This document shows positions 1 to 64,000 of a DNA stretch of 64,000 nt, piece by piece. Position 1 is the stretch's first letter, and each line of letters opens with the position of its first letter. The position numbers and the translations under genes were made by a program. The stretch spans positions 202,131-266,130 of the forward strand of contig CALKEU010000001.1 in NCBI GenBank assembly GCA_938084565.1. The letters run 5' to 3'. Source of the DNA: Candidatus Kapaibacterium sp. (GTDB lineage: Bacteria > Bacteroidota > Ignavibacteria > Kapaibacteriales > HRBIN21). The notes beneath the pieces are model-generated. The model was not told the origin of the DNA and made no database searches. It saw nothing but the letters and a program-made list of their open reading frames with translations.

Positions 1-83
1 TCAATGACGCAGCAGCTGCCCGGGTCCTCGATGTGGCATGGCAGGGACGGACGGAAGCTGTAGAAGCTGCTCCAACTTCCTGA

Positions 84-629
84 ATGCCAAGTCTTCCCCT
101 GCATGAGCAGACATGGTATGCCGCCGCCAGGGCCTACTACCTACTCCATTCATCTGTAAGCCCCTGTGACCAGGAGGAGGCCCAACGCTGGAGCCAGACT
201 CACCGGAGTCTCTACGACACGTTCATCACCTGCGTTGAAGAGGCTCACCGGCTGGCTTCGGCTGCTCTTCACTACGCCTGGGCGCCATATTCACGCTTCC
301 CGGTTGGAGCAGCACTCCTAGCCACCGACGGCAGTCTCTGGCAGGGCTGCAATGTAGAGTGCAGTAGCTTCGGCTTAACCCTCTGTGCCGAACGTGTTGC
401 CCTCGGACACGCCATCACGCACGGACGACGAGAGTTTGTGTTCTTAGCGCTCGTCACGGACACGGAAACCCCTCTCACCCCTTGTGGGGCGTGCCGTCAG
501 ATACTGTACGATTTCGCCCCCACCCTTCTCATCTCATCCCAAGGGGCTCGGGGGCAACGACGTGCCCTCTGGTGGCTCGACGAACTCCTACCCAGCCCGT
601 TTTCCGGCAAAGAGATCTGGAAACGTTAG
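84..629 (+). CDS. cdd: cytidine deaminase (with ~40-aa N-terminal extension)
   Basis: CDA zinc-binding motifs CAERVALGHAITHG and PCGACRQIL; also the AWAPYSRFPVGAALL core typical of tetrameric cytidine deaminases. Confidence 0.8.
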   Translation: MPSLPLHEQTWYAAARAYYLLHSSVSPCDQEEAQRWSQTHRSLYDTFITCVEEAHRLASAALHYAWAPYSRFPVGAALLATDGSLWQGCNVECSSFGLTLCAERVALGHAITHGRREFVFLALVTDTETPLTPCGACRQILYDFAPTLLISSQGARGQRRALWWLDELLPSPFSGKEIWKR

Positions 630-3600
630 CGCACAAGGCTGAGTGCACGCACCCATCGCCTTCCCCCTCCCTCTACGACGAGCCAGTACATGCCGCTGGG
701 CAGATGCTCGACCACAAGTTCGGTTGTGCCCTCAGCGACGGGCTGCCCGAGAATGGAGTAGAGCACGCTGCGTATCTGCCTCGGCTCAGCAGGCCATACG
801 AGAAGTCGCTGAGGGATCAGTGCTGACGGCAGCCACTGCAGTCTCAGCTCGCTTGCCTCTGGGCTACTATCGGCTATACCAACTGCGAGCCGCAACTGCG
901 CTGCTCGACTTGTGTCTCCCCCACACCGATTCCACACCACACATTGGTACCTTCCCGTGTCAGCCACCGACACCGCCGAGATACAGTACACCGTATCCCG
1001 GGCACCTGCTATAGGCACGCCGTCCTTGAGCCACTGGTACTGGCGCATGAGGCCTCCGGCTGCTGCTACCACAAAGCAGACTCGTTCGCCGGGCCTACCC
1101 TCAATATCCTGAGGCTGTTGTACGATCTGAGGACGCTCTTCGAGGAGGACATGGGTAGTGCGACTTGAGAGCTCCGGCGGGCATAGCCCACGTATGCGCA
1201 CGCTATACGCCCCTGCCTGCGCCAAGCTCGTTATCGCCAAGCGCAAGGTTGGCTGCCGCGCCCCGGGGATTTCGCTCCCTGAGCGGTACCACTGATAGCT
1301 TAGCGAATCCCCCGTAGCGCCGACGCTCAAGACGAGGGTGTCTCCCACACACAGCCTCACTGTATCCGGAGGCTGCTGCGTAATGCTGGGAGGCTGTACG
1401 ATGGTAAAGGCTGAATCGGTCTGGCTCCGTAGCCCTGTGACAGCGTGTACAACACGCAGCCAGTACCGACCGGCCGGCTGCGTCACAGGGATCGACCACG
1501 TGTAACTGGTGCCTGTCGTTGTAGCCAGCAATACCCACTGCTGCCCATCTGTGCTGAGCTCAATCCGGAATGTATCCCCCGCCGCTGTCCCTGACGAGAG
1601 CCATGAAATCGAAACGCTCGAACCTGCGCAGAAACGCTCACCCCCACGCGGGCTGAACATCGTCAGAGTGGCCCGCACGTATTTGAGCAGAAATGCGTCC
1701 GTTGCACCTCCACCGTACCCCGTCTGAAAGCCGCTTCCAGCCATAGCACACAGGCTCGCAGAGTTTGTCTCGCCCGCAATATAGAGATCGCCTCGCGCAT
1801 CAAGGACAGCGCTCAGCGGACGTTCATCGAGCAGTGTGCCGAGAAAGCTGCTGTAGCCCAGCTGTAAGGGCATCAGATCGGGGAAGACGGTGATGAAGAT
1901 GTCCTGCCCCCCTGCCAGCCTCCGACTGTGGGCATCCTGCGTTACGGGGAAGTTGCCCGAGCGAGTCCACCCAATGACGATGGGGGCATTGGAGTATTCC
2001 AACACGATGCGTGGCTCCTCATCGCTAGTCCCCCCCAGGAAGGTGGAGTACATAAGCGCCGCTGTCCCCAGCCCAGAACTTGAAAACCGACATAGGAAAG
2101 CATCCAAGCCACCAGCCAGCTGCTGCTGGTACGGCGGACCAGTAACGGGGAAGTTCGCCGAACGGGTGGCACCAACTACCCAGACCTCCCCGTTGCTGCG
2201 AGCCACAATGCCCGTTGCATAATCTTCCTGATTTCCCCCGAGAAAGGTGCAGTACTGCAGTGTCGCACTCGTGGGACGGAATTTGGCCACGAATGCATCG
2301 CGCGGACCACCGTTGTAGTCCCGGTCGTAGGGGCGGTTGCCGGGATTTGTGAATGTTGGCACGGGGTAGTTGGGGAAGTTAGACGAGGAGGTCTCCCCAC
2401 AGACATAGGTGTAACCGCTTGCGTCGGTATAGACCCCCCATGCTGTCTCGTTATCCGAGCCCCCCAGAAAAGTTGAAAAGCTCAACGATGCCCCTGTATT
2501 GCTCACCCCTGTGACGAACACATCCCAATTCCCGGCATACGTGCGTTGGTATGCCGCAGAAGTCGTCGGATAATTCGACGACTGCGTCCGTCCAACCAAG
2601 ACCACGATCCCATCCGGCCGCACAGAACCCGCCGTAGCAATGTCATCACTGCTGCCCCCGACGTATGTCGACCACCGCAGTACAGCTCCGGTAGACAACA
2701 AACGTGTGACAAACAGATCGGCGCCCCCACGCAACTGCTGTTGATACGCATTCCGGATAGGAAAGTCAGGCGAATTCGTCGTACCCGCTACCAGAATTTC
2801 ACCGTCCGCCTCCAGGCCAACGACGACCGGGAACTCCGATCCGCTGCCCCCGAGATATGTTGCAAAGAGCAAGCGGTGCAGTGTTGGATCGAACTTGAGC
2901 ACGACCGCATCCGTCAGCCCGTTATAGGTTGTATCGTATGCCCCCGGGGTCATACGGAAGGCGAGTTCTTCGGCCTGAACGACCGTCAAAATACTTCCAT
3001 CGGGCAGGCGCTGTAGCGAAGGAGCTCGCTCATCGGCCCCAGAGCCAACACAGGTACCATAGACGACCGGGTCGATGATGAGCGGGTACCGTGAATCGTA
3101 CGTACCGAGAGCAAAGCTCACATAGTAGGTGCCAGACTCAGCTGGTTCGAGCTGGAATTGAACAGGGATGGGGATGGTGTACCCTCCGATCTCTTGGTAA
3201 GCCTGTAGGTTGGCATGGGAGAGCACGAGCCCTCGAGTTCCAAAGAGCCGAAGCTCCGTGCCGTTGGCAGCAAGGGTAGCAGCCGTTGCGCCGACCAACC
3301 GCAGTCGGATATGGTGAGGATTAGCTCCTGGCCGTATGATGAAGTCGTAACGTACCCCTTCCGGCACCACCCGCAAGCGCAGATCGACGCCAGGGTAGAG
3401 CTCGCTGAGCTCCACCACGTGAGCCACAGGTACGGAACTCCGCCACCGCCGAGGCGAGTTGCCTCGGAAGAAGTGCAGCGCTACATCTTCGATACGCTGC
3501 GCCCGGGCCAATGCTGGGGTTGCCCCCTCAGCAATGAGCCAGATGACTTCTCCACGGCGGTGAATGCGCCTGCGCGGCAGTTCATAACGGTCTTGGCAGA

Positions 3601-3799
3601 GAAGCTCGACAGTCTGCTCATAAGCCTCGAAGACGAGGGCCGTCGGGAGGACGCCTACCGTCATCGAAGGCTGAGCCCAAACGTAGAGATAGGGAACGTC
3701 CCACTGTCCGTGATTCTCCACAAATCCTCGGACCCAGGGCAGGGGTAGCGCAAGAGCAGTACTGGCACTCAGGATAAGCACCCACAACACTCGGGTCAT
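626..3799 (-). CDS. T9SS-secreted SBBP beta-propeller-repeat / Ig-like repeat surface protein
   Basis: N-terminal signal peptide MTRVLWVLILSASTALALP. It carries many SBBP-type repeats (DAFV.KF / D.FVT.L ... FSTFLGGS ... NFP). Two or more I-set Ig-like segments follow (SYQWYRSG..., QYQWLKDGVPIAG...GRYQCVVWN). The C-terminus LPSGMYWLVVEGGGRRWVRALSLVR resembles a T9SS Por_Secre_tail CTD. Confidence 0.7.
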   Translation of the reverse strand: MTRVLWVLILSASTALALPLPWVRGFVENHGQWDVPYLYVWAQPSMTVGVLPTALVFEAYEQTVELLCQDRYELPRRRIHRRGEVIWLIAEGATPALARAQRIEDVALHFFRGNSPRRWRSSVPVAHVVELSELYPGVDLRLRVVPEGVRYDFIIRPGANPHHIRLRLVGATAATLAANGTELRLFGTRGLVLSHANLQAYQEIGGYTIPIPVQFQLEPAESGTYYVSFALGTYDSRYPLIIDPVVYGTCVGSGADERAPSLQRLPDGSILTVVQAEELAFRMTPGAYDTTYNGLTDAVVLKFDPTLHRLLFATYLGGSGSEFPVVVGLEADGEILVAGTTNSPDFPIRNAYQQQLRGGADLFVTRLLSTGAVLRWSTYVGGSSDDIATAGSVRPDGIVVLVGRTQSSNYPTTSAAYQRTYAGNWDVFVTGVSNTGASLSFSTFLGGSDNETAWGVYTDASGYTYVCGETSSSNFPNYPVPTFTNPGNRPYDRDYNGGPRDAFVAKFRPTSATLQYCTFLGGNQEDYATGIVARSNGEVWVVGATRSANFPVTGPPYQQQLAGGLDAFLCRFSSSGLGTAALMYSTFLGGTSDEEPRIVLEYSNAPIVIGWTRSGNFPVTQDAHSRRLAGGQDIFITVFPDLMPLQLGYSSFLGTLLDERPLSAVLDARGDLYIAGETNSASLCAMAGSGFQTGYGGGATDAFLLKYVRATLTMFSPRGGERFCAGSSVSISWLSSGTAAGDTFRIELSTDGQQWVLLATTTGTSYTWSIPVTQPAGRYWLRVVHAVTGLRSQTDSAFTIVQPPSITQQPPDTVRLCVGDTLVLSVGATGDSLSYQWYRSGSEIPGARQPTLRLAITSLAQAGAYSVRIRGLCPPELSSRTTHVLLEERPQIVQQPQDIEGRPGERVCFVVAAAGGLMRQYQWLKDGVPIAGARDTVYCISAVSVADTGRYQCVVWNRCGGDTSRAAQLRLAVGIADSSPEASELRLQWLPSALIPQRLLVWPAEPRQIRSVLYSILGQPVAEGTTELVVEHLPSGMYWLVVEGGGRRWVRALSLVR

Positions 3800-3811
3800 G
3801 ACTCTGCTCCA

Positions 3812-4666
3812 CTATTGTGACATGCTGTTAGCGTTCTCCTGCATCCATCGCAGCCCGATACCGAAGCTGCGCGAAGGGTGTGGGAAGGGACGCGACAGGT
3901 CATCGAAGAGCTGCTCCCCGTACACAAAAACTCCTATGGGGACTCGACCCATTGCTAGACCGAACTCTGCCCGATACTCGTGTCGTGCCCGTACAGGCGC
4001 GCCGAAGAGCGCTAGCCGATAACCTAGGCTGCTAAATTTATGCAACTTTTCTACTTGCCACGACGCGCGAGCGCGCACCATCAGTGAACCCCGGAGAGAA
4101 CGCCAGCGGAGCTCATCGGTACCGCGGATTCGGTAGTCCTGGGCAATTACGAAAAAGTGTACACGAGCCTCCACAGCGCTTTCCCACCAAGGGGTCCATC
4201 GATATCGATACTGCGCACCTGCAAAAGGTCCGTGCAAGATAATGACGCGCTTGGTAGGCTGATAGCCCACTGTGGGCTCATCCGTATCGGGAGGATCGGC
4301 ATTGTCAATTTCGTGCTTGCAGAAGTGGAGCAGTCCACCGTAGAGCTTCCACGGTGCGTGATGCCACAGCAGGAGCAGCTGTTCCTCCCAGCGAGCTGCC
4401 CGCGGATTGAAGCCGATGTCATTGAGAGCATTGGCCTGCAAGAGGTGGCTTGCAACGCCGAGGAGCCAGAGGTTGTCGCGCAGCTGCGACAGAGGCAGAG
4501 ATAGAGCCAGGACCAGTGTCCAGGCGCGTTCATCCCCAGCAGACCTGAAACCGCGATGGAACACTGCCGTACGGCTATCGGGGGAGTACTCGTGGTGGAA
4601 TGTCACCAGCTCCTGCGCCGATAGTCCGAGAGCACCGATTCCTACCAGGAGCACTCGGGGTGGCAT
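3812..4666 (-). CDS. hypothetical signal-peptide protein immediately upstream of the T9SS cargo gene and translationally coupled to speA
   Basis: N-terminal MPPRVLLVGIGALGLSAQ looks like a signal peptide. I recognised no family, and a PorP/SprF-like or OM beta-barrel role is speculative. Its start overlaps the speA stop by 1 nt. Confidence 0.4.
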   Translation of the reverse strand: MPPRVLLVGIGALGLSAQELVTFHHEYSPDSRTAVFHRGFRSAGDERAWTLVLALSLPLSQLRDNLWLLGVASHLLQANALNDIGFNPRAARWEEQLLLLWHHAPWKLYGGLLHFCKHEIDNADPPDTDEPTVGYQPTKRVIILHGPFAGAQYRYRWTPWWESAVEARVHFFVIAQDYRIRGTDELRWRSLRGSLMVRARASWQVEKLHKFSSLGYRLALFGAPVRARHEYRAEFGLAMGRVPIGVFVYGEQLFDDLSRPFPHPSRSFGIGLRWMQENANSMSQ

Positions 4667-6621
4667 TACTCCAGATACGTGTAGCCATACAGCCCAGAGC
4701 GATAGATGGCGAGAAATTCCCGCCCCTCCTGCAGCGAAATTCGCCCCTCTTTGACCGCGGAGGTAACCCAGGCCTCCATGGTCCGCACCAGGCGCTTTGG
4801 ATGAAACTGGACATAGCTGAGGACATCGGCAACCGTCTCCCCGTCGATCACGTGCTCGATGCGGTAGCCGTCAGCATCGACGCGGATGTGCACAACATTC
4901 GTATCGCCAAACAGATTGTGCAAATCCCCCAAGATTTCCTGGTAGGCCCCCACGAGAAAGATGCCGAGGTAGTACGGCTCGTTAGGATGGAGCTCGTGGA
5001 CAGGTAGGTACGGCAGGCGCATGCGGGCACAGACAAAAGAGTCCAGATGCCCATCAGAATCGCACGTAATGTCCTGTATGGTTGCAATGCGCGTCGGAGG
5101 TTCTGTGAGCCGGTGGATGGGCATGACGGGAAAGAGCTGGTCAACCGCCCATGCATCGGGCAAGGATTGGAAGAGGGAAAAATTGGCAAAATACTTGTCT
5201 GCCAGCATGTGGGGCAAGTAGCGGAGCTCCTCGGGCGGATGCTTCATCTCCAGGCTCAGCAGATAGACCCGACGAGCAATACTCCAGAAGAGGCGCTCCC
5301 CGAGTGCGCGAGTCCGTAGGTCGATCAGCCCGACATTGAAGAGCTCCAGGAGCTGTTCGCGGTACTGCTGCGCATCGTGCCAAGCCTCCAGCATTGTACG
5401 GGAAGAGAGTGTTTGCAGGAGCTCAGAGAGCTCATGCACGAGCGGATGCTCCGTGTCCTCGGGTACACTTTCCTCTTCGCTCCAGCACGGCAGGTGCGTC
5501 GTCTCCAGGACGTTGACAACAAGTACAGAATGGTGCGCCGTCAGCGCCCGCCCTGCTTCCGTAATGACGTGCGGGTGAGGCAGTCCCCGAGCGGTGGACG
5601 CCTCCGCTAGGGCCGAGATGACGTCATTGGCATATTCCTGGATGGAATAGTTAGCGCTGCTCGGAGCCGAAGAGCGTGTCCCATCGTAATCCACCCCTAA
5701 TCCCCCGCCGACATCGACGTACTCGATCGGATACCCCATCGAACGGAGCTGAACGTAGAACTGCGCAGCTTCCCGGAGCGCGCCCTTAATGCGCCGAATG
5801 TTTGTAATCTGGCTCCCTAGGTGGAAATGAAGGAGACGCAGACTGGAGGCTAGGTTGCGAGCCTGCGCAAATTCAAGCGCTTCCAGCAACTCACTCGAGT
5901 TGAGACCAAACTTGCTGCGATCCCCACCCGACTCCTCCCATCGCCCGCTACCGGAGCTGGCTAGCTTGACCCGGATACCTAAGGCGGGGCAAACGCGCAC
6001 TCGCTCAGCAATGTCAGCAATCAGGTGAAGTTCGCTGAGCTTTTCAACCACCAGCAAGACCCGCTTACCCATCTTCTGCGCCAGCAAGGCCAGTTCGATA
6101 AAGTCGCTGTCCTTGTACCCGTTGCAGATGATGAGCGCTTCCGGATTATCCATGATCCCCAACACGGCATGCAACTCCGGTTTCGAGCCTGCTTCCAAGC
6201 CGACGTTGAATTCCCGCCCGTGGCGCACAACCTCCTCAACGACCGGTCGCTGCTGGTTGACCTTGATGGGGTAGACGTTGTAGTACTGCCCACCGTAGCC
6301 GTACTCTGCCATTGCCTGCTGGAAGCATGTCCACAGCTTCTCGATCCGATCCCCGAGAATATCCAGGAAGCGGACGAGCACCGGTGGAGTGATATCCCGC
6401 AGCAGGAGTTCGTCCATGAGCTCTTTGAGATCGACTTCCACGGCGCGGTCCTTGCGCGGGCGCACAACGACGTTGCCCCGCTCATTGATGCCAAAGTATC
6501 CGGCGCCCCAGCCGGCGATGTTGTAAAGCTCAGCAGCATCTTCAATCTGCCAGGCCCGCCGTGATATCGGCGACGTGCGTCCAAACCAGCCCGTAGCGTC
6601 TACGAACAGAGGCTGCCTCAT
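4666..6621 (-). CDS. speA: biosynthetic arginine decarboxylase
   Basis: Hallmark YPIKVNQ segment and the IEDAAELYNIAGWGAGYFGINERGNVVV N-terminus. The ORF track extends to 6876 using an alternative start. I place the start at the ATG (MRQPLFVD) at 6619-6621, which removes the overlap with malQ. Confidence 0.85.
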   Translation of the reverse strand: MRQPLFVDATGWFGRTSPISRRAWQIEDAAELYNIAGWGAGYFGINERGNVVVRPRKDRAVEVDLKELMDELLLRDITPPVLVRFLDILGDRIEKLWTCFQQAMAEYGYGGQYYNVYPIKVNQQRPVVEEVVRHGREFNVGLEAGSKPELHAVLGIMDNPEALIICNGYKDSDFIELALLAQKMGKRVLLVVEKLSELHLIADIAERVRVCPALGIRVKLASSGSGRWEESGGDRSKFGLNSSELLEALEFAQARNLASSLRLLHFHLGSQITNIRRIKGALREAAQFYVQLRSMGYPIEYVDVGGGLGVDYDGTRSSAPSSANYSIQEYANDVISALAEASTARGLPHPHVITEAGRALTAHHSVLVVNVLETTHLPCWSEEESVPEDTEHPLVHELSELLQTLSSRTMLEAWHDAQQYREQLLELFNVGLIDLRTRALGERLFWSIARRVYLLSLEMKHPPEELRYLPHMLADKYFANFSLFQSLPDAWAVDQLFPVMPIHRLTEPPTRIATIQDITCDSDGHLDSFVCARMRLPYLPVHELHPNEPYYLGIFLVGAYQEILGDLHNLFGDTNVVHIRVDADGYRIEHVIDGETVADVLSYVQFHPKRLVRTMEAWVTSAVKEGRISLQEGREFLAIYRSGLYGYTYLE

Positions 6622-6623
6622 GG

Positions 6624-8123
6624 CTATCCCCGACGACCATAGAGGGCCGACATCTCTGCTACTATATCCCAGTGACGGCGCTGCGGCATACCCAGTGGAA
6701 GGCGCCAGCGCCAATTGCCCTGCTGCGTACCAGGACGATTCAGCTGGGCTTCCTCTCCAAAGCCACATATGTCCTGTACCGGGACCATAACCAACCACGC
6801 AGCAGACTGGAGGGCCAAACGGAGGAGCTCTCGGTGCACTGCCCTCTCGGGCACGCGCCATCCACAGTACCGCCATAGGTCGCGCCGAGCCTGTTCGGAG
6901 CTATGCCGGAACCACCCCCGGACCGGCGGTGTATCGTGCAGACTCGTCCAGGCCACACACTCGGGCCCGAAGGTGTGTGGAGCATGGGGGCTGGAGGCAG
7001 GGTCAGGAAAGGCAAATACCAACACCCGCATGCTCGACAGCCCAAAGTCCCGGCGCAGGAGCTCTACCTCAGCTGTAATGCTTCCCAAATCCTCCGGTAT
7101 GAGGGGCAAGGGCATCCATCGACGCTGCAGCGTACGGAGGAGGTCTCGGCCTGGTGTGCTCCGCCACGTGCCCGTAGCAGCCGTTCGAGCCTCTGCTGGA
7201 ATGGCCCAGCAGGCAACATAGCCCCGAAAGTGGTCTAATCGGAGCCACTGAACGTACTGCAATGCATGCTCGAGGCGGCGTTGCCACCAGCGAAAGTTCT
7301 CAGCCTGGTGCGTTTCCCAGCGATACAAAGGCTGCCCCCACCGCTGCCCATCGGGATTAAAAGCATCTGGCGGTGCCCCCGCAACCTCCTTGAGCTCCCC
7401 ATCGGGCTCGAGGAGGAAATACTCCCGATGCGCCCAGACATCGGCACTATCATGCGCCACAAACAGCGGCAGATCCCCGATGAGCTCCACACCGTGCCTC
7501 CGACACCACGCCGCTAGCTGCCGAAGCTGTCGGAAGAAGAGCAACTGCACCCAGACATGGAAGCGAAGCTGCCGGGCATACCGCCGCCGCACAGCTGCTA
7601 CGGCCTTCGGATGGCGCTCCCGGTAGGGAGCCTCCCACTGATACCACGGTTTTCCTCCACTGAGCTCACGCAACAAGGCAAAGAGAGCCCACTCCTCGAC
7701 CCAATCGCGCTGCTCCTGCCAGAAGCGCTCCAGCTCTGCCTCCAGGACACGCCAGCGCGAGCTCTGCGCAAAACAGCGAAGGAGCAACGCAGAGCGCTCG
7801 CGCAACACAAGCTCGTAATCAATCCATGGTGAGTACCCTCGCAGCGAACTCAGCTCACGACGTTGACACAGCCCCTCTGCATAGAGCAGCTCCGGACTAA
7901 TCCAGAGCGGATTGCCCGCAAAAGCAGAGAGCGCACTGTAAGGCGAATTGTCCAGCGCCACCGCCGTCGGCCCCCACGGCAGGAGATACCAATAGCGAAT
8001 CCCAGCTTGAGCCAATTGCGCAGCGAAGCCATAAGCTGCCGGCCCTAAATCGCCAATAGCCCATCGCGATGGAAGCGACGGAATAGGCAGTGCAACCCCT
8101 ACGCTGCGTGCACGCTCAATCAT
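6624..8123 (-). CDS. malQ: 4-alpha-glucanotransferase (amylomaltase, GH77)
   Basis: N-terminal GDLGPAAYGF...WYLLPWGPT...SPYSALSAFAGNPLWISPELL is the canonical MalQ signature. Confidence 0.8.
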   Translation of the reverse strand: MIERARSVGVALPIPSLPSRWAIGDLGPAAYGFAAQLAQAGIRYWYLLPWGPTAVALDNSPYSALSAFAGNPLWISPELLYAEGLCQRRELSSLRGYSPWIDYELVLRERSALLLRCFAQSSRWRVLEAELERFWQEQRDWVEEWALFALLRELSGGKPWYQWEAPYRERHPKAVAAVRRRYARQLRFHVWVQLLFFRQLRQLAAWCRRHGVELIGDLPLFVAHDSADVWAHREYFLLEPDGELKEVAGAPPDAFNPDGQRWGQPLYRWETHQAENFRWWQRRLEHALQYVQWLRLDHFRGYVACWAIPAEARTAATGTWRSTPGRDLLRTLQRRWMPLPLIPEDLGSITAEVELLRRDFGLSSMRVLVFAFPDPASSPHAPHTFGPECVAWTSLHDTPPVRGWFRHSSEQARRDLWRYCGWRVPERAVHRELLRLALQSAAWLVMVPVQDICGFGEEAQLNRPGTQQGNWRWRLPLGMPQRRHWDIVAEMSALYGRRG

Positions 8124-9309
8124 ACCGGCGGAAAAAGTCGCTCACGCACCCCACCACCGCCTCCTGTTGCTGTGCAGTCAAAGCTGGGTAGATCGGGAGC
8201 GCCAACACTTCCGCTGCAAGACGCTCCGCCACAGGGAAATCCCCTGCCCGATAGCCCAGGAAGCTGAACGCCGGCTGCCGGTGTAGCGGAAGTGGATAGT
8301 ACACCTCCGTCCCAATCCCACGCTCGGTAAGGTACCGCCGTAATTCGTCCCGGCGTCGGACTCGGATGATGTACTGATGGTACACATGCGGCATCGGCAC
8401 GCTGCCGGCGTAGAGCTCGGCCGGGAGGAGTACACGGTTGCGGGCATCAAATTCTTGTCCACCAACTGTCTCAGCCAATCCAGCCTCCTGAAAGAGTGTG
8501 GCATACCGATGAGCCCGGGCCCGGCGCTCAGCATTCCAGCGCTCCAAGTAACGGAGCTTCACTCGCAAGACCGCAGCTTGGAGAGCATCCATCCGAAAAT
8601 TTCCGCCGACGACTTGGTGTACATAGCGCTCCCGCATGCCATGGTTCCGCAGGAGGCGGAGCTGCTGAGCAAGCTCCCCTTCAGTGGACACCACCATCCC
8701 GGCATCTCCCCACGCCCCGAGATTCTTCGTCGGATAGAAGGAGATCGCAGCCGCTCTGCCGAACTGGCCTATACCTCGCCCATCTCGGTACTGTGCCCCG
8801 AAGGCCTGAGCAGCATCCTCTACAAGAGCCACCCCATACTGCCGGCAGAACTCTGCAATGGCCTCCACTTCCGGGGCAATTTGGCCGTAGAGGTGCACCA
8901 CGATGACCGCCCGTGTCCGTTTCGTCCAGCGCCGCTCCAGCTCTTCTGCACGCATCCCAAAGCCAACAGGCTCCACATCAGCAAAAACGGGACGGGCATG
9001 GAGCCGAGCCACAACACCTGCCGAGGCAAAGAAGGTCCAAGTTGGGACAATGACCTCATCCCCGGGGCCGACCCCAAGCGCCATCAAGAGCATCAGCAGG
9101 GCATCTGTCCCACTCGAGACTGCAACAGCAGCCGGAACGCCGAGATAGGCAGCGCATTCGCGCTCGAAATCCTCCACCTCCGCTCCCAGCACAAACTGCT
9201 GCGTCCGCCAGACGCGCTCGAGCGCCTGGAAGAGCTCCTCCTGCAGAACACGGTGCTGAGCCGCTAGGTCCAGAAATGGCACTGAGTTCAGGAGCTCTGC
9301 TCGTTCCAT
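8116..9309 (-). CDS. DegT/DnrJ/EryC1/StrS-family sugar aminotransferase (PLP-dependent)
   Basis: Start MERAELLNSVPFLDLAAQHRVLQEEL and the ...SSGTDALLMLLMALGVGPGDEVIVPTWTFFASAG... core typical of the DegT family; overlaps the upstream gene by 22 nt. Confidence 0.8.
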   Translation of the reverse strand: MERAELLNSVPFLDLAAQHRVLQEELFQALERVWRTQQFVLGAEVEDFERECAAYLGVPAAVAVSSGTDALLMLLMALGVGPGDEVIVPTWTFFASAGVVARLHARPVFADVEPVGFGMRAEELERRWTKRTRAVIVVHLYGQIAPEVEAIAEFCRQYGVALVEDAAQAFGAQYRDGRGIGQFGRAAAISFYPTKNLGAWGDAGMVVSTEGELAQQLRLLRNHGMRERYVHQVVGGNFRMDALQAAVLRVKLRYLERWNAERRARAHRYATLFQEAGLAETVGGQEFDARNRVLLPAELYAGSVPMPHVYHQYIIRVRRRDELRRYLTERGIGTEVYYPLPLHRQPAFSFLGYRAGDFPVAERLAAEVLALPIYPALTAQQQEAVVGCVSDFFRRYD

Positions 9310-11456
9310 GATGGAGCCAGCACTGCTTCAACGTCCACCCACCTACCGGTGCGAAGGGCCTCCTGGAGGGCAAAGGTAGCAGCCGTCACTGCCCGGAGCT
9401 GCTCATAGGGAATCGGAGCCGGAGCCCCCGCCCGCAACGCCTCTACGAAGGCACGCATCTCCTCCCGATGCCCCTTTGTCCCATCGTAGCGGCGTACCGA
9501 CCGACGGCGCCCCACCAGGAACTCCACGCGCCGGAAATCCTCCATCCGTGCAACCCGACCACCGGCAAACACTTCGCAGAACTCCTTGCCCAACCCTAAA
9601 GCACCCTGCGTCAGATACAGCAGTGTGCCCACCGAGCCATCGCGGAATCGGAGTAGCGCACTGATGCACTCTCCCGCCTCCGCCCCCGGTAAGGAAACAG
9701 CTGTGGCCGAAACCGCAACAGGAAGGGAATCCGTCAGGAACACCATACAGTCGATAAAGTGGCATGCCTCACCCACGATGCGCCCACCTTGTCGCGGATC
9801 GAGCAGCCAATGCCCTGCTCCCAGAGGGCCAGCATTGACCCGGTAGAGAATGCTCATCGGGGCCGCAGTCTCCCGGACAAATGCCTTGATATCCTGAAGC
9901 GGACGGCTGAACCGACGGTTGAACCCCACCATGAGCATTCCACCATAGCGAACCAGCGCATGCTCGATGTCACGCAACTGCGCTGGCGTAATGGCAAGCG
10001 GCTTTTCGACAAAGATGGGCTTGCCCGCCTGGAGAGCTCGAACCACATAGTGAGCGTGTGTATCATGCCGCGTGGCACAGAGCACAACATCGACTTCAGG
10101 GGAATCCACAACCGCATCCCCATCGGTGGTAGCCCAGGCAAACCCATAGCGCTCAGCAACACTGCGGGCCGACACCGGCGTTGCGTTGGCTACGCCGACG
10201 AACGCCACCCCGAGCTCCTTCAGCGCAGGCAATAAGTGCGCTTGCGCAAAACTCCCAGCTCCAACTACTCCAAGACGGAGGACCCCCGATGCGTGCTGAG
10301 CTCTGCGCTTGCGCAGCTGTATTGTCTGACTCTCCGGCGCGGCGGTTGGGTACTCCAAGAGAATACCAATAGCACGCTCCCGTCCGCGCACAAGCAGTTC
10401 GTATGCCTCTGGTGCTCGATCGAGGGGAAACCGGTGGGTAGTCAGCGGCTCCGTCCGCACCGATCCTGCTGCCACCAGCTGCAGGAACGCCTCCATGTTC
10501 CGTTGCTCGGTCCACCGGACGTAAGCAATCGGGTAGTCATGCCCCTGCTCCTCGTAGCTTGGATCATAGCGTCCCGGCCCATACCCTGTTGCAATACGCA
10601 ATTCCAGCTCCTTCTCGTAGAAGGGCTGTCGCGGGATATTCATCCCTACAGCCCCTACGACCACAAGTCTGCCTCTCTTGCGCGCCATGCCAATGGCGTA
10701 CTCCAGCGGCTCATTAGAGGGGGTGCCGGCTGTGAGGATGACCGCATCGGCACCGATAGCCTGTGCCCAGGCCTGGAGTTCAGCAACCGCTTCCCACGTA
10801 TTGGGCACAACAAGTTCGCAGCCAAGCTGCTGTGCTAACGCAAATGTAGCTGGATCCCTGTCCATACCCGCCACCCGACACCCAGCCGCCCGTAGCAGCT
10901 GAACGGTCAATAACCCCAACAAACCTAACCCGATGACGACCACACGTTCCCCAATCCGCACATCCGCTTGGCGGACCCCGTTGAGCGCTATGGCCCCAAG
11001 CGTTGTATAGGCTGCCGCCTCCAGCGAAACCCCCTCTGGCACCCGAACAACGAGTCGACGCGGGACAGTGACGTACTCAGCGTGGACAGCATAGCCTGCC
11101 CCTGCGCAAGCAACCCGATCGCCTGGGGAAAACTCCGGCACACGGGATTCGACCACAACACCAGCTACGCTATAGCCCAGCGCCCGGTATGCTGCCAGTC
11201 GCGCCCGCACCTTCTCTACCGTGGCCGAAAGCCCTTCGCGCTGAATACTCTGCCAGACAAGTCGCACTAAATCTGGCCGCTCCAGAGCCTTCCGCACCAG
11301 CGATGCCCGCGCCGTTGCAACGCTCGTCCGCTCTGTCCCAGCACTGATGAGTGAAAAGGCCGTACGAACCTTCACCCCTTCGGGCAGACACTCGGGCGCG
11401 GGAACCTCTACGACGGCAATGTCACCCGTGCGCTGGTGTTGAACGACTTGGAGCAT
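9288..11456 (-). CDS. bi-domain oxidoreductase (Zn-ADH-like N-terminal domain fused to a Gfo/Idh/MocA NAD-binding domain)
   Basis: N-terminal MDR/ADH-like region (GDRVACAGAGYAVHAEYVTVP, VVVIGLGLLG). C-terminal Gfo/Idh/MocA Rossmann region (LRLGVVGAGSFAQAHLLPAL...GKPIFVEKPLAI). It is paired with the DegT aminotransferase, as in amino-sugar loci. Confidence 0.7.
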   Translation of the reverse strand: MLQVVQHQRTGDIAVVEVPAPECLPEGVKVRTAFSLISAGTERTSVATARASLVRKALERPDLVRLVWQSIQREGLSATVEKVRARLAAYRALGYSVAGVVVESRVPEFSPGDRVACAGAGYAVHAEYVTVPRRLVVRVPEGVSLEAAAYTTLGAIALNGVRQADVRIGERVVVIGLGLLGLLTVQLLRAAGCRVAGMDRDPATFALAQQLGCELVVPNTWEAVAELQAWAQAIGADAVILTAGTPSNEPLEYAIGMARKRGRLVVVGAVGMNIPRQPFYEKELELRIATGYGPGRYDPSYEEQGHDYPIAYVRWTEQRNMEAFLQLVAAGSVRTEPLTTHRFPLDRAPEAYELLVRGRERAIGILLEYPTAAPESQTIQLRKRRAQHASGVLRLGVVGAGSFAQAHLLPALKELGVAFVGVANATPVSARSVAERYGFAWATTDGDAVVDSPEVDVVLCATRHDTHAHYVVRALQAGKPIFVEKPLAITPAQLRDIEHALVRYGGMLMVGFNRRFSRPLQDIKAFVRETAAPMSILYRVNAGPLGAGHWLLDPRQGGRIVGEACHFIDCMVFLTDSLPVAVSATAVSLPGAEAGECISALLRFRDGSVGTLLYLTQGALGLGKEFCEVFAGGRVARMEDFRRVEFLVGRRRSVRRYDGTKGHREEMRAFVEALRAGAPAPIPYEQLRAVTAATFALQEALRTGRWVDVEAVLAPSWNEQSS

Positions 11457-11467
11457 ACCGCGCCAGT

Positions 11468-11860
11468 TCAGGAACTATAGCGCAGCTTCTGCCGAATGCG
11501 CTTCTCGGACATCTGCCGAATGAAGTAAATCCGTGCCCGACGCACACGGCCTCGCCGCAATACGCGGATGCTCTCCACCACCGGAGAGAAGAGCGGAAAG
11601 ATGCGCTCTACTCCAACTCCATGCGAAATCTTCCGCACACATACCGTTGTGCTCGGCCCTTGTCCCCGCCGATACACCACGATGCCCTGAAAGCGCTGGC
11701 TACGCTCCTTATCACCTTCGACCACTCGGAAAGAGACCTCCACGAAGTCCCCAGGCCCGAAGTCCTCGATCTGTGCGCTTTCTCCAGCGCTGCTACGACG
11801 CAGCTCCTCCCCTTCGGCTTTGAGCATTTCCTCTACCACTGCCAGCTTTGGCGACGCCAT
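11468..11860 (-). CDS. rplS: 50S ribosomal protein L19
   Basis: [32 protein letters not shown] matches the L19 core. Confidence 0.9.
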
Positions 11861-11898
11861 TGCCCGGCTCCTTAGCTGAGCTTACCTCAGAAAGCGTG

Positions 11899-11906
11899 CA
11901 AAATTA
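11899..11906 (-). promoter_or_regulatory. Bacteroidetes-type -7 promoter element TAATTTTG upstream of rplS
   Basis: Minus-strand TAATTTTG (plus caaaatta) about 39 nt upstream of the rplS ATG. The same GTAATTTTGCA block recurs before three other genes and a tRNA in this window. Confidence 0.45.
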
Positions 11907-11927
11907 CGCATTTGCCTCAGCGCAGCT

Positions 11928-13145
11928 TCACCGATAGAGTAGATAACGCTGCCGCTTCATGCGGAACTCCCGTACCCCCCATTGCCCCCTCTGGGAGAGC
12001 CCCTCTCCGTGGCAGAGCGCCTGAGCAAAAGCACTGCCGCCCACAACTTTCTGCACCATATCCCACGCCTTCGGACTCAGGCGCTGGCATAGCTCGGGAT
12101 CGTAGCGCATAAGCGCTGCTGCAACAAGGGTAAAGGCTTCAAACAACCGCCCATCGTGGCGCGGCTCTGGCACGAAAAAGATCCCACGGCACTCCCGACG
12201 AGCATGCGGCCCACTCGACGGCACAAAACGCGTGGCTCCAACCCGTACCCCTAATTGGCGCAGCGTGTCTCGCAGCTGTTCCACCAGAGATTCAGCGGGC
12301 AGCTGCGGAGCACCGAGAAGTTGAAAGGGAGTCGGACCCCCAACACCGATGTTCCACAGCCCCATTTCACCAAAGATGCCCGTGATAATGGCGGCTCGGG
12401 CAGCTGTCGGAGTCGGTATGTTCGGCGAGGGAGGAAACCAGGGGAGTCCAGTCTCTTCCCATACCATCGTGCGACGCCACCCACGGAGAGGGACCACTGT
12501 GAGAGAACAGCGGCGGCCATCCTGACGGAGAGAGGGTAACCATCCCTCCTCATTGGCCATGAGGGCTAGCTCCCCAAGCGTGCATCCGTGCCGATATGGG
12601 ATTGGTAGCATCCCAACAAATGATCGCCACCCCGTGTCTACCACTGCCCCTTCCACGACCGTACCCCCTAGTGGGTTCGGGCGATCCAAAACATAGACGG
12701 GAACGCCCCGTTCGGCACAGGCAGCCATGACAGCCACAAGCGTACTCACGTACGTGTACGGCCGGATGCCGATATCCTGTAGCTCCACAACGACGGCATC
12801 CACCCCTTGGAAGAGCTCTTCTGTGGGATATCGACGTGGGCCGTACAGCGACAAAACTGGTATCCCGGCAATAGAATCATCCGGAACCGGCGTGCCTGCA
12901 GGTAGCGCCGCCCAAAAGCCATGCTCTGGCGCCCAAATAGCCACAATGCGGAAGTGTTCTCTGAGCAGCTCCACACTGAGACGCCCGTCCGGCAGGCGTG
13001 CTGCAGCATGGGTTACGATGGCCAGGCGCCTGCCCCTGAGGGAGTCACGGTAGAGCTCCACGAACCGCTCCACCCCGAGCTGCACGTCTGCGCCATAGCT
13101 GAGCCCCCCAACGACAGGTCCCAGGAATATCGCCCACCACATCAT
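11928..13145 (-). CDS. DUF1343 family protein (NamZ-like exo-beta-N-acetylmuramidase candidate)
   Basis: Signal peptide, then VVELQDIGIRPYTYVSTL and RPNPLGG segments resembling the DUF1343 family. Confidence 0.55.
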   Translation of the reverse strand: MMWWAIFLGPVVGGLSYGADVQLGVERFVELYRDSLRGRRLAIVTHAAARLPDGRLSVELLREHFRIVAIWAPEHGFWAALPAGTPVPDDSIAGIPVLSLYGPRRYPTEELFQGVDAVVVELQDIGIRPYTYVSTLVAVMAACAERGVPVYVLDRPNPLGGTVVEGAVVDTGWRSFVGMLPIPYRHGCTLGELALMANEEGWLPSLRQDGRRCSLTVVPLRGWRRTMVWEETGLPWFPPSPNIPTPTAARAAIITGIFGEMGLWNIGVGGPTPFQLLGAPQLPAESLVEQLRDTLRQLGVRVGATRFVPSSGPHARRECRGIFFVPEPRHDGRLFEAFTLVAAALMRYDPELCQRLSPKAWDMVQKVVGGSAFAQALCHGEGLSQRGQWGVREFRMKRQRYLLYR

Positions 13146-14017
13146 TGGGCCCGAGGATGGAAAGTGCGATGGACCTCCTGCAAGTAGAGCCGATCCACAT
13201 GCACATAGATTTGCGTGGTTGAAATGTTCGCATGCCCAAGCATCTCCTGCACTGCTCGCAGATCTGCTCCACCTTCGAGCAAATGCGTAGCGAAGCTATG
13301 GCGGAGTGTATGCGGATGGATAGCTCGCTGAATCCTGGCTCGCTGAGCCGCCCATTGGATGAGCTTCCATATGGCCATGCGCGAGAGGCGCCCACCGCGA
13401 ACGTTCAGAAAGAGAATATCTGTCGGACGCCGCTGCAGCAGCGGACGCGCTTGGGAACGGTACCGTTCCACCCACTCCAGTGCTACCTTCCCAATGGGGA
13501 CCAAACGCTCCCGCCCTCCTTTCCCCCGCACGCGCACAAGCTCTTCGGTCGTCAAAAGATCGCTAAGCCGAAGGTTGCAGAGTTCGGAAACCCGTAACCC
13601 ACAGCTGTACAGCATCTCCAGTATTGCCCGGTCGCGCAGTCCTCGCGGTGTGCTCTCATCCGGCTGCTGGAGAAGGCGTTCCACCTCAGCTATGCTCAGC
13701 ACCTCCGGCAGCGGACGCCGACGGCGCGGCAGCACGAGGAGCTCGGTCGGATCGCTCTCCAGTTGCTCTTCAAAGGCCAAAAAGCGGTAGAAAGCCCGGA
13801 GGGCCGCTACATACTGAGCTCGGGAAGCCACACTTAACCCTCGCTCGGCGAGCTCTTCGAGGAACTCTTCAACCTGCCGCATTGTGGCTTTGGCAGGATG
13901 GGATATCCCGCACCGATGCAGGAATTCCCGAAAGCAGTGGAGGTGATGTGTGTAAGCTTGTACGGTGTTCTCGGCCAACCCATGCTCGAAACGTAAGTGG
14001 TTAGCAAACTCCCGCAT
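13142..14017 (-). CDS. xerD: tyrosine site-specific recombinase XerC/XerD family
   Basis: Catalytic region RHSFATHLLEGGADLRAVQEMLGHANISTTQIYVHV. The ORF track starts at 14071 and overlaps the upstream gene by 44 nt. A start at MREFANHLRFEHGLAENT (14017) fits the Xer N-terminus and removes the overlap. Confidence 0.75.
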   Translation of the reverse strand: MREFANHLRFEHGLAENTVQAYTHHLHCFREFLHRCGISHPAKATMRQVEEFLEELAERGLSVASRAQYVAALRAFYRFLAFEEQLESDPTELLVLPRRRRPLPEVLSIAEVERLLQQPDESTPRGLRDRAILEMLYSCGLRVSELCNLRLSDLLTTEELVRVRGKGGRERLVPIGKVALEWVERYRSQARPLLQRRPTDILFLNVRGGRLSRMAIWKLIQWAAQRARIQRAIHPHTLRHSFATHLLEGGADLRAVQEMLGHANISTTQIYVHVDRLYLQEVHRTFHPRAQ

Positions 14018-14027
14018 CCATTGCGGC

Positions 14028-16232
14028 TCATCCTGATGCCTCTGCGCCAGCCGAGATCGGGCCATAGGCAACTCGCCGATGTTGAATTCCTACCATACCT
14101 TCCAGCAGTGCTTCACGGACGCGGGACAGCTCACGGAAGGTGAGAGGACACTCCTCCAGCTGCCCGTCCAGAATGCGTTCCCGCACTACCTCATCCAACG
14201 CAGCTGCCAAACGCTCGGGTTCATCGGCTGGGATCACATGAGTCAGTGCCTCGGCCGCATCGGCTAGCATGAGGATGGCTGCTTCCTTTGTCTGTGGCTT
14301 TGGCCCCGGATAGCGGAAATCCTGCTCCTGGGGCAGCGCTTCCTGACGAGCCCGCGCCTGCTCAAGAGCTTTCTGCCAAAAGACCCGAATGAGCATCGTG
14401 CCGTGGTGCTGTGGGATGAAATCGATTATCTGCTGCGGCAGCCCATAAGCCCGTGCCAGTTCGATACCCTCGCTGACATGCTCCCGGATGATGGCAGCGC
14501 TCTTCTTGGGAGGGAGCCGATCATGCTTGTTATCGAGCCCAATCTGGTTCTCGGCGAAATACTCCGGCTTTGTCAGCTTCCCGATATCGTGAAAGTACGC
14601 ACCGACACGGACCAAAAGGGTTCGAGCCCCGATGGCTCGGGCAGCGTGTTCGGCCAGGCGCGCAACCGTGAGGGAGTGCTGATACGTACCAGGCGCCTTG
14701 CGCTGGAGCTCCTCCAGAAGCGGATGCTCGAGCGAACTATACTCGAGCAGGCGCATATCGGTGACGATGTTGAAGACGCGCTCCAGGAAGAGCAAGATAC
14801 CGAACGTGCATGCAGGCGACAGCGCTGCATTGAGACCCACAAAGCCGCACTGCAGGGCAACTTCTTCAACGCTATGCCCATGGGCAACCCCAAAGACCAG
14901 AACAGCCGTTCCCATCCCCAGCAATGTGAAGAAAAACGAACGGAACAGCTGTCGGCTGCTCTCAAGGTCGCGCACCGTGTACGCAGCCAACATCCCTCCG
15001 AGCATGAGCGCCAAAGCCGTCGGATAGTCGCCCTGCCGCACTCCTGCTACGAGCAGAGCTGCCGTAACCGTTGTATAGAAGGCGGTCCGGGAATCCAAGA
15101 GAATTGCCACCACCATCGAGAAAACGGGGAGCACAATCAGATACTGCAGCGGCAACCGTGACGCAACAGCCTGGGAAGCCCAGGCCAGCGCTGCTATGCT
15201 GACCAGCCCCAGCGCAAGCCCAGCCAGTTGGAGATTATCACGAAAGATGCGCGGGCGCAAAAACCCAAGGTAGACGAAGAGCACCGAGCAGACGAGCGCG
15301 GCATGTCCGAAGCTTCCCATCAGAGTGGAGAAAGACACTCGTGCCTCTCGGTGCAGCAAACCAACGTTGACGTACGAGCGCAGCTTTGCACGGGTTGTAT
15401 CCGTCAGCGGCTCTCCTGGGGCAACGATGAGCTCGCCTGCGCGAACAATGCCCCATGTCCGTGGGACCGCCTGACGAGCGGTCCGGCGGAGCATCTCCGT
15501 CAGCTCTGCTTCGTAGAAGAGAGTAGGGCGTATCAGCCGCCGGGCAAGTTCAAACGCTATTGGCTGCTGCTCCGGCGCAATCTGCTGCCGGATGAGCGTG
15601 GCCAGCATCAGAAGCGCTTCCGCTGAATCCATCACCGCCTCCAGAGGCAGTACCGTCTCTACAACCGGGCTCGGACGAAGAGCAATCCGACTGCTCGAAA
15701 GCCCATTCTTGGGGACATTGAGAATATCGCCTCGGCGTACGAGCTCGCTGAGCACCGTTTCGAGCCCCTGTCGCAGGCGCTTGAGCTCTTCCGTACGCCA
15801 TACCGGCGGGACCTCTGTCCACATCTCTGCTATCTCAGGCGACAGCGGCAGCATCCCCTGCTCCAGGCTATCGAGGAGGCTGGAGAGTCGCTGCTCGAGC
15901 TCCTGCCTCTGATACGGCCTCCGGGAAAAAATCGGGAGAATGCCTTCAGCCGCTTGCTGTTGTTCCCGCTCGTATACCTCCGCTGGCTTCTGCACAACGA
16001 ACGTGTACTCTGCCACAATCGGAGGCCCCTGCCAGCGCTCGCCTGGAGCTGCCTTCAGCAGCCTCTGTTGTTGTGGGAGTAACCCCTCCACCCACCCCGG
16101 GAAGAAGAGTCCACAGAGGAGCACCGTACCGCCGAGAATTACCACCTTGAGCGATGCAGAGTACCGAATGCCCTCCGCTTCAGCGCTAGAGCGCAGACGT
16201 TGCTGCAGCCGCTCAAATAGCGTCGGACTCAT
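14028..16232 (-). CDS. 7TM receptor with intracellular HD phosphohydrolase (7TMR-HD, PgpH-like)
   Basis: N-terminal extracellular region, then multiple TM helices, then a C-terminal HD domain (YFHDIGKLTKPEYF). Confidence 0.75.
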   Translation of the reverse strand: MSPTLFERLQQRLRSSAEAEGIRYSASLKVVILGGTVLLCGLFFPGWVEGLLPQQQRLLKAAPGERWQGPPIVAEYTFVVQKPAEVYEREQQQAAEGILPIFSRRPYQRQELEQRLSSLLDSLEQGMLPLSPEIAEMWTEVPPVWRTEELKRLRQGLETVLSELVRRGDILNVPKNGLSSSRIALRPSPVVETVLPLEAVMDSAEALLMLATLIRQQIAPEQQPIAFELARRLIRPTLFYEAELTEMLRRTARQAVPRTWGIVRAGELIVAPGEPLTDTTRAKLRSYVNVGLLHREARVSFSTLMGSFGHAALVCSVLFVYLGFLRPRIFRDNLQLAGLALGLVSIAALAWASQAVASRLPLQYLIVLPVFSMVVAILLDSRTAFYTTVTAALLVAGVRQGDYPTALALMLGGMLAAYTVRDLESSRQLFRSFFFTLLGMGTAVLVFGVAHGHSVEEVALQCGFVGLNAALSPACTFGILLFLERVFNIVTDMRLLEYSSLEHPLLEELQRKAPGTYQHSLTVARLAEHAARAIGARTLLVRVGAYFHDIGKLTKPEYFAENQIGLDNKHDRLPPKKSAAIIREHVSEGIELARAYGLPQQIIDFIPQHHGTMLIRVFWQKALEQARARQEALPQEQDFRYPGPKPQTKEAAILMLADAAEALTHVIPADEPERLAAALDEVVRERILDGQLEECPLTFRELSRVREALLEGMVGIQHRRVAYGPISAGAEASG

Positions 16233-17571
16233 GCCTCTCTCCTGGCTCTACTTCTAGGACGCAGCCTCCTCCGCCTTCGTGCACGGCCTCATACAGCGCC
16301 TCCCACAACGTCCGCACCAGAGGGCCATAGGAGGCTTCCGGAACAAAGCAGCGTACGTACTCCCCTCCAGCAAATCGCACAGACACTCCCTTCTCGAGCA
16401 GACGTGCACACAACCGCACAAATTCGCCTCTGTGCGATGGTGCGGCAGAGAGCAGTGTTACCATACCCCCTTCCTCTACCGGCTCCAGAGCTGGGATATC
16501 GGAATTGGTCAGCATCCAGACGTACTCCCCGTCCTCCCACCGGGCAAAGACCGTACTACCATCGACCGGCTGCAGGCGTAACTCAGGAGGTATCACCGCC
16601 GATGGGGCCTTCCGCAACCAGACCTTTTCCCGACCCACAATGAGCGGGGGCAGCTGTCCCGGAACACTCGAGATATCGGTCGCCCCTGCTGTTGGAGCAA
16701 AGGCCGAACGGATACGGAGCCGCACCCCCCATCGCTCCGCTACCTCCAGCATCCGGGGGTAGAGTAAACGCAGCCCTGCTCGCCCAATATGGGCAGCCTG
16801 TCCGTACGACAGCTGCGGTACTAGCGCCGCATGAGGGACAATTGCAGGATCACACACCCGAATGCCGGCAACATCGGTCCAGAGATGGACTTCCGGGGCT
16901 CCCACCAGCGCGGCCAGGAGTACAGCCGTCAGCGAGGAACTCTCCTGCCCCATGGTCGTGATATCCCCCCGCACAGACCGAGCAACAAAGCCCTGAGTGA
17001 GCACAATGCTGCCAGCACGAAGCAGGGGGCAGAGACGTTCTTCAACCCTCCGGGCTGTTTCCTCAATGAGCGGCTGTGCCATACCATGGCGCGTGTCTGT
17101 GCAGAGCACTTCAGTGGCTTCGATTACCGTGATCGGGAAACCCCACCGGCGCAGGAAAGCCACTACCAATGCCAGAGCCCAGCTCTCCCCAAAGGAGCGC
17201 ACAAGATCGAGCGTCCGTGGGGTCAATTCCCCTGTAATAGCGATCCCGTGCACGTACTCCTCCAATTGACACGCAGTGTGCGAAAGTAATTTGCCTATGG
17301 CTTGCTGCCCGTCCGTATCTAAAAGCTGCGCTGCATATTCCCGGTGGTACGCGACAACACGGGCAACAGCTTCGAGCGCCCCCTCCAGCTGCCCCGCCTG
17401 CGCCATGCGGGCAATCGACTCAAGCTGGCGTGTCACATGTCCCAGAGCCGACACGACTACTACCAACGGAGCCGCCGCAGTGTACTCCCGAAGGCGCTCA
17501 GCCAGAGCCGTAAAACCCTTCGGCGTACGCAGTACAGCTCCCCCACATTTGAGTACCAGCGGCGCTGCCAT
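16213..17571 (-). CDS. aspartokinase-like amino-acid-kinase family protein with a degenerate nucleotide-binding motif
   Basis: AAK fold signatures (PLVLKCGGAVL, VVVVSALGHVTRQL) and ACT-like C-terminal segments. The canonical GRGGSD loop is replaced by TMGQESSSLTA. The ORF-track start at 17598 is a TTG inside the promoter motif, so I use the ATG at 17569-17571. Confidence 0.55.
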   Translation of the reverse strand: MAAPLVLKCGGAVLRTPKGFTALAERLREYTAAAPLVVVVSALGHVTRQLESIARMAQAGQLEGALEAVARVVAYHREYAAQLLDTDGQQAIGKLLSHTACQLEEYVHGIAITGELTPRTLDLVRSFGESWALALVVAFLRRWGFPITVIEATEVLCTDTRHGMAQPLIEETARRVEERLCPLLRAGSIVLTQGFVARSVRGDITTMGQESSSLTAVLLAALVGAPEVHLWTDVAGIRVCDPAIVPHAALVPQLSYGQAAHIGRAGLRLLYPRMLEVAERWGVRLRIRSAFAPTAGATDISSVPGQLPPLIVGREKVWLRKAPSAVIPPELRLQPVDGSTVFARWEDGEYVWMLTNSDIPALEPVEEGGMVTLLSAAPSHRGEFVRLCARLLEKGVSVRFAGGEYVRCFVPEASYGPLVRTLWEALYEAVHEGGGGCVLEVEPGERHESDAI

Positions 17572-17596
17572 AGAACTCTCCCGCAGGGTCGCAAAC

Positions 17597-17604
17597 AAAA
17601 TTAG
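17597..17604 (-). promoter_or_regulatory. Bacteroidetes-type -7 promoter element TAATTTTG for the aspartokinase-like gene
   Basis: Minus-strand CGCTAATTTTGTTTGC about 26 nt upstream of the ATG at 17571, in the 68-nt divergent intergenic region. Confidence 0.4.
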
Positions 17605-17665
17605 CGCCCCATCCCCGTTGCACCTTCCCGGCTAAACCAAGCCGTGCCTTGAGGGCTCTAAGCGC

Positions 17666-18073
17666 ATGAAGTCAATGTCGCACCGCTTGCAGAGGGCTGT
17701 AGCTATGTCAGTCATCCGTGGAGCTGCTGTGGCCGCATTGGCCTTCGCTGTATGCTTACCGCTCCGTGCACAAGAGTCCACCCATACCCCTGCCCCTCCG
17801 GAGCAGCGCTGGGAGCGCTGGCTGAACCATCTGCAGAAACATCTGGAGCTCACATCTCAACAGCGTGACCGTATCCGCACTCTCCTTCGCGAACGCTGGG
17901 AACAGCAACAGCGTGAACGTCGGCTCTTCCGTGAGCGCCTTCAGGAAATCCTCTCCCCTGAGCAGTGGCAGAAGTGGCAGCAGTTACGCCAGGAACGCCG
18001 TAAGCGCTGGCAGCAGTACTGGAAAGAACGGGGACCCCGCAGCGAGCGTGAAACCCCATATTACGAGAAGTAG
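17666..18073 (+). CDS. Spy/CpxP-family periplasmic LTXXQ-motif protein
   Basis: Signal peptide (AVAALAFAVCLPLRAQ), an LTSQQRDRI (LTXXQ) motif, and a highly charged helical repeat region (RERWEQQQRERRL...). Confidence 0.6.
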   Translation: MKSMSHRLQRAVAMSVIRGAAVAALAFAVCLPLRAQESTHTPAPPEQRWERWLNHLQKHLELTSQQRDRIRTLLRERWEQQQRERRLFRERLQEILSPEQWQKWQQLRQERRKRWQQYWKERGPRSERETPYYEK

Positions 18074-18113
18074 GGATACTCGGCAGCTACTTTCGGAGGG
18101 GTCCGCTACGCAC

Positions 18114-20186
18114 TCAGCGCTGCGGAGAAGGCTGAAATTCACTCTCCTCAAGCGGCGGATTTAGCTGGTAGGCGTTCTCCATCTGCAGTGAGCCCCACGG
18201 CGTCTGGACGGTTATCCGCTTTGGGAAGCGGAGCCCTTTAAGCTCGAGGTAGTCACCGTAAAGCTCCGTTATAGCCTGATCGCCCTGCGCTGTCGGTTCA
18301 GTTTTCTCCGCCCGCTCGAGCAGGTAGCTGGTTGCATTGAAATAGTAGAGGTGCTCGCCCCCGTATGGTGGCTCAGCCTTCAGCACGATGTGATCACCTC
18401 TTTTTCCGAGCACCGTGCAGCGAAAGCCCCGGTCAAGCAGGAATGCAACGTAGAACGGATGTGCCTGCAGGAGAACCTTCTCCCGCTCACGGTCGGAGAC
18501 GTCATGGGGTACTCCGTTGAGCTCTACTCGAACAGAGCGCCCGTCCGACCATGTCTGCTGCTGGAAGAAGGGGGTTTTCAACAGTTCCACGCTCCTATCC
18601 GGTGCTTTCCACTTGCGGACTAGCTCCCCTTCTACCGAGAGATCGCGCACACGCAGACCCACCTTTGCCTGCACCAATAGCGCCTGGAGTTTCCCCAGGG
18701 CCTCTGCCCCCCCAACAGCGGCAACATAGCGTTGCAGGAGCTCTGCAGCGCTGAGGTCGACTGGCTGGTACGCCGAGGCCGGTTGCAATTCCGCCGTATA
18801 CTCGTACACCTTTCCTAACGCCTGCAGGCGCGGAAGAACCTCCGGAGCTCCAACCACGACTGTGCGGAGGGCGACCGGTTGTAAATACCGCTCGGCCACC
18901 TCCCGAATCTGCCAGGGAATGATGCTCAGAAGACGCTCTGGGTAATGCTGGAGCCGCTCCTTCGGCATCCCATACAGTTCAGCCCGTTGAAGGAGCGTCG
19001 CAATAAACTCCGGACGCTCAAACGAACGAAGATACGCCCCAACCATGGCTTGCTTAATGCGCTCAAGCTCCTCCTGGCTTGGAGCCTCTTGCATGAGGCG
19101 CTCGACTTCCCGCTGTATAACAAGCAGCGCCGAATCTGTGACCGCCGTACGTACATCTGCCCCGAGAGCAATGCGGTTGATATATCGAGCCTCCGTCTGG
19201 AAGGCAAAAGGAGCATATGTATAGGCGTACGTCTCGCGGAGGCTCCGGAAGAGGCGCCCCCCGAATGCAGAGCCCAAAAGTTCTGAAAGCACCTCGATGA
19301 CTTCATGATCGGGGTGAGTATAGGGGACCGTCACTGCGCTGACTACCAGCGACGACTGGACAGAGCCCGGACGAGCGATAAAGTAGATTCCGTTAGGCAT
19401 CGGCTGCGGTGGGGGGAACGGAGCAAGAGAGACTTCCCTTCGCTTCCATCCTCCGAAGGCACGCCGTAAGAGGGGCAACAACTCCCGTTCGGTAATATCG
19501 CCCACGACGGCCAATGTGGCGTTCTGCGGCCGATAGAAGCGATCATAGAATTCTCGTAGATCCCGCACGCGGATCTTCGCAACGCTCTCCTCGGTCCGCC
19601 GCCGAGCATATGGATGGTTAGGCCCATAGACTACCCTCCGAGCTAGCGCCTGCGCTAGAGAGGCCGGACGCGCGCGCTCCTGCTGAATCTCTGCAATAAC
19701 CTGAGGGCGGAGCTTCTCCAGCTCTCCCTCCGGAAAGGTCGGGCGGAGCACCACATCAGCGAAAATCTCCAACACGAAGGGCAGATGTTTCTTCAACGTC
19801 GTAGCAACGACAGCAGAGAAATCCCCAGCGGAAGAGGCCTCGAGCGTAGCACCCACGCTATCGATGGCAGCAGCAATTTGTTGGGCTGTGCGCTTACCGG
19901 CCCCTTTCGTCAACATCATCGCCGTCATGGCGGCCGTGCCGGGAATGTCATCCTGCGCATCCCCAGCATTGATTTGGAGCCGGAGGGTCACGGTCGGCTG
20001 CTCATGGTCCTCGATGAGGAAGATCTTCAAACCGTTGGGCAGCTCCGTCTCCGTATAGGCTGGGAAGCGGAATGCCTTGACTGGAAGCGGCTCTGGGGGT
20101 TTCGTCCAATCGATCCCCTGCGCTGTACCCACCAGAGAAGCTGCGAGAGCAAGTACACCGTAACTACCGTATTTCCTCATCGCCAT
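18114..20186 (-). CDS. M16-family peptidase, non-catalytic subunit, with ~230-aa C-terminal extension
   Basis: Insulinase fold signatures but no HxxEH (has LRLQINAGD instead). The C-terminal region from QPVDLSAAELLQRY... to the end is not part of the M16 fold. Confidence 0.7.
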   Translation of the reverse strand: MAMRKYGSYGVLALAASLVGTAQGIDWTKPPEPLPVKAFRFPAYTETELPNGLKIFLIEDHEQPTVTLRLQINAGDAQDDIPGTAAMTAMMLTKGAGKRTAQQIAAAIDSVGATLEASSAGDFSAVVATTLKKHLPFVLEIFADVVLRPTFPEGELEKLRPQVIAEIQQERARPASLAQALARRVVYGPNHPYARRRTEESVAKIRVRDLREFYDRFYRPQNATLAVVGDITERELLPLLRRAFGGWKRREVSLAPFPPPQPMPNGIYFIARPGSVQSSLVVSAVTVPYTHPDHEVIEVLSELLGSAFGGRLFRSLRETYAYTYAPFAFQTEARYINRIALGADVRTAVTDSALLVIQREVERLMQEAPSQEELERIKQAMVGAYLRSFERPEFIATLLQRAELYGMPKERLQHYPERLLSIIPWQIREVAERYLQPVALRTVVVGAPEVLPRLQALGKVYEYTAELQPASAYQPVDLSAAELLQRYVAAVGGAEALGKLQALLVQAKVGLRVRDLSVEGELVRKWKAPDRSVELLKTPFFQQQTWSDGRSVRVELNGVPHDVSDREREKVLLQAHPFYVAFLLDRGFRCTVLGKRGDHIVLKAEPPYGGEHLYYFNATSYLLERAEKTEPTAQGDQAITELYGDYLELKGLRFPKRITVQTPWGSLQMENAYQLNPPLEESEFQPSPQR

Positions 20187-20204
20187 CCCTCCTGCAACCA
20201 GAAC

Positions 20205-21533
20205 TCACTGCTGGGAGCGCGCCGGCAAGTACGTGAGCACAACGCGGTCTTCGGTAAAGTACTTCTGGGCCACGCGCTGCAAATCCTGCCGCGTCAGGCG
20301 TAGATAGTGCCCGAGCTCCGTATTGATGAGATTGGCATCCCCGAAGGTTGCCCAATACGAGGCCAATGACAGGGCCTTCTCGAGAGCGCCTTTTTTGTTC
20401 ATCACAAATCGCGCCTCACGTATGTTGCGCGCCTTTTGAAACTCTGCCTCTGTCACTCCTTCGCGCTTGATGCGCTCGAGCACGGCCAGCATTTCTCGCT
20501 CTACCTCACCGAGAGGTTTGCCCGGGGCCGCAATACCCAGAGCCAAAATGGCCCCCGCGTGGCGCAGGTCATAGAGGAATGCCGATGCCTGCACAGCCAG
20601 TTGTGTCTCATCGACCAAACGGCGATACAGTCGCGAGCTCTCCCCACGAGCAACAATATCCAGGAGCATTTCGAGAGCATAGGCATCGGGATCTCCCGCC
20701 TTTGGTCCCCGCCACCCGATGAAGACGGCCGGATGGGGAGCTTTGGGATCCAGAACCGTATCCCGCTGCTGGCCCGACAGCGGAGAGAGCTGGAACTCCA
20801 CAGGCCGGACTGCAGGACCCGGCGGATACTGCCCAAAGTACATCTCCACAAGCTGCTTCACTTGATCTGGCTCTACGTCTCCCACGATGGCAAGGACGGC
20901 ATTGTTGGGATGGTAGTAGGTGTTGTAGAAGCCCAGAAACTCCTCGAGACGAGCACTATCGATGTGTTGAGCCGCCCCAATAGGAGTCCACCCATAGGGC
21001 GAACCCGCAAAGAGACGAGCAAACATTCGTTCCAGCCAGCCCCCGTATGGGGAATTGTCATAGCGCATCTTCCGCTCTTCTTTCACCACCCCACGCTGAG
21101 TCTCGACCCCGACGCTATCGATCCGCAGCCGTCGCATGCGCTCGGCCTCAATCCAGAGCGCAAGTGGCAACTGGTGTGCCGGCAGCTGGAAGTGATAAAC
21201 GGTAGCATCAAAGCTTGTAAAGGCGTTGAGCGTTCCACCAGCCTGTTGGATGTACTTGTCGATGGAAGCCCGGGGAATGTGCTCTGTCCCCTCAAACATC
21301 AAATGCTCGAAGAAGTGCGCAAAACCCGTGCGTCCCGGCTCCTCGTTGCTCGATCCGACCTTGTAGTGCAACACCGTTGCAACAACAGGGGCAGAGGTAT
21401 CACGCTGTACGATGACATGGAGCCCATTGGCCAACGTAAATTCCGTGAAGCGAATGGGATAGAAACTCGTCTGTGCCCAGACTACACCCGCGGCAACGCT
21501 GGCTAGAACTGCCCAGACTACCCTCCGTCCCAT
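20205..21533 (-). CDS. M16-family zinc peptidase, catalytic subunit
   Basis: Inverted zincin motif HFFEHLMFEGTEH (HxxEH...E); signal peptide. Confidence 0.8.
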   Translation of the reverse strand: MGRRVVWAVLASVAAGVVWAQTSFYPIRFTEFTLANGLHVIVQRDTSAPVVATVLHYKVGSSNEEPGRTGFAHFFEHLMFEGTEHIPRASIDKYIQQAGGTLNAFTSFDATVYHFQLPAHQLPLALWIEAERMRRLRIDSVGVETQRGVVKEERKMRYDNSPYGGWLERMFARLFAGSPYGWTPIGAAQHIDSARLEEFLGFYNTYYHPNNAVLAIVGDVEPDQVKQLVEMYFGQYPPGPAVRPVEFQLSPLSGQQRDTVLDPKAPHPAVFIGWRGPKAGDPDAYALEMLLDIVARGESSRLYRRLVDETQLAVQASAFLYDLRHAGAILALGIAAPGKPLGEVEREMLAVLERIKREGVTEAEFQKARNIREARFVMNKKGALEKALSLASYWATFGDANLINTELGHYLRLTRQDLQRVAQKYFTEDRVVLTYLPARSQQ

Positions 21534-21575
21534 CGATCCCTCTCACGCCTTAGACACAGGAGCAGACGAACAAAA

Positions 21576-23231
21576 CTATCGACTTTTTGCCGAGAAACGG
21601 CGTAGCAAGCCCACAGCAGCCAGGAGCAGGCAACTTACTGCTGTCAAAGCCTGTGGTAGGGCATCCCCGATGCTTTGGTAGAGGCTTCCGCTGTGCCCGA
21701 GGGGCAGAACAACCGGAAGCGCTGCGGAAATGTACTGCGGTAGTTGCGCCAGAACCTCCCCCGTGGGCAGCACAGCAGCCGTAATACCACTATTGGCACA
21801 TCGCAGAACGGGACGCCGGAGCTCGAGAGCTCGAACACGGGCCAGCGCAAAATGCTGTGCCGGTCCTGGAGTATGATCGAACCAGGCGTCGTTGCTGATG
21901 ACCACGAGCACATCGCATCCCTGCTGAGCATACCTCCGAGCAAAGTCGGAAAAGATTGACTCGATGCAGATGGCAATACCCAAAGAGACGGTGTCCTGCC
22001 GGCGTGGGAGCCGGAGGAGCTGCTGCTCAGCTCCCTTCGCCCAGGCAGAAATTCCCACCCCCCATTCGAACCACCGCGTCAGCGTACCGAAGAACTCCGC
22101 ATAGGGAAAGCGTTCAGCGAATGGAGTCAGCCGAATCTTCCGATGCACTCCGGCGAGCTCTCCCGAAGCTGCCAGCAGAAAGGCAGCATTATAGGCCTCA
22201 TAAAACTGCGTCGAATCCCACGGCAGAGTTCGGCTCAGCCGTGGTGCAGCATCCGCCTGATACAGGCGTAGCTCAGCAAAGCCACTCAGCAATGCAACAC
22301 CGTGGTTGCGTACCCACGCCTGTAGCCCCTCCCACAGCCAGCGGTACTCTGGAAGTGTCACCGGTACCGGTATGGCCGTTTCGTTCCAGATGACTACATC
22401 GGCAGCAAAGAAAGCCAATACGCTATCCGATAGCCGCTGCTGGATCCCGATCTGCTCGAGCCCATCGCGCTCCCATTTCGCCCATGGGTTCAGTGCAGGC
22501 TGTACCAACACCGCCCGCAACACACGCTCTGCCGGAACAGCCCGTAGCTGCTCCAGCCGTATACTCCCGTAAATCAGTGGAAACCCAACTGCGGCAAGGT
22601 GAAGACCCACCCACTGCAGGATCTCCCGCCTCCGTATCCACCGCCACAACGAGGGCGATGGAGCATGCACCCATGCGCGGAGAAGCTCAAAGAGGGCAAC
22701 ATTGGCCCACAGCACAAGGAAGCTTGCTCCCCAGATGCCTGCAAGGTCGACAACTTGGATCCAGCGGATGTTCTCCGCCTGCGTGTAGCCCACCGTCAGC
22801 CATGGGTAGCCTATCTCCCCCAAGCTGTGGAGCCACTCAAAGGCCCCCCAAAATACCGGAAAGACCCTTATCCCCCAGTGCCGACCTCTGTACTGCCCCA
22901 CCCACCATGCCCCTACCAAGGGCAGAAGGAAGAAGAGGGGATGCCCAAGCCATAGAGCAAGACCAGCAATAAGCAGGTAGGGATCCGCCTCTGATTGCCA
23001 GCTGCTGACCCACCAATTGGCTACGCCATGGTAGCAGAAGCCGAAGATATAGCCGACTTGCACAACGTGCGAGAACTCGAGTGGCTGTGCTAATACCCAC
23101 AGCAGAGGCACCAATGCCCCAAATGCCAGACTACCCAGTGGAGATGGGGGGAAGGAAGCCCCAAGCAGTATCCCAGAGCAAGCCGCTGCAGCCAGGAGCC
23201 TCCACCCTACACGTATCGTTCCCCCAGCCAT
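21576..23231 (-). CDS. lnt: apolipoprotein N-acyltransferase
   Basis: Multi-TM N-terminus plus a C-terminal CN-hydrolase domain (CIESIFSDFARRY...VVISNDAWF...RCANSGITAAV). Confidence 0.8.
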   Translation of the reverse strand: MAGGTIRVGWRLLAAAACSGILLGASFPPSPLGSLAFGALVPLLWVLAQPLEFSHVVQVGYIFGFCYHGVANWWVSSWQSEADPYLLIAGLALWLGHPLFFLLPLVGAWWVGQYRGRHWGIRVFPVFWGAFEWLHSLGEIGYPWLTVGYTQAENIRWIQVVDLAGIWGASFLVLWANVALFELLRAWVHAPSPSLWRWIRRREILQWVGLHLAAVGFPLIYGSIRLEQLRAVPAERVLRAVLVQPALNPWAKWERDGLEQIGIQQRLSDSVLAFFAADVVIWNETAIPVPVTLPEYRWLWEGLQAWVRNHGVALLSGFAELRLYQADAAPRLSRTLPWDSTQFYEAYNAAFLLAASGELAGVHRKIRLTPFAERFPYAEFFGTLTRWFEWGVGISAWAKGAEQQLLRLPRRQDTVSLGIAICIESIFSDFARRYAQQGCDVLVVISNDAWFDHTPGPAQHFALARVRALELRRPVLRCANSGITAAVLPTGEVLAQLPQYISAALPVVLPLGHSGSLYQSIGDALPQALTAVSCLLLAAVGLLRRFSAKSR

Positions 23232-23316
23232 CCCCTAAGGGAGTATCCATACACACCCCTGCTCTGAACCACACCCGGCCTCTTCGAACACTGCTGAGAC
23301 TCCCACACCGCCGACG

Positions 23317-24753
23317 TCAGCGAGGCTCCAGCGCCTCTCCACCCCCCCAGAGACGAGCACAAGCATGCGCATACTGCAAGAGGCGGACATCCGCTCCGTA
23401 TGGAGCCTGGAGTTGCATCCCCAACGGAAGCCCTTCTGAACTGACACCCGCTGGCACATTGATGGCTGGGATACCAGCCAGATTCGCCGAAACGGTGAAG
23501 AAGTCAGCCAGGTACATAGCAACCGGGTCCTCCAGACGCTCGCCTAACCGGAAGGGAGGAACAGGCGAGGTTGGGAGCAAGAGCACGTGCGCTGTAGTAA
23601 AGATTTGCGCATAGGCTTCGGCAATTAGCCGGCGCGCCTTCAGAGCCTTGCGATAGTATGCATCGTAGTAGCCCGCCGAGAGCACATATGTGCCTATCAT
23701 AATGCGGCGTTTGACCTCCGCACCAAAACCGCTCGTGCGCGTTGCCGCAATGACATCCTCCCCTTCCTCAACCGGAGCTCGAAAGCCGTAGCGAATACCG
23801 TCATAGCGCGCCAGATTCGAGGAGGCTTCCGCGGTAGCAATCACATAGTAAGTTGGCACCCAGACGTGGCTAAAGGGAAGCTCCACCGGTTTGATATGAG
23901 CTCCAGCTGCCCGCAGGGCTGCCACGCAGCGATCGTAAGCGGCGCGGACATCAGGATGGCACTCCTCCAGGAGCGCCTGCGGCATTGTACCAACGTGGAG
24001 CTCTGCCACGGAGAAATCTTCCGCAAGGGGGGTTCGGGTTGGCGGCTCTGGAAGAGTCGTGGCATCATATGGATCGTGCCCCGAGATGACATCCAGCACC
24101 CCAGCAACGTCCTCCACCGTATGGGCAAAGATCCCAATCTGGTCCAGCGAAGAGGCGAAGGCAACCAAGCCATAGCGGGAAATCCGACCGTAGCTCGGCT
24201 TGAAGCCGACAACACCACAGAAAGCCGCAGGCTGCCGCACCGATCCGCCGGTGTCGGATCCCAAAGCCACATGGCAGAGTTGAGCCGCCACAGCCACAGC
24301 CGATCCTCCCGAAGAGCCCCCGGGGACATAGGCAGGATTGTGCGGATTCCGTACAGCCCCAAACGCTGAATGTTCATTGGACGAGCCCATGGCAAACTCG
24401 TCCATATTGGTTTTGCCAATCAGAATCGCTCCCGCCTGCTTCAAGCGGGCTACAGCCGTTGCATCGTAGACCGGTATGAAGTTCTCCAGCATCCGGGAGG
24501 CGCACGTCGTTCGGATCCCCCGAGTGGAGATGTTATCCTTGACAGCTACAACGCACCCCTCCAGTGGACGAGCTTGACCAGCATCGAAGCGGGCATCGCT
24601 CTCCTCAGCGGCCTGGAGAGCCAGCTCAGGGACAACGGTAATGAAGGCATTCAAGGCTGAGTGCTCGGCAATGCGGTGCAGGAACTCTTCGACCACCTGC
24701 CGACAGCGCACCTCTCCCCTGAGGCGCCGTTGGCGGAACTCCGCATAGGTCAT
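23317..24753 (-). CDS. gatA: Glu-tRNA(Gln)/Asp-tRNA(Asn) amidotransferase subunit A
   Basis: Amidase signature AVKDNIST..GKTNMDEFAMGSS...GGSSGGSAVAVAA...GSDTGGSVRQPAAFCG. Confidence 0.85.
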   Translation of the reverse strand: MTYAEFRQRRLRGEVRCRQVVEEFLHRIAEHSALNAFITVVPELALQAAEESDARFDAGQARPLEGCVVAVKDNISTRGIRTTCASRMLENFIPVYDATAVARLKQAGAILIGKTNMDEFAMGSSNEHSAFGAVRNPHNPAYVPGGSSGGSAVAVAAQLCHVALGSDTGGSVRQPAAFCGVVGFKPSYGRISRYGLVAFASSLDQIGIFAHTVEDVAGVLDVISGHDPYDATTLPEPPTRTPLAEDFSVAELHVGTMPQALLEECHPDVRAAYDRCVAALRAAGAHIKPVELPFSHVWVPTYYVIATAEASSNLARYDGIRYGFRAPVEEGEDVIAATRTSGFGAEVKRRIMIGTYVLSAGYYDAYYRKALKARRLIAEAYAQIFTTAHVLLLPTSPVPPFRLGERLEDPVAMYLADFFTVSANLAGIPAINVPAGVSSEGLPLGMQLQAPYGADVRLLQYAHACARLWGGGEALEPR

Positions 24754-24995
24754 TGTCCTTCCCGAGCCGCCGGTGGAACACGTTCGCTCGGCCTCCGCCG
24801 CTCGACCGATGTGGGCGCTTCTGCCAACTCAGAGGAGAGCTCCCGCAGCTGCTGCCGCAATTCCTCCTGTGCCCGCTGCAACTGCCGCCATCCCTTGCCC
24901 AGCGTCCGAGATAGTTCGGGCAGATGCTTTGGCCCAAACAGCAGCAGGATTGCCAGCACAATCAGCAGCAGCTCCCCACCGCCGACATCAAACAT
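24750..24995 (-). CDS. tatA: twin-arginine translocase TatA/E-family protein
   Basis: MFDVGGGELLLIVLAILLLFGPKHLPELSRTLGKG is the TatA TM plus hinge (FG) plus amphipathic helix. Confidence 0.7.
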   Translation of the reverse strand: MFDVGGGELLLIVLAILLLFGPKHLPELSRTLGKGWRQLQRAQEELRQQLRELSSELAEAPTSVERRRPSERVPPAAREGQ

Positions 24996-25001
24996 GGCTC
25001 C

Positions 25002-25220
25002 CTACCCCGAGTTCCCCGACCGCTGACCCGATGGAGACTGCTCCGCTCCACCTCGAGGAAGCTCAGTCCGAGCAGCCTCGTCATCCACCGACGCTGCCCG
25101 CTTGAACTCCCGAATCCCCGCGCCCAATCCCCGCATCAACTCCGGAATTTTCCGCCCGCCAAATAAGAGCAGCAACACCAGCGCAATCAGGAGGAGCTCC
25201 GTCGGTCCGATCCCGAACAT
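25002..25220 (-). CDS. second TatA/TatB-like protein
   Basis: [41 protein letters not shown]; I place the start at this Met, while the ORF track extends upstream to 25331. Confidence 0.65.
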
Positions 25221-25236
25221 AGTTCCCTCTCCCCGT

Positions 25237-25956
25237 TTAAAGCACTGCTGAAGTCGCCACTGCCATGGTGCAGTGACGTTGGAGCGACTCAAATACGGTA
25301 AGTCCATCGGTGCCCCCGAGGAGAGTCTCACATGCTCGCTCCGGGTGCGGCATCATTCCAAGCACATTCCCCTCGGGGCTGAGTACACCTGCGATATTGG
25401 CCACCGAGCCGTTGGGGTTCGCATCCTCGGTAAGCTGCCCGGCAGCATCGCAGTAGCGGAAGAGGATCTGGCCCCGCCGCTCTAACTCCCGCAGCACCGA
25501 CGGTTCGGCATAATAATTCCCTTCTCCGTGGGCGACGGGAAGGCGCAGCACTGCCCCTGGCTGTAGCAAATTGGTAAAAGGCGTATCGGAGCGCTCTACC
25601 CGGACGAACACCGACCGGCAGACAAAGCGCAGCTGCCGATTTCGCAAAAATGCCCCCGGGAGGAGCCCCGCCTCACAGAGGATCTGGAAGCCATTGCAGA
25701 TCCCTAAAACCAGCCCACCTGCCCGGGCGAACCGAGCTACCGCGCCCATAATGGGTGCAAAGCGGGCAATAGCACCGCTGCGAAGGTAGTCCCCGTACGA
25801 GAACCCGCCCGGCAGTACCACGCAGTCAATATCGCCCGGAATGCTCTCCTCCTTGTGCCAGAGAAACTCAGCCTCCTCGCCCAGGCCTGCCCGCACAGCC
25901 CAGTAGACATCCCAATCACAATTTGAGCCCGGAAACACTACGATGCCAAACTTCAT
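25237..25956 (-). CDS. purQ: phosphoribosylformylglycinamidine synthase subunit PurQ (glutaminase)
   Basis: [16 protein letters not shown]...GICNGFQIL class-I GATase triad region. Confidence 0.85.
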
Positions 25957-25959
25957 CGC

Positions 25960-26235
25960 TCACGGCACCTCCTTGGCTACCGCTGGGGTCACTGCCAGAA
26001 TCTGGTAATCTTCGATGACAGGGTTAGCCAGCAGACGCTGGCAGGCCTGTTCAGCGTGCCTGTGAGCCTCCTCGGCCGAGGCAGCCCGAATTTCCATCTC
26101 CACGTACTTGCCGATACGCACATTCTCGATAGCCCTAAACCCCAGGGCGTGGAGCGCCTGCTCAACAGTCGTTCCTTGAACATCGGCAATCGAACGCCGG
26201 AGCGTCACGACAGCAGCAACTCGGAAACGGTCCAT
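25960..26235 (-). CDS. purS: phosphoribosylformylglycinamidine synthase subunit PurS
   Basis: ~90-aa protein with the PurS-like ferredoxin-like repeat, located directly upstream of purQ. Confidence 0.8.
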   Translation of the reverse strand: MDRFRVAAVVTLRRSIADVQGTTVEQALHALGFRAIENVRIGKYVEMEIRAASAEEAHRHAEQACQRLLANPVIEDYQILAVTPAVAKEVP

Positions 26236-26244
26236 TATCGGCCC

Positions 26245-26988
26245 CTACCCGGCAAGACTTTCAGCATCTTCCTCCTCCACCCGACGCCGGCGCCAGCGCC
26301 GCAAGCCCTCCCATCCCAGACTCCCCACGATGTAGACCATCAGCAGCGGGAAGAGAGCCCAGCCACCTGTCAGCACAGCCGCAAGGACACCGAGAGTAAA
26401 GACGAGTGTTTGCACCGGATGTTGGCGGATGAAGCGCCTCGTATAGCGCGGCACATTCAGGAAAGCAACCCGACTGAGCATCAGCCCTGCCACCGAGAGC
26501 ACAAGTCCCGTCAGCACCACTGTGTCCCACGGCGCCGCTATCCCTCGGGGATGGAAGAAGACTACATAGGAACCCAACGTCAGCGCCGCCGCCGGAATCG
26601 GTAAGCCGACAAAGCTCAGCTTATCGGCCAAGCTTGTCAACTGCACATTAAACCGAGCTAGGCGCAGTGCTCCTGCCAACGCCGGCACCGCCGCTAGCAA
26701 CATCCCCACTCCACCGAGACTATGGAAATGGGCAACCCAGAGGAGATATGCCGGCGCCACCCCGAAGGAGACAACATCGCTGAGCGAATCTAGCTCCACG
26801 CCAAATTCGGAAGCAACCCCTATGGCGCGCGAGAGTATGCCGTCGAGCATATCGAAGAGGGCCGCTAAGACGATGAAGGCAAAGCCTTCCACCAGCTGCT
26901 GCTGAGCAATAAGCACAATGGCGTGAAAGCCGGCGAAGAGATTGGCCAACGTGAACAAATGAGGGACCAGCTGGCGAAAGAGCCGCAT
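26245..26988 (-). CDS. pssA: CDP-diacylglycerol--serine O-phosphatidyltransferase (CDP-alcohol phosphatidyltransferase family)
   Basis: FDMLDGILSRAIGVASEFGVELDSLSD matches the D(x)2DG(x)2AR...G(x)3D(x)3D motif; multi-TM. Confidence 0.75.
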   Translation of the reverse strand: MRLFRQLVPHLFTLANLFAGFHAIVLIAQQQLVEGFAFIVLAALFDMLDGILSRAIGVASEFGVELDSLSDVVSFGVAPAYLLWVAHFHSLGGVGMLLAAVPALAGALRLARFNVQLTSLADKLSFVGLPIPAAALTLGSYVVFFHPRGIAAPWDTVVLTGLVLSVAGLMLSRVAFLNVPRYTRRFIRQHPVQTLVFTLGVLAAVLTGGWALFPLLMVYIVGSLGWEGLRRWRRRRVEEEDAESLAG

Positions 26989-26994
26989 ACTGCA

Positions 26995-27744
26995 CTACCG
27001 CCCCTCGTGTAGCTGTCCAGCATTGGTCTCTTGTGGCTGCAAGTAGCCGATGATGGTCTGCCCGGCGCGGACCCGCATCTGCTCTTGCACACACAAGCGA
27101 GTCTGTTCAGCAGGGACGAGAATGTCTATGCGAGAACCGAATTTCATCATTCCAAAGCGATCGCCCGCCCGTACTGCCTGCCCTTCACGGAGCGTACACA
27201 CAATCCGCCGAGCTAAAATGCCGGTGATTTGCTTGAAGAGGAGCCGCCCGTGGGGACTCTCTATCCCGATGAGCATCTGCTCATTCTGCCGCGAAGCCTC
27301 CGGTCGGAATGCTGCATAGAAGCGGCCCGGTACGTAGCGACACAGACGGACCGTACCGGAAATCGGTACTCGGTTGACATGCACATCGAGCACGGACAGA
27401 AAAATGCTCACCTGGATTGCTTCGCCTGCCAGAAACTCCGGCTCTACGACACGGCGAATTTCCACAATGCGTCCGTCCGCTGGTGCCAGAATAACTCCGG
27501 GCTGCTCACCCTCGGCCGGGATCGTTCGCTCTGGATCTCGGAAGAACCAGAGCGTAGTGCCCACCACCGCCATAGCCCCGACACCGAGCCCCCAACCAAC
27601 ACCACCTCCGAGGGCCACCCCTACTGAAGCCATCAGGAGTGCTACCCCCATCAGTACTACTGCGTTGTCTCGCCCGTATGGCGTTATAACCGGCATGCAG
27701 AAGCCACCCACAGCAGTTGTAATGGCCTGCAAAATTACTGCCAC
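26995..27744 (-). CDS. psd: phosphatidylserine decarboxylase (archaeal-type Psd proenzyme)
   Basis: FFRDPER near the N-terminus and a C-terminal FGMMKFGSRIDILVP processing region. The track start is a GTG that overlaps a TAATTTTG promoter-like motif, so the true start may be the ATG (MPVITPYG) ~48 nt downstream. Confidence 0.7.
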   Translation of the reverse strand: MAVILQAITTAVGGFCMPVITPYGRDNAVVLMGVALLMASVGVALGGGVGWGLGVGAMAVVGTTLWFFRDPERTIPAEGEQPGVILAPADGRIVEIRRVVEPEFLAGEAIQVSIFLSVLDVHVNRVPISGTVRLCRYVPGRFYAAFRPEASRQNEQMLIGIESPHGRLLFKQITGILARRIVCTLREGQAVRAGDRFGMMKFGSRIDILVPAEQTRLCVQEQMRVRAGQTIIGYLQPQETNAGQLHEGR

Positions 27745-27764
27745 CCCAGGGCAGCAGAGTTAGT

Positions 27765-27772
27765 TAAGTTTG
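27765..27772 (+). promoter_or_regulatory. candidate -7 promoter element TAAGTTTG for dnaN
   Basis: Plus-strand TTAGTTAAGTTTGCATCC about 45 nt upstream of the dnaN ATG, in the 75-nt psd/dnaN divergent region. Confidence 0.35.
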
Positions 27773-27817
27773 CATCCTGCCGTAGGGGTTCTGTCGTTGC
27801 ACCTGAGAGCTATTGCC

Positions 27818-28933
27818 ATGGCATCACAACTCCATGTGTACTGTTCCGTTGCTACACTTCGTGAGGCTCTCTCCCTCCTGCATCCGGTCATCCCCAGCCG
27901 TACCACAACCCCTGCGCTCGAGTGTATTCATATATCGACGCAGTCCGACTCCCTGGAGCTGACGGCTGCAAATGCCGAAATTCGTCTCCGTATCTGCTGT
28001 CCGGCTCGTATTGTGACGGAAGGCTCCGCTCTCGTCCCAGCTAAACTCCTCTGGGACATTGTCCGCCGATTGGATGAGGATGAAGACGTTGCGCTCCTCT
28101 GGCAGGGAACCACCGCTATCCTGGAGACCGCCTATGGGCGATTCCAAATAGCAGGCCTCTCTCCCGAGGAATTCCCGACCGTTTCGGAGCTTCCCGAGCC
28201 CTCTCTCGAGCTTCCTGCTGAGGTCGTCAACAACGTCCTCCATCACGTACGCTTTGCCGCCTCTGAGGAACCTCTCCGCCCTGCCCTGACGGGCATCCTC
28301 TGGGAATTTCGGCCTGAAGCGGTCATTGTCGTTGGGACCGACGGCTACCGCCTGAGCCGCTTCCGCTTCCCAATACCGCTGGACTACCACGGCAGCGTGC
28401 TCATCCCTGCCGACACTCTCGATCTACTCCGCCGGATCACTGACCCGATACGCATCGGGTGGAATACGACACACGTCGTCATTGCCGATAGCCATTTCAC
28501 GCTCTGGAGCCGACTGATCGGCGAGAAATTCCCCGACTACGAGCGGGTTATCCCCACCGAGAGCACCCGGCGCTGTGTGATAAATCGAGAGCGTCTGCTC
28601 AAAGCTCTCGAACGCGTGTCTCTCTTTGCTCCGACCTCTGCTCGCATCGTCCGTCTCCACCTACAGAGCGACACTCTTCAGCTCCAAGCCGAGGATGAGG
28701 CACGCGGCGACCGCGCCCACGAAGCCGTTCCCTGCCAGTACTCTGGGGAGCCCTTGCTGATTGGTTTCAATGCCACATTCTTAACCGAAGCCGTGAAAGC
28801 TGCCCAGAAGGACTCGCTCCTGTTGGAGTTTACCGAGCCTACCCGCCCGGTCGTCATTCGGTGGGCGGACTCGGAAGAGCTGCCGGTGCTGGAATCCCCC
28901 TTGGTGATAGTGGTTATGCCGGTCCGGCTGTAG
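27818..28933 (+). CDS. dnaN: DNA polymerase III beta sliding clamp
   Basis: Three-domain beta-clamp-sized protein (372 aa from MASQLHVY); it sits directly upstream of recF, the conserved dnaN-recF arrangement. Confidence 0.8.
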   Translation: MASQLHVYCSVATLREALSLLHPVIPSRTTTPALECIHISTQSDSLELTAANAEIRLRICCPARIVTEGSALVPAKLLWDIVRRLDEDEDVALLWQGTTAILETAYGRFQIAGLSPEEFPTVSELPEPSLELPAEVVNNVLHHVRFAASEEPLRPALTGILWEFRPEAVIVVGTDGYRLSRFRFPIPLDYHGSVLIPADTLDLLRRITDPIRIGWNTTHVVIADSHFTLWSRLIGEKFPDYERVIPTESTRRCVINRERLLKALERVSLFAPTSARIVRLHLQSDTLQLQAEDEARGDRAHEAVPCQYSGEPLLIGFNATFLTEAVKAAQKDSLLLEFTEPTRPVVIRWADSEELPVLESPLVIVVMPVRL

Positions 28934-28941
28934 CCCTCTGC

Positions 28942-30066
28942 ATGCTCCTTGAGCGGGTGCAGGTCCGGAACGTTCGGCTCTATACGTCCGCAGTCCTACC
29001 GTGCAAACCGGGACTGAACCTGCTGTGGGGACCCAATGGCTCGGGCAAGACCACACTCCTGGAGGCTATTTGCGTAGGAGCCTGGGGCAAAGCCTTCGAC
29101 ACTCCCGATGCCCTCCTGGTACAGCGCGGAGCTCCTCAGTATTGGATTCGGCTGGAGGCCTGCTCCGATGTTGGGGTCCCGTACTGGGTGGAAGTCGAGT
29201 ACAGCCTCGACCACGGTAAGCGGATCCGCTCCTCCCACCGCAGCAGTCTGACGCCTAAGGAACTCATTGGCATACTGCCGGTGGTCTTCCTCGGGCCTGC
29301 GCTGCGAGCTATCACCACCGGCCCTCCACATGAACGACGCCGCTTTCTGGACGTTGTCCTTAGCCAATGCAGTCGCCCCTACCTTGAGACACTTCTCGAA
29401 CACCGGCGGACGCTCCGTCAGCGGAATGCCCTCCTGCAGCACTACCAGGCAGAAGCCCACTTCCTCCCCCAGTGGCAGAGCTGGACTGAGCTGTTCATCG
29501 AGCTCAGTGCGCAGCTTATCTGGCGCCGCTGGCAGTTCATCCGAGAATTTGAACCCCTCATCCAAGAACACTACCGGCGCATTGCCCCTACGGAAAGCCT
29601 CCAGGTCCGCTACGTGCCCGACAGCGTTCCCCCAGAATGCGCTGACCAAGGGCCCGGAGCGATCTCCTCCTGCCTCTCCCGACGCGCTGCAGAACTGGAA
29701 GCTGAAGAGCTGCGCCGCGGAACGACCCTCTTTGGGCCCCAAAAGGACGATGTTCTCTTCCTCCTCAACGGTATGCTGGCCCGGGAGACGGCCTCCCAAG
29801 GGCAACACAAATCGCTCCTCCTCAGCCTCAAACTGGCAGAGCTGCTCTACCTCCGACACCACCATGGCGAAACCCCCATCATGCTTCTCGACGACGTCTT
29901 TGGAGAGCTCGATGAGATACGCGCCCATGCCGCTCTGAGCCTCCTGCAGGCCTACGGCGTTCAAACCTTCATCACCGCCACCGACCCTCTGCATCTGCCT
30001 GCACAACTACACCAGAAGGCCCACTGCATCCGCATAGAAGCCGGCAGCTTGCTGCAAAGCTCTTGA
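28942..30066 (+). CDS. recF: DNA replication and repair protein RecF
   Basis: Walker A LNLLWGPNGSGKTTLLEAI; ABC/SMC-like C-terminus (PIMLLDDVFGELD). I place the start at the ATG MLLERVQVRNVRLY, 9 nt after the dnaN stop. Confidence 0.85.
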   Translation: MLLERVQVRNVRLYTSAVLPCKPGLNLLWGPNGSGKTTLLEAICVGAWGKAFDTPDALLVQRGAPQYWIRLEACSDVGVPYWVEVEYSLDHGKRIRSSHRSSLTPKELIGILPVVFLGPALRAITTGPPHERRRFLDVVLSQCSRPYLETLLEHRRTLRQRNALLQHYQAEAHFLPQWQSWTELFIELSAQLIWRRWQFIREFEPLIQEHYRRIAPTESLQVRYVPDSVPPECADQGPGAISSCLSRRAAELEAEELRRGTTLFGPQKDDVLFLLNGMLARETASQGQHKSLLLSLKLAELLYLRHHHGETPIMLLDDVFGELDEIRAHAALSLLQAYGVQTFITATDPLHLPAQLHQKAHCIRIEAGSLLQSS

Positions 30067-30067
30067 C

Positions 30068-31042
30068 TCAAAAGCGTACAAGCTGCCGTGCAGCGCGGAG
30101 TACCTGCTCCACCGACGGTAGAACCGCCTGCTCGAGCGGCGGAGCAAAGGGCGTAGGCACATCAGCGGCTGCAATGCGCACCACCGGCGCATCGAGAAAG
30201 GAAAAAGCTTTCTCCGCAATACGGGCGGCAATCTCTGCCCCAAAACCGCACGTCAGATTGGCCTCGTGCACGATCAGCACTCGATTCGTACGGCGAACGG
30301 ACTCCAACAGTGCAGCCTCATCCAAGGGAATCAATGTTCGCACGTCGAGCACCTCTACATCAATGCCCTCGTCGGCAAGCCGCTCAGCGGCTTGCAGTCC
30401 TATGTGCACGGCACTGCCATAGGCAATCACAGTCAGATCGGTTCCGCGGCGCACACACTGTGCGTGCCCCAGTGGAATTGGCTCAGCCTCCTCAGGTAGT
30501 TCCTGGCGTAGTTTGCGGTAGAGCCCTTTGTGCTCGAGGAAGACAACCGGGTTTGGATCTCGAATTGCCGAAATCAGCAGGCCTCGTGCGTCTGCTGGAA
30601 AAGCCGGATAGACCACCTTCAGGCCTGGCGTGTGGGCAAACCATGCCTCGGGATTGCGCGAGTGAAAGGGGCCTGCCCCAACCCCTCCTCCGGCAGGCCC
30701 CCGCACCACGATTGGCACAGGAATGCTCCACCGATAGGCTATCGTAGCAGCAACATTCACCAGCTGGTTGAAGCCATTGGTGACAAAGTCCATGTACTGC
30801 ATCTCCACCACTGGCCGCAGCCCGTTGAGTGCAGCGCCAATGGCTGCCCCAATGATGGCCGCCTCCGAAACGGGCGTGTCCAAAACACGGGCTGGACCGA
30901 ACTCAGCCAGAAAGCCTTTGGTCACTTTGAAAGCTCCCCCGTACACACCGATGTCCTCCCCGAGCAGGAATACCGTCGGGTCGCGGCGCATCTCCTGGCG
31001 CAGAGCGTCCGAAATCGCCTCCAGATAAGTTAGCTGCGGCAT
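30068..31042 (-). CDS. alpha-ketoacid dehydrogenase E1 component beta subunit (PdhB/AcoB-like, transketolase-like fold)
   Basis: LTYLEAISDALRQEMRRDPTVFLLGEDIG...EMQYMDF...; paralogous to the C-terminal half of the fused E1 at 56469-58586; no E1-alpha gene adjacent. Confidence 0.8.
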   Translation of the reverse strand: MPQLTYLEAISDALRQEMRRDPTVFLLGEDIGVYGGAFKVTKGFLAEFGPARVLDTPVSEAAIIGAAIGAALNGLRPVVEMQYMDFVTNGFNQLVNVAATIAYRWSIPVPIVVRGPAGGGVGAGPFHSRNPEAWFAHTPGLKVVYPAFPADARGLLISAIRDPNPVVFLEHKGLYRKLRQELPEEAEPIPLGHAQCVRRGTDLTVIAYGSAVHIGLQAAERLADEGIDVEVLDVRTLIPLDEAALLESVRRTNRVLIVHEANLTCGFGAEIAARIAEKAFSFLDAPVVRIAAADVPTPFAPPLEQAVLPSVEQVLRAARQLVRF

Positions 31043-31051
31043 CAGGCACGG

Positions 31052-31651
31052 TCACCCTCTCTGCTCCTTCTCCGGAAAGGGCGGCAGCGGCAGCGAACCC
31101 GGAATCCCCATCACGGGGAAATCCTTCCGCAGCGGATACAACGGCTGCCCTGTTTCGGGATCGACGAAATCCTCCGGCATGTAGAAGCGACGTAAGTCCG
31201 GATGCCCCTCAAAGATGATGCCGTACATGTCATAGGTCTCCCGTTCGTACCAGTTGGCGCTCTCCCATACCGATACCAGCGAAGGGCACGTCGGATGCTT
31301 TTCCGGCACAGGCACCTTTAAGCGCAGCCGCGCCTTGTAGGGATTGGACCAGAGGAAATAGACTACCTCAAAGCGTTCCTTGGGCCGGTACCAGTGCATT
31401 CGATGTGGGTGGTACCAGTCGATGGCCGTTATATCCACCAGCATATCGAATTGCGTCTGTGGGTTGTCTCGCAGCTCCCGGGCAACATCCAGGAGACTCT
31501 CCCGCGTAATGATGAGCGCCAACTGGCCGCGATGCTCGTACGTTTCCACCTCAGGGCACCACGGCTGTACAATTTCTACCAGAAGCTCCTTGGAAGGTGC
31601 GGGCATACATTTCCCCTGCGCCGTAGGACATACCACCACGCCATTTTCCAT
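31052..31651 (-). CDS. nuoC: NADH-quinone oxidoreductase subunit C (30 kDa)
   Basis: SANWYERETYDMYGIIFEGHPDLRRFYMPEDF is the NuoC signature. The start is uncertain: ATG at 31651 (MENGVV) or 31606 (MPAPSK). Confidence 0.8.
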   Translation of the reverse strand: MENGVVVCPTAQGKCMPAPSKELLVEIVQPWCPEVETYEHRGQLALIITRESLLDVARELRDNPQTQFDMLVDITAIDWYHPHRMHWYRPKERFEVVYFLWSNPYKARLRLKVPVPEKHPTCPSLVSVWESANWYERETYDMYGIIFEGHPDLRRFYMPEDFVDPETGQPLYPLRKDFPVMGIPGSLPLPPFPEKEQRG

Positions 31652-31679
31652 GCTAGCACAATGTCTCGTGCGGCACCCC

Positions 31680-32327
31680 TCAGCCCTCTCCAAGCTGCGG
31701 TGCACTGCCGCCTACTCTCCTGACAGGCTGATAGGTACCGAAGACCCAATCCCACAGAGGTGTGCTGATCCCAAAAGAGGCACGCTCATCGACGTAGTGA
31801 TGCCGCATATGGTGCGCTTTCAGGAAGCGTCCAATACGCCCGCGCATGGGCAGATGGTGCGTGGCGTAGTGGATGGAGTCGTAGATGACATAGCCCAGCA
31901 CGAACCCTGCAAACACCGCCGGTTGGAGGTCGCCAAACACCCACTGGAAGAGCCCATAGAAGAGCACCGCCAACGGGATACTCACCACCGGTGGCATGAC
32001 CAGACGCGTGCTGTCACGCGGATAGGCGTGGTGCACGCCGTGCACGAGGAAGTGCAAGCGCTGTCCCCATGCCGACTTCGGCTCATAGTGGAAGATGGCC
32101 CGATGGATCCAATATTCGGCCAGTGTCCAGAGGAATACCCCCCCGAGGAAGCAAAGAGCAAACGTATACCACGGAAGTGTCCCGAGCGCCCGGTAAGCGA
32201 AGTATCCAACTACGGGCATATACAGCACCAGCGGAGTTACGGGATGGACATGCGTGAGCCGCTCAAGCCACGGGTTGGAAAACAGCGGTACGGTCTCATC
32301 CCGATTGGAGACAACTCGCCCCGACAT
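31680..32327 (-). CDS. fatty-acid hydroxylase / sterol desaturase superfamily membrane protein
   Basis: Three histidine boxes (HRAIFH, HGVHHAY, HHMRHHY) in a 4-TM protein. Confidence 0.7.
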   Translation of the reverse strand: MSGRVVSNRDETVPLFSNPWLERLTHVHPVTPLVLYMPVVGYFAYRALGTLPWYTFALCFLGGVFLWTLAEYWIHRAIFHYEPKSAWGQRLHFLVHGVHHAYPRDSTRLVMPPVVSIPLAVLFYGLFQWVFGDLQPAVFAGFVLGYVIYDSIHYATHHLPMRGRIGRFLKAHHMRHHYVDERASFGISTPLWDWVFGTYQPVRRVGGSAPQLGEG

Positions 32328-32365
32328 CGCTCCTCAGGATACAGTGCAACATGCCCCACACAAAT

Positions 32366-34228
32366 TTACGTGCCCGAAGACTCCGCAGAACTGCACGCCG
32401 TACCCCTCTCGGTTGGCCCGAGGTAGCGTTCCAAGAAGCGCTCCATGGCCTCGTAGAACTCAAAGCGATGTTCCTCATTGCGAAAGCCATGCCCCTCATC
32501 CTCTTTGACGAGGTACTCCACAGGCACGCCGCGACGCCGTAAGGCTTCCACTATTTGGTTAGACTCGTTGATGTTGACCCGCGGATCGCGCGCTCCTTGG
32601 GCTACCAGAAGTGGAGCCCGGATACGATCGGCATGGAACACCGGAGAGACCGCCCGCAGTAGGTCGGCTTCCTGCTCCGGATCCCCTACCATAGCGTAGA
32701 GCATTGGCCGAAGGGGCTCCCAGTACGGCGGTATGGTCTGCATGAATGTCAAGAGGTTCGAAACGCCGACGAAGTCGATGCCACAGGCGTAAAGCTCTGG
32801 GGTGAAGGCAAGACCTGCCAAGACAGCATAGCCTCCGTAGCTCCCGCCGTAGATGGCAATCCGTTTCGGATCGGCAATACCCTGCTCGATGAGCCAGAGA
32901 ACTCCGTCGGTAATGTCGTCCTGCATAGCCCGTCCCCACTGCTTGAAGGAGGCTTCCCAAAAGGCGCGTCCATAGCCGGTCGAGCCCCGAAAGTTCATCT
33001 GAAAGACGGCATACCCACGGTTGGCCAGAAACTGGACTACTGGATTGAAGCCCCACACATCACGTGTCCACGGCCCTCCGTGAGGGTGGACGACAACGGG
33101 TAAGCTGCGCGGCTCTACCCCGACGGGAAGGGTCAGATACCCGTGGATAGTCCAGCCATCGCGTGAGCGATACTGTACAGGGCGCATTGGAGCCATCCAC
33201 TCTTCTCGAAGCCACGGGCTGAGGTCGGCCAGCTTCTGCAGCTGGTCGCTGCCGCTATCGTAGAGCCAATATGCCCCGAGCGAGCGATCGCTATAGGTGC
33301 GCACGACGAAGAGCCGTTCATCCCGGTCGTGGGAGACAATGACGACCTCATAATCTTCGAGCTCCCGCTGGAGGCGTTCGTAGAGCTGTTCCGTACGGGC
33401 ATCCAGGAATGTGTATCCCCGCTTCCACGTCACGTACGTTACATGAGTGACCACCTTGCGCTTACGAGAGTAGCCTGCCCCATCGAGATCCACTTCCGGA
33501 TGCTCAGCAATGAGCTTCTCCGCACCCGTTTGGGGATCCACCAGAACCAGAGCACGCCTGTCCCGTCCGCGATCGGAGAGGGCATAGAGGCACTGATTGT
33601 CGAAGCTGAAGAAGAGTGGCTCCACGTGTGTCCGAAAATCAACCGTCAGTACCGTGCGGAATGGCTCAGTTTCCTCGCCGCGGAAGAGGAGGCTCGTATC
33701 CGTCCCGCGCACAGACACGGCCGCGCGCACACGCCCCTGGTGGTCGGCAATCCAGCTGATAATATCTCCGGGATTTTCCGTGACTAATTCCCGTTCCCCG
33801 CTCGGCAGATGGAGACGGTAGAGATCGAAGAGCTCCGCCTGCCGCTCATTGGTAGCAATGAGAGCCACCGTTGGCTCCAAGGGAAGCGGATCCACAACCT
33901 CTGCCCGACAGCCCTCAGGCGTGATCCAGCGCGGAGGACGCTGCTCGAGCACATCCACGAGCGCTAAGCGGTAGTTCTCATCTCCCCCAACATCACGGCC
34001 ATAGAGGATGAGGGTGTCGCTGACCCAATGGTAGAAGGCTATGTCACGGGTTGTCTCAGCCGTTAGCTGCCGCTCCTCCCCTGTGTAGCGATCGAGCACA
34101 AAGAGATTCATCCGCTGCTCCACGGGGGCTAGCCAGGCCAGATACCGTCCATCGGGAGAGAGTGAGTACGCAGCTCGCTCTGGATTGCGGAAGAAGTCTC
34201 GTAGCGGCAGTCGCGGTACCGTACTCAT
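32366..34228 (-). CDS. S9 family serine peptidase (prolyl oligopeptidase/dipeptidyl-peptidase-like) with N-terminal beta-propeller
   Basis: GGSYGGY nucleophile elbow; C-terminal alpha/beta-hydrolase with D and H (GHGF); N-terminal TolB/propeller-like repeats. Confidence 0.8.
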   Translation of the reverse strand: MSTVPRLPLRDFFRNPERAAYSLSPDGRYLAWLAPVEQRMNLFVLDRYTGEERQLTAETTRDIAFYHWVSDTLILYGRDVGGDENYRLALVDVLEQRPPRWITPEGCRAEVVDPLPLEPTVALIATNERQAELFDLYRLHLPSGERELVTENPGDIISWIADHQGRVRAAVSVRGTDTSLLFRGEETEPFRTVLTVDFRTHVEPLFFSFDNQCLYALSDRGRDRRALVLVDPQTGAEKLIAEHPEVDLDGAGYSRKRKVVTHVTYVTWKRGYTFLDARTEQLYERLQRELEDYEVVIVSHDRDERLFVVRTYSDRSLGAYWLYDSGSDQLQKLADLSPWLREEWMAPMRPVQYRSRDGWTIHGYLTLPVGVEPRSLPVVVHPHGGPWTRDVWGFNPVVQFLANRGYAVFQMNFRGSTGYGRAFWEASFKQWGRAMQDDITDGVLWLIEQGIADPKRIAIYGGSYGGYAVLAGLAFTPELYACGIDFVGVSNLLTFMQTIPPYWEPLRPMLYAMVGDPEQEADLLRAVSPVFHADRIRAPLLVAQGARDPRVNINESNQIVEALRRRGVPVEYLVKEDEGHGFRNEEHRFEFYEAMERFLERYLGPTERGTACSSAESSGT

Positions 34229-34249
34229 GAGCTTCCCTCTGGCATGTCT

Positions 34250-34789
34250 TCACTTCACCGACTTCACACGGGTAGAGTGCTCCTCTACGCTCGAGCTCCC
34301 AAAGGTGGCCTCCAGCCCTTGCAAGAACTTTCGCCGTTCGGCAGCCGATAGATTGACTTCTGGATGCATCCAACGGTAGAGGGGAGGCGGCATCGTACCT
34401 TTGCGATATTCTTCGGCTGCTTCATCGGCATCCTTTTGCGGCCGATGCCACTCGGACACGTTGAAGTGCCGACGCCCTTCCTGAACATCGCGGGCAATGA
34501 GCCATGAAATCGGAGCAACCCAGGCATACCACGGGTATTCCGTCTGATTGCTATGGCAATCCTTGCACACCCGGAAGAAGAACTGGCGCGTCTGCGGGCT
34601 GTCCCATGGCGGTTCCTGCACAACGGGTGGGTTCTGCGTAGGGCGGCCATAGGGAATGAGCTGTATGAGCCCGAAGAGTCCTACCCCAATGAAGAGCGCA
34701 CGTATCCAGCGATTCTGCCGCATTGTTGTCCGAACTATGCGTGCTACCGAGAGCCCAGAGACGAACAAAGCTCCTGTGGAGACGTACAA
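34250..34789 (-). CDS. small haem-binding-domain protein (CxxCH)
   Basis: Single CKDCH motif after an N-terminal TM segment, resembling the Haem_bd family. The start is possibly at MRQNRWIRALF (34723). Confidence 0.5.
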   Translation of the reverse strand: MYVSTGALFVSGLSVARIVRTTMRQNRWIRALFIGVGLFGLIQLIPYGRPTQNPPVVQEPPWDSPQTRQFFFRVCKDCHSNQTEYPWYAWVAPISWLIARDVQEGRRHFNVSEWHRPQKDADEAAEEYRKGTMPPPLYRWMHPEVNLSAAERRKFLQGLEATFGSSSVEEHSTRVKSVK

Positions 34790-34849
34790 CAGGCACGAAA
34801 GGCCCTGCGTCGTTCGTCGCTAAAGCTGTTCGTGTCAGCCTCTCAGGAA

Positions 34850-36217
34850 ATGCCCCGGATTGCGTTTTACACGCTCGGCTGCAAACTCAACTACGCAGAG
34901 AGCTCGCACCTACGGCAGCAGTTCGAGGAGGCAGGCTACAGAGTTGTCGCCTTCGGAGAGCCAGCTGACGTTGTGCTTATCAACACGTGCACAGTCACGG
35001 AAACAGCCGATGCAGAGTGCCGAAAACTTATTCGGCGGGCGGTGCGCCTATGGCCCAACGCTTTCATCGGAGTCACTGGCTGTTACGCACAGCTGAAGCC
35101 CGAAGAGGTGGCCCGCCTGGAAGGGGTTTCAGCCGTCTTCGGGAATCAGGAGAAAGGTTACCTTGTTGAGCTCATTGAACGGCTTCGGCAGCTCGGGGGA
35201 GGCCCACACGTTCTGGTATCCCCCTTCCATACACCTTGCTTCCAGCCAGCTCGCTCTGCGGATGAGGATAGCCGCACCCGGGCATTTCTGAAAATCCAAG
35301 ATGGCTGCAGCTACCGATGTAGCTTCTGCACCATTCCGGCAGCTCGCGGGCCGAGCCGGAGTATGCCCTTTGAGCAGCTCACCGAGCACATTCACGCTCT
35401 GGCGGCAGCCGGTTACCGCGAAGTCGTGCTCACTGGAATCAATCTCGGCACCTACCGGGCCCCCACAGGGGAACGTCTCATCGATGTCCTCCGCCTTCTC
35501 GAGCGTATAGCCCCCCCATTTCGGATCCGTCTCTCCTCTATTGAGCCCAACCTCCTGACCCCAGAGATTATCGAGCTGGTGGCGCGCTCTGAGTACTTCT
35601 GCCCTCATTTCCATATTCCCCTGCAGAGCGGCTCCCCGGAAATCCTGCGCCGCATGCGCCGGCGTTACACCGCCGAACAATACCGGAGGCTTGTACTCAC
35701 CATCAACGAGCGGATCCCCGGGTGTGCCATCGGTGCAGACGTGCTGACCGGCTTCCCTGGCGAAACTGAAGAGCACTTCGAGCAGACATACCGCCTCGTA
35801 GAGGAGCTGCCGATAAGCTATCTACACGTGTTCACGTACTCCGAACGCGAGGGAACGCCAGCTGCTACATTGCCCCATCCAGTGCCACAGCGTGTACGCA
35901 AGGCCCGGACCCATCAACTGAGACTCCTTTCAGACTTGAAACGGCAGCAGTTCTACCGATCTGCCCTGGGTTCTCTGCGCACCGTAATCCCGGAAACCTA
36001 CAATCCGACCACCGGTATGTGGGAGGGGTGGACGGAAAACTACATCCGCGTCCGCTTCGCTGCTCCACCCACGCTTCCGCATGAGCCGCTCGCAATCCGC
36101 CTATGTTGGCTTGAGGCAGATGCCGTCGTAGGCGTTGTAGCAGACAACTCGTACACCCCACTGCCGATTCTCACCGAACCATGCGCTGCACCGCCATCGT
36201 CTTCATCATCTGCATAG
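34850..36217 (+). CDS. mtaB: tRNA methylthiotransferase, MtaB-like (radical SAM, MiaB/RimO family)
   Basis: N-terminal MTTase domain (MPRIAFYTLGCKLNYAE) and the radical-SAM CSYRCSFCTIP motif. The ORF track starts 99 codons upstream, while I use the Met that begins the MTTase domain. Confidence 0.8.
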   Translation: MPRIAFYTLGCKLNYAESSHLRQQFEEAGYRVVAFGEPADVVLINTCTVTETADAECRKLIRRAVRLWPNAFIGVTGCYAQLKPEEVARLEGVSAVFGNQEKGYLVELIERLRQLGGGPHVLVSPFHTPCFQPARSADEDSRTRAFLKIQDGCSYRCSFCTIPAARGPSRSMPFEQLTEHIHALAAAGYREVVLTGINLGTYRAPTGERLIDVLRLLERIAPPFRIRLSSIEPNLLTPEIIELVARSEYFCPHFHIPLQSGSPEILRRMRRRYTAEQYRRLVLTINERIPGCAIGADVLTGFPGETEEHFEQTYRLVEELPISYLHVFTYSEREGTPAATLPHPVPQRVRKARTHQLRLLSDLKRQQFYRSALGSLRTVIPETYNPTTGMWEGWTENYIRVRFAAPPTLPHEPLAIRLCWLEADAVVGVVADNSYTPLPILTEPCAAPPSSSSSA

Positions 36218-36801
36218 GTACCCTGCCTGGCTGTAGCGTACCGATGCGCCCTCTTTCGACTCCACTGCGGCTGTACGACACGTTTACCACGCGCACCCAT
36301 ATACCTGTGTACGTCTACGAATGCTGGGACTCCGTGCACTTTGCCCAAGCACGCTACATTCCGTTCTTCCTCTTCCGCCCCGCCGATCCACGCGCACCAC
36401 TCTACGTTGCCGCATGGCAAGAATTTCTCGGGCGTTTCGCCGGACCGCTCCGCCCAGCCCAGAAGGAACTCCTGCAGAGCATCCTCAACCGCAGTGAACT
36501 CTCTGACTCCATCGCTCAGTGGCGTATCCCTATCTACGAGGGAGAGGTCTCCGACCTTCGTCATACCACACCGGTGCGCAACCTCTACTGGTCCATTGAC
36601 CGCTATGGCGCCGATGTAACCGAACTGGCCGTTCTCTGGCTGCGCTCGTATCCACAACTGGAGCCGTGGCACCCCTCCGGACGCCCTCCTGCCTTTTGGC
36701 ATCAGCTCCAACAGGAAGCCCACACCCTGTACCCAGAGCTCAAACGGCACATCGAACGTGATCTGGAGCGGTATGCCACGCACACTCCTCTTGCTCCTTG
36801 A
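36181..36801 (+). CDS. hypothetical lipoprotein
   Basis: MRCTAIVFIICIGTLPGCS is a lipobox-type signal peptide; no recognised family; overlaps the mtaB 3' end by 37 nt. Confidence 0.5.
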   Translation: MRCTAIVFIICIGTLPGCSVPMRPLSTPLRLYDTFTTRTHIPVYVYECWDSVHFAQARYIPFFLFRPADPRAPLYVAAWQEFLGRFAGPLRPAQKELLQSILNRSELSDSIAQWRIPIYEGEVSDLRHTTPVRNLYWSIDRYGADVTELAVLWLRSYPQLEPWHPSGRPPAFWHQLQQEAHTLYPELKRHIERDLERYATHTPLAP

Positions 36802-37582
36802 GTACGACGGAACGCGCTATGCTGGATGGCAACGGCAACCTAATGCCATCACAATCCAGGCCGTGCTGGAGGAAGCTCTCGGGAAAGTAGCCGGACAGCC
36901 GCTCCATGCTGTTGCCGCTGGACGTACTGACGCCGGTGTTCACGCCCGCGGCCAAGTAGTCCACGTACGCCTACCGTCGCTGTGGCGCATCCCCGCAGAG
37001 CGGATCCCCTATGCCCTCAATAGCTACCTCCCCGAGGACATCCGTATCCGGCGAGCCCAGCTGACCGAACAGCCCATACACGCCCGCTACGACGCCTGCG
37101 CACGCTATTACTCGTATACCCTCTCCCGAGCCCCTTCGGTGTTCTGCCGCCACTTCCGCTGGCATGTTCGCTATCCCTTTGACCCAGAGCTCCTCTGCGC
37201 AGCTGCCCCTGTCTTTCTCGGAACCCACGATTTCACAACTTTCTCCAAGCACAACCCCGCACAACGGCACTCCATCTGCACTGTGACCGAAGCGCGGTGG
37301 GAACGCCTCTGCTCGACATGCTGGCGCTTTCACATCCGCGCTGACCGTTTCCTCTACGGCATGGTACGAGCCCTGGTAGGAGCAATGCTACAGGTAGCTC
37401 GTCGCCGCCTGAGTATAGAAGACCTACGACAAGCTCTGCACCAACGCAACCGTCGCTATGCTAGCCCACTGGCCCCTCCACAGGGGCTTGTTCTCGAACG
37501 GGTCTTCTACCCTGAACATCTCCACGTTCGTCTTTGGGACAGGGAGGATGAACAATGGGCGGATCCGCCGCTGTGCTCGTGA
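36773..37582 (+). CDS. truA: tRNA pseudouridine(38-40) synthase
   Basis: LLLLEYDGTRYAGWQRQ and the catalytic RTDAGVHARGQVVH segments. Confidence 0.85.
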   Translation: MPRTLLLLLEYDGTRYAGWQRQPNAITIQAVLEEALGKVAGQPLHAVAAGRTDAGVHARGQVVHVRLPSLWRIPAERIPYALNSYLPEDIRIRRAQLTEQPIHARYDACARYYSYTLSRAPSVFCRHFRWHVRYPFDPELLCAAAPVFLGTHDFTTFSKHNPAQRHSICTVTEARWERLCSTCWRFHIRADRFLYGMVRALVGAMLQVARRRLSIEDLRQALHQRNRRYASPLAPPQGLVLERVFYPEHLHVRLWDREDEQWADPPLCS

Positions 37583-38367
37583 GCATTGTCGTATCCATCG
37601 TGCTGAGCCTGTTAGGCTGCACCAATCTCAACATCTTCCCGCCGAGCGAGGACGTACGCCTCGGCGCTACGCTAGACAGGGAAATTCGCGCCAACCCACA
37701 GCAGTACCCCATCCTACAACAAGAATCGGCACGGCAGTACGTGCAGAGTATCGTCGATCGCATCCTCAGCTCTCCCGAGATCCGCTACCGCGGCACTTTT
37801 GCCTACCGTGTCACCCTTCTCCACGACGACCGCACTGTCAACGCCTTCTGCACGCCAGGAGGCTACATCTACGTGTACACTGGGCTCCTCAAATTCGTAG
37901 AAAACGAAGCCACCCTAGCCGCCGTGCTCGCCCATGAGATTGCCCATGCAGAGCGGCGTCATGCCACCGAACGCATGACGAAAGCCCTCGGCGCCCAGCT
38001 CCTTATGGACATCGTGCTGGGCAAATATCCCGGTCGCGCAGCAGAGCTGGCAGCTAACCTCTTCACAGGTCTCGCTCTCCTGGCCAACAGTCGGCACGAC
38101 GAAGCAGAGGCAGACGAATACTCATTCCGGTATCTGCGCCATACACCGTGGTATCCCGGAGCACTAGTTTTCTTCTTCGAAAAGCTAGCCCAGCAGCGCC
38201 AAACCCGCCTTCCTGCCGTGGAGCGCCTTCTGTCCACCCATCCGCTCCCCGAAGACCGGGTTGAGGCGATGCGCCGACGTATCCGAGAGGCAGCCCTTCC
38301 AGCTCCTACAGAACAGACCTTGCGTGCAGAGCCTTACAGAGCCTTTCTCCGCTCACTCCCAGGATGA
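37555..38367 (+). CDS. M48-family zinc metallopeptidase (lipoprotein)
   Basis: HEIAHAERRH (HExxH) and a lipobox LLGC in the N-terminus. Confidence 0.7.
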   Translation: MGGSAAVLVSIVVSIVLSLLGCTNLNIFPPSEDVRLGATLDREIRANPQQYPILQQESARQYVQSIVDRILSSPEIRYRGTFAYRVTLLHDDRTVNAFCTPGGYIYVYTGLLKFVENEATLAAVLAHEIAHAERRHATERMTKALGAQLLMDIVLGKYPGRAAELAANLFTGLALLANSRHDEAEADEYSFRYLRHTPWYPGALVFFFEKLAQQRQTRLPAVERLLSTHPLPEDRVEAMRRRIREAALPAPTEQTLRAEPYRAFLRSLPG

Positions 38368-39170
38368 CTACTGCCCAAAAGCTCGCTCAGCGCCAACAGT
38401 TGACCCAGAGCCGACTCTGCATTGGCATTGACCCCGACGAGCGCCTCCTCCCGGCTGTCCTCCGCCGCGATCCTCGGCCGTGGAAACGCTTCCTCCAAGA
38501 ACTGATTCCCGCCACGGCCCCGTACGCATGCGCCTTCAAGCTCAACCTTGTCTTCTACCTCCGGTTGGGGCTTCAGGGATGGCACTTGCTGGAGGACACC
38601 CTTGCACTCATCCCGCCCGACATACTCACCATCCTGGATGGCAAATGGGGGGATGTGCCTCATACGGCAGCCCAGGCTGCCCAGCTCTGTTTTGAGCAGC
38701 TCGGCGTCGATGCAGTCACGCTCAACCCTCTCCTTGGCTCAGATGCTGCCGCTCCCTTCCTCGATTATCCGGATAAACTCGTCTTTGTGCTGGCACGAAC
38801 CTCGAACGCAGGCGCTGCGGAGTTTCTTACCCTGCCTTGCCGGAGAGGCAAACCCTTATACGCACACATCGTTTCCTCAGTTCTCCGCTGGCCGCGGCGC
38901 GCTGAAGTCGGATTCGTTGTCGGGGCCACAGCTCCAGACGATTTCGCCCACATACGGCGCCTGGCCCCCCAAGTATGGCTCCTGGTACCGGGGATCGGCA
39001 CGCAAGGCGGTAACATTGCCACGCTGATGGAGCTGAACTGTGAAGGCCCATTAGTTGTCAACGTTGGTCGGGCTATCCTCTACGCTTCTGACCAAGCCGA
39101 TTTCGCCGCAGCTGCTGCGTGCGCTGCCGCTTCTTTTGCCCAAGCTGTGAGCTTAGCTACCGGAGGATGA
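38364..39170 (+). CDS. pyrF: orotidine 5'-phosphate decarboxylase (type 2)
   Basis: LCIGIDPD...ACAFKLNLVFY...ILDGKWGDVP signatures of long-form OMP decarboxylase. Confidence 0.85.
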   Translation: MTTAQKLAQRQQLTQSRLCIGIDPDERLLPAVLRRDPRPWKRFLQELIPATAPYACAFKLNLVFYLRLGLQGWHLLEDTLALIPPDILTILDGKWGDVPHTAAQAAQLCFEQLGVDAVTLNPLLGSDAAAPFLDYPDKLVFVLARTSNAGAAEFLTLPCRRGKPLYAHIVSSVLRWPRRAEVGFVVGATAPDDFAHIRRLAPQVWLLVPGIGTQGGNIATLMELNCEGPLVVNVGRAILYASDQADFAAAAACAAASFAQAVSLATGG

Positions 39171-39172
39171 CC

Positions 39173-40204
39173 ATGCATCACCTCCCTGAACGCAGACTCC
39201 AGGAAGCCGTTCGCCATCTCCTGGCCGATCCTGCTCGTGTCTGGCAGACCTTCTCTGGGAAGCGACTCCAGATCCTGGCTCCAGGCGAACTCAACGTGCA
39301 TGAGGGGCCGGATCTGCGCAACATGGTGCTCCTACTCGACAGCATGATTTGCGTCGGGGATGGCGAATTCCACCGCACCCCTCAGGAATGGCAGGAGCAC
39401 GGCCACGCCCACGACCCTCGCTACGAGCGCGTCCTTCTCCACATCGTCATGGCCCCTCCCACAACGCTTCCTCCTCCCGGCCCACCAGAGATTCTCGTCG
39501 TACCGGCAGTAGAGATCGAACAAGCCCTACAACACCTTGCCGAAGCCACTGACGCAGAAACTTCCCCAGAAGCACTCCTGTCACTCTATGAGCTGCAATA
39601 CTTTGCTCTCCTCCGCCTCCTGCGCCGCACGAGCGAAGCCCGGCTCTACGTACAGCGCTGGGGCTTCCTGCCCGGCTTTGCGCACATGGTTGCTGACTTT
39701 TTCCAACGCTACCTCCAGAAGCGGCGTCGTCCAGTGCATACGGAGCACACCCTTGCTGAGTTCGTGCGTGCCCTTCCCACCTCCCCTCTCTTTCGTTTCC
39801 TGGAAGCGTTCCATGCCGGCTCAGCCCCCACGCTCACCCTCCAACTGCACGAGCTTGCACGCCAGCGTATTACCACTGAGGGAGCCCATCTCCGCTTGGA
39901 AATCTTGCTCAACTGCCTCCTCCCATACCTCCTCGTTCGTGCCACGCCCGAACAGCGCATAGAGCTACTGTCATGGTACTGGTCAGCCCCTGCTCGCGTG
40001 CGCTACGGGCACCTCCGCCGTGCCTTCCCCACTTTCCCTCAGCGCTATATGTGGCAGCAGCAGGGTATGTTAGAGGCACTCCGCCACCGTGGGAGCGGAC
40101 TTCCCTGCCGTGAACTCCTGGCTACATACAGCTTCGGCGATGTGCTCGAGTTCTACCGGTCTGCTGAAGCGCTTCTGAGCTATACGGCTCCTCCGAGGAA
40201 CTGA
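39173..40204 (+). CDS. DUF2851 family protein
   Basis: ~345-aa protein resembling the Bacteroidetes-restricted DUF2851 family, which is often found next to pyrF. The start is set at the ATG 6 nt after a GGAGGA. Confidence 0.5.
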   Translation: MHHLPERRLQEAVRHLLADPARVWQTFSGKRLQILAPGELNVHEGPDLRNMVLLLDSMICVGDGEFHRTPQEWQEHGHAHDPRYERVLLHIVMAPPTTLPPPGPPEILVVPAVEIEQALQHLAEATDAETSPEALLSLYELQYFALLRLLRRTSEARLYVQRWGFLPGFAHMVADFFQRYLQKRRRPVHTEHTLAEFVRALPTSPLFRFLEAFHAGSAPTLTLQLHELARQRITTEGAHLRLEILLNCLLPYLLVRATPEQRIELLSWYWSAPARVRYGHLRRAFPTFPQRYMWQQQGMLEALRHRGSGLPCRELLATYSFGDVLEFYRSAEALLSYTAPPRN

Positions 40205-41157
40205 CGTAGGAGGTACAGAAATTGCTCCACTTGCCCCCTCTCGACAAAGGGGCTTTGCAACACCACAGGAGAATCCAGCAACCGCAGCGCTTGAACAAAT
40301 CGATGCTGCTGGAGTAATGCCGCCGCCAGCACGTACCGCCGTAATCCCTCCAACTCTGGATCAGGGAAGGGGTCTTTAAGGAGTTCCTCAACACGCTCGC
40401 TGCGATCCAGTTTGAGCGCTGCCTGAGCCAACCGTAACCGAGCCCATAGGCGCTGTTCAGGTTGGAGTTGGTCATTGCCATAACACCGCTCAAGCACTTC
40501 GGATGCCCGCTCGCACTCGCCGAGGGTAAAGAGGGTCATACCTAAGTGGTACAGCAGCCACACATCATCGGGCGAAGTTTCCACCTCGCGCTGGAGAAGC
40601 TCCGCATTACGGCGCGCTTTCTCGTAGAATTGTTCTGCCGAATATCCGTAGTGCCAAATGAGAATTGGTGCGCGCACGATTCGCCATCCACGTCTCTCCA
40701 AGGCCGGGCGAATCTGTTCATGGACGCGCCCCACGTACGCCACACCCTCGGCATATCGAAAGAGCCGGGGATACCAGTGCAACTGCAAGAGCTGCTCCCG
40801 ACTATGGGCGGAGGCCACACTCCGAATTTGGATCTCTATGCCCCCGATTGTGGGATCCTGCAAAAGGTGCGCCTGTTCCTGGAGGGTCTCGGTCTCCAAC
40901 TCCTCATCGCTGTCCAATGCCAGAACCCAGGGTGTACGGATGTAGCGCAGTGCCGTATTCCGGGCAGCAGAGAAATCGCCCGTCCAGGGAGCCGAGTATA
41001 CCTCAGCCCCTAGCTGTAGACAGCGGCTCGGTGTATCATCCTGTGATCCTGTATCGAGGACAACAATCTGCTGTGCAATCGAGTGCACAGAGCGCAGAGT
41101 GCGCTCGATCGTTGCGGCGCTATCCCGCGTAAGAATGAGAACCCCAATGGGGAGCAT
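40180..41157 (-). CDS. family-2 glycosyltransferase fused to C-terminal TPR repeats
   Basis: GT2 N-terminus (LPIGVLILTRDSAATIERTLRSV...LDTGSQDDT...LDSDEELE) followed by TPR-like helical repeats. Confidence 0.7.
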   Translation of the reverse strand: MLPIGVLILTRDSAATIERTLRSVHSIAQQIVVLDTGSQDDTPSRCLQLGAEVYSAPWTGDFSAARNTALRYIRTPWVLALDSDEELETETLQEQAHLLQDPTIGGIEIQIRSVASAHSREQLLQLHWYPRLFRYAEGVAYVGRVHEQIRPALERRGWRIVRAPILIWHYGYSAEQFYEKARRNAELLQREVETSPDDVWLLYHLGMTLFTLGECERASEVLERCYGNDQLQPEQRLWARLRLAQAALKLDRSERVEELLKDPFPDPELEGLRRYVLAAALLQQHRFVQALRLLDSPVVLQSPFVERGQVEQFLYLLRQFLGGAV

Positions 41158-41204
41158 CCGTTCTAGAGCTAGGGCTCAGGAAAAGGGAGTTCTTCCCGTT
41201 TCTG

Positions 41205-41399
41205 CTACTCTTCCGCTGCTGCCCTCCGCTGCCGCCGCTTAGCACGGATCATCTCTAGGCGACGCTCCTCCGACGGCTTCAAATACACCGAATGGCGTCG
41301 ATACTCGCGCAGCACCTTGCTCCGCTCATATTTTTTCTTGAAACGGCGCAGCGCTCGGTCAATCGATTCATTGGGCTGCACAATAATCCCAACTGCCAT
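41205..41399 (-). CDS. rpsU: 30S ribosomal protein S21
   Basis: RALRRFKKKYERSKVLREYRRHSVYLKPSEERR matches S21. Confidence 0.85.
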   Translation of the reverse strand: MAVGIIVQPNESIDRALRRFKKKYERSKVLREYRRHSVYLKPSEERRLEMIRAKRRQRRAAAEE

Positions 41400-41412
41400 G
41401 CTCTGCCACTAC

Positions 41413-41817
41413 TTACTGCAACCGCTCGATGAGCCGTTTTTCTTTGTTTTTCTTGAACAGCACCACAATGGCGTGCAAACCGTTGGAGAGCACTTCCTTG
41501 CTGCGTACAACCCCGTAGTCATCCCAGGCCGGATGGTAGATGACGTCGCCAACTTGATACTCGCCTTCTGGCTGGTAGCGCTTGGAATCTTCCGGGGTCA
41601 GCTGAACGACAGCGCCATCATTCCGCCCATTCCCCTCCAGAAGATCCAGATTGACCAGCTGCACATGATGGCTGACAACACATCGCGCCCACTGGTGACG
41701 CCCATTCGGCGTATCAATGGGAGTCCCGATGAACTCATGTCGGGTCACACGCATTAGGACTGGACAATACAGCATGACGTACTTGCGGACTCGCCGACGG
41801 CGTCGCGCTGTTGCCAT
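41413..41817 (-). CDS. hypothetical 134-aa protein, first gene after its own promoter and upstream of rpsU
   Basis: ORF with a Bacteroidetes -7 motif 34 nt upstream; Arg-rich N-terminus; no family recognised. Confidence 0.45.
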   Translation of the reverse strand: MATARRRRRVRKYVMLYCPVLMRVTRHEFIGTPIDTPNGRHQWARCVVSHHVQLVNLDLLEGNGRNDGAVVQLTPEDSKRYQPEGEYQVGDVIYHPAWDDYGVVRSKEVLSNGLHAIVVLFKKNKEKRLIERLQ

Positions 41818-41851
41818 CCTCGTCCCCCGACAGTTGAACGTGCTGTGATTG

Positions 41852-41859
41852 CAAAATTA
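41852..41859 (-). promoter_or_regulatory. Bacteroidetes-type -7 promoter element TAATTTTG
   Basis: Minus-strand GTAATTTTGCAATCACAGC about 34 nt upstream of the ATG of the 134-aa ORF. Confidence 0.45.
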
Positions 41860-41883
41860 CACTTTTTCCGGCGCCCCATCCCC

Positions 41884-42573
41884 TTAGGGCCGCACCCATA
41901 GGAGAGGCCTCCACCGTCCCTCCTCCCAGATGAACCCTACGTATACCCCAGAGGCTCCCCGCTCAGGCACTACGTCCCCAGCCCAGCAGAGCCGTCCCGT
42001 GAGGTCGTAGAGCACAATACGCCGGGCCAATGGGAGCCCTTCTCGACCTTCGGGGACCGATACTGGCCCAAAGCGGTACCAGACCGTGAGAACAAACTCT
42101 TCGAGGAACTCGTTGGTAATGACCCCCTGCTGTTGCTCTCCAAACGGAATCCGCACGAGCGTCCCGGTAATGCGATCACTCACTACGGCCGAGTCAACGT
42201 GCTCGGGCAAGGGGTGGTTCCACTGGAGCACGATTGTGCGTCCTCGCCCGCGTTGGACTACGAAACGGTATGCCACCGCGAAGGTATCCTGTCTCCGCAA
42301 TGGGCGAAAATCTACGTAGCTCCACTTCCACTCACCCTCAATGGAGTCGTAAAAGCGTAAGGCGGCATGGAAGATGTCCTGGGGCGGGTGGAAAGGTGGG
42401 ATTTCCCGCTCACCGAGTGCGGTATCGATCCCGTCGGTAGCTCGCTCATCTACCCCAACCACAAGTCGGATCCGCTCTCCTAATTCGTTCCCGACAGTAA
42501 AAGGGAGTTCGACGCGAAGCTGCGCCGCCGCAGTGCACACAATGCTAAGACTGATCACCGTATGCCGCCACAT
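41884..42573 (-). CDS. small T9SS-CTD secreted protein, paralogue of an internal module of the 1027-aa neighbour
   Basis: Signal peptide MWRHTVISLSIVCTAAAQ. It shares the motif VGVDERATDGIDTALGE with GLGIRATDGVDTLFGE in the 1027-aa protein. The C-terminus GVYVGFIWEEGRWRPLLWVRP is CTD-like. Confidence 0.55.
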   Translation of the reverse strand: MWRHTVISLSIVCTAAAQLRVELPFTVGNELGERIRLVVGVDERATDGIDTALGEREIPPFHPPQDIFHAALRFYDSIEGEWKWSYVDFRPLRRQDTFAVAYRFVVQRGRGRTIVLQWNHPLPEHVDSAVVSDRITGTLVRIPFGEQQQGVITNEFLEEFVLTVWYRFGPVSVPEGREGLPLARRIVLYDLTGRLCWAGDVVPERGASGVYVGFIWEEGRWRPLLWVRP

Positions 42574-42658
42574 TCCACCCACAGGTTGCCCACGGACAAC
42601 AAAACTGGGTGGTAGCCCTAGCGGACCACCACCCAGCACGTGAAGGCTTCAGCGTGTT

Positions 42659-45600
42659 TTAGCGGACCACTGAAACGGGCACCACAGTTCTTCGCTCGCC
42701 CGCTGCTGCCCGCAACAGATACCGTCCGCTCGACAGAGCTTCTACTGGGAGCAAGAATGTGTGCGAACCAGCGGCGAGCTCACCCTCGTACACTCGCATC
42801 ACCTCTTCACCCATCAGGTTGTAAAGTGTGAGCACAACCGGGGCTGCCTCTGGTACAACGAGTGTGACCGTTGCGCGCTCGAGCACCGGCTGCGGCCTCA
42901 CTTCAACCCGAAATTCAGTGCCTGCAGGAACACTCAGCAGCTGGACTGCCGTTACATTTGGATCTGTGATCTGCACCTGGTTCTGCCCACTGAGCGTTCC
43001 CCACACACGTCCGGAGGCATCAACAACGGTATACTCCGTTGCGCCACTCCCTAGGTGCAGAGTCACGGGGTACTGCACACCCTGGAATCGGATCACCGGC
43101 GAGGCGGCATCCTCCACGTAGGTCCCACTCCCGAAACGGACATCGAAGATTCCCTGTGGAGGCAGCGGTGGCAACTCGAACCGCTCCCGATCGATCGGCT
43201 GCTGACTGAGGTAGAGAATCGCCTCCCTCCCAGCCGCATCGCGCACGGCCACTGGGGCACTCTGCTGCACCACGTACTCCCGGTACTCGTCCCGATAGGC
43301 CGTCGCACGCGGCGTGCCAGGAGCCTCCAGCTTGAGGTAGCCCCTGCCCCGAATCTTGATCCAATACCCTAAGCCGGGGGTCAACTCTGAGACTTCCATG
43401 AAACCACGATCCGGCTCGTATTTGTACACACCCCCGACCCGCTGTGGTAGTGGCTCAGCACCATAGTTCTCGAACTGAATCCGCTCAATGCTTACAGGAA
43501 CCGATAGCCCACCGATAGTATTCCACCCATCGTAGAGCAGCACATTGTCGTTCCGGTCTATCCGAAGCAGACGAACACCCGCAATCTGGCGATCCACGGA
43601 ATCGCTATACTTGACGTAGTAGCCGTAGCCCACCTGGAGGTTTTCCGAGGCCTGATACTGGTTCTGCGAGAACCAGAAGGGGATATTGATAGCCCGCGGA
43701 TAGACCATCCGCCAGTGAGGATTCGCCGGCCGCACTGGCAGCGAGAGCAAGTTCCACCCTTTTCGGATGACAGGATACTGGACGACGAGCGGATACGTGT
43801 ACTCGATGACAAACGAGCGGATCCGGGCATCCGTGATCGTATAGGACATCCGCGTACCCCCTGCCGGGGTTGCCTGCCGCATATCGACACCAAAGATCAA
43901 GCCGTTGAGTGTATCTCGCAAGAAGAGGCGCGCCCCTGCTGGAAAATCTGTCGTATCCCACGTCAGTACCACGGGGTAATTCGGAGCCCCACCGGCATCG
44001 AAGCGGCACAGAAAGACCACGGTTGAATCGGAAAACACATTGCGAATGTCACGCGAAGCATAGATCCCTACCAAGTCCCGCAATCCATACGGCGCAGTAC
44101 CTGGCGGGACATTGGCTACCCCGTCGAGATACCAGCGCGCATAGAAGCTCCCCGCCACTGGCGGATTATCATACACCGTCTCTCCAAAGAGAGTGTCGAC
44201 TCCGTCTGTTGCGCGAATCCCCAACCCAAAGACCAGTGTTGCTGACTGTGGAATTGCAGCCGAGTTGCTCACCGTGATCCGGATTCCCCGGCCCAGGACC
44301 GCTAGATTACGGGGATCATTGTTCGGCTCCACAGGGTTCCGCACGTAGATAAATGTTACCCGCAAGCGCACCGGTGATACCGACGCAGAGAGGCTGCGGA
44401 ATGTAATGTAGCCAACGTAAATACCTGCCGCATCTATGTTCTGGGGCAACTCCTGCGGATCACAGAGAATTCGGAAATTCTGAGGACGTGACGGGGATTG
44501 TGGGTTGTTTTGGATGTCTTGGAGAATGGTCTCACCGAGCGTCCGATCGATGTAATCAATCACTCCCCGGCGTGTGATAGTCGGGATGGGGTTTCGGTCG
44601 CCGGGGCCAGCAGCAAAGGTCTGAAACTTAAGCCACCGTGCGTTAGACTCCACCACGATATCCGTCAATCGCGTACCCTCCACCTCGTTAGTTACCACTA
44701 ATTCCCGCCGTCCGAAGAAGACCCCTCGCGTCCACGAAGCCGAATCCAACACAATGGGATGAATGACTTCCCACTCATCGCCAGAGAGAGAAACTTGTCG
44801 AACAACTGCGTCAACCCCTATCCGTGGTTCAAAGCCCATCTGCGGAACACTCGTGACAAGGACGTAGATCATGCCCGGCATACTCGGATAGAGATTGGCA
44901 ATTGGCAGCAGACCGCGATTGTCAACCCCCTCTAATCCCTCATACGACACATTCCCGGAAGCCCCACCGGTACGATATGTTACAAAGTCCCGATACCGTG
45001 ATCCCACTGAATTAGCTGGGAAGGGTTCCGCAGGAAAAACGCTCAGGTTGAGATCGTTGTACTTCAGCGTGTCGTTGGAGAGTATCAACCGTGCAACCGA
45101 ACCCTCAGGCCCCGTTACCCGGAACCGTAAGTACACAACCGGAACATACTGCCGGTTATCACACTGAATAGTTGGATCCCACGGATCCTGTCCCAGTCCA
45201 GCAGGGCTCGGAGGCAGTGGTTTTGCAGAGCTAGCAACAATGCGGATTCGACGGGGATCGAAGACTGGGGGAACGCTCCCCAGGTTGTGCCATGCAACGA
45301 GTGCTCCTAACATATCCTGAGATGTGATCGCAACATCATCGAAGGCAAACGTGAAATCCTTTGCTAAAACGCTATCACCCGCTGGACTGACCTTTTGGAG
45401 CCCCAGAAACTCCAAGAAGCGCCCATCGTACTTGAGTTTGAATTCGAAACTGTAGATCGGCCACACCTGTCCCCACACAGGGTGGGTTGTAGGAACCCAA
45501 CAGTTTCGGATGTAGACTGGAACCAACAACTCCCGTGGCTGCCGTGGATCTGCTTGTTGAGGTACCACGATAAAGCCCGCAGGATAGACTTGCGCATCGT

Positions 45601-45742
45601 ACCCTGGGCCGCTGCCTGTCAAACTAAGCACCGGCAGTTTCACGTCGACCGTCTGTCCCCACAGCAGGGGGCTTCCGGCGAGGATAATACCTACAGCCAC
45701 TGTCCACAGAGATACCCACTGTCGCATTGCCTCTCTCCTCAC
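42659..45742 (-). CDS. large T9SS-secreted protein with N-terminal cohesin-like module
   Basis: Signal peptide, then a cohesin-like beta-sandwich pattern (LLVPVYIRN...IYSFEFKLKYDGRFLEFLGLQKVSPAGDSV). The C-terminus VLTLYNLMGEEVMRVYEGELAAGSHTFLLPVEALSSGRYLLRAAAGERRTVVPVSVVR is a T9SS CTD. Confidence 0.6.
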   Translation of the reverse strand: MRREAMRQWVSLWTVAVGIILAGSPLLWGQTVDVKLPVLSLTGSGPGYDAQVYPAGFIVVPQQADPRQPRELLVPVYIRNCWVPTTHPVWGQVWPIYSFEFKLKYDGRFLEFLGLQKVSPAGDSVLAKDFTFAFDDVAITSQDMLGALVAWHNLGSVPPVFDPRRIRIVASSAKPLPPSPAGLGQDPWDPTIQCDNRQYVPVVYLRFRVTGPEGSVARLILSNDTLKYNDLNLSVFPAEPFPANSVGSRYRDFVTYRTGGASGNVSYEGLEGVDNRGLLPIANLYPSMPGMIYVLVTSVPQMGFEPRIGVDAVVRQVSLSGDEWEVIHPIVLDSASWTRGVFFGRRELVVTNEVEGTRLTDIVVESNARWLKFQTFAAGPGDRNPIPTITRRGVIDYIDRTLGETILQDIQNNPQSPSRPQNFRILCDPQELPQNIDAAGIYVGYITFRSLSASVSPVRLRVTFIYVRNPVEPNNDPRNLAVLGRGIRITVSNSAAIPQSATLVFGLGIRATDGVDTLFGETVYDNPPVAGSFYARWYLDGVANVPPGTAPYGLRDLVGIYASRDIRNVFSDSTVVFLCRFDAGGAPNYPVVLTWDTTDFPAGARLFLRDTLNGLIFGVDMRQATPAGGTRMSYTITDARIRSFVIEYTYPLVVQYPVIRKGWNLLSLPVRPANPHWRMVYPRAINIPFWFSQNQYQASENLQVGYGYYVKYSDSVDRQIAGVRLLRIDRNDNVLLYDGWNTIGGLSVPVSIERIQFENYGAEPLPQRVGGVYKYEPDRGFMEVSELTPGLGYWIKIRGRGYLKLEAPGTPRATAYRDEYREYVVQQSAPVAVRDAAGREAILYLSQQPIDRERFELPPLPPQGIFDVRFGSGTYVEDAASPVIRFQGVQYPVTLHLGSGATEYTVVDASGRVWGTLSGQNQVQITDPNVTAVQLLSVPAGTEFRVEVRPQPVLERATVTLVVPEAAPVVLTLYNLMGEEVMRVYEGELAAGSHTFLLPVEALSSGRYLLRAAAGERRTVVPVSVVR

Positions 45743-45761
45743 GGAGCAAATTCAACAGACT

Positions 45762-46901
45762 TCATTCCACAATGAAGGCCACGGGGAGCTGTGCTCCCCC
45801 GATTCGTTGCCATCGTCCAACGTATATACCTGTAGGTAGCCCTTGAAGGGACACCTCGAACGGCTTCCCTTCGGCATGTACAGATCGCAGGAGCCTACCT
45901 AGGACATCGTAGAGCTCCAGCCGTTCGCCCGGCTCTAGGTACAACAGGCCAGAAGGATACACCATCACCCTCTGGCAACGCTCGCTGACGGCTGAAGGCT
46001 GCGATGGCGCAGCCATCACTACCAAACTATCTCCTATCCAACGAGTAAGGCAAGCACACGGATCCAGGGGATAAGACAGAAGACGAAGGGTGACCGTATC
46101 CGCCCACTGTATGCGGGCAGACAATTCCACGATAAGCTCGGACCTCTCCCGCTGGGAAGTCCATTTTATGCTCAGTGTGTCGCCACTGCGCTCCCACGTT
46201 TGCAACTCAACACCTTCGCCTACAGCAATATTCTCTACCTGTAGCCACGACGGCAGACCCGTTATGACTGTTGCCACCGAACGGAGTTCCAGAGCTGGAG
46301 GACAGCCCACTTGCACTACCCACAAACACGAGGTATCCGTCCCCACTAGGTTGCACTCCCGCGTCAGACTTTGCGTCCACAGAGTACGGTCAGGCGTGTC
46401 AACGATACGGGCATAGACGATTACAGGCGTTGTATCAACCTGCACCACCCGCCTCCGTTCGAACTCTTCGTTGAATTCCACATACTTCAGTTGAATGACA
46501 GCCGTATCAGGACACTCCCGACGATAATCTCCAAGGAAGGCCACCAACGGCTTCGCCCCAGAGATTCGTCGTGTGAGCGTGAATGCATATGCCCGAATCT
46601 CGCCATACAGCGCACTAAAGGCTCGCTGTTCCATTCCTTCTGCCAACGTACCGCTGACTAGCATCGTATGGAAGGCAAACTTCTCTGGATTGTACTGTAT
46701 GGCAAGATTGAAGCCCATCAAGCTGTCCGTTGGCTGTACTGGACTGATCTCAACGATCAAGATACACTCGCGTCTCCCGCACACATCTACCGTATCCCAG
46801 ACCCGCAGGGCAAGCCGTGCTGTCGTCTGGGCTATGAGCTGCCCCATGCCGCACAGAGCCATCACTATCCATGATGGTAAGCATGCCCTGCAGGACATCA
46901 T
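45762..46901 (-). CDS. T9SS-secreted protein with N-terminal cohesin-like module
   Basis: ALRVWDTVDVCGRRECILIVEISPVQPTDSLMGFNLAIQYNPEKFAF follows the cohesin pattern V.V.....G..V.V.I....V.....G..F.L...YDP..L. The C-terminal CTD is LELYDVLGRLLRSVHAEGKPFEVSLQGLPTGIYVGRW. Confidence 0.6.
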   Translation of the reverse strand: MMSCRACLPSWIVMALCGMGQLIAQTTARLALRVWDTVDVCGRRECILIVEISPVQPTDSLMGFNLAIQYNPEKFAFHTMLVSGTLAEGMEQRAFSALYGEIRAYAFTLTRRISGAKPLVAFLGDYRRECPDTAVIQLKYVEFNEEFERRRVVQVDTTPVIVYARIVDTPDRTLWTQSLTRECNLVGTDTSCLWVVQVGCPPALELRSVATVITGLPSWLQVENIAVGEGVELQTWERSGDTLSIKWTSQRERSELIVELSARIQWADTVTLRLLSYPLDPCACLTRWIGDSLVVMAAPSQPSAVSERCQRVMVYPSGLLYLEPGERLELYDVLGRLLRSVHAEGKPFEVSLQGLPTGIYVGRWQRIGGAQLPVAFIVE

Positions 46902-46907
46902 ACCCCA

Positions 46908-48788
46908 TTAACGCAGCACCACGATTGGTTCGAGCTCTCGGATACCTGTTGGACCTTCAATCCGGCACATATACATGCCCGGGCTGACCCGCTCGCCGAG
47001 CCCGTTCGTCCCATCCCACTCTACCTCGTAGGAACCGCTCGAATACTCCGCATCAGCAAGTGTCCGTACATAGCGGCCCATGGCGTCATAGAGGAGCACC
47101 CGATATCGCCCCGCCTCCGGTACATGGAGTCGGATGGCTGTCCGATCAATAACGGGGTTGGGGGCAACATGGCCTACCGTCGTCGGAGCTGCTGTGACAG
47201 CCAGCGGCACTACGAGCTCAGGCAGCTCTTCGTCATTCAAGCGGACATTGCTTACCCGCAGCTGAGCATCTTCTACGCGCAGCGTCACATACAGTATCGG
47301 CTCCCCCGCCTCACACTCTATCACACCCGCAATCGCCATACGCCCAGCGTCGTAGGCAACCGTCAGCCTGTCTGCAAAGCGCGGTGCAATCTCAACTCCA
47401 CTGATGACCCCATTGAATTGTACTCGAATACCCAGTGCTCCTGCCCAGGCTCCGTTGAGGGCGATGGGGAAGCGATATACTCCAGGAGCACTACTGTGCG
47501 GTTGCGCAATGTGGAGATTCGAGGCAATACCTGCAGCTGCTGCCCCCCGACCGTATGGTGGGAGTACTGTCAAATCCAGCAGCCACGGCAGATACGGCAC
47601 ACGGCCCGCCATGTAGAGCATGATGATGGCTGCATCATACTCCGTAGCCTCGAAAAAGAGAATAGGATCACCTCCAACATAGGGGAGCGAGTTATCCTGT
47701 GGGAGGTCCTGCCAGTAGTAGAGCGATCGTGTCGGTATAGCGCGTCGATGGTAGGCTGTATCAGCTGTATTGTTCCAGTTGCGTGTAGAGTAGTAGTAGC
47801 GCCCGTTGTGGTTGACGTCTCCATGGTATGCCTGGCGCCCTTTGAGGCTATCGAGACGCCGATCTGTTGCTACAGAGCGCAGGATGAGCATTACATCGTT
47901 CACTGTCACAAACCGGTCTTGTCCCATCCCGGTGTGCTTTCCCACTTGGGAGAAGTCTACATCTCCGTCGCCCCACCCTTCCAGGAAGAGCCGAGGGATG
48001 GCATTGAAGCGAATAACTGTATCACTTCCCCCCGAAGGTTGCCATGTGCTACTCAATACCGTAGAGGTAAGTGCCTGATTGACATCGCCAGTGAAGACCA
48101 AGCCATTCAGATAGTCACCAAATCCCCCCTTGATACCAATCGCTGCACCCTGTACCTGAACTGGTCCCCCCGAGGCCGTCAAACCGTAAGCAAACTCAAT
48201 ATCACCCTGGAAATTCCCCGGCCGCGAAGATTCATACAGCCACACTTGGAAACTGGCGATACTGGATGGCAACGACGGGTTGTTAATGTTCAAATCCCTC
48301 CACTCCACCACGAACGCCCGATTCGGGGCTGATCCCACCACTTTGTACGAGATCCGCGAAGGAACGTACCCCGGTTGAGTCGTCCGATAGTAATGGTCAC
48401 CCCAGAAGGGGGCAATGACGTTGAAAGGTTCAGAATTGACGAAGAGCCGCCCCGGAATATTCCCGCCCGTTAACGGAGGAGTCTCCCCGGTACGTAGCAA
48501 CAAGACGAATCCATTGACAGAGATTGCTAGTCTGCTGTACCGATAGCCCTGATACTCGAAGAGGAAAGGGAGTGCCACAATGGCGTAGCCGTCATTGTGA
48601 TCAGGGTTCCCGGTTGCTGGATCTACGAACTGGTCCGCATCCAGCACCGTTGCTCCCGCCAGCAAGGTAAAGGGTTTTCCTCCGACTTTGACAGCAGGCT
48701 GGAACTCGGCATAAACCTGGGATCTTGCGGCAATTGCACCGCTGAGCAGTAACGCCACAACACCCCCGATCAGCGTCAGCATTCTCAT
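46908..48788 (-). CDS. T9SS-secreted protein with dockerin-like Ca-binding loop motifs
   Basis: Signal peptide MRMLTLIGGVVALLLSGAIAARSQ (ATG at 48786-48788 preceded by GAGGAGA). It has two dockerin-like segments, GDGDVDFSQVG...VTVNDVMLILRSVA and GDVNHNGRYYYS...TADTAYHRRAI. The C-terminal CTD is YRVLLYDAMGRYVRTL...GMYMCRIEGPTGIRELEPIVVLR. Confidence 0.6.
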   Translation of the reverse strand: MRMLTLIGGVVALLLSGAIAARSQVYAEFQPAVKVGGKPFTLLAGATVLDADQFVDPATGNPDHNDGYAIVALPFLFEYQGYRYSRLAISVNGFVLLLRTGETPPLTGGNIPGRLFVNSEPFNVIAPFWGDHYYRTTQPGYVPSRISYKVVGSAPNRAFVVEWRDLNINNPSLPSSIASFQVWLYESSRPGNFQGDIEFAYGLTASGGPVQVQGAAIGIKGGFGDYLNGLVFTGDVNQALTSTVLSSTWQPSGGSDTVIRFNAIPRLFLEGWGDGDVDFSQVGKHTGMGQDRFVTVNDVMLILRSVATDRRLDSLKGRQAYHGDVNHNGRYYYSTRNWNNTADTAYHRRAIPTRSLYYWQDLPQDNSLPYVGGDPILFFEATEYDAAIIMLYMAGRVPYLPWLLDLTVLPPYGRGAAAAGIASNLHIAQPHSSAPGVYRFPIALNGAWAGALGIRVQFNGVISGVEIAPRFADRLTVAYDAGRMAIAGVIECEAGEPILYVTLRVEDAQLRVSNVRLNDEELPELVVPLAVTAAPTTVGHVAPNPVIDRTAIRLHVPEAGRYRVLLYDAMGRYVRTLADAEYSSGSYEVEWDGTNGLGERVSPGMYMCRIEGPTGIRELEPIVVLR

Positions 48789-48838
48789 CGTCTCCTCATC
48801 CGCGTGTGAGACCTGTTTGTTCTTGTCACACAAGGAGA

Positions 48839-48872
48839 GGGAGCTTTCCTGCCTGTCAGGCAGGAAGCTCCC
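48839..48872 (-). terminator. intergenic stem-loop (14-bp stem, 5-nt loop) 10 nt downstream of the 2208-aa gene stop; candidate intrinsic terminator/attenuator or RNA-stabilising hairpin
   Basis: GGGAGCTTTCCTGCC-TGTCA-GGCAGGAAGCTCCC forms a near-perfect inverted repeat with one bulged T. On the minus-strand transcript it is followed by CUCUCCUUGUGUG, which is only moderately U-rich. Confidence 0.45.
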
Positions 48873-48881
48873 CCACTCTTA

Positions 48882-51800
48882 TTACCGCACTAGGACCATT
48901 GGCTGGACGAGCACCACGTCGCCAGCAGTGATCCGGTAGTAGTACACACCACTGGGGACTTCTACACCGTTAGCGCTTCTTCCGTTCCACGGTACAATGT
49001 ACTCGTTAGCCGGGTAGAAGCCCTCCAGCAGCGTAGCAACCTGCGTACCGAGAGCATCGTACACTTCGAGCCGTATAGTAGCTGGCTCCGTCAGGCGGAA
49101 GCGAATCTGAGTTGTCTGCTCAAATGGATTAGGAGTATTTCCGAGCAGCTGCACTGGACCAGCCGCAGCAGCCACCGGCTCGGGCACATCGCTAATGAAG
49201 TCATACACGATCACAAAGTTCGTGACGGCGTCGGTGTAAATGACAACCGAAAGCGAGTCGCCATTCCGCTCTAGGGTCACTGTGGGCACCGAACGTCCTT
49301 CACCCGTGCGCATATTGAAGCTAAAGATGTTCCCGTTGGAGGCGCCGTCACGGATATACCACGTCGACCCAGCAGGGTTACGCGCGGCATCGTTCCGGTC
49401 AGGAACATCTTGAGCACTCCACGTGATGCGCACAGGATACGCATCAGAGGCATTGCCGGTGACACTTCCCGCCTGGAAGCGCCCTTTGTAGATCGATTGC
49501 CCTTCAACACCAGCAACCGCCCGCGGAAAGATATTCCGCACCGTTCCATTCGTAGAAGCAATACTCCACCGAGCGTCGAAGACGTCGTTGGGTGGGATCG
49601 GCGGCAGCTCGTACTCGCAGTAGTTGGAATCCAACTTCCCGACGCCACCACGGTTCGGATCATCACCGGTGGTTGCCAGCGGCGCTGTTCCCCATTCGAG
49701 TACCTGGAAGGCCCCGAAGCGATTGCTAATCCGCATTGGGACAATGAAGTCTGTCGGATCGGACACGTTCAGCTTGTAGGAGATCTCGTGTTGTGCTCCC
49801 TGCCGATCCACGACTCGAACGCGGACGGTAACCTTGCCATCGGGCCCTGGGGTGGCATTCAGAGCTGCCGTGCTAATCAAAACCTTGACTGTATCGGAGG
49901 ACTGGGGACCGCTAATTGTAGCCGGGCTAACCTGGAAGCCCGCAGGCTCGACCACCTCGATTGTCAGCTGCTCGAGGGCATCCGGCGGCTCCCGACGCAG
50001 GAGATCACGGTCGATCACCAGAATGCTATCCACATAGGGTTTCCCAAGCTCAACACATCTTACTGCCGGCAGCTGTGCCAGCCGTGGCGGATGGTTTACT
50101 GCCCGCACATTGAGGTCGAGCACCTTCACGTGTGTCAGTCCGTACTCGTCCGTAACCAGAACGGTTACCTTCTCTCGACGCGGCGCATCGTAGACCCCTG
50201 GAGTGCCAAAGAGAAGCCCGCTGACCGGATCGATCTGGAGCCACCGCGGGGTGGTCTTCTTGTCGCGCAGATCCCACGCACCCGCCTCGGGGAAGCATGG
50301 ATCGCGTGGGACAAAATCACGTGGATCGCCGGGATAAATCAGCTCAAATTGATGTGCCTGCCCAAAGTTCGGATCGTACACGACTATGCGACGACTCGAA
50401 TCCAGCAGCGTCGGATTGTAGTCCTGGTCCTCTATGGCATCCGGCAGCGTAGAGGTGAGGATGGTGGGAGCTACGTTGACGAGAACTCGCCGCGTTAGAT
50501 AGTTGACTCCACCATGGCCATCATTCACTACGATGGAGACAACCGTGTCGGTGTTGAGTGCCCCATGGTGTTGCATTGGGGGTGTCAGCAGTTGCCATGC
50601 AGTGGCAGAATCAATCCTCACATTGAGCTGCCCACGGAGGCTGAAGTCGATCGCTAATGGATCGGGCTGCCCACTGTTATCGTAGCGCCGTAGGTACTGG
50701 TTGCTCATCCACACCGGACGTACCTGCGTTGCAGGCTCAACGACTGTATCTGGCGGCACATCCCGCAGACTAATCGAGGCAAAGCCATAGGTTGTGCGCC
50801 CATAGCGGAAGTCCCATCCACGAGCACCAGCGTCAGCATCTTCGAGCTCGTCATCGGTATCGATGTCAACTTTAAAGCGGAGGCTATCAGTCAAGTTCGC
50901 AAGCCAAACACCGTTTCGTTCGCAGGCTACGTTGAAGCCTGTAAACTGCGGCGTACTGTCGATGACGAAGATCCGGAACTGGTACGTCACCGTCGTCGCC
51001 CCCGTGTTACCATAGTCCACGGTATCCTGCTGCAAGAACCGAGCATTGCTGCCGTCGTACGCTTGCGCATTGAAGTACGGCGGATAGAGGTAGATGTACT
51101 TTGCGATGACCTCCTCACTCAGCCCAGCAGCCTTCAGGGAGTCAACGGTTCGGGCGCTGGGCGGGAAGTTGCGGACAGCCACCGTGACGATTTCTCCACC
51201 GGGAACCACAAACGGGTTTGTCGGTCGGCCCTTGAGCACAACGTAGCCTCGCGCTCCATAGTACGGACCAAACGTTGCCGGGAGCGTATCGGCCTGGAGC
51301 CAGTAGGAAAGCCCCGAACCAGGTGCAACACTCCAGAAGTACGCAAGCTGCGGATACCGATCGGGGAACATGACCGACCGCGGGTCATAGAAGAGGTTCG
51401 GGTCTACCGCAGTAATGGTAAAGATGGAATCCCGCCCTGGCCCCGTCGGCTGACGCGGATAGCTTACATCCTCAGTCAGGAAGATCATATTCCGCAACTC
51501 CGGTGGCGTGATATTCTCCAACGCCACCTTGTTCCCCGTGAACACTGGCGGGTCAACTGTTGCTCCTACCTCAAAGATGAGTGCTCCATTGATTGCATCC
51601 GCAACCGTCCCCTGCCACAGAACTGTACGGGAAACAACGGCAACGACATCACCGACTCGTACCGGAAGCGCATTGTACCGTTCGCCGGCAAATACTGTAA
51701 CCTTCTGAGGGCTAATTGCCCCATCGGTGGGGAGAATACGATTGACATACCCAAAGCCGGGGCCCCCCAACTCATTGACAAAGCCCTCATATTTCCGCCC

Positions 51801-54800
51801 TTGCAAAGCCGCTAGATCCTCAATGTCCGGCCGCCTCTGGAGTGCAGCAAGAATTGCTCCCAAGTTCGTCCCAATGTTGGCCAGCCCCTCGATCGTGCGC
51901 CGATCGGTCGGGCGGCGGTTTACAGAATCGGGAACTAGCTCGACACGTGCACGGAAGACCTCGTTCGTTGCTCCTATCTGGCGCAGATTGACCCGGATGT
52001 AGTCACCCGTGCTGGTATTGATGACAAAGAAGACCGTCTCGTTGATCGCTCGCGGGTCATTGTTATTGAGCTCTGCTGACCCTGTGTAATTAGCACGGGC
52101 TTCAAGGAAGAGCGGATAGCCGATCGGATGTTTCGTGCCGCGGAATTCTGTCTGCAGGGCAGCAATGTTCGGGTCAGCCTCTGCATCGAAGGGATTCCGG
52201 GTCCACCGCCGGACGTACTTCCCGAAGGAAGGCAGCGTGGGATCATTATATGTCCGCAGGGTTTTGGGAATACCGACGGCGAAGTCCTCGATTGGCGACA
52301 TCCGCCGGTTGGAGTAGTCCGCCGTCTTGATATCGGTCCCTTTGTCGAAGATATCGTAGATGTGCCCCTGCATCAGCAACCGCTCAGGGATACTCGCTGG
52401 GTCAGGTGTATTCTCATCCCCTGCGTTCAAAACCGGGATCGGGATATAGGTGTAAAGGTGTCGCGACTCAAAGGGGCCCTGATTCTTCCCCGTACCTCCA
52501 CGCACGAAGCCAAGCTGTCGCGTGCCGTCCCCAGCGACAAAGAAGGTCTCCTGCGTACGCCCACTGACAGGCAAAATCGTCACCACGTTGGCTTCGGTCC
52601 GTCCCCAGTAATTGCCCCGGAGCGTATCGATCCCACCCATGCCAACGCCAGTCCCTGCTCGGCCTCCCTTCGTATCGGGATAGTCCGGCAGGCGGATGAG
52701 AAACCGCGCCGCGTTATCGTAGATAGAGTTTGCAGCCCAGTGATAGCTTGCGTACGGCAGCGGTCCCACTACGTCACCATATAGAATTGCCCCCGCCAGG
52801 TCACTCGAGGCGAGATTTGTCCCCTGCACCAATGGCCCTGTAATGGCATTCTGCTGGGCGCCTATGTCAGAGGTCGCCGTGTTGTTCGTAATCAGGCTTC
52901 GCGTAAAGACCAACTGCAGATTGTAATTGTCCGAGTAGATTGCCGCACCGGTATAGGCACGGTTACCCTGAATGCGCACTCGGTTGAAGAAGACAGAATC
53001 TGTCCGCCCTGCACGGCTAATACTCACCTCGTCGAGCACGTAAATAGCTCCACCGAGCCCTGTGCCGTTCTCCCGCAAGGTTGTCCCCGGGTGCTGACGC
53101 CGAATGTCTCCAATCTGCGTCGTCCCCGATCCCATCTGCGCCATGTTCGGGATAGCTTCATTGTCAAAGAAGCGAGTCAGCATCCGCACATCCGCCACCG
53201 GTGCTCCGGGCGTCCACGTAAAGATGTCATCTCGAGAGCTAAACCCAACAGCCACCCCGTTCGGGAGAACAGTGATGTTATCGACATCAGTCAAGAAGAA
53301 CCGATGCGAGGACGTCTGAGGATGCACGATACAGACGGCACCACCGTTGCCATTATAGGCCTTATTAGCCCTGAACTCAACTCCTTTGACGACATTGAGA
53401 TCAGCGTTGAGCGTGTAAACGGCCCCACCACCACGCACCTGCGCCTCGTAGCCTTGCTGAACCTGTCCAACGATGTTATTAGTAAATACCGCTCGCACGA
53501 GCCATATATACCGTTGCTCGACGGGCAAACAATTGGGCGGCGGGCAAGGCAGCTGAGCTGCGATAGCACCACCCGAAAAGCCAGCCTCATTGTTGTCAAA
53601 CTCCACCGGATAGTTCCCTCCGTAGAGGGACAGAGGCCCTACCGTACCACCAGCCCCATAGACGGTGAAGTTCTTCCCCGAGAAGATCGCCCCACCGTGC
53701 TCGACAGCACGGTTATTGCGGAACTTGATGTTGTAGCCATAGTTACGCGTGTCAATGAGGGCATCCGAACCACCGATGACGGGCGACGGTCGCGTATCCA
53801 CACCTGCAGCCGCGACATAGATAGCTCCTCCACGCCCCGCTTGGTTATCCACGAAGTACGTCTCCTGGCGTGCCTCGCCTCCCTGGCGTCCGCGCACCTG
53901 GAGCCGACCGGCATTGGTGCCCACATAAATTGCCCCACCATGGGACAGCGCACCAATCTGGGTCGGATCGGTGAAGAAGGGAACCTCAGCCCTATTGCTG
54001 ACGAAGCGTCCACGGACTGTCACCGAGGTCGCCCCACCAACGTAGAGTGCCCCACCGCGTGCCCCTCCAGTATTCGGGTTGTTTTGGAGATTCCTTGCGC
54101 TGTTGCCGTCGAAGAAGACGTAATCATACACGTTCGGAGCCTCGTAGTCGTTTATCCCCAACCCAATCTCTAGCGGGGTTCGCCCAGCGATGTAGACCGC
54201 TCCACCGTAAGCTTGATTCTTCCAGCTCTGAGGCTCTAGAGGAGCAGGGTTATTGAGGTCATCGACGATCGCCCACACACCTGGGGCAATCTGCCGTAGT
54301 TCAACGCTCGAAAGCAGTACGCGGTTCCCCGTAAAGCTCAAATACCGCACCCGCCCCAACAGCACTGCTAGACGAGCATCATCGTAAGCCTGACGATCGC
54401 TGTTGGTCAACGGTTCTGAAGCAGCACTGTAGACTTGATCGATGGCCTTGACTGCTTGGGATATCGGAACCGCGGTTGCATTGTCCGTTAGGTACGGATT
54501 GATAGGGCCGTAATCCGGCAAGGCTGAAATACCCGGTGTCGGGTAAACTCCCGTTCCGACAGGCGCCTGGAGTAACTGGAGCGCCCCTCCCCGGTATCGC
54601 GCCATGTTATTCCGGAACTCGCACAGCAGGAGCCATGTACGCGAGGAGAAGCTCGTGATGACCCCACCGCTGCCGTTAGTCTGCTGGATGAGCTGTGCAT
54701 TCAGGGCGGCAATAGCACCAGTGTTGGGTTGATAGATCGGGAAACGGTCCACCGTCGTATCCTTCCGGAAGTTCTCGAAGACTACGTTCCGGAAGAAGGC

Positions 54801-55466
54801 CGCCCGTGCTCCCGGCAGGATGATGATGTGCCCCCATTCTCGGGAAAAGTTGTTGACCGGACGCCCTCGGAAGGTAATTACACCCTGCGTCACATTGATG
54901 TTCCCGCCCCCCGCACGCCGCCACGGTGTTTGGTTGATATTCGGGTCAGAACCCGCAAAGGCCAGGCGCGCCGCGGCGTACATAATAGCCTTGCCCGGTG
55001 GCAGGTTCTGCAACCGCGGATCTGATCCGAGGTCCACCAAGAATATCTCTCCATACTTGCTTGGGTCAATCGTCGGATCCCCGACAATGGTACTTACAGC
55101 AGCAGCGCTGAAGTAGTTGAGGTCAGCATAGCCTGTGTAACCACATGGGTTGTTGGGATCCACCGGGTTGCAGCCACCAGGGAATTGGTTATAGGTTGCC
55201 GAGACGTATCCATCGGCGATGATGCGGCCGCCTACGGAGTCTATGAGGCGTCCGTTAGGCAGGAACTCCACAATGGTCCCGGGCTCAATGATGAGCGTCC
55301 CGGCAATCATGTATGTCCCGCTGATGCGGTATAGCGTATCCTTCAGGAAAATCCGGACCTCATTTGGGCCCAGACGCCCACTGACTTCCACAACGGGCAG
55401 CTGCGCACGGCTTACACCTGCAGCCAGGATCCCCACAAGAGCGACAAGGTGCAACCACCGCTTCAT
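48882..55466 (-). CDS. giant (about 2190-aa mature) T9SS-secreted parallel beta-helix protein with Pmp-type (GGAI / FxxN) repeats and cadherin/Ig-like domains
   Basis: Signal peptide MKRWLHLVALVGILAAGVSRAQ (ATG at 55464-55466, 4 nt after GGAGGAA). It has many GGA[IVL]Y/F..N repeats (HGGAIYVGTNAG, RGGAIYVAAAG, EHGGAIFSGKNF, FSGGAIAAQ, GLGGAIYVLDE). The C-terminal CTD is IRLEVYDALGTQVATLLEGFYPANEYIVPWNGRSANGVEVPSGVYYYRITAGDVVLVQPMVLVR. Confidence 0.7.
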   Translation of the reverse strand: MKRWLHLVALVGILAAGVSRAQLPVVEVSGRLGPNEVRIFLKDTLYRISGTYMIAGTLIIEPGTIVEFLPNGRLIDSVGGRIIADGYVSATYNQFPGGCNPVDPNNPCGYTGYADLNYFSAAAVSTIVGDPTIDPSKYGEIFLVDLGSDPRLQNLPPGKAIMYAAARLAFAGSDPNINQTPWRRAGGGNINVTQGVITFRGRPVNNFSREWGHIIILPGARAAFFRNVVFENFRKDTTVDRFPIYQPNTGAIAALNAQLIQQTNGSGGVITSFSSRTWLLLCEFRNNMARYRGGALQLLQAPVGTGVYPTPGISALPDYGPINPYLTDNATAVPISQAVKAIDQVYSAASEPLTNSDRQAYDDARLAVLLGRVRYLSFTGNRVLLSSVELRQIAPGVWAIVDDLNNPAPLEPQSWKNQAYGGAVYIAGRTPLEIGLGINDYEAPNVYDYVFFDGNSARNLQNNPNTGGARGGALYVGGATSVTVRGRFVSNRAEVPFFTDPTQIGALSHGGAIYVGTNAGRLQVRGRQGGEARQETYFVDNQAGRGGAIYVAAAGVDTRPSPVIGGSDALIDTRNYGYNIKFRNNRAVEHGGAIFSGKNFTVYGAGGTVGPLSLYGGNYPVEFDNNEAGFSGGAIAAQLPCPPPNCLPVEQRYIWLVRAVFTNNIVGQVQQGYEAQVRGGGAVYTLNADLNVVKGVEFRANKAYNGNGGAVCIVHPQTSSHRFFLTDVDNITVLPNGVAVGFSSRDDIFTWTPGAPVADVRMLTRFFDNEAIPNMAQMGSGTTQIGDIRRQHPGTTLRENGTGLGGAIYVLDEVSISRAGRTDSVFFNRVRIQGNRAYTGAAIYSDNYNLQLVFTRSLITNNTATSDIGAQQNAITGPLVQGTNLASSDLAGAILYGDVVGPLPYASYHWAANSIYDNAARFLIRLPDYPDTKGGRAGTGVGMGGIDTLRGNYWGRTEANVVTILPVSGRTQETFFVAGDGTRQLGFVRGGTGKNQGPFESRHLYTYIPIPVLNAGDENTPDPASIPERLLMQGHIYDIFDKGTDIKTADYSNRRMSPIEDFAVGIPKTLRTYNDPTLPSFGKYVRRWTRNPFDAEADPNIAALQTEFRGTKHPIGYPLFLEARANYTGSAELNNNDPRAINETVFFVINTSTGDYIRVNLRQIGATNEVFRARVELVPDSVNRRPTDRRTIEGLANIGTNLGAILAALQRRPDIEDLAALQGRKYEGFVNELGGPGFGYVNRILPTDGAISPQKVTVFAGERYNALPVRVGDVVAVVSRTVLWQGTVADAINGALIFEVGATVDPPVFTGNKVALENITPPELRNMIFLTEDVSYPRQPTGPGRDSIFTITAVDPNLFYDPRSVMFPDRYPQLAYFWSVAPGSGLSYWLQADTLPATFGPYYGARGYVVLKGRPTNPFVVPGGEIVTVAVRNFPPSARTVDSLKAAGLSEEVIAKYIYLYPPYFNAQAYDGSNARFLQQDTVDYGNTGATTVTYQFRIFVIDSTPQFTGFNVACERNGVWLANLTDSLRFKVDIDTDDELEDADAGARGWDFRYGRTTYGFASISLRDVPPDTVVEPATQVRPVWMSNQYLRRYDNSGQPDPLAIDFSLRGQLNVRIDSATAWQLLTPPMQHHGALNTDTVVSIVVNDGHGGVNYLTRRVLVNVAPTILTSTLPDAIEDQDYNPTLLDSSRRIVVYDPNFGQAHQFELIYPGDPRDFVPRDPCFPEAGAWDLRDKKTTPRWLQIDPVSGLLFGTPGVYDAPRREKVTVLVTDEYGLTHVKVLDLNVRAVNHPPRLAQLPAVRCVELGKPYVDSILVIDRDLLRREPPDALEQLTIEVVEPAGFQVSPATISGPQSSDTVKVLISTAALNATPGPDGKVTVRVRVVDRQGAQHEISYKLNVSDPTDFIVPMRISNRFGAFQVLEWGTAPLATTGDDPNRGGVGKLDSNYCEYELPPIPPNDVFDARWSIASTNGTVRNIFPRAVAGVEGQSIYKGRFQAGSVTGNASDAYPVRITWSAQDVPDRNDAARNPAGSTWYIRDGASNGNIFSFNMRTGEGRSVPTVTLERNGDSLSVVIYTDAVTNFVIVYDFISDVPEPVAAAAGPVQLLGNTPNPFEQTTQIRFRLTEPATIRLEVYDALGTQVATLLEGFYPANEYIVPWNGRSANGVEVPSGVYYYRITAGDVVLVQPMVLVR

Positions 55467-55537
55467 GATTCCTCCACCACCTAGAGACCACTTGTCAGAA
55501 GAGTGCATGAGTTCACCACAGCTTGGACGAACATATA

Positions 55538-56263
55538 CTATTCAACGGCTGTGCCAAGGCGAGCAAGGCCTGCTTTAGCCTCACCCGCAAAGTCCGAGAA
55601 TTCATTCTCCTGCAGCAGCTGGCGATATAGCTGCACTGCTTTCTGTGTATTCCCCGCCCGTTCGTAGCAATATGCCGCAAAGAAGCGATACCGCTCTGCT
55701 ATCCCGAGCGGAGCGCCAATAGTGGCAGCCCGCTCGTAGAGCTGGGCGGCTTCCGCCAACTTTCCTTCCTCTTCGGTGCACGCTGCCAATCCCGCATAGG
55801 CGCCAACGAGCACAAGAGGAGCCTTCGCTGTGGCTGCGCGTTCGAAGTACGGACGGGCCTTCGCGATCTCTCCCTGAAGCAGATACGCACTCCCAGCATA
55901 GAAGGCTGCTACTCGGCCTGCTTCCGTGCTGCCGTATTCCTGTACAATCTCTACCAGCCCACGGACTGGCTCATCGCGGATGGTCTTGGCTGTATCACCG
56001 TACAGAGCCCGCTCGTAGTCCCCATTATCGTAGTAGGTAACAACCCGTGCCAGCAGCGTGGCAGCTGTCTCGGCACGCTGCTTCTGGAGGATGTTCCAGT
56101 AGAGGACGCCTCCAATGGCCAGAAGGAGCACAACTGCGGCACCGATTACCTCACGTAGATGCGCTTGCAGCCACAGCTGAAACCGTTCGGCAAGCTTGGG
56201 TTGGAGCTCTATGCTGGCTTGCTGTTGCTCTTGCTCTGTTGTACGCACGGCTTCCTGGTCCAT
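55538..56263 (-). CDS. membrane-anchored TPR protein (YfgM-like)
   Basis: Cytoplasmic N-terminus, a single TM (VIGAAVVLLLAIGGVLYW), then periplasmic TPR-like helices. Confidence 0.55.
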   Translation of the reverse strand: MDQEAVRTTEQEQQQASIELQPKLAERFQLWLQAHLREVIGAAVVLLLAIGGVLYWNILQKQRAETAATLLARVVTYYDNGDYERALYGDTAKTIRDEPVRGLVEIVQEYGSTEAGRVAAFYAGSAYLLQGEIAKARPYFERAATAKAPLVLVGAYAGLAACTEEEGKLAEAAQLYERAATIGAPLGIAERYRFFAAYCYERAGNTQKAVQLYRQLLQENEFSDFAGEAKAGLARLGTAVE

Positions 56264-56285
56264 GCCTGCCTATCCCTGACCCTTG

Positions 56286-56359
56286 TGCGCCCGGAGGGGC
56301 TCGAACCCCCAACCTTTGGAACCGGAATCCAACGCTCTATCCAGTTGAGCTACGGGCGC
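56286..56359 (-). tRNA. tRNA-Arg (anticodon CCG)
   Basis: Minus-strand GCGCCCGTAGCTCAACTGGATAGAGCGTTGGATTCCGGTTCCAAAGGTTGGGGGTTCGAGCCCCTCCGGGCGCA folds as a 7-bp acceptor stem, D-arm GCTC/GAGC, anticodon stem TTGGA/TCCAA with loop TTCCGGT, and a T-arm GGGGG-TTCGAGC-CCCCT. CCA is not encoded. Confidence 0.85.
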
Positions 56360-56379
56360 AGCGCGCTCCGGCAGCAGTG

Positions 56380-56387
56380 CAAAATTA
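56380..56387 (-). promoter_or_regulatory. Bacteroidetes-type -7 promoter element TAATTTTG upstream of tRNA-Arg
   Basis: Minus-strand TACGTAATTTTGCACTGC about 20 nt upstream of the mature tRNA 5' end. Confidence 0.45.
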
Positions 56388-56468
56388 CGTACTCTCCCCC
56401 TCCCTTCGGCGGGGACAGCTATCCACATGTGTGAGCTAGCTGTCACAGTGTGAGCCCGAGATGCTACA

Positions 56469-58586
56469 TCAGTAGCGGATGAGCCGTCGGATTGCCTCGG
56501 TAATCTCTGCAGGTTGGAGCATGATGGCCTGCTCGAGGGGTTTCGCAAATCCGATGGGGCAGTCCCGAGAGCCAAGTCGCACAATCGGGGCATCCAGGAA
56601 AGAGAAGCCCTCTTCGGCGATGACTGCAGCAACCTCCCCACCAAAGCCACCCGTGCGCTTATCCTCGTGGGCAACAATGAGGCGGTTGGTTTTGCGCACC
56701 GATTCCAGAACAGTCTGCTTATCCCACGGGGCAAGCGAGCGCAAGTCTACAACCTCAACGGAAATCCCCTCTTGTGCTACCTCTTCCGCGGCCTGCAGGG
56801 CCCAATGGACAGCTACGCCATAGGCCACGACAGTAACATCGTTCCCCTGGCGCCGAACCTTTGCTCGACCGAAGGGGATAATAAATTCATCGGGCGGCTT
56901 GGATGCCGCAGCAGGGCGGTAGTTGTAGAGGAATTTCGACTCCAAAAAGACCGTCACCCCGCGCGAACGGAGTGCATTCCGCAGCAGCCCAATGGCATCA
57001 TCGGCGAAGGCTGGGTAGACGATCCGGATGCCCGGGAGCGTGACGAGTGCCCCCTCGATGCTCTGCGAGTGATAGAGCCCCCCTTGAATGTAGTCACCAC
57101 TCGGAATCCGGATAACGATATTGGGCACATATTGGCCCTTGGTCCGCCAGTACTCGTGGGAACACTCAACGAGCTGATCCATCGCGGGCCAGAAGTAATC
57201 GGCAAATTCAGCCCCCTCTACTACCACCCAGATGTCCTCCCGATAGCGGCAGAAACCATTCGCCGTACCGAGGATGAAGTTCTCAGCTATCGGGGCGTTA
57301 AATACCCGCTCATTCCCAAACTCCTGCACCATACCCTTGGTTACGTTAAAGACGCCCCCTTTCTCCTTCGAGGCCACATCTTGGCCCCACAGAAAGGTAT
57401 GCGGATTGCGGCGGAACTCCTCCTTGAGTGTTACGTTAATGGCCTCCCGGAGCGTCAGCTGGGGTTGTGTGGGATCGCTCTGGTAGCCTTCTTCAGAGCG
57501 ATCTTCCTTATCGGCGAAGGGCTCTGGCAGGAGATAGAGCGACCACGAGTTCGGGTCCGGATCAGGAGCTGCTTCAGCCCGAGCGGCGGCTTCACGAATG
57601 ATACGCTCGTTTTCTGCTTCGAGCGCTCGAATTTCTTCTTCGGTGGCGATTCCGTATACAAGCAGCGTCTGGCGAAAGCGTGGGAGCGGATCTCGTCGCT
57701 TGACCTCTTCCAATTCCTCCGGGCTACGGTAGAGCCGATGGTCATCTGAGTTGGAGTGCGAACCGATGCGATCGCAATCGGCATGCACCATCGCCGGTCC
57801 GGCTCCAGAGAGCACATAGGCCCGTGCTTCCTGCATTGCCCGGTAGGAATCGAAGGGATTGCGCCCGTCACACTTGATGATCTTCAGATGCCGGAAGCCG
57901 ACGAAGTTATCGGCCACATCCGGGTTAGCCGTCTGCTCAGTCACAGGGACAGAAATCCCGTACCGATTGTTCTGGATGACGAAGATGACCGGCAGGCGCT
58001 CTCGCGAAGCCCCGTTGACAGCCTCGTAGAAGAAGCCCTCCGAGCAGGCTGAATCCCCACCGGAGTAAATGGCTATTTCATCCCCGCCATACTTTCTGAT
58101 AGCCCGGGCAACGCCGACGGCATGCTGAGCGTGGTTGCCCGTCGTAGAGGAAACATTCTGAATCCGGAGAGCAGGCTTGGCAAAGTGGTTACTCATGTGG
58201 CGCCCTCCGCTGGCCACGTCAGTATCCTTGCTGAGCCCGTTGAGAATGATCTCCTCCGGTGTAATACCTGCAGCTAAGCACGTGAGCAAATCTCGGTAGT
58301 ACGGAAAGAGGAAATCCTTCCCCGGGCGGAAGGTCACACCAATGGCGAGCTGAATACCATCGTGTCCAGCAAAGGGGGCATGGTATGACCAGCCCTTGCC
58401 GATACGGAGGTAGTACTGAGCCCGCTCGTCCAGCCGGCGCCCCAAGTGGACAAGCTGGTACCACTTCAAGACAGTTTCTCGGTCGAACCCTGTCAGATCA
58501 AAGGGTCCATAGGGATCTGGCTGCCGTGTAGGGTGAGCATCCCGTGCCTGCGACGTCTTCGTTCGGCGAGTACCTGCAGTAGGCAT
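56469..58586 (-). CDS. fused alpha/beta E1 component of a (branched-chain) 2-oxoacid dehydrogenase
   Basis: N-terminal E1-alpha TPP motif (GGDSACSEGFFYEAVNGASRERLPVIFVIQNNRYGIS) plus a C-terminal transketolase-like E1-beta half. The ORF track starts at 58724 and overlaps ilvE by 133 nt, so I place the start at the ATG (MPTAGTRR) at 58584-58586, 5 nt after the ilvE stop. Confidence 0.8.
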   Translation of the reverse strand: MPTAGTRRTKTSQARDAHPTRQPDPYGPFDLTGFDRETVLKWYQLVHLGRRLDERAQYYLRIGKGWSYHAPFAGHDGIQLAIGVTFRPGKDFLFPYYRDLLTCLAAGITPEEIILNGLSKDTDVASGGRHMSNHFAKPALRIQNVSSTTGNHAQHAVGVARAIRKYGGDEIAIYSGGDSACSEGFFYEAVNGASRERLPVIFVIQNNRYGISVPVTEQTANPDVADNFVGFRHLKIIKCDGRNPFDSYRAMQEARAYVLSGAGPAMVHADCDRIGSHSNSDDHRLYRSPEELEEVKRRDPLPRFRQTLLVYGIATEEEIRALEAENERIIREAAARAEAAPDPDPNSWSLYLLPEPFADKEDRSEEGYQSDPTQPQLTLREAINVTLKEEFRRNPHTFLWGQDVASKEKGGVFNVTKGMVQEFGNERVFNAPIAENFILGTANGFCRYREDIWVVVEGAEFADYFWPAMDQLVECSHEYWRTKGQYVPNIVIRIPSGDYIQGGLYHSQSIEGALVTLPGIRIVYPAFADDAIGLLRNALRSRGVTVFLESKFLYNYRPAAASKPPDEFIIPFGRAKVRRQGNDVTVVAYGVAVHWALQAAEEVAQEGISVEVVDLRSLAPWDKQTVLESVRKTNRLIVAHEDKRTGGFGGEVAAVIAEEGFSFLDAPIVRLGSRDCPIGFAKPLEQAIMLQPAEITEAIRRLIRY

Positions 58587-58591
58587 AGTCT

Positions 58592-59581
58592 CTAGGGTGA
58601 GCGGACAATTGTGGGACCTGTCAGAACTTTCTTGCGAGCTCGAGGTGCGCGAACAGCTTGCTGGGTCACAAAGGTCAGCCATCCGTATGGGTCGTCGCCC
58701 TCGCGCACAACGCGGAAGAAGCACTCCTGCATCCGACGCGTAATCGGTCCAGGGACACCGGAACCGATAGGGATACCGTCGACAGAACGCACGGGGATAA
58801 TCTCAGCAGCTGTACCAGTCAGGAAGAGCTCATCAGCAGCATAGAGCATCCCGCGCGGGATATCCGTCTCGACAACTGCAATGCCCTCTTCACGGGCAAA
58901 GGTCATAATGGTCTGCCGCGTCACGCCCGGGAGAATTGACGCCGACAAGGGGGGCGTGTAGAGTACTCCATCCATGACCAGGAAGATGTTTTCTCCGCTC
59001 CCTTCACTGACCATCCCGAAGACATCTAAACTGATGCCTTCGGCATACCCATGACGTGTTGCCTCTATGCGAATAAGCTGGGAGTTGAGATAATTCCCAC
59101 CGGCTTTTGCCATTGCCGGCATAGTGTTGCTAGCGATGCGCTGCCACGAGCTCACCCCGACATCAACCCCGCGCTGGGCCGCCTCCTCTCCTAAGTAGGC
59201 TCCCCACTCCCACGCAGCGACAGCTACCTCGACAGGACAGTTCAACGGATTCACGCCCAAATCCCCATAGCCCCGATAGACAATCGGACGGATATAACAC
59301 GCCCGCAAGCCATTACGAGCAACAACAGCTACGCATACATCGGCCAGCTCCGCAAGGCTATAGGGCAACTCTGTGTGGTACATCCGGACCGAGCGCTCCA
59401 AACGCCGGAGGTGATCATGTAAGCGGAAGATAGCTGTCCCGCGACGCGTGGCATACGCACGGATTCCCTCAAACCAGCTAGAGCCATAGTGGACAACATG
59501 CGAGAGCACATGGATACGTGCGTGCGCCCACCGCACAAAGCGCCCATTCATCCAAATGTACCGAGCAGGCTTCAGGGGCAT
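58592..59581 (-). CDS. ilvE: branched-chain amino acid aminotransferase (class IV PLP enzyme)
   Basis: [33 protein letters not shown]...[13 protein letters not shown]. The start is the ATG at 59579-59581 (the ORF track extends to 59794 and overlaps gatB), with GAGGAGGTG immediately upstream. Confidence 0.8.
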
Positions 59582-59588
59582 CACCTCC

Positions 59589-61061
59589 TCAATGCGTTGT
59601 CGGACTTTCCTCAACCTGGAGGCGCTCTTGGAGTAGCTGCGTGACAAGGCGCGGATTAGCACGCCCCTGCGAACGCTGCAGGACCTGTCCCACCAGGAAC
59701 CCAAGGGCGTTGGTCTTACCGCTGCGATACCTCCCGACGACATCGGGGTGTTCGGCAACGACTTGCTCCACAAGCTGGCGCAGCCAGCCCACATCGGAAA
59801 CCTGGCTCAGTCCACGCTCGGTGATAATGGCACGCGGAGCTTTGCCCGTCTGCACCGCCTCAGCAAACACCTCCTTAGCGATGCGACTACTGATCACCTC
59901 CTCAGCATAGAGCTCCACAACTTCCGCCAGATGTTCTGGCGGGAGGGGTATTCGGAGCTCTTTTGACTGCTGCTCCCCGAGGAGACGCAACACTTCGGTC
60001 ATGATCCAGTTACTCACCAACTTATACCGCTCCGGCGAGGGCTGACGTAGTGCCGCGCAACAGGCCTCGAAATAGTCAGCAACCTCCCGTTCCTCACACA
60101 GCACACCAGCATCATAGGCAGGGAGCCCATACTGAGTTATGAAGCGCTGCTTGCGCTGCAACGGTAGCTCGGGTAAGGCTGCCCGGACTCGCTCAATCCA
60201 TTCATCAGAGACAACCACAGGGACTAAATCAGGTTCGGGAAAGTACCGGTAATCATGGGCCAACTCTTTCGTCCGCATTGGCCGGGTCTCTTGTCGCAGA
60301 GCATCCCAGAGTCGAGTCTCATGCTGTACTTGCCCCCCTGCTTCGAGTATGGAGATATGCCGTTGGATTTCGTACTCCAAGGCCTTCTCTAGGTTGCGGA
60401 AGCTGTTCAAATTCTTGATCTCCGTCTTTGTGCCAAGACGCTGCTCGCCCCGAGGCCGTACGGAGACATTCGCATCGCAACGTAGCGATCCCTCCTCAAG
60501 ATTGCCATCGCAGATACCCAAGTAGCGCACCAACTGCCGAATCTGACGCATGTAGTGGTAGGCCTCCCGAGGTGACCTCAGATCGGGCTCACTGACAATT
60601 TCAATGAGCGGAACCCCGCATCGATTCAGATCAACCAAGGTGTCCACGTCCACATCGTGGATAGATTTCCCCGCATCCTCTTCCATATGGATCCGGGCGA
60701 TACCAACGCGCTTGATGGTGCCATCATCGAGCTCAATGTCGATCCAGCCGCCCGTACAGAGAGGCTCCTCATACTGCGAAATCTGGTAGCCCTTCGGCAG
60801 ATCTGGGTAGAAGTAGTTCTTCCGCGCAAACAGAGAATGTCGCCGAATGGTGCAGTGGGTAGCTAGTCCAATGCGCAGTGTTAACTCGACCACCTGCCGA
60901 TTCAATACCGGCAGGGCTCCAGGATGCCCCAGGCAGACCGGACACGTATGGGTGTTAGGCGGAGCTCCAAATTCGGCCGAACAGGCGCAGAAAGCCTTCG
61001 TCTGCGTCTTTAGCTGAGCGTGAACCTCTAACCCAATGACCGCTTCGTACCGGGGTACCAT
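59589..61061 (-). CDS. gatB: Asp-tRNA(Asn)/Glu-tRNA(Gln) amidotransferase subunit B
   Basis: [54 protein letters not shown] is the canonical GatB N-terminus. Confidence 0.85.
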
Positions 61062-61082
61062 TGCTCTTTCCAGCAAGCTGAG

Positions 61083-61090
61083 CAAACTTA
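61083..61090 (-). promoter_or_regulatory. candidate -7 promoter element TAAGTTTG for gatB
   Basis: Minus-strand TTTTTCGTAAGTTTGCTCAGC about 22 nt upstream of the gatB ATG. Confidence 0.35.
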
Positions 61091-61165
61091 CGAAAAAGCC
61101 CATGGAGCAATGGCGACACTCCCTCTTGCACTCTGCGAGCAGAAGAACTATCGGGCGAACGTCTC

Positions 61166-61173
61166 TACCTTTG
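61166..61173 (+). promoter_or_regulatory. candidate -7 promoter element TACCTTTG for the phosphoesterase gene
   Basis: Plus-strand TACCTTTG 16 nt upstream of the ATG at 61190; divergent from the gatB promoter. Confidence 0.3.
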
Positions 61174-61189
61174 TAAGCTCCCTCTGTCG

Positions 61190-61873
61190 ATGGCTGAGCG
61201 GCGCTTCGTCATTGGAGATATACACGGCTGCATTCGGAGTCTGGAAGCCCTGTTACGCCTTCTGGCCCCCAGGCGTGAGGACGAACTCTTTTTCCTAGGA
61301 GACTACATCGACCGGGGACCTGATAGCAAAGCCGTTCTCGATCTCCTCCGGCAACTGCAGCAGGATGGATATACGGTAATGACCCTGCGTGGCAATCATG
61401 AACAGCTCCTGCTTGAAGCTCATGTGTCAGCCGCTTCGTTCCGTCTCTGGCTTCTCAATGGTGGAGCGGCAACCCTTCGGAGCTTCGGCATCACGTCTCC
61501 ACACCACCTGCCAGCAGAGTACACTAACTTTTTAGCTGCTACCCCTCTTTACATTTCTCTGGACGTTGCTGTCCTCGTCCATGCGGGGCTTAACTTCGAT
61601 CTCCCTGATCCCTTTGCTGACACGGAAGCCATGTTATGGGACCGCAGCTTACGGGTAGATTCGGCCAAGCTTGGCGGGCGTCGTCTCATCGTAGGACATA
61701 CGCCCATGCCTCTCTCCTTCATTCGTCAGAGCCTCTCGCAAGACAAGGTCTTCCTAGACGGCGGGTGCGTGTACGGACGTGCCTCCGGATACGGCTACCT
61801 ATGTGCCCTCGAGCTCTCCAGCTGGGAGCTGATTGTACAAGAACATGTGGACTCGTCTGTCACATGGCTCTAA
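61190..61873 (+). CDS. calcineurin-like metallophosphoesterase (PPP-family Ser/Thr phosphatase / ApaH-like)
   Basis: GDIHGC...GDYIDRGPDS...RGNHE is the PPP-family metal-binding motif set. Confidence 0.7.
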   Translation: MAERRFVIGDIHGCIRSLEALLRLLAPRREDELFFLGDYIDRGPDSKAVLDLLRQLQQDGYTVMTLRGNHEQLLLEAHVSAASFRLWLLNGGAATLRSFGITSPHHLPAEYTNFLAATPLYISLDVAVLVHAGLNFDLPDPFADTEAMLWDRSLRVDSAKLGGRRLIVGHTPMPLSFIRQSLSQDKVFLDGGCVYGRASGYGYLCALELSSWELIVQEHVDSSVTWL

Positions 61874-61882
61874 TCTTAAGCT

Positions 61883-62461
61883 ATGGCTTCAGCAAACATT
61901 TCGTGGCGCCTCTTCATCGGATGCTTCCTCCAGAGCGAGGCTCTCTTGGCTGCATACGAAGACGTTTTCCAGACGTGTGCCCCCCTCTGCCGTGCAAAAT
62001 GGGTAGAACCGCAAAACCTACACTTCACGCTCTTTTTCCTGGGCGACGTACCGCAGAGCCGCGTCCCAGGAATGCTCCAACATTTAGCTCCCCTGTTCCA
62101 CGTTTACCGCTCCCCGCTATTGGTGACTGGCATTGGCGTCTTTCCTCACTGGCATGCACCTCGTGTTCTCTTCTTCCGGCTGGAAAATCCTGACCAGCAA
62201 CTCCAGGTCGTCTATAAACAATTCCGGGAAGTCCTCTCTTCGCTGAAGCTGGCCCCAGAAGAGCAGCACCCCTTCGTCCCCCATCTGACTCTCGCCCGCT
62301 TGAAGGCTCTACCCTCACCAGCTCTTTTTCGGGAGCGCCTTTCACCTTACGCGAACAAGCTCTTTGCTCAGTTCGAAAGTTTCCAACCTGTTCTGGTGCG
62401 GAGTACTCTAACCCGGGATGGGCCAGTCTATTCGGTGCTCTCTGCGGAATCGCCTGGATGA
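61883..62461 (+). CDS. thpR: RNA 2',3'-cyclic phosphodiesterase (2H phosphoesterase, LigT/ThpR)
   Basis: Two H-x-T/S-x motifs (HFTLFFLG and HLTLARL) at the expected spacing for a 2H enzyme. Confidence 0.7.
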   Translation: MASANISWRLFIGCFLQSEALLAAYEDVFQTCAPLCRAKWVEPQNLHFTLFFLGDVPQSRVPGMLQHLAPLFHVYRSPLLVTGIGVFPHWHAPRVLFFRLENPDQQLQVVYKQFREVLSSLKLAPEEQHPFVPHLTLARLKALPSPALFRERLSPYANKLFAQFESFQPVLVRSTLTRDGPVYSVLSAESPG

Positions 62462-63354
62462 GTGCGCCGTAGGAAGCGAAGCAGGGCATCTGTTAGAGGG
62501 GTTGGGGTAAAGTTCCAGACCATCTCAGCACGAGCCCAGCGCAAGCCTGCATAGCGCGGGCGTGCCGCACGGTCGCGATAGAGTTCTACTGCTGGCACAG
62601 GTCGCAAGAGACTCTCGGGGAGTCCGGCAACGCGGAAAGCACTCTGCAGGAATTCATACCGGCTCTGCCAGCTCCACCCTCCAACGTGGAAAATACCTTC
62701 GTGGCGAATTTGGATAGCACGAAGGAGAGCCTTTGCTAAGTCATCGACGAAGATAGGGTTGGTAAACACGTCCTGTGCTACAGCGATTGGTTGGCCTTCC
62801 TGTACCTTTTGCATAGCCCATTGCAGGATATCCCTGCACCACGGAGCTGGGGTTCCGTAAATGAGAGTTGTCCGAATGATCGTAGCCGATGGGACAGTGG
62901 TCTGACAGAGGTTTTCCGCCGCCAGCTTGGTCCTGCCATAGTAGTTAATCGGGTCGGGGCGTTCGTGTTCGGCATAGGGGCCGCTAGTACCGCTGAAGAC
63001 GTAGTCAGAGGAGAGTTGAATCAGATGAGCCCCGAGAATTCGGCAGACAGCCGCTAGGGTGCCAACGAGTTCAACATTGAGCTTCCAGGCTAACTCCCTA
63101 TTCCGTTCACAGAGATCGACATCGGTGAGAGCAGCTGTGTTGACAATCACCTCTGGTTCCCACTCTAGACATACGTTCCGCAGAGGTTGCCGTGCATACC
63201 CCGGAACAATGTAGATGGGATATCCGTGTATCTGCCGTGGCTCTCCTGTGCGGTGCGAAATTACCCGTACCTTCCATAGATCGTTCTGCCGACGCAGTTG
63301 TCGAAGAAAGGCTTCAGCGGTTTTGCTCCGTGCTCCAACGACGAGAATCCGCAT
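62428..63354 (-). CDS. rfbD: dTDP-4-dehydrorhamnose reductase (RmlD substrate-binding family)
   Basis: MRILVVGARSKTAEAFLRQL Rossmann N-terminus; SSDYVFSG...YGRTKLAAE (YxxxK) catalytic region. Confidence 0.75.
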   Translation of the reverse strand: MRILVVGARSKTAEAFLRQLRRQNDLWKVRVISHRTGEPRQIHGYPIYIVPGYARQPLRNVCLEWEPEVIVNTAALTDVDLCERNRELAWKLNVELVGTLAAVCRILGAHLIQLSSDYVFSGTSGPYAEHERPDPINYYGRTKLAAENLCQTTVPSATIIRTTLIYGTPAPWCRDILQWAMQKVQEGQPIAVAQDVFTNPIFVDDLAKALLRAIQIRHEGIFHVGGWSWQSRYEFLQSAFRVAGLPESLLRPVPAVELYRDRAARPRYAGLRWARAEMVWNFTPTPLTDALLRFLRRTHPGDSAESTE

Positions 63355-63426
63355 TTGCCACTATGGGGATTGTAGCACGCTCTTAGCGTAGGACACACTG
63401 GCAGACCCTGAGCTTCCTCCCCAAAT

Positions 63427-63441
63427 GTGACAAACTGTCAC
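63427..63441. other. perfect 6-3-6 palindrome GTGACA-AAC-TGTCAC in the rfbD/mnmG intergenic region
   Basis: Inverted repeat seen directly in the sequence. It is not followed by a T-run, so it is more likely a protein-binding site than a terminator. Confidence 0.3.
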
Positions 63442-63500
63442 CCCTACTTCCTCCCTTGCCTCCTTACTACACCATGTGTTTCACGTGGAACGCCTGCCAT

Positions 63501-64000
63501 TTATTGCAGATACAGGGTCAGGACCGCAATATCCGCCGGGGAGACCCCCGCAATGCGCGCAGCATGCCCAAGTGAACGTGGGCGAATTCTCTGCAACTTC
63601 TCCACAGCTTCTGCCGATAGTCCCCGCACCTTTGCGTAATCGAAGCCCTCGGGGATTGTAATGTCTTCACTCTGCGCTAAGAGCTCTGCTTCTCGCAGCT
63701 GGCGCTGGATGTAGCCCTCATAGCGCAATTCTACCTCTGCTTGCCGAATAACTTCAGGTTCTCGGAGTGCCCACGCATAACGACCGTCATACCACTCAAG
63801 AAGGGCGCGAAGCTCCACCGTAGGGCGCCGCACTAGCTGAGCAAGCGGAACAGATTCCTCTAGAGGGACCTCTCCACAGGCTGCTAAGAAAGAATTGAGC
63901 TCTTCGGGGACGGCCCGTGTCGCTTTCAATTCTGCCAACAACCGGCGGAGTAACTCTTCTCGAGCCAGCATCCGCTCGTACGTTCGAGCATCGATGAGGC
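63501..64000 (-). CDS. mnmG: tRNA uridine 5-carboxymethylaminomethyl modification enzyme MnmG (GidA), C-terminal part; the gene continues beyond the window end
   Basis: C-terminal GLSAEAVEKLQRIRPRSLGHAARIAGVSPADIAVLTLYLQ is the conserved MnmG C-terminus; the N-terminus lies beyond position 64000. Confidence 0.85.
   Translation of the reverse strand, partial: LIDARTYERMLAREELLRRLLAELKATRAVPEELNSFLAACGEVPLEESVPLAQLVRRPTVELRALLEWYDGRYAWALREPEVIRQAEVELRYEGYIQRQLREAELLAQSEDITIPEGFDYAKVRGLSAEAVEKLQRIRPRSLGHAARIAGVSPADIAVLTLYLQ

What the first reader, a model, noticed from the sequence alone, without database searches (positions are those of the whole stretch)
46908..48788. Dockerin-like calcium-loop / helix motifs in the 641-aa T9SS cargo protein
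The middle of this protein has two segments resembling dockerin repeats: an Asp/Asn-rich loop followed by a hydrophobic helix. These are GWGDGDVDFSQVGKHTGMGQDRFVTVNDVMLILRSVATD and YHGDVNHNGRYYYSTRNWNNTADTAYHRRAI, which recall the canonical GDVNGDGKVNSTDLTLLKRYLL. The N-terminal ~250 aa may be a separate binding module. The protein sits between the two cohesin-like genes and the giant adhesin-like gene, so it is a candidate connector.
Basis: partly seen in the sequence, partly recalled or inferred. Interest (0 to 1): 0.6.

Follow-up and report, generated by a model that had tools for sequence, protein, structure and literature searches.

The report
Split-loop dockerin in T9SS surface protein
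The middle of this secreted surface protein is a real but heavily modified dockerin (a calcium-stabilised protein-docking plug known from cellulosomes), with extra sequence inserted into both calcium loops so that standard domain searches miss it; it sits in a conserved five-gene operon of surface proteins, and its binding partner has not been tested.

Summary

Its loop runs into a beta-hairpin, and the real helix is 50 residues downstream (EYDAAIIMLYM).

The architecture is signal peptide, NIDO-like beta-sandwich, split dockerin, cohesin-like beta-sandwich, T9SS CTD. The operon (TPR protein, 2208-aa giant, target, 379-aa, 1027-aa and 251-aa proteins) is syntenic in six Kapabacteria/Ignavibacteria-type loci.

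Cohesin likeness of the neighbours has only sub-threshold support. Binding is untested.

Verdict: a new variant of a known kind, of moderate interest.

The parts
46908..48788 (-). Whole gene, 626 aa from the ATG at 48788; the stop codon is 46908-46910.
   Evidence: The database protein P0001 is 100% identical.
48717..48788 (-). N-terminal signal peptide, residues ~1-24, ending near the conserved A-Q-V-Y.
   Evidence: Hydrophobic N-terminus seen in the sequence. Q24 is nearly invariant. AF2 models a low-confidence helix for residues 3-16. Cleavage is inferred.
48003..48701 (-). N-terminal beta-sandwich, NIDO-like (residues ~30-262). It is duplicated in the ~900-aa variants of the family.
   Evidence: pLDDT >90 and all-beta. 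PF06119 NIDO is hit in 13 of 41 homologues, best E 5.7e-5, but not in the window protein itself. The duplication is seen in L006.
47574..47981 (-). Split-loop dockerin module (residues 270-405).
47955..47969 (-). Ca loop 1, N-terminal half: D274-G-D276-V-D278 (ligand positions 1, 3, 5). It is preceded by the invariant W272-G273.
   Evidence: D274 and D276 are invariant; D278 is D in 82 and N in 15 of 97 sequences. Dockerin_1 HMM positions 2 onward align here in the spliced sequences.
47916..47954 (-). Insertion 1 inside Ca loop 1 (residues 279-291; 13-18 aa across the family). It contains the invariant S280 and the nearly invariant H285 and Q290.
   Evidence: Removing it is needed for HMM positions 2-6 to align.
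47865..47915 (-). Ca loop 1, C-terminal half (V294-T295-x-x-D298; positions 8, 9, 12) plus helix 1 (residues 296-308).
   Evidence: V294 and D298 are invariant; T295 is conserved in 96 of 97. The helix appears in both models.
47799..47819 (-). Ca loop 2, N-terminal half: D324-V-N326-H-N328-G329-R330 (positions 1-7).
   Evidence: D324, V325, H327, G329 and R330 are invariant. The translation was checked.
47649..47798 (-). Insertion 2 inside Ca loop 2 (residues 331-380; 36-76 aa across the family). It comprises a beta-hairpin (330-336 and 343-351) plus short strands and a variable segment.
   Evidence: Excising it alone restores a Dockerin_1 hit: E 1e-3 for the window protein and 1e-6 for a homologue.
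47601..47648 (-). Ca loop 2, C-terminal half (A381-T382-E-Y-D385; positions 8-12) plus helix 3 (residues 383-393), running on to R396.
   Evidence: D385 is invariant; A386, I389 and Y392 are conserved at >=90%. The helix appears in both models.
47574..47591 (-). Invariant L400-P401-W402-x-x-D405 tail. It is a candidate C-terminal partner of W272 in a Trp-Pro 'clasp'.
   Evidence: Invariance is shown. The positional analogy is to W(-1)/P75 of the R. flavefaciens ScaA dockerin (PMC3821032). This is inferred; contacts could not be inspected.
47184..47555 (-). Third domain, a cohesin-like beta-sandwich (residues ~412-535).
46911..47171 (-). T9SS type A C-terminal sorting domain (residues ~540-626).
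48882..55508 (-). Upstream operon gene: a 2208-aa protein with PMP repeats, a He_PIG domain, shared module X and a T9SS CTD.
   Evidence: It is syntenic in six loci and 48-58% identical, the most conserved member of the operon.
45762..46901 (-). Downstream operon gene: a 379-aa T9SS cargo protein. It starts 6 bp after the target's stop codon. Its N-domain has a cohesin-type motif (DSLMGFNLAIxYNPEKL).
   Evidence: It is the fastest-evolving operon member, 19-26% identical across the loci. Cohesin PF00963 is hit only in the cropped L001 orthologue, E 0.07.
42659..45742 (-). Downstream operon gene: a 1027-aa T9SS cargo protein. Its N-domain has a cohesin-type motif (IYSFEFKLKYD), and it carries module X at residues ~485-646.
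   Evidence: Cohesin PF00963 is hit in 2 of 7 orthologues, best E 0.019. Module X is shown.
41884..42639 (-). Last operon gene: a 251-aa protein consisting of module X plus a T9SS CTD.
55538..56263 (-). TPR_21-type protein (241 aa) that always precedes the five cargo genes.
   Evidence: Synteny is shown.

Best explanation
Residues 270-405 are a true evolutionary dockerin: two F-hand repeats, each a Ca2+ loop followed by a helix. Both 12-residue calcium loops have been split by insertions.

- Loop 1 keeps ligand positions 1/3/5 (D274, D276, D278) and 8/9/12 (V294, T295, D298), with 13-18 extra residues in between.
- Loop 2 keeps positions 1/3/5/6/7 (D324, N326, N328, G329, R330) and 8/9/12 (A381, T382, D385), with 36-76 extra residues in between. 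These form a beta-hairpin subdomain.

The module sits inside a four-domain protein exported by the Sec pathway and then the type IX secretion system: a NIDO-like beta-sandwich, the split dockerin, a cohesin-like beta-sandwich and a type A CTD.

The most likely mechanism is this. Once on the cell surface, the Ca2+-folded dockerin uses its two conserved helices as a plug for a beta-sandwich socket. The socket could be on a co-operonic cargo protein (the N-domains of the 1027-aa and 379-aa proteins) or the cohesin-like domain of another copy of itself. Either way it would tie the five co-transcribed T9SS cargo proteins into one outer-surface assembly.

Shown: dockerin homology and fold, the domain architecture, the CTD and the operon conservation. 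Inferred: Ca2+ binding, surface localisation, and the identity or existence of the partner.
For: Fold:
- Dockerins reappear when the full-length model is searched.

Sequence:
- Deleting residues 279-291 and 331-380 makes 9 of 9 family members match Pfam Dockerin_1 across HMM positions 2-55 of 57. E-values are 2e-8 to 3e-4, and 6 of 9 score above the gathering cutoff.
- The native region, deletions shifted by +7 or -7, and the reversed sequence give no hit.
- The unspliced family profile found two poly-Dockerin_1 proteins at E 2e-4 among 1.84e9 sequences.

Ligand positions and conservation:
- Of the ligand positions, D274, D276, D298, D324 and D385 are invariant across 97 homologues; positions 5 of loop 1 (D278), 3 and 5 of loop 2 (N326, N328) and 9 of both loops (T295, T382) vary only within accepted ligand-type residues.
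- The dockerin core is the most conserved part of the protein.
- W272 lies at -1 to the conserved Gly and P401 lies after helix 3. These match the positions of the Trp-Pro clasp of the ScaA dockerin.

Context:
- The same TPR - giant - target - ~390 aa - ~1040 aa - ~265 aa block occurs in six loci at 35-45% target identity. Intergenic gaps in the window are 6-93 bp.
- All five cargo proteins carry T9SS CTDs.
- Pfam Cohesin is the pre-specified family, and it appears sub-threshold in orthologues of both neighbours at E 0.019-0.07, which is a per-family p of about 1e-6 to 3e-6.
Against: - No binding, Ca2+ occupancy or complex prediction could be obtained.
- Native sequences fail Pfam Dockerin_1 and EF-hand models. 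A profile search of the PDB finds no dockerin.
- Neither loop is a canonical contiguous 12-residue loop, so Ca2+ coordination geometry is unproven.
- Cohesin status of the partners is weak. The window's own 379-aa and 1027-aa proteins give no Cohesin hit. hhalign against CipA cohesins gives probabilities below 2%.
- Domain 3 scores no better against cohesins than against generic Ig/FN3 sandwiches.
- To my knowledge, many non-cellulosomal dockerins have no known partner.
Confidence: 0.6

Rival explanations
1. The module is a dockerin by descent but no longer docks to another protein. It would act as a Ca2+-stabilised structural joint. It may pack intramolecularly against the adjacent beta-sandwich (domain 3), much as X-modules buttress type II and type III dockerins, and so hold the NIDO-like head away from the CTD anchor.
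For: - The order dockerin - ~120-aa beta domain - CTD recurs in the otherwise unrelated 1772-aa protein P0211. P0211 also has a weak domain-3-like match after its dockerin. This suggests the dockerin and domain 3 travel as one unit.
- Evidence that the neighbours are cohesins is weak.
Against: - Surface-exposed helix residues (R304, S305, E383, Y384, R396) are as conserved as the core, which fits an external conserved partner.
- Tight five-gene synteny across the lineage argues for co-assembly.
- The full-length model has pTM of only 0.55, and the linker residues 403-406 have pLDDT below 50. This gives no sign of a rigid dockerin-domain 3 unit.
Confidence: 0.22
2. The dockerin core is only a scaffold. 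The functional element would be the inserted beta-hairpin subdomain (residues 331-380) and/or insertion 1 (S280, H285, Q290), which would form a new ligand- or metal-binding site.
For: - Insertion 1 contains an invariant or near-invariant S, H and Q.
- The hairpin is modelled with pLDDT 92-95, and its start (G-R-Y-Y-Y) is conserved.
- The insertions are retained in the distant P0211.
Against: - Insertion 2 is the least conserved part of the module, with mean top-residue frequency 0.42-0.45 and length varying from 36 to 76 aa. That is atypical for a specific binding site.
- The canonical dockerin positions are more conserved than the insertions.
Confidence: 0.13
3. The resemblance is a chance Asp/Asn-rich motif or a generic EF-hand, not a dockerin.
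For: Native sequences give no Dockerin_1 hit at E<=10. Dx[DN]x[DN] motifs occur 13 times in the window's long ORFs.
Against: - The spliced sequences match the full length of the HMM, and the controls fail.
- The family profile hits poly-dockerin proteins.
- EF-hand models reach only E 0.12-0.14, and only on spliced sequences.
- The motif positions are invariant across 97 homologues.
Confidence: 0.03

Closest known systems
Type I dockerin (Pfam PF00404 Dockerin_1), for example the C. thermocellum Xyn10B/XynY dockerin 2ccl_B and the Cel9 dockerin 4fl4_A
   Same: - The ligand pattern D1, [DN]3, [DN]5, [TN]9, D12.
- A full-length HMM match after the insertions are excised.
   Different: - Both 12-residue loops are interrupted, by +13-18 aa and +36-76 aa.
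- The module is internal rather than C-terminal.
- The host is a diderm Kapabacteria/Ignavibacteria-type organism, and the carrier is a T9SS cargo protein with no glycoside hydrolase.
- The native sequence falls below Pfam detection.
Ruminococcus flavefaciens type III / group 1-6 dockerins (5m2o_B, 5n5p_D, 8ajy_D, CttA XDoc 4iu2_B; ScaA dockerin)
   Same: - These are atypical dockerins with non-canonical second loops (11 or 13 residues, or unrecognisable) and long inter-repeat linkers of 37-45 aa (PMC2930009; PMC12484212).
- The ScaA dockerin has a W(-1)...Pro terminal clasp (PMC3821032). The positions match W272 and P401 here.
   Different: - The insertions here lie inside both Ca loops and are much larger. 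Insertion 2 forms a beta subdomain.
- From memory, not verified here: the CttA dockerin has a 13-residue insert in one loop.
- There is no preceding X-module; instead a beta-sandwich follows the dockerin.
- The lineage is Gram-negative and the protein is T9SS-anchored.
Non-cellulosomal cohesin-dockerin systems (Archaeoglobus fulgidus cohesin 2xdh; C. perfringens toxin-complex pairs such as 2w1n and 2ozn)
   Same: - Dockerin and cohesin-like modules are used outside cellulose degradation, sometimes within one polypeptide.
   Different: Those modules are recognisable by standard profiles, and their binding has been shown experimentally. Here the cohesin side is only fold-level or sub-threshold, and binding is untested.
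T9SS type A CTD cargo proteins of Bacteroidota
   Same: A signal peptide plus a C-terminal Ig-like sorting domain.
   Different: To my knowledge, T9SS cargo proteins are not known to be organised by dockerin-type modules. The literature search for dockerin plus type IX secretion found only cellulase and CAZyme contexts.
EF-hand / DxDxDG calcium-binding motifs (PMC3123361)
   Same: A Dx[DN]x[DN]G start, with the distal acidic ligand supplied from elsewhere in the chain.
   Different: The best EF-hand scores are E 0.12-0.14, and only on spliced sequences. The fold and HMM evidence point specifically to dockerin.

Membership tests
Dockerin (Pfam PF00404 Dockerin_1) | The native sequence reaches the Pfam gathering score (22.9 bits). 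| tested here: not met
   There is no hit at E<=1 in 41 family members. There is no hit at E<=10 for the isolated 139-aa region.
Dockerin (Pfam PF00404 Dockerin_1) | Sequence homology to the dockerin profile over both repeats. | tested here: met
   After the two insertions are excised, 9 of 9 sequences match HMM positions 2-55 of 57. E-values are 2e-8 to 3e-4, and 6 of 9 score >=22.9 bits. Shifted and reversed controls are negative, and spliced P0211 gives E 9e-5. The unspliced family profile hits poly-Dockerin_1 proteins at E 2e-4.
Dockerin (Pfam PF00404 Dockerin_1) | Three-helix dockerin fold with two F-hand loop-helix units. | tested here: met
   [not shown]
Dockerin (Pfam PF00404 Dockerin_1) | Two contiguous 12-residue Ca2+-binding loops. 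| tested here: not met
   Loop 1 is interrupted by 13-18 aa and loop 2 by 36-76 aa.
Dockerin (Pfam PF00404 Dockerin_1) | Ca2+-ligand residues at loop positions 1, 3, 5, 9 and 12. | tested here: met
   The residues are D274/D276/D278/T295/D298 and D324/N326/N328/T382/D385. They are invariant or conservatively D/N or T/N across 97 sequences. The mapping comes from the HMM alignment range and the sequence pattern.
Dockerin (Pfam PF00404 Dockerin_1) | Actual Ca2+ binding and Ca2+-dependent folding. | not testable with these tools
   This needs ITC, DSF or CD with and without Ca2+/EDTA, or a crystal structure.
Dockerin (Pfam PF00404 Dockerin_1) | High-affinity binding to a cohesin partner. | not tested
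   No multimer prediction or experiment was possible. The candidates are listed under next steps.
Cohesin (Pfam PF00963): target domain 3 (residues 412-535) | Profile match to Cohesin. | tested here: not met
   There is no Cohesin hit at E<=10 and none in 41 members at E<=1. hhalign against CipA cohesins gives a probability of 0.2-1%.
Cohesin (Pfam PF00963): target domain 3 (residues 412-535) | Nine-stranded jelly-roll cohesin fold. | tested here: inconclusive
   [not shown]
Cohesin (Pfam PF00963): N-domains of the 379-aa and 1027-aa neighbours | Profile match to Cohesin. | tested here: inconclusive
   The window proteins give no hit. Among orthologues, 2 of 7 in the 1027-aa family hit Cohesin (best E 0.019). 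One cropped orthologue of the 379-aa family hits at E 0.07 over HMM 14-105. All are below the gathering score of 24.1. hhalign is negative.
Cohesin (Pfam PF00963): N-domains of the 379-aa and 1027-aa neighbours | Cohesin fold. | not tested
T9SS type A cargo | C-terminal sorting domain (TIGR04183 / PF18962). | tested here: met
   [not shown]
T9SS type A cargo | T9SS machinery present in the genome; secretion and anchoring occur. | not tested
   No T9SS component was looked for or seen in the 64-kb window.
NIDO (Pfam PF06119): N-terminal domain | Profile match. | tested here: inconclusive
   13 of 41 homologues match, best E 5.7e-5. The window protein itself has no hit.
EF-hand | Profile match to EF-hand models. 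| tested here: not met
   The only hits are E 0.12-0.14 on spliced sequences.

The most novel reading that the evidence does not exclude
The operon would encode a cellulosome-style, cohesin-dockerin-assembled multiprotein machine built on the outer membrane of a diderm by the T9SS and conserved across the Kapabacteria/Ignavibacteria lineage. The 626-aa protein would be its adaptor. It would either polymerise head-to-tail (its own split dockerin into the cohesin-like domain of the next copy) or bridge the cohesin-like N-domains of the 379-aa and 1027-aa proteins to the complex. The loop insertions would create a new specificity class of dockerin.
Probability: 0.25. Interest if true: 0.75.

Novelty: new variant of a known kind. 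Interest (0 to 1): 0.5.

Why it matters
**Detection.** A dockerin can tolerate large insertions inside both calcium loops, including a 36-76-residue beta subdomain, and then becomes invisible to the standard Pfam model. Surveys of dockerins outside cellulosomes therefore undercount them.

**Biology.** The finding puts a dockerin-type plug at the most conserved position of a protein in a strictly conserved five-cargo T9SS operon of unknown function, in a poorly studied lineage. That gives a concrete, testable hypothesis for how T9SS cargo proteins might be assembled into a surface complex: Ca2+-dependent docking to cohesin-like beta-sandwiches. To my knowledge no such mechanism has been described for T9SS cargo. 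A literature search for dockerin plus type IX secretion returned only cellulase and CAZyme contexts.

**Engineering.** A loop-tolerant dockerin scaffold would also interest people who engineer designer cellulosomes.

Tried and rejected
- Plain Pfam and NCBIfam scans of the protein and of 41 homologues found no Dockerin, EF-hand or Cohesin match.
- Sequence and profile searches of the PDB found only FlgD and CTD matches. This covers the full-length sequence, the full-length profile A2 and the dockerin-region profile A3. No dockerin appeared.
- hhalign tested target domain 3, the 379-aa N-domain and the 1027-aa N-domain against a CipA cohesin and a small cohesin alignment, and against each other. 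All probabilities were below about 2%. One search was run in global mode by mistake and is disregarded.
It returned only 10 close relatives, too shallow to help.
- Profile searches of the PDB with the 379-aa, 1027-aa and 251-aa families found only CTDs.
- The paper PMC3675615 (the CttA XDoc structure) is not held, so the 13-residue-insert precedent could not be verified.
- The chance-motif and generic EF-hand readings were rejected.
- The + strand ORF at 47124-48332 (402 aa) was rejected as a gene. It is antisense to a protein conserved in more than 300 homologues.
Full report
**Observation**

The interval 46908-48788 encodes, on the minus strand, a 626-aa protein starting at the ATG at 48788. 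The longest ORF starts at a TTG at 48833 and gives 641 aa. Both quoted peptides are present: residues 271-309 and 321-351.

The protein belongs to a large family. More than 380 proteins hit at E<=1e-3, and most are 620-680 aa. Source names place them in Candidatus Kapabacteria, Ignavibacteriae, Chlorobi and Bacteroidota MAGs.

They are W272, G273, D274, G275, D276, S280, V294, D298, D313, D324, V325, H327, G329, R330, D385, L400, P401, W402 and D405. This stretch is the most conserved part of the protein. Mean top-residue frequency is 0.72-0.78, against 0.57 for the N-domain, 0.43 for domain 3 and 0.49 for the CTD.

The helix-type pattern [TNSD]xxD[AVL]xx[ILM][ILM]xx[VYLIM] occurs only twice in 26,483 aa of long six-frame ORFs of the window. 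Both occurrences are in this protein. The signal is real.

**Standard annotation misses it**

Pfam finds only the C-terminal FlgD_ig / Por_Secre_tail region. Neither the window protein nor any of 41 homologues hits Dockerin_1, EF-hand or Cohesin at E<=1. NCBIfam likewise sees only the T9SS tail. Sequence and profile searches of the PDB find FlgD and PorU CTD-like matches, and no dockerin.

**Structure**

AlphaFold2 on the 97-sequence alignment gave a confident four-domain model with mean pLDDT 86.5:
- a beta-sandwich at residues 30-262;
- a mixed region at 270-400, with helices 296-308, 319-323 and 383-393 and a beta-hairpin at 330-336 / 343-351;
- a second beta-sandwich at about 420-530;
- an Ig-like CTD at 540-626.

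**Sequence proof and anatomy**

Reading the conserved residues against the canonical loop (D1-x-[DN]3-x-[DN]5-G-x-[IV]8-[NDST]9-x-x-D12, then a helix) suggested that both loops are split:
- Loop 1: D274-G-D276-V-D278 | 13 aa | R-F-V294-T295-V-N-D298, then helix 1.
- Loop 2: D324-V-N326-H-N328-G-R330 | 50 aa | A381-T382-E-Y-D385, then helix 3.

I tested this by excising residues 279-291 and 331-380 from the window protein and the aligned positions from eight homologues. All nine spliced sequences then matched Pfam Dockerin_1 across HMM positions 2-55 of 57. E-values ran from 2e-8 to 3e-4 and scores from 21 to 35 bits; six of nine exceed the gathering score of 22.9. The native 139-aa region still gave nothing at E<=10.

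Controls:
- Deletions shifted by +7 or -7, and the reversed sequence, gave no dockerin hit.
- Removing only insertion 2 gave E 1e-3 for the window protein and 1e-6 for a homologue, with HMM coverage 7-55.
- Removing only insertion 1 gave nothing for the window protein and a partial hit for the homologue (HMM 2-43).

Insertion 2 is therefore the main reason the domain is undetectable.

An unbiased link also exists. An HMM of the unspliced module was searched against 1.84 billion representatives. It found 99 proteins at E<=1e-3. Almost all are orthologues, but two (P0230 and P0231) carry 8-9 canonical Dockerin_1 domains. They were hit at E about 2e-4 on profile positions 14-71, which run from helix 1 to loop 2.

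Across the family, insertion 1 is 13-18 aa and insertion 2 is 36-76 aa. Insertion 2 is the least conserved part of the module. Its first half is a confidently modelled hairpin (pLDDT 92-95).

The invariant W272 sits at position -1 to the conserved Gly that precedes the first ligand Asp. An invariant L-P-W follows helix 3. These are the positions of the experimentally supported Trp(-1)...Pro 'clasp' of the R. flavefaciens ScaA dockerin (PMC3821032). I could not inspect contacts in the model, so this is an inference.

Repeat 1 was delimited correctly but has an insert in its loop. In repeat 2 the quoted peptide contains the loop start and the hairpin, not the helix. The helix (EYDAAIIMLYM, residues 383-393) lies downstream.

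**Rest of the protein**

- The N-terminal domain is NIDO-like. PF06119 is hit in 13 of 41 homologues, best E 5.7e-5, though not in the window protein. It is duplicated in the ~900-aa variants.
- The C-terminus is a T9SS type A CTD.

**Genomic context**

The gene is the third of six tightly spaced minus-strand genes, with gaps of 6-93 bp:
1. a TPR_21 protein (55538-56263);
2. a 2208-aa protein with PMP repeats, a He_PIG domain and a CTD (48882-55508);
3. the target;
4. a 379-aa CTD protein (45762-46901);
5. a 1027-aa CTD protein (42659-45742);
6. a 251-aa CTD protein (41884-42639).

The same order, preceded by an E1 dehydrogenase gene, is found in six loci whose target orthologues are 35-45% identical. 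Downstream genes differ between loci.

Identity to the window:

| Operon member | Identity to window (%) |
|---|---|
| Giant (2208 aa) | 48-58 |
| Target (626 aa) | 35-45 |
| 1027-aa protein | 32-42 |
| TPR protein | 34-42 |
| 251-aa protein | 26-31 |
| 379-aa protein | 19-26 |

Three of the cargo proteins share an unannotated module of about 150 aa. It occupies 251-aa residues 43-185, 1027-aa residues 485-646 and giant residues 1921-2070. hhalign probability is 93-94% at E 2-4e-7, and HMMER gives E 6e-7 for the 251-aa / 1027-aa pair.

**Are the neighbours cohesin-like?**

The window proteins have no Cohesin hit, and hhalign against CipA cohesins is negative. Cohesin was the single pre-specified family, and it does appear sub-threshold in orthologues:
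- 2 of 7 proteins in the 1027-aa family, best E 0.019;
- the cropped N-domain of the L001 orthologue of the 379-aa protein, E 0.07 over HMM positions 14-105 of 139.

Divided by the 24,736 models, these correspond to per-family p-values of about 1e-6 to 3e-6. The local alignments fall on the cohesin hallmark strand (GFNLAIQYNPEKF against NCDFVYSYDPNVLE). This is suggestive but not established, and fold tests were not possible.

**Mechanism**

Shown:
- a dockerin homologue with conserved Ca-ligand positions;
- T9SS cargo architecture;
- a conserved operon of five CTD proteins that share modules.

Inferred: the Ca2+-folded dockerin docks through helices 1 and 3 onto a beta-sandwich partner and links the operon's products on the cell surface. 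Candidate partners are the neighbours' N-domains or the cohesin-like domain of another copy of the protein.

Rivals:
- A purely structural, intramolecular role. The dockerin - beta-domain - CTD cassette also occurs in the 1772-aa choice-of-anchor-I protein P0211. Its dockerin is 36% identical over 163 aa, hairpin included.
- A function carried by the insertions themselves.
- A chance or EF-hand explanation, which is excluded.

**Comparison and novelty**

Dockerins outside cellulosomes are known (own knowledge: Peer et al. 2009, cited by papers found). Ruminococcal dockerins show loops of 11 or 13 residues, unrecognisable second loops and long linkers (PMC2930009; PMC12484212).

I found no description of the following features:
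- both loops split, one by a 36-76-residue beta subdomain;
- an internal position in a T9SS cargo protein;
- restriction to essentially one orthologous family plus P0211, 99 representatives among 1.84e9.

It fails two literal membership criteria: the native Pfam score and contiguous 12-residue loops. It meets the fold, homology and ligand-pattern criteria. I therefore classify it as a new variant of a known kind.

Interest is moderate (0.5). The dockerin itself is an extension of known biology. The conserved T9SS operon that it may organise is uncharacterised, and its assembly is now directly testable.

Noticed in passing
window 42085-42513 (-), 43805-44290 (-), 49299-49748 (-): An unannotated ~150-aa module is shared by three of the five operon cargo proteins. 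It occupies residues 43-185 of the 251-aa protein, 485-646 of the 1027-aa protein and 1921-2070 of the giant. hhalign probability is 93-94% at E 2-4e-7, and HMMER gives E 6e-7 for the 251-aa / 1027-aa pair. The motif is G..ATxG.D..GE.ELPP.PP..FDARF...W. There is a weak second copy at residues ~829-870 of the 1027-aa protein. No Pfam or PDB match was found.
   Followed up: partly
window 41884-56263 (-); loci L001, L003-L007: A strictly conserved block occurs in six distant loci: E1 dehydrogenase, TPR_21 protein, giant PMP-repeat protein, target, then proteins of ~390, ~1040 and ~265 aa. Downstream genes vary. The giant protein is the most conserved member (48-58% identity), which is unusual for a surface protein. 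The function of the block is unknown.
   Followed up: partly
L006:10001-12715 (and P0038-P0055, ~900-930 aa): A subfamily of the target has a tandem duplication of the N-terminal NIDO-like domain. The split dockerin, domain 3 and the CTD are unchanged.
   Followed up: partly
P0211 (1772 aa; NBO69033.1, Bacteroidetes MAG), residues 1424-1579: The split dockerin, including the hairpin insertion, also occurs in a different architecture: Big_5, choice-of-anchor I, split dockerin, a ~120-aa domain, then a T9SS CTD. The module is therefore portable and not confined to one orthologous family.
   Followed up: partly
window 47574-47591 (-) and 47973-47975 (-): The invariant L400-P401-W402-x-x-D405 lies in a segment that AlphaFold models with low confidence (pLDDT below 50 at residues 403-406). 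Together with the invariant W272, it may form a Trp-Pro terminal clasp like that of the ScaA dockerin. Alternatively it may be a conserved interaction or processing site.
   Followed up: partly
window 47916-47954 (-): Insertion 1 of the dockerin carries an invariant S280 and nearly invariant H285 and Q290. These residues have no counterpart in canonical dockerins, and their role is unexplained.
   Followed up: no
window 47124-48332 (+): A 402-aa ATG-initiated ORF lies antisense to the target gene. It is most likely a spurious ORF in 58.7% GC DNA, because the opposite strand encodes a protein conserved in hundreds of homologues.
   Followed up: no
window 48788-48833 (-): The start codon is ambiguous. 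The options are the TTG at 48833 (641 aa), the ATG at 48788 (626 aa), or the Met two codons later, since the identical database protein P0001 is 624 aa.
   Followed up: no
window 626-3799 (-): Another large probable surface protein (1057 aa) has an N-terminal DUF7948 domain (E 2e-36) and an Ig_3/I-set domain near its C-terminus. It is unrelated to the operon.
   Followed up: no

Follow-up and report, generated by a model that had tools for sequence, protein, structure and literature searches.

The largest gene in the window (the 64-kb stretch of DNA analyzed here) encodes BIG, which is a fairly ordinary kind of giant bacterial surface protein composed of a beta-helix rod, an Ig-like stalk and a T9SS tag; its family is uncharacterized, of a known kind. 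The new observation is that BIG heads a five-gene secreted set conserved across Kapabacteria. It is probably exported by Sec and translocated to the surface by T9SS, as one component of a conserved surface structure built or decorated by five cargos.

The gene and the domains of its product

All of the features described here are located on the minus strand. The gene is real and occupies positions 48882..55466 (2194 aa, stop codon included), based on the ORF, a Shine-Dalgarno-like sequence and homolog alignment. The first ATG of the ORF results in a version of 2208 aa (48882..55508), the length claimed in a first-pass annotation; this conflicts with the end coordinate given there, as 48882-55466 encodes 2194 aa. 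The Shine-Dalgarno-like sequence GGAGGAA, correctly noted in the same annotation, is found at 55469..55475, 2 nt upstream of the ATG at 55466. The closest homologs are 2193-2199 aa long and do not use the upstream in-frame ATG. Since this Shine-Dalgarno sequence precedes the ATG at 55466 and homologs align from that Met, the 2194-aa protein is likely to be the product. As claimed, BIG is the largest ORF of the window (the next one is 1057 aa), and the peptide strings quoted in the annotation were all present in its translation. The protein begins MKRWLHLVALVGILAAGVSRAQ, and residues 1-22 (55401..55466) were recognized, by inspection only, as the Sec signal peptide expected of a T9SS type A cargo; in the AF2 model a helix of low pLDDT (residues 2-20) is followed by a folded domain.

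Residues ~25-955 (52602..55394) were modelled as the proposed parallel beta-helix, which is right-handed, with three sheets of stacked coils (pectin-lyase-like fold). The model is confident to residue ~900, and a conserved GNYWG motif is located at ~950. The stretch bearing PMP repeats was placed at residues ~284-815 (53022..54617), with 10 GGA[ILVF] and 8 FxxNxA motifs, the repeats being confined to residues ~285-815. Both repeat profiles exceeded their cut-offs, Chlam_PMP (PF02415) with 54.2 bits (cut-off 20.6) and TIGR01376 with 36.8 bits (cut-off 15). Based on 10 GGA[ILVF] motifs against 0.5 expected (a number attained in 0 of 2000 shuffles) and 15 FxxN motifs against 5.8 expected, the repeats are far above chance; FxxN sits 8-10 residues upstream of six of the GGA motifs. 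The Pmp-type repeats first described are therefore present, but number about ten rather than dozens. Their GGA count ranges from 7 to 12 across 120 homologs.

The most conserved part of the protein is a family-specific central region (residues ~956-1690; 50397..52601), in which several alpha/beta and beta-sandwich domains were predicted by AF2 from residue ~1070. The conservation profile gave identities of 57-70% across residues 900-1200; residues ~929-1071 are strongly conserved, yet have a pLDDT below 50 in the AF2 model. Sequence searches of the central region against Pfam, NCBIfam and the PDB gave no match. A phmmer search with residues 900-1650 against 1.84 billion representatives revealed no relatives outside the BIG family: 74 of the 75 clusters were full-length or fragmentary members, and the 75th, an insect repeat protein, was rejected as a spurious low-complexity match. 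Two cadherin/He_PIG-type Ig-like domains with an invariant NDGHGG motif (residues ~1691-1905; 49752..50396) and a pre-CTD beta-sandwich module with the motif YCEYELPPIPPNDVFDARW (residues ~1906-2100; 49167..49751) come next. The cadherin/Ig-like segments claimed to follow the repeats were borne out, in that the C-terminal half is made up of consecutive domains of beta-sandwich and cadherin-like type. The AF2 model of this half (pLDDT 83.8) matched multi-domain cadherin/Ig arrays and T9SS CTDs, with an uncertain inter-domain geometry (pTM 0.50). Its fold search returned mostly generic Ig/cadherin arrays, from which the central domains could be assigned no specific function.

Conservation of the family and of a five-cargo block

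Homology searches revealed 346 homologs of 2000-2700 aa, ~45-55% identical over their full length; they come from MAGs of Kapabacteria, Ignavibacteria and Chlorobi and are annotated as T9SS type A sorting proteins. Relatives were found in 208 species-level genomes. The best 80 each came from a different assembly, with 40-55% identity over the full length, and judged from these 80 of the 208 genomes BIG is apparently single-copy. Identity per 50-residue window was 36-70%, even along the protein, and conservation was only ~10-15 points below that of neighbouring housekeeping enzymes. The MAGs which carry BIG come from hot-spring, wastewater, lake and marine habitats. Several of them are labelled Hyphomicrobiales, Chloroflexota or Desulfobulbaceae, and given such labels BIG is a handy phylogenetic marker.

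The ORFs of the window lie on one strand in the order TPR-BIG-p641-p379-p1027-p251. Essentially all loci of sufficient length preserve this order, among them the complete genome CP054181.1 and the most distant member tested (39% identity); individual members are found in 59-81 of the 84 loci, depending on contig span. The gene directly upstream of BIG in 75 of the 84 loci encodes a YfgM-like protein of 241 aa (55538..56263) combining a single TM helix at the N-terminus with a TPR domain (PF09976 TPR_21, 29.9 bits, cut-off 25.5). Downstream, p641 (46908..48788; 626 aa from its ATG; syntenic in 81/84 loci) carries an N-terminal NIDO-like domain and a T9SS CTD (FlgD_ig 30.9, TIGR04183 21.2 bits); among 21 orthologs, NIDO (PF06119) was found in 5 (best E 1.9e-6) and Por_Secre_tail in 18. 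The p379 gene (45762..46901; 67/84 loci) likewise encodes a T9SS CTD, its family profile matching the CTDs of F. johnsoniae RemZ and RemA and 8glk (E 4e-5). The product of p1027 (42659..45727; 1022 aa from its ATG; 73/84 loci) has an internal copy of the pre-CTD module and a T9SS CTD (TIGR04183 24.1 bits, cut-off 23; Por_Secre_tail in 19/21 orthologs), while that of p251 (41884..42573; 229 aa from its ATG; 59/84 loci) consists of the module and a CTD, with Por_Secre_tail in the CP054181.1 ortholog. CTDs are thus encoded by all four partners. Using hhalign, the BIG module was aligned to residues ~475-643 of p1027 (probability 97.4%, E 1.4e-11), and the p251 family to the BIG module plus CTD (probability 98.6%, E 9e-16); as judged from this alignment, p251 is a free-standing paralog of the C-terminal ~290 residues of BIG.

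BIG had been described as the first gene of a cargo operon. Among the cargos it does come first in a run of closely spaced genes on one strand, but synteny extends to the YfgM-like TPR gene upstream, and the transcription unit may therefore begin one gene earlier. A scan for promoters and terminators was no better than shuffled expectation (10 against 7.7 and 15 against 11.3). A ~3-fold enrichment of the O-glycosylation sequon D[ST][AILVMT] (z 3.4-9.5) was seen in BIG, p379, p1027 and p251 as well as in six homologs, but not in the cytoplasmic proteins of the window. Dockerin-like GDVD/GDVN motifs in p641 and cohesin-like N-termini in p379 and p1027 were noticed by eye only; this idea was dropped after the family profiles, searched against all PDB sequences, matched CTDs and no cohesin or dockerin.

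A catalytic beta-helix (polysaccharide lyase, epimerase or glycoside hydrolase) would make BIG a cell-attached, T9SS-secreted enzyme in which the Ig-like domains act as spacers or binding modules. Polysaccharide epimerases and lyases indeed scored as well as adhesins in the fold search of the helix, but so did the non-enzymatic helices of Vag8 and PfbA. No CAZyme, Beta_helix, NosD or Pectate_lyase Pfam family was found in BIG at E<=1, these families are absent from the records of the 120 homologs listed, and no enzyme Pfam domain occurs among the latter. A class-wide, single-copy, fixed five-cargo block across varied habitats would also be unusual for a substrate-specific degradative enzyme, and we regard an enzymatic role as unlikely.

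The sorting domain and the route of export

The claimed T9SS CTD was identified at residues ~2105-2194 (48885..49154) and is of type A. TIGR04183 (27.1 bits, cut-off 23) and FlgD_ig (29.9 bits, cut-off 27) both exceeded their cut-offs in BIG; Por_Secre_tail (PF18962) reached only 15 bits, below its cut-off, and is recorded in most homologs. In both AF2 and the fold search the protein ends in an Ig-like beta-sandwich of seven strands, and the whole-family profile matched only FlgD-like and PorU CTDs among all PDB sequences. The properties of type A CTDs have been described, with S-layer (TfsA/TfsB) and adhesin cargos as precedents (PMC10202324). No T9SS core genes were found within the window, the remainder of which contained housekeeping genes only when scanned for this machinery. 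Because CTD proteins are reported to correlate with T9SS genes (PMC10202324), the core machinery is presumed to be encoded in the source genome.

BIG could be moved along the surface by the T9SS/gliding motor as an adhesin like SprB or RemA, with its partners as accessory proteins. Its giant size as a T9SS cargo, its filament-like architecture, the use of a type A CTD by RemA also (PMC10202324) and the above match of the p379 profile to RemA and RemZ are consistent with this. The likeness to Rem proteins is limited to the CTD, however, and the type B CTD (PF13585/TIGR04131) of SprB was not detected in BIG, where CHU_C scored 21.1 bits (cut-off 27). In addition, no PorP/SprF-like family is recorded for the neighbouring genes, and our literature search found no report of gliding in Kapabacteria, which leaves a gliding adhesin slightly more doubtful still than an enzyme. 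An overlooked barrel, which would make BIG a chlamydial-type Pmp autotransporter (type V secretion), is refuted in spite of the PMP scores and of a helix resembling the autotransporter passenger Vag8, as the C-terminal 90 residues form the seven-strand CTD sandwich rather than a 12-strand barrel, homologs throughout the family retain the CTD, neither an autotransporter barrel (PF03797) nor a Pmp middle domain (PF07548) was found in BIG at E<=1, and the latter is also absent among the 120 homologs listed.

PMP repeats had been described as normally occurring on autotransporters, which was not supported. A synthetic PMP consensus gave 1181 matches, and the best 120 of these, all <=277 aa and many of them fragments, had neither an autotransporter Pfam domain nor barrel, nor a T9SS CTD. 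As far as these matches tell, the survey shows that the repeat is widespread outside autotransporters; it is silent on how frequently PMP repeats and a CTD occur together. Chlam_PMP has also been recorded in archaeal surface proteins by published surveys. Public annotation lists the BIG family under two names, "T9SS type A sorting domain-containing protein" and "predicted outer membrane repeat protein". As PMP repeats occur outside autotransporters and public annotation already presents the family as T9SS type A, their combination is unsurprising. It changes little by itself, the PMP repeat being a generic beta-helix unit. The same passenger architecture had been claimed for BIG and chlamydial Pmps; only the short repeat is common to both, a further ~1200 residues being unrelated to Pmps, and a Pmp passenger rerouted from T5SS to T9SS is a weak reading. 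Literature searches on PMP with T9SS, and on Kapabacteria with T9SS or gliding, yielded no paper on the BIG family.

The proposed surface structure and known systems

T9SS exports large adhesins and surface-layer proteins. Most likely, based on its domains and gene context, BIG is a glycosylated, surface-anchored fibril or adhesin in a conserved surface assembly. Its signal peptide would carry it to the periplasm, where T9SS would recognize the C-terminal type A CTD (PorV/SprA route); a PorU-type sortase would then take off the CTD and the new C-terminus would be joined to an outer-membrane glycolipid. About eight beta-sandwich and cadherin-like domains would form the membrane-proximal stalk and the ~900-residue PMP-repeat beta-helix the distal rod, with an overall length roughly estimated at a few tens of nanometres. 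The five cargos would build or decorate a single conserved structure (an adhesive fibril or a coat, probably O-glycosylated), and would be neither a variable adhesin nor a secreted enzyme.

More tentatively, the five co-linear cargos may build one lineage-defining Kapabacteria surface organelle, which would be a glycosylated fibril or coat; the YfgM-like TPR protein may serve it as a dedicated periplasmic chaperone, and the shared pre-CTD module would be its assembly or anchoring interface. If so, a conserved surface structure of several proteins, dependent on T9SS, would exist beyond the well-studied Bacteroidia and Flavobacteriia, and its folds would have no detectable relatives elsewhere. 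The fixed five-cargo block, found once per genome in the best 80 matches, appears to mark an undescribed core envelope structure of the uncultured Kapabacteria class, and offers metaproteomics, cryo-ET and CTD-reporter assays a concrete target.

Like chlamydial Pmps (type Va), BIG has a Sec signal peptide and GGA(I/L/V)/FxxN repeats (PF02415, TIGR01376) forming a parallel beta-helix, which would be distal, with anchoring at the C-terminus. It differs in lacking the barrel and the Pmp middle domain, in its predicted export by a T9SS CTD, and in having only ~10 repeats in a ~900-residue helix, followed by ~1200 family-specific and Ig-like residues. Flavobacterium johnsoniae SprB and RemA are likewise very large T9SS-exported surface filaments, RemA with a type A and SprB with a type B CTD; in contrast to them, BIG lacks a lectin domain and a PorP/SprF-like gene next to its own, and no similarity was found beyond the CTD. 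The S-layer glycoproteins TfsA/TfsB of Tannerella forsythia (PMC10202324) and the surface-layer cargos of P. gingivalis resemble the BIG block in that neighbouring genes encode type A CTD proteins. Anchoring at the surface once the CTD is removed is predicted here as well, and the O-glycosylation sequon is enriched in the BIG block. Five cargos are present rather than two, and BIG, a beta-helix with an Ig stalk from the Kapabacteria lineage, shows no detected similarity to TfsA/TfsB outside the CTD. The overall design is that of fibrillar adhesins, with an adhesive head or distal beta-helix, an Ig-like stalk and an anchor end. Unlike in these, the stalk of BIG consists mostly of domains which differ from one another and are specific to the family, instead of tandem copies, and the protein is orthologous and apparently single-copy across the class, with a repeat number which is not variable.

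The giant gene, its product and predicted fold

The gene for the giant protein, a predicted cargo of type IX secretion (T9SS), lies on the minus strand in an open reading frame (48882..55508) of 2208 codons counted from the first ATG; as the first-pass annotation had stated, no larger ORF is found in the window. That annotation placed a 2208-aa product at 48882-55466; the coordinates stand and correspond to the second ATG, whereas the length belongs to the longer ORF. Based on the GGAGGAA at 55475-55469 preceding the second ATG, the length of the closest homologs (2193-2199 aa) and a family consensus beginning at the second-ATG methionine, the product is likely 2194 aa, with the N-terminus MKRWLHLVALVGILAAGVSRAQ. 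The peptides quoted earlier were all found in the ORF translation.

The protein was modelled with AlphaFold2 in two overlapping halves, using a 41-sequence family alignment. For residues 1-1150 (pTM 0.80; pLDDT mostly >90 between residues 23 and ~900) the predicted pattern is one of short regular strands, as in a beta-helix. The model of residues 1050-2194 (mean pLDDT 83.8, pTM 0.50) indicates well-folded domains whose relative placement is uncertain. Residues ~1691-1905 comprise two He_PIG/cadherin-type domains and residues ~1906-2100 a beta-sandwich with the motif YCEYELPPIPPNDVFDARW. Seven strands were modelled in the final ~90 residues, an arrangement which is the published fold of the type A T9SS C-terminal sorting domain, or CTD (PMC10202324). 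TIGR04183 scored 27.1 against a cut-off of 23 and FlgD_ig was also above cut-off, while Pfam Por_Secre_tail was weak on the protein itself, yet recorded for most homologs. No autotransporter or Pmp-middle family was matched at E<=1. The domain inventory of the first-pass annotation was right and withstood the refuting conditions which that annotation had set: a beta-helix is predicted, a CTD profile is matched and no translocator barrel was found.

Residues ~956-1690 gave no Pfam, NCBIfam or PDB-sequence match. When 1.84 billion cluster representatives were searched by phmmer with residues 900-1650, only 75 clusters were returned, 74 of them full-length or fragmentary members of the same family and one a spurious insect repeat protein. 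Conservation is highest at residues 800-1200 (57-70% identity in 50-residue windows). Residues ~929-1071 (window ~52254-52682), at 57-69% identity, rank with the best-conserved stretches of the family despite a pLDDT <50; they may serve as an interaction surface, or may fold only with a partner. A subset of orthologs, 2650-2730 aa long, carries a beta-helix insertion of ~300 residues after the position of residue 786 in the giant protein. The insertion matches the BNR/Ycf48/sortilin-type propeller Pfams PF14870 and PF15902, and some orthologs are mis-named 'YCF48-related protein' as a result.

PMP repeats and distribution of the family

Repeats of the chlamydial polymorphic membrane protein (Pmp) type were recognized by Pfam Chlam_PMP (54.2 bits, cut-off 20.6) and TIGR01376 (36.8 bits, cut-off 15). 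The motif GGA[ILVF] occurs 10 times where 0.5 is expected, a count reached by none of 2000 shuffles, and FxxN 15 times (5.8 expected). At six of the GGA motifs FxxN is located 8-10 residues before GGA, and neighbouring GGA motifs are mostly 36-50 residues apart; in 120 homologs the count is 7-12 per protein. The PMP repeats are real, in about ten copies restricted to residues ~285-815, and not the "dozens" originally reported. A search with a synthetic PMP consensus gave 1181 matches, and none of the best 120, all short proteins, had an autotransporter domain. The repeat, which according to the literature is also present in archaeal surface proteins, is widespread among proteins without such domains.

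Relatives of the giant protein at E<=1e-5 numbered 346. The best 120 of these are 2120-2734 aa long, and share 44-55% identity outside the closest species cluster. Those that bear a name are called either 'T9SS type A sorting domain-containing protein' or else 'predicted outer membrane repeat protein' and come from Kapabacteria, Ignavibacteria or Chlorobi MAGs. When one genome per GTDB species was scanned, relatives were identified in 208 genomes, each of the best 80 coming from a separate assembly. At 89% identity, the hot-spring 'Bacterium HR21' is the closest species. At six loci, among others, the operon occurs with full synteny in MAGs labelled 'uncultured Hyphomicrobiales', 'Chloroflexota', 'Desulfobulbaceae' or 'Chloroherpeton'; a Kapabacteria-type operon in such MAGs suggests that the labels are wrong or the contigs mis-binned.

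The conserved gene block and its predicted cargos

Synteny was investigated by tblastn of the neighbouring proteins of the window against 84 loci. The genes for a TPR protein (241 aa), the giant protein and four partners of ~640, ~380, ~1030 and ~250 aa (p641, p379, p1027 and p251; window 41884-48788, minus strand) follow one another on one strand, and this order is kept almost everywhere the contig reaches far enough, with partner identities of 20-44%. It is kept in the complete genome CP054181.1 and, up to the contig end, in the most distant member examined (39% identity). Housekeeping genes, namely gatB and those for a class IV aminotransferase and an E1 dehydrogenase, are often located upstream, which speaks for a stable core region and against an island. 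Intergenic gaps in the window measure 6-93 nt, the exact size varying with the start codons chosen. A hairpin (42604-42637, minus strand) with a 15-bp stem containing 9 G-C pairs, followed by TTTGTTGT, separates the stop of p1027 (42659) from the probable start of p251 (42573); it could be an attenuator or terminator internal to the cargo gene run, or an RNA-processing site. The rest of the 64-kb window contains no T9SS machinery and carries housekeeping genes (speA, malQ, aspartate kinase, lnt, amidase, psd). At 27770-30066, dnaN and a recF-like gene are on the plus strand, whereas nearly all other window genes are on the minus strand.

The TPR protein (55538-56263, minus strand) has one N-terminal membrane helix and a TPR_21 (YfgM family) match above cut-off. 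In 75 of the 84 loci its gene directly precedes the giant gene; the protein may act as a dedicated chaperone in the periplasm or simply be a conserved neighbour.

All four partners are predicted T9SS cargos. In p641 (46908-48788, minus strand) FlgD_ig scored 30.9 bits, and Por_Secre_tail was found in 18 of 21 orthologs. An N-terminal nidogen-like NIDO domain (PF06119, residues ~60-200) was found in five of the 21 (best E 1.9e-6) and was not detectable in the window copy; VNGFVTF and APFWGDHYYR are conserved motifs in this region. With the p379 family profile, matches were obtained to the CTDs of RemZ and RemA from F. johnsoniae, p1027 matches TIGR04183 (24.1 bits; Por_Secre_tail in 19 of 21 orthologs), and the p251 C-terminus aligns with the p641 and p379 CTDs. 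Over its whole length p251 is paralogous to the C-terminal ~290 residues of the giant protein (hhalign probability 98.6%, E 9e-16) and to an internal p1027 domain (97.4%, E 1.4e-11).

The sequon D[ST][AILVMT] marks O-glycosylation across Bacteroidota. Compared with shuffles, it was enriched about three-fold (z 3.4-9.5 overall) in the giant protein (18 observed, 6.3 expected, z 5.0), p379 (7, 0.8, z 6.9), p1027 (8, 2.3, z 3.8), p251 (3, 0.3, z 4.8) and six homologs of the giant protein (z 3.4-9.5), and was not enriched in seven cytoplasmic window proteins (z -1.1 to 0.7). Kapabacteria may use it for the same modification.

A putative surface fibril and its comparison with Pmps

The most economical reading is that the giant protein would be exported by the T9SS and anchored C-terminally as a surface fibril, with the beta-sandwich domains as a stalk close to the membrane and the PMP-repeat beta-helix as a distal rod, within a conserved five-cargo surface assembly. 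A catalytic beta-helix is compatible with the fold alone and appears unlikely; given the even, enzyme-like conservation, the single copy and the fixed partners, a fast-evolving 'polymorphic' adhesin is disfavoured and so, to a lesser degree, is a secreted enzyme with a specific substrate. A gliding adhesin is slightly less probable again, since similarity ends at the CTD, which is not of type B, and no PorP/SprF is present among the neighbours. The reading as a true Pmp autotransporter is refuted, as the C-terminal fold contradicts it. The conserved five-cargo block with its common module is the part which deserves follow-up.

The first-pass annotation had regarded the protein as a type V secretion passenger rerouted to the T9SS. 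This framing is unwarranted, because the giant protein and the chlamydial Pmps have a short repeat in common and nothing else, that repeat extends to archaea and to proteins lacking autotransporter domains, and in public annotation pipelines the family already goes under T9SS cargo names. The pairing of PMP repeat and T9SS CTD is accordingly not itself novel; the family is uncharacterised and lineage-restricted, and falls into a known class of proteins, the large surface proteins of the T9SS.
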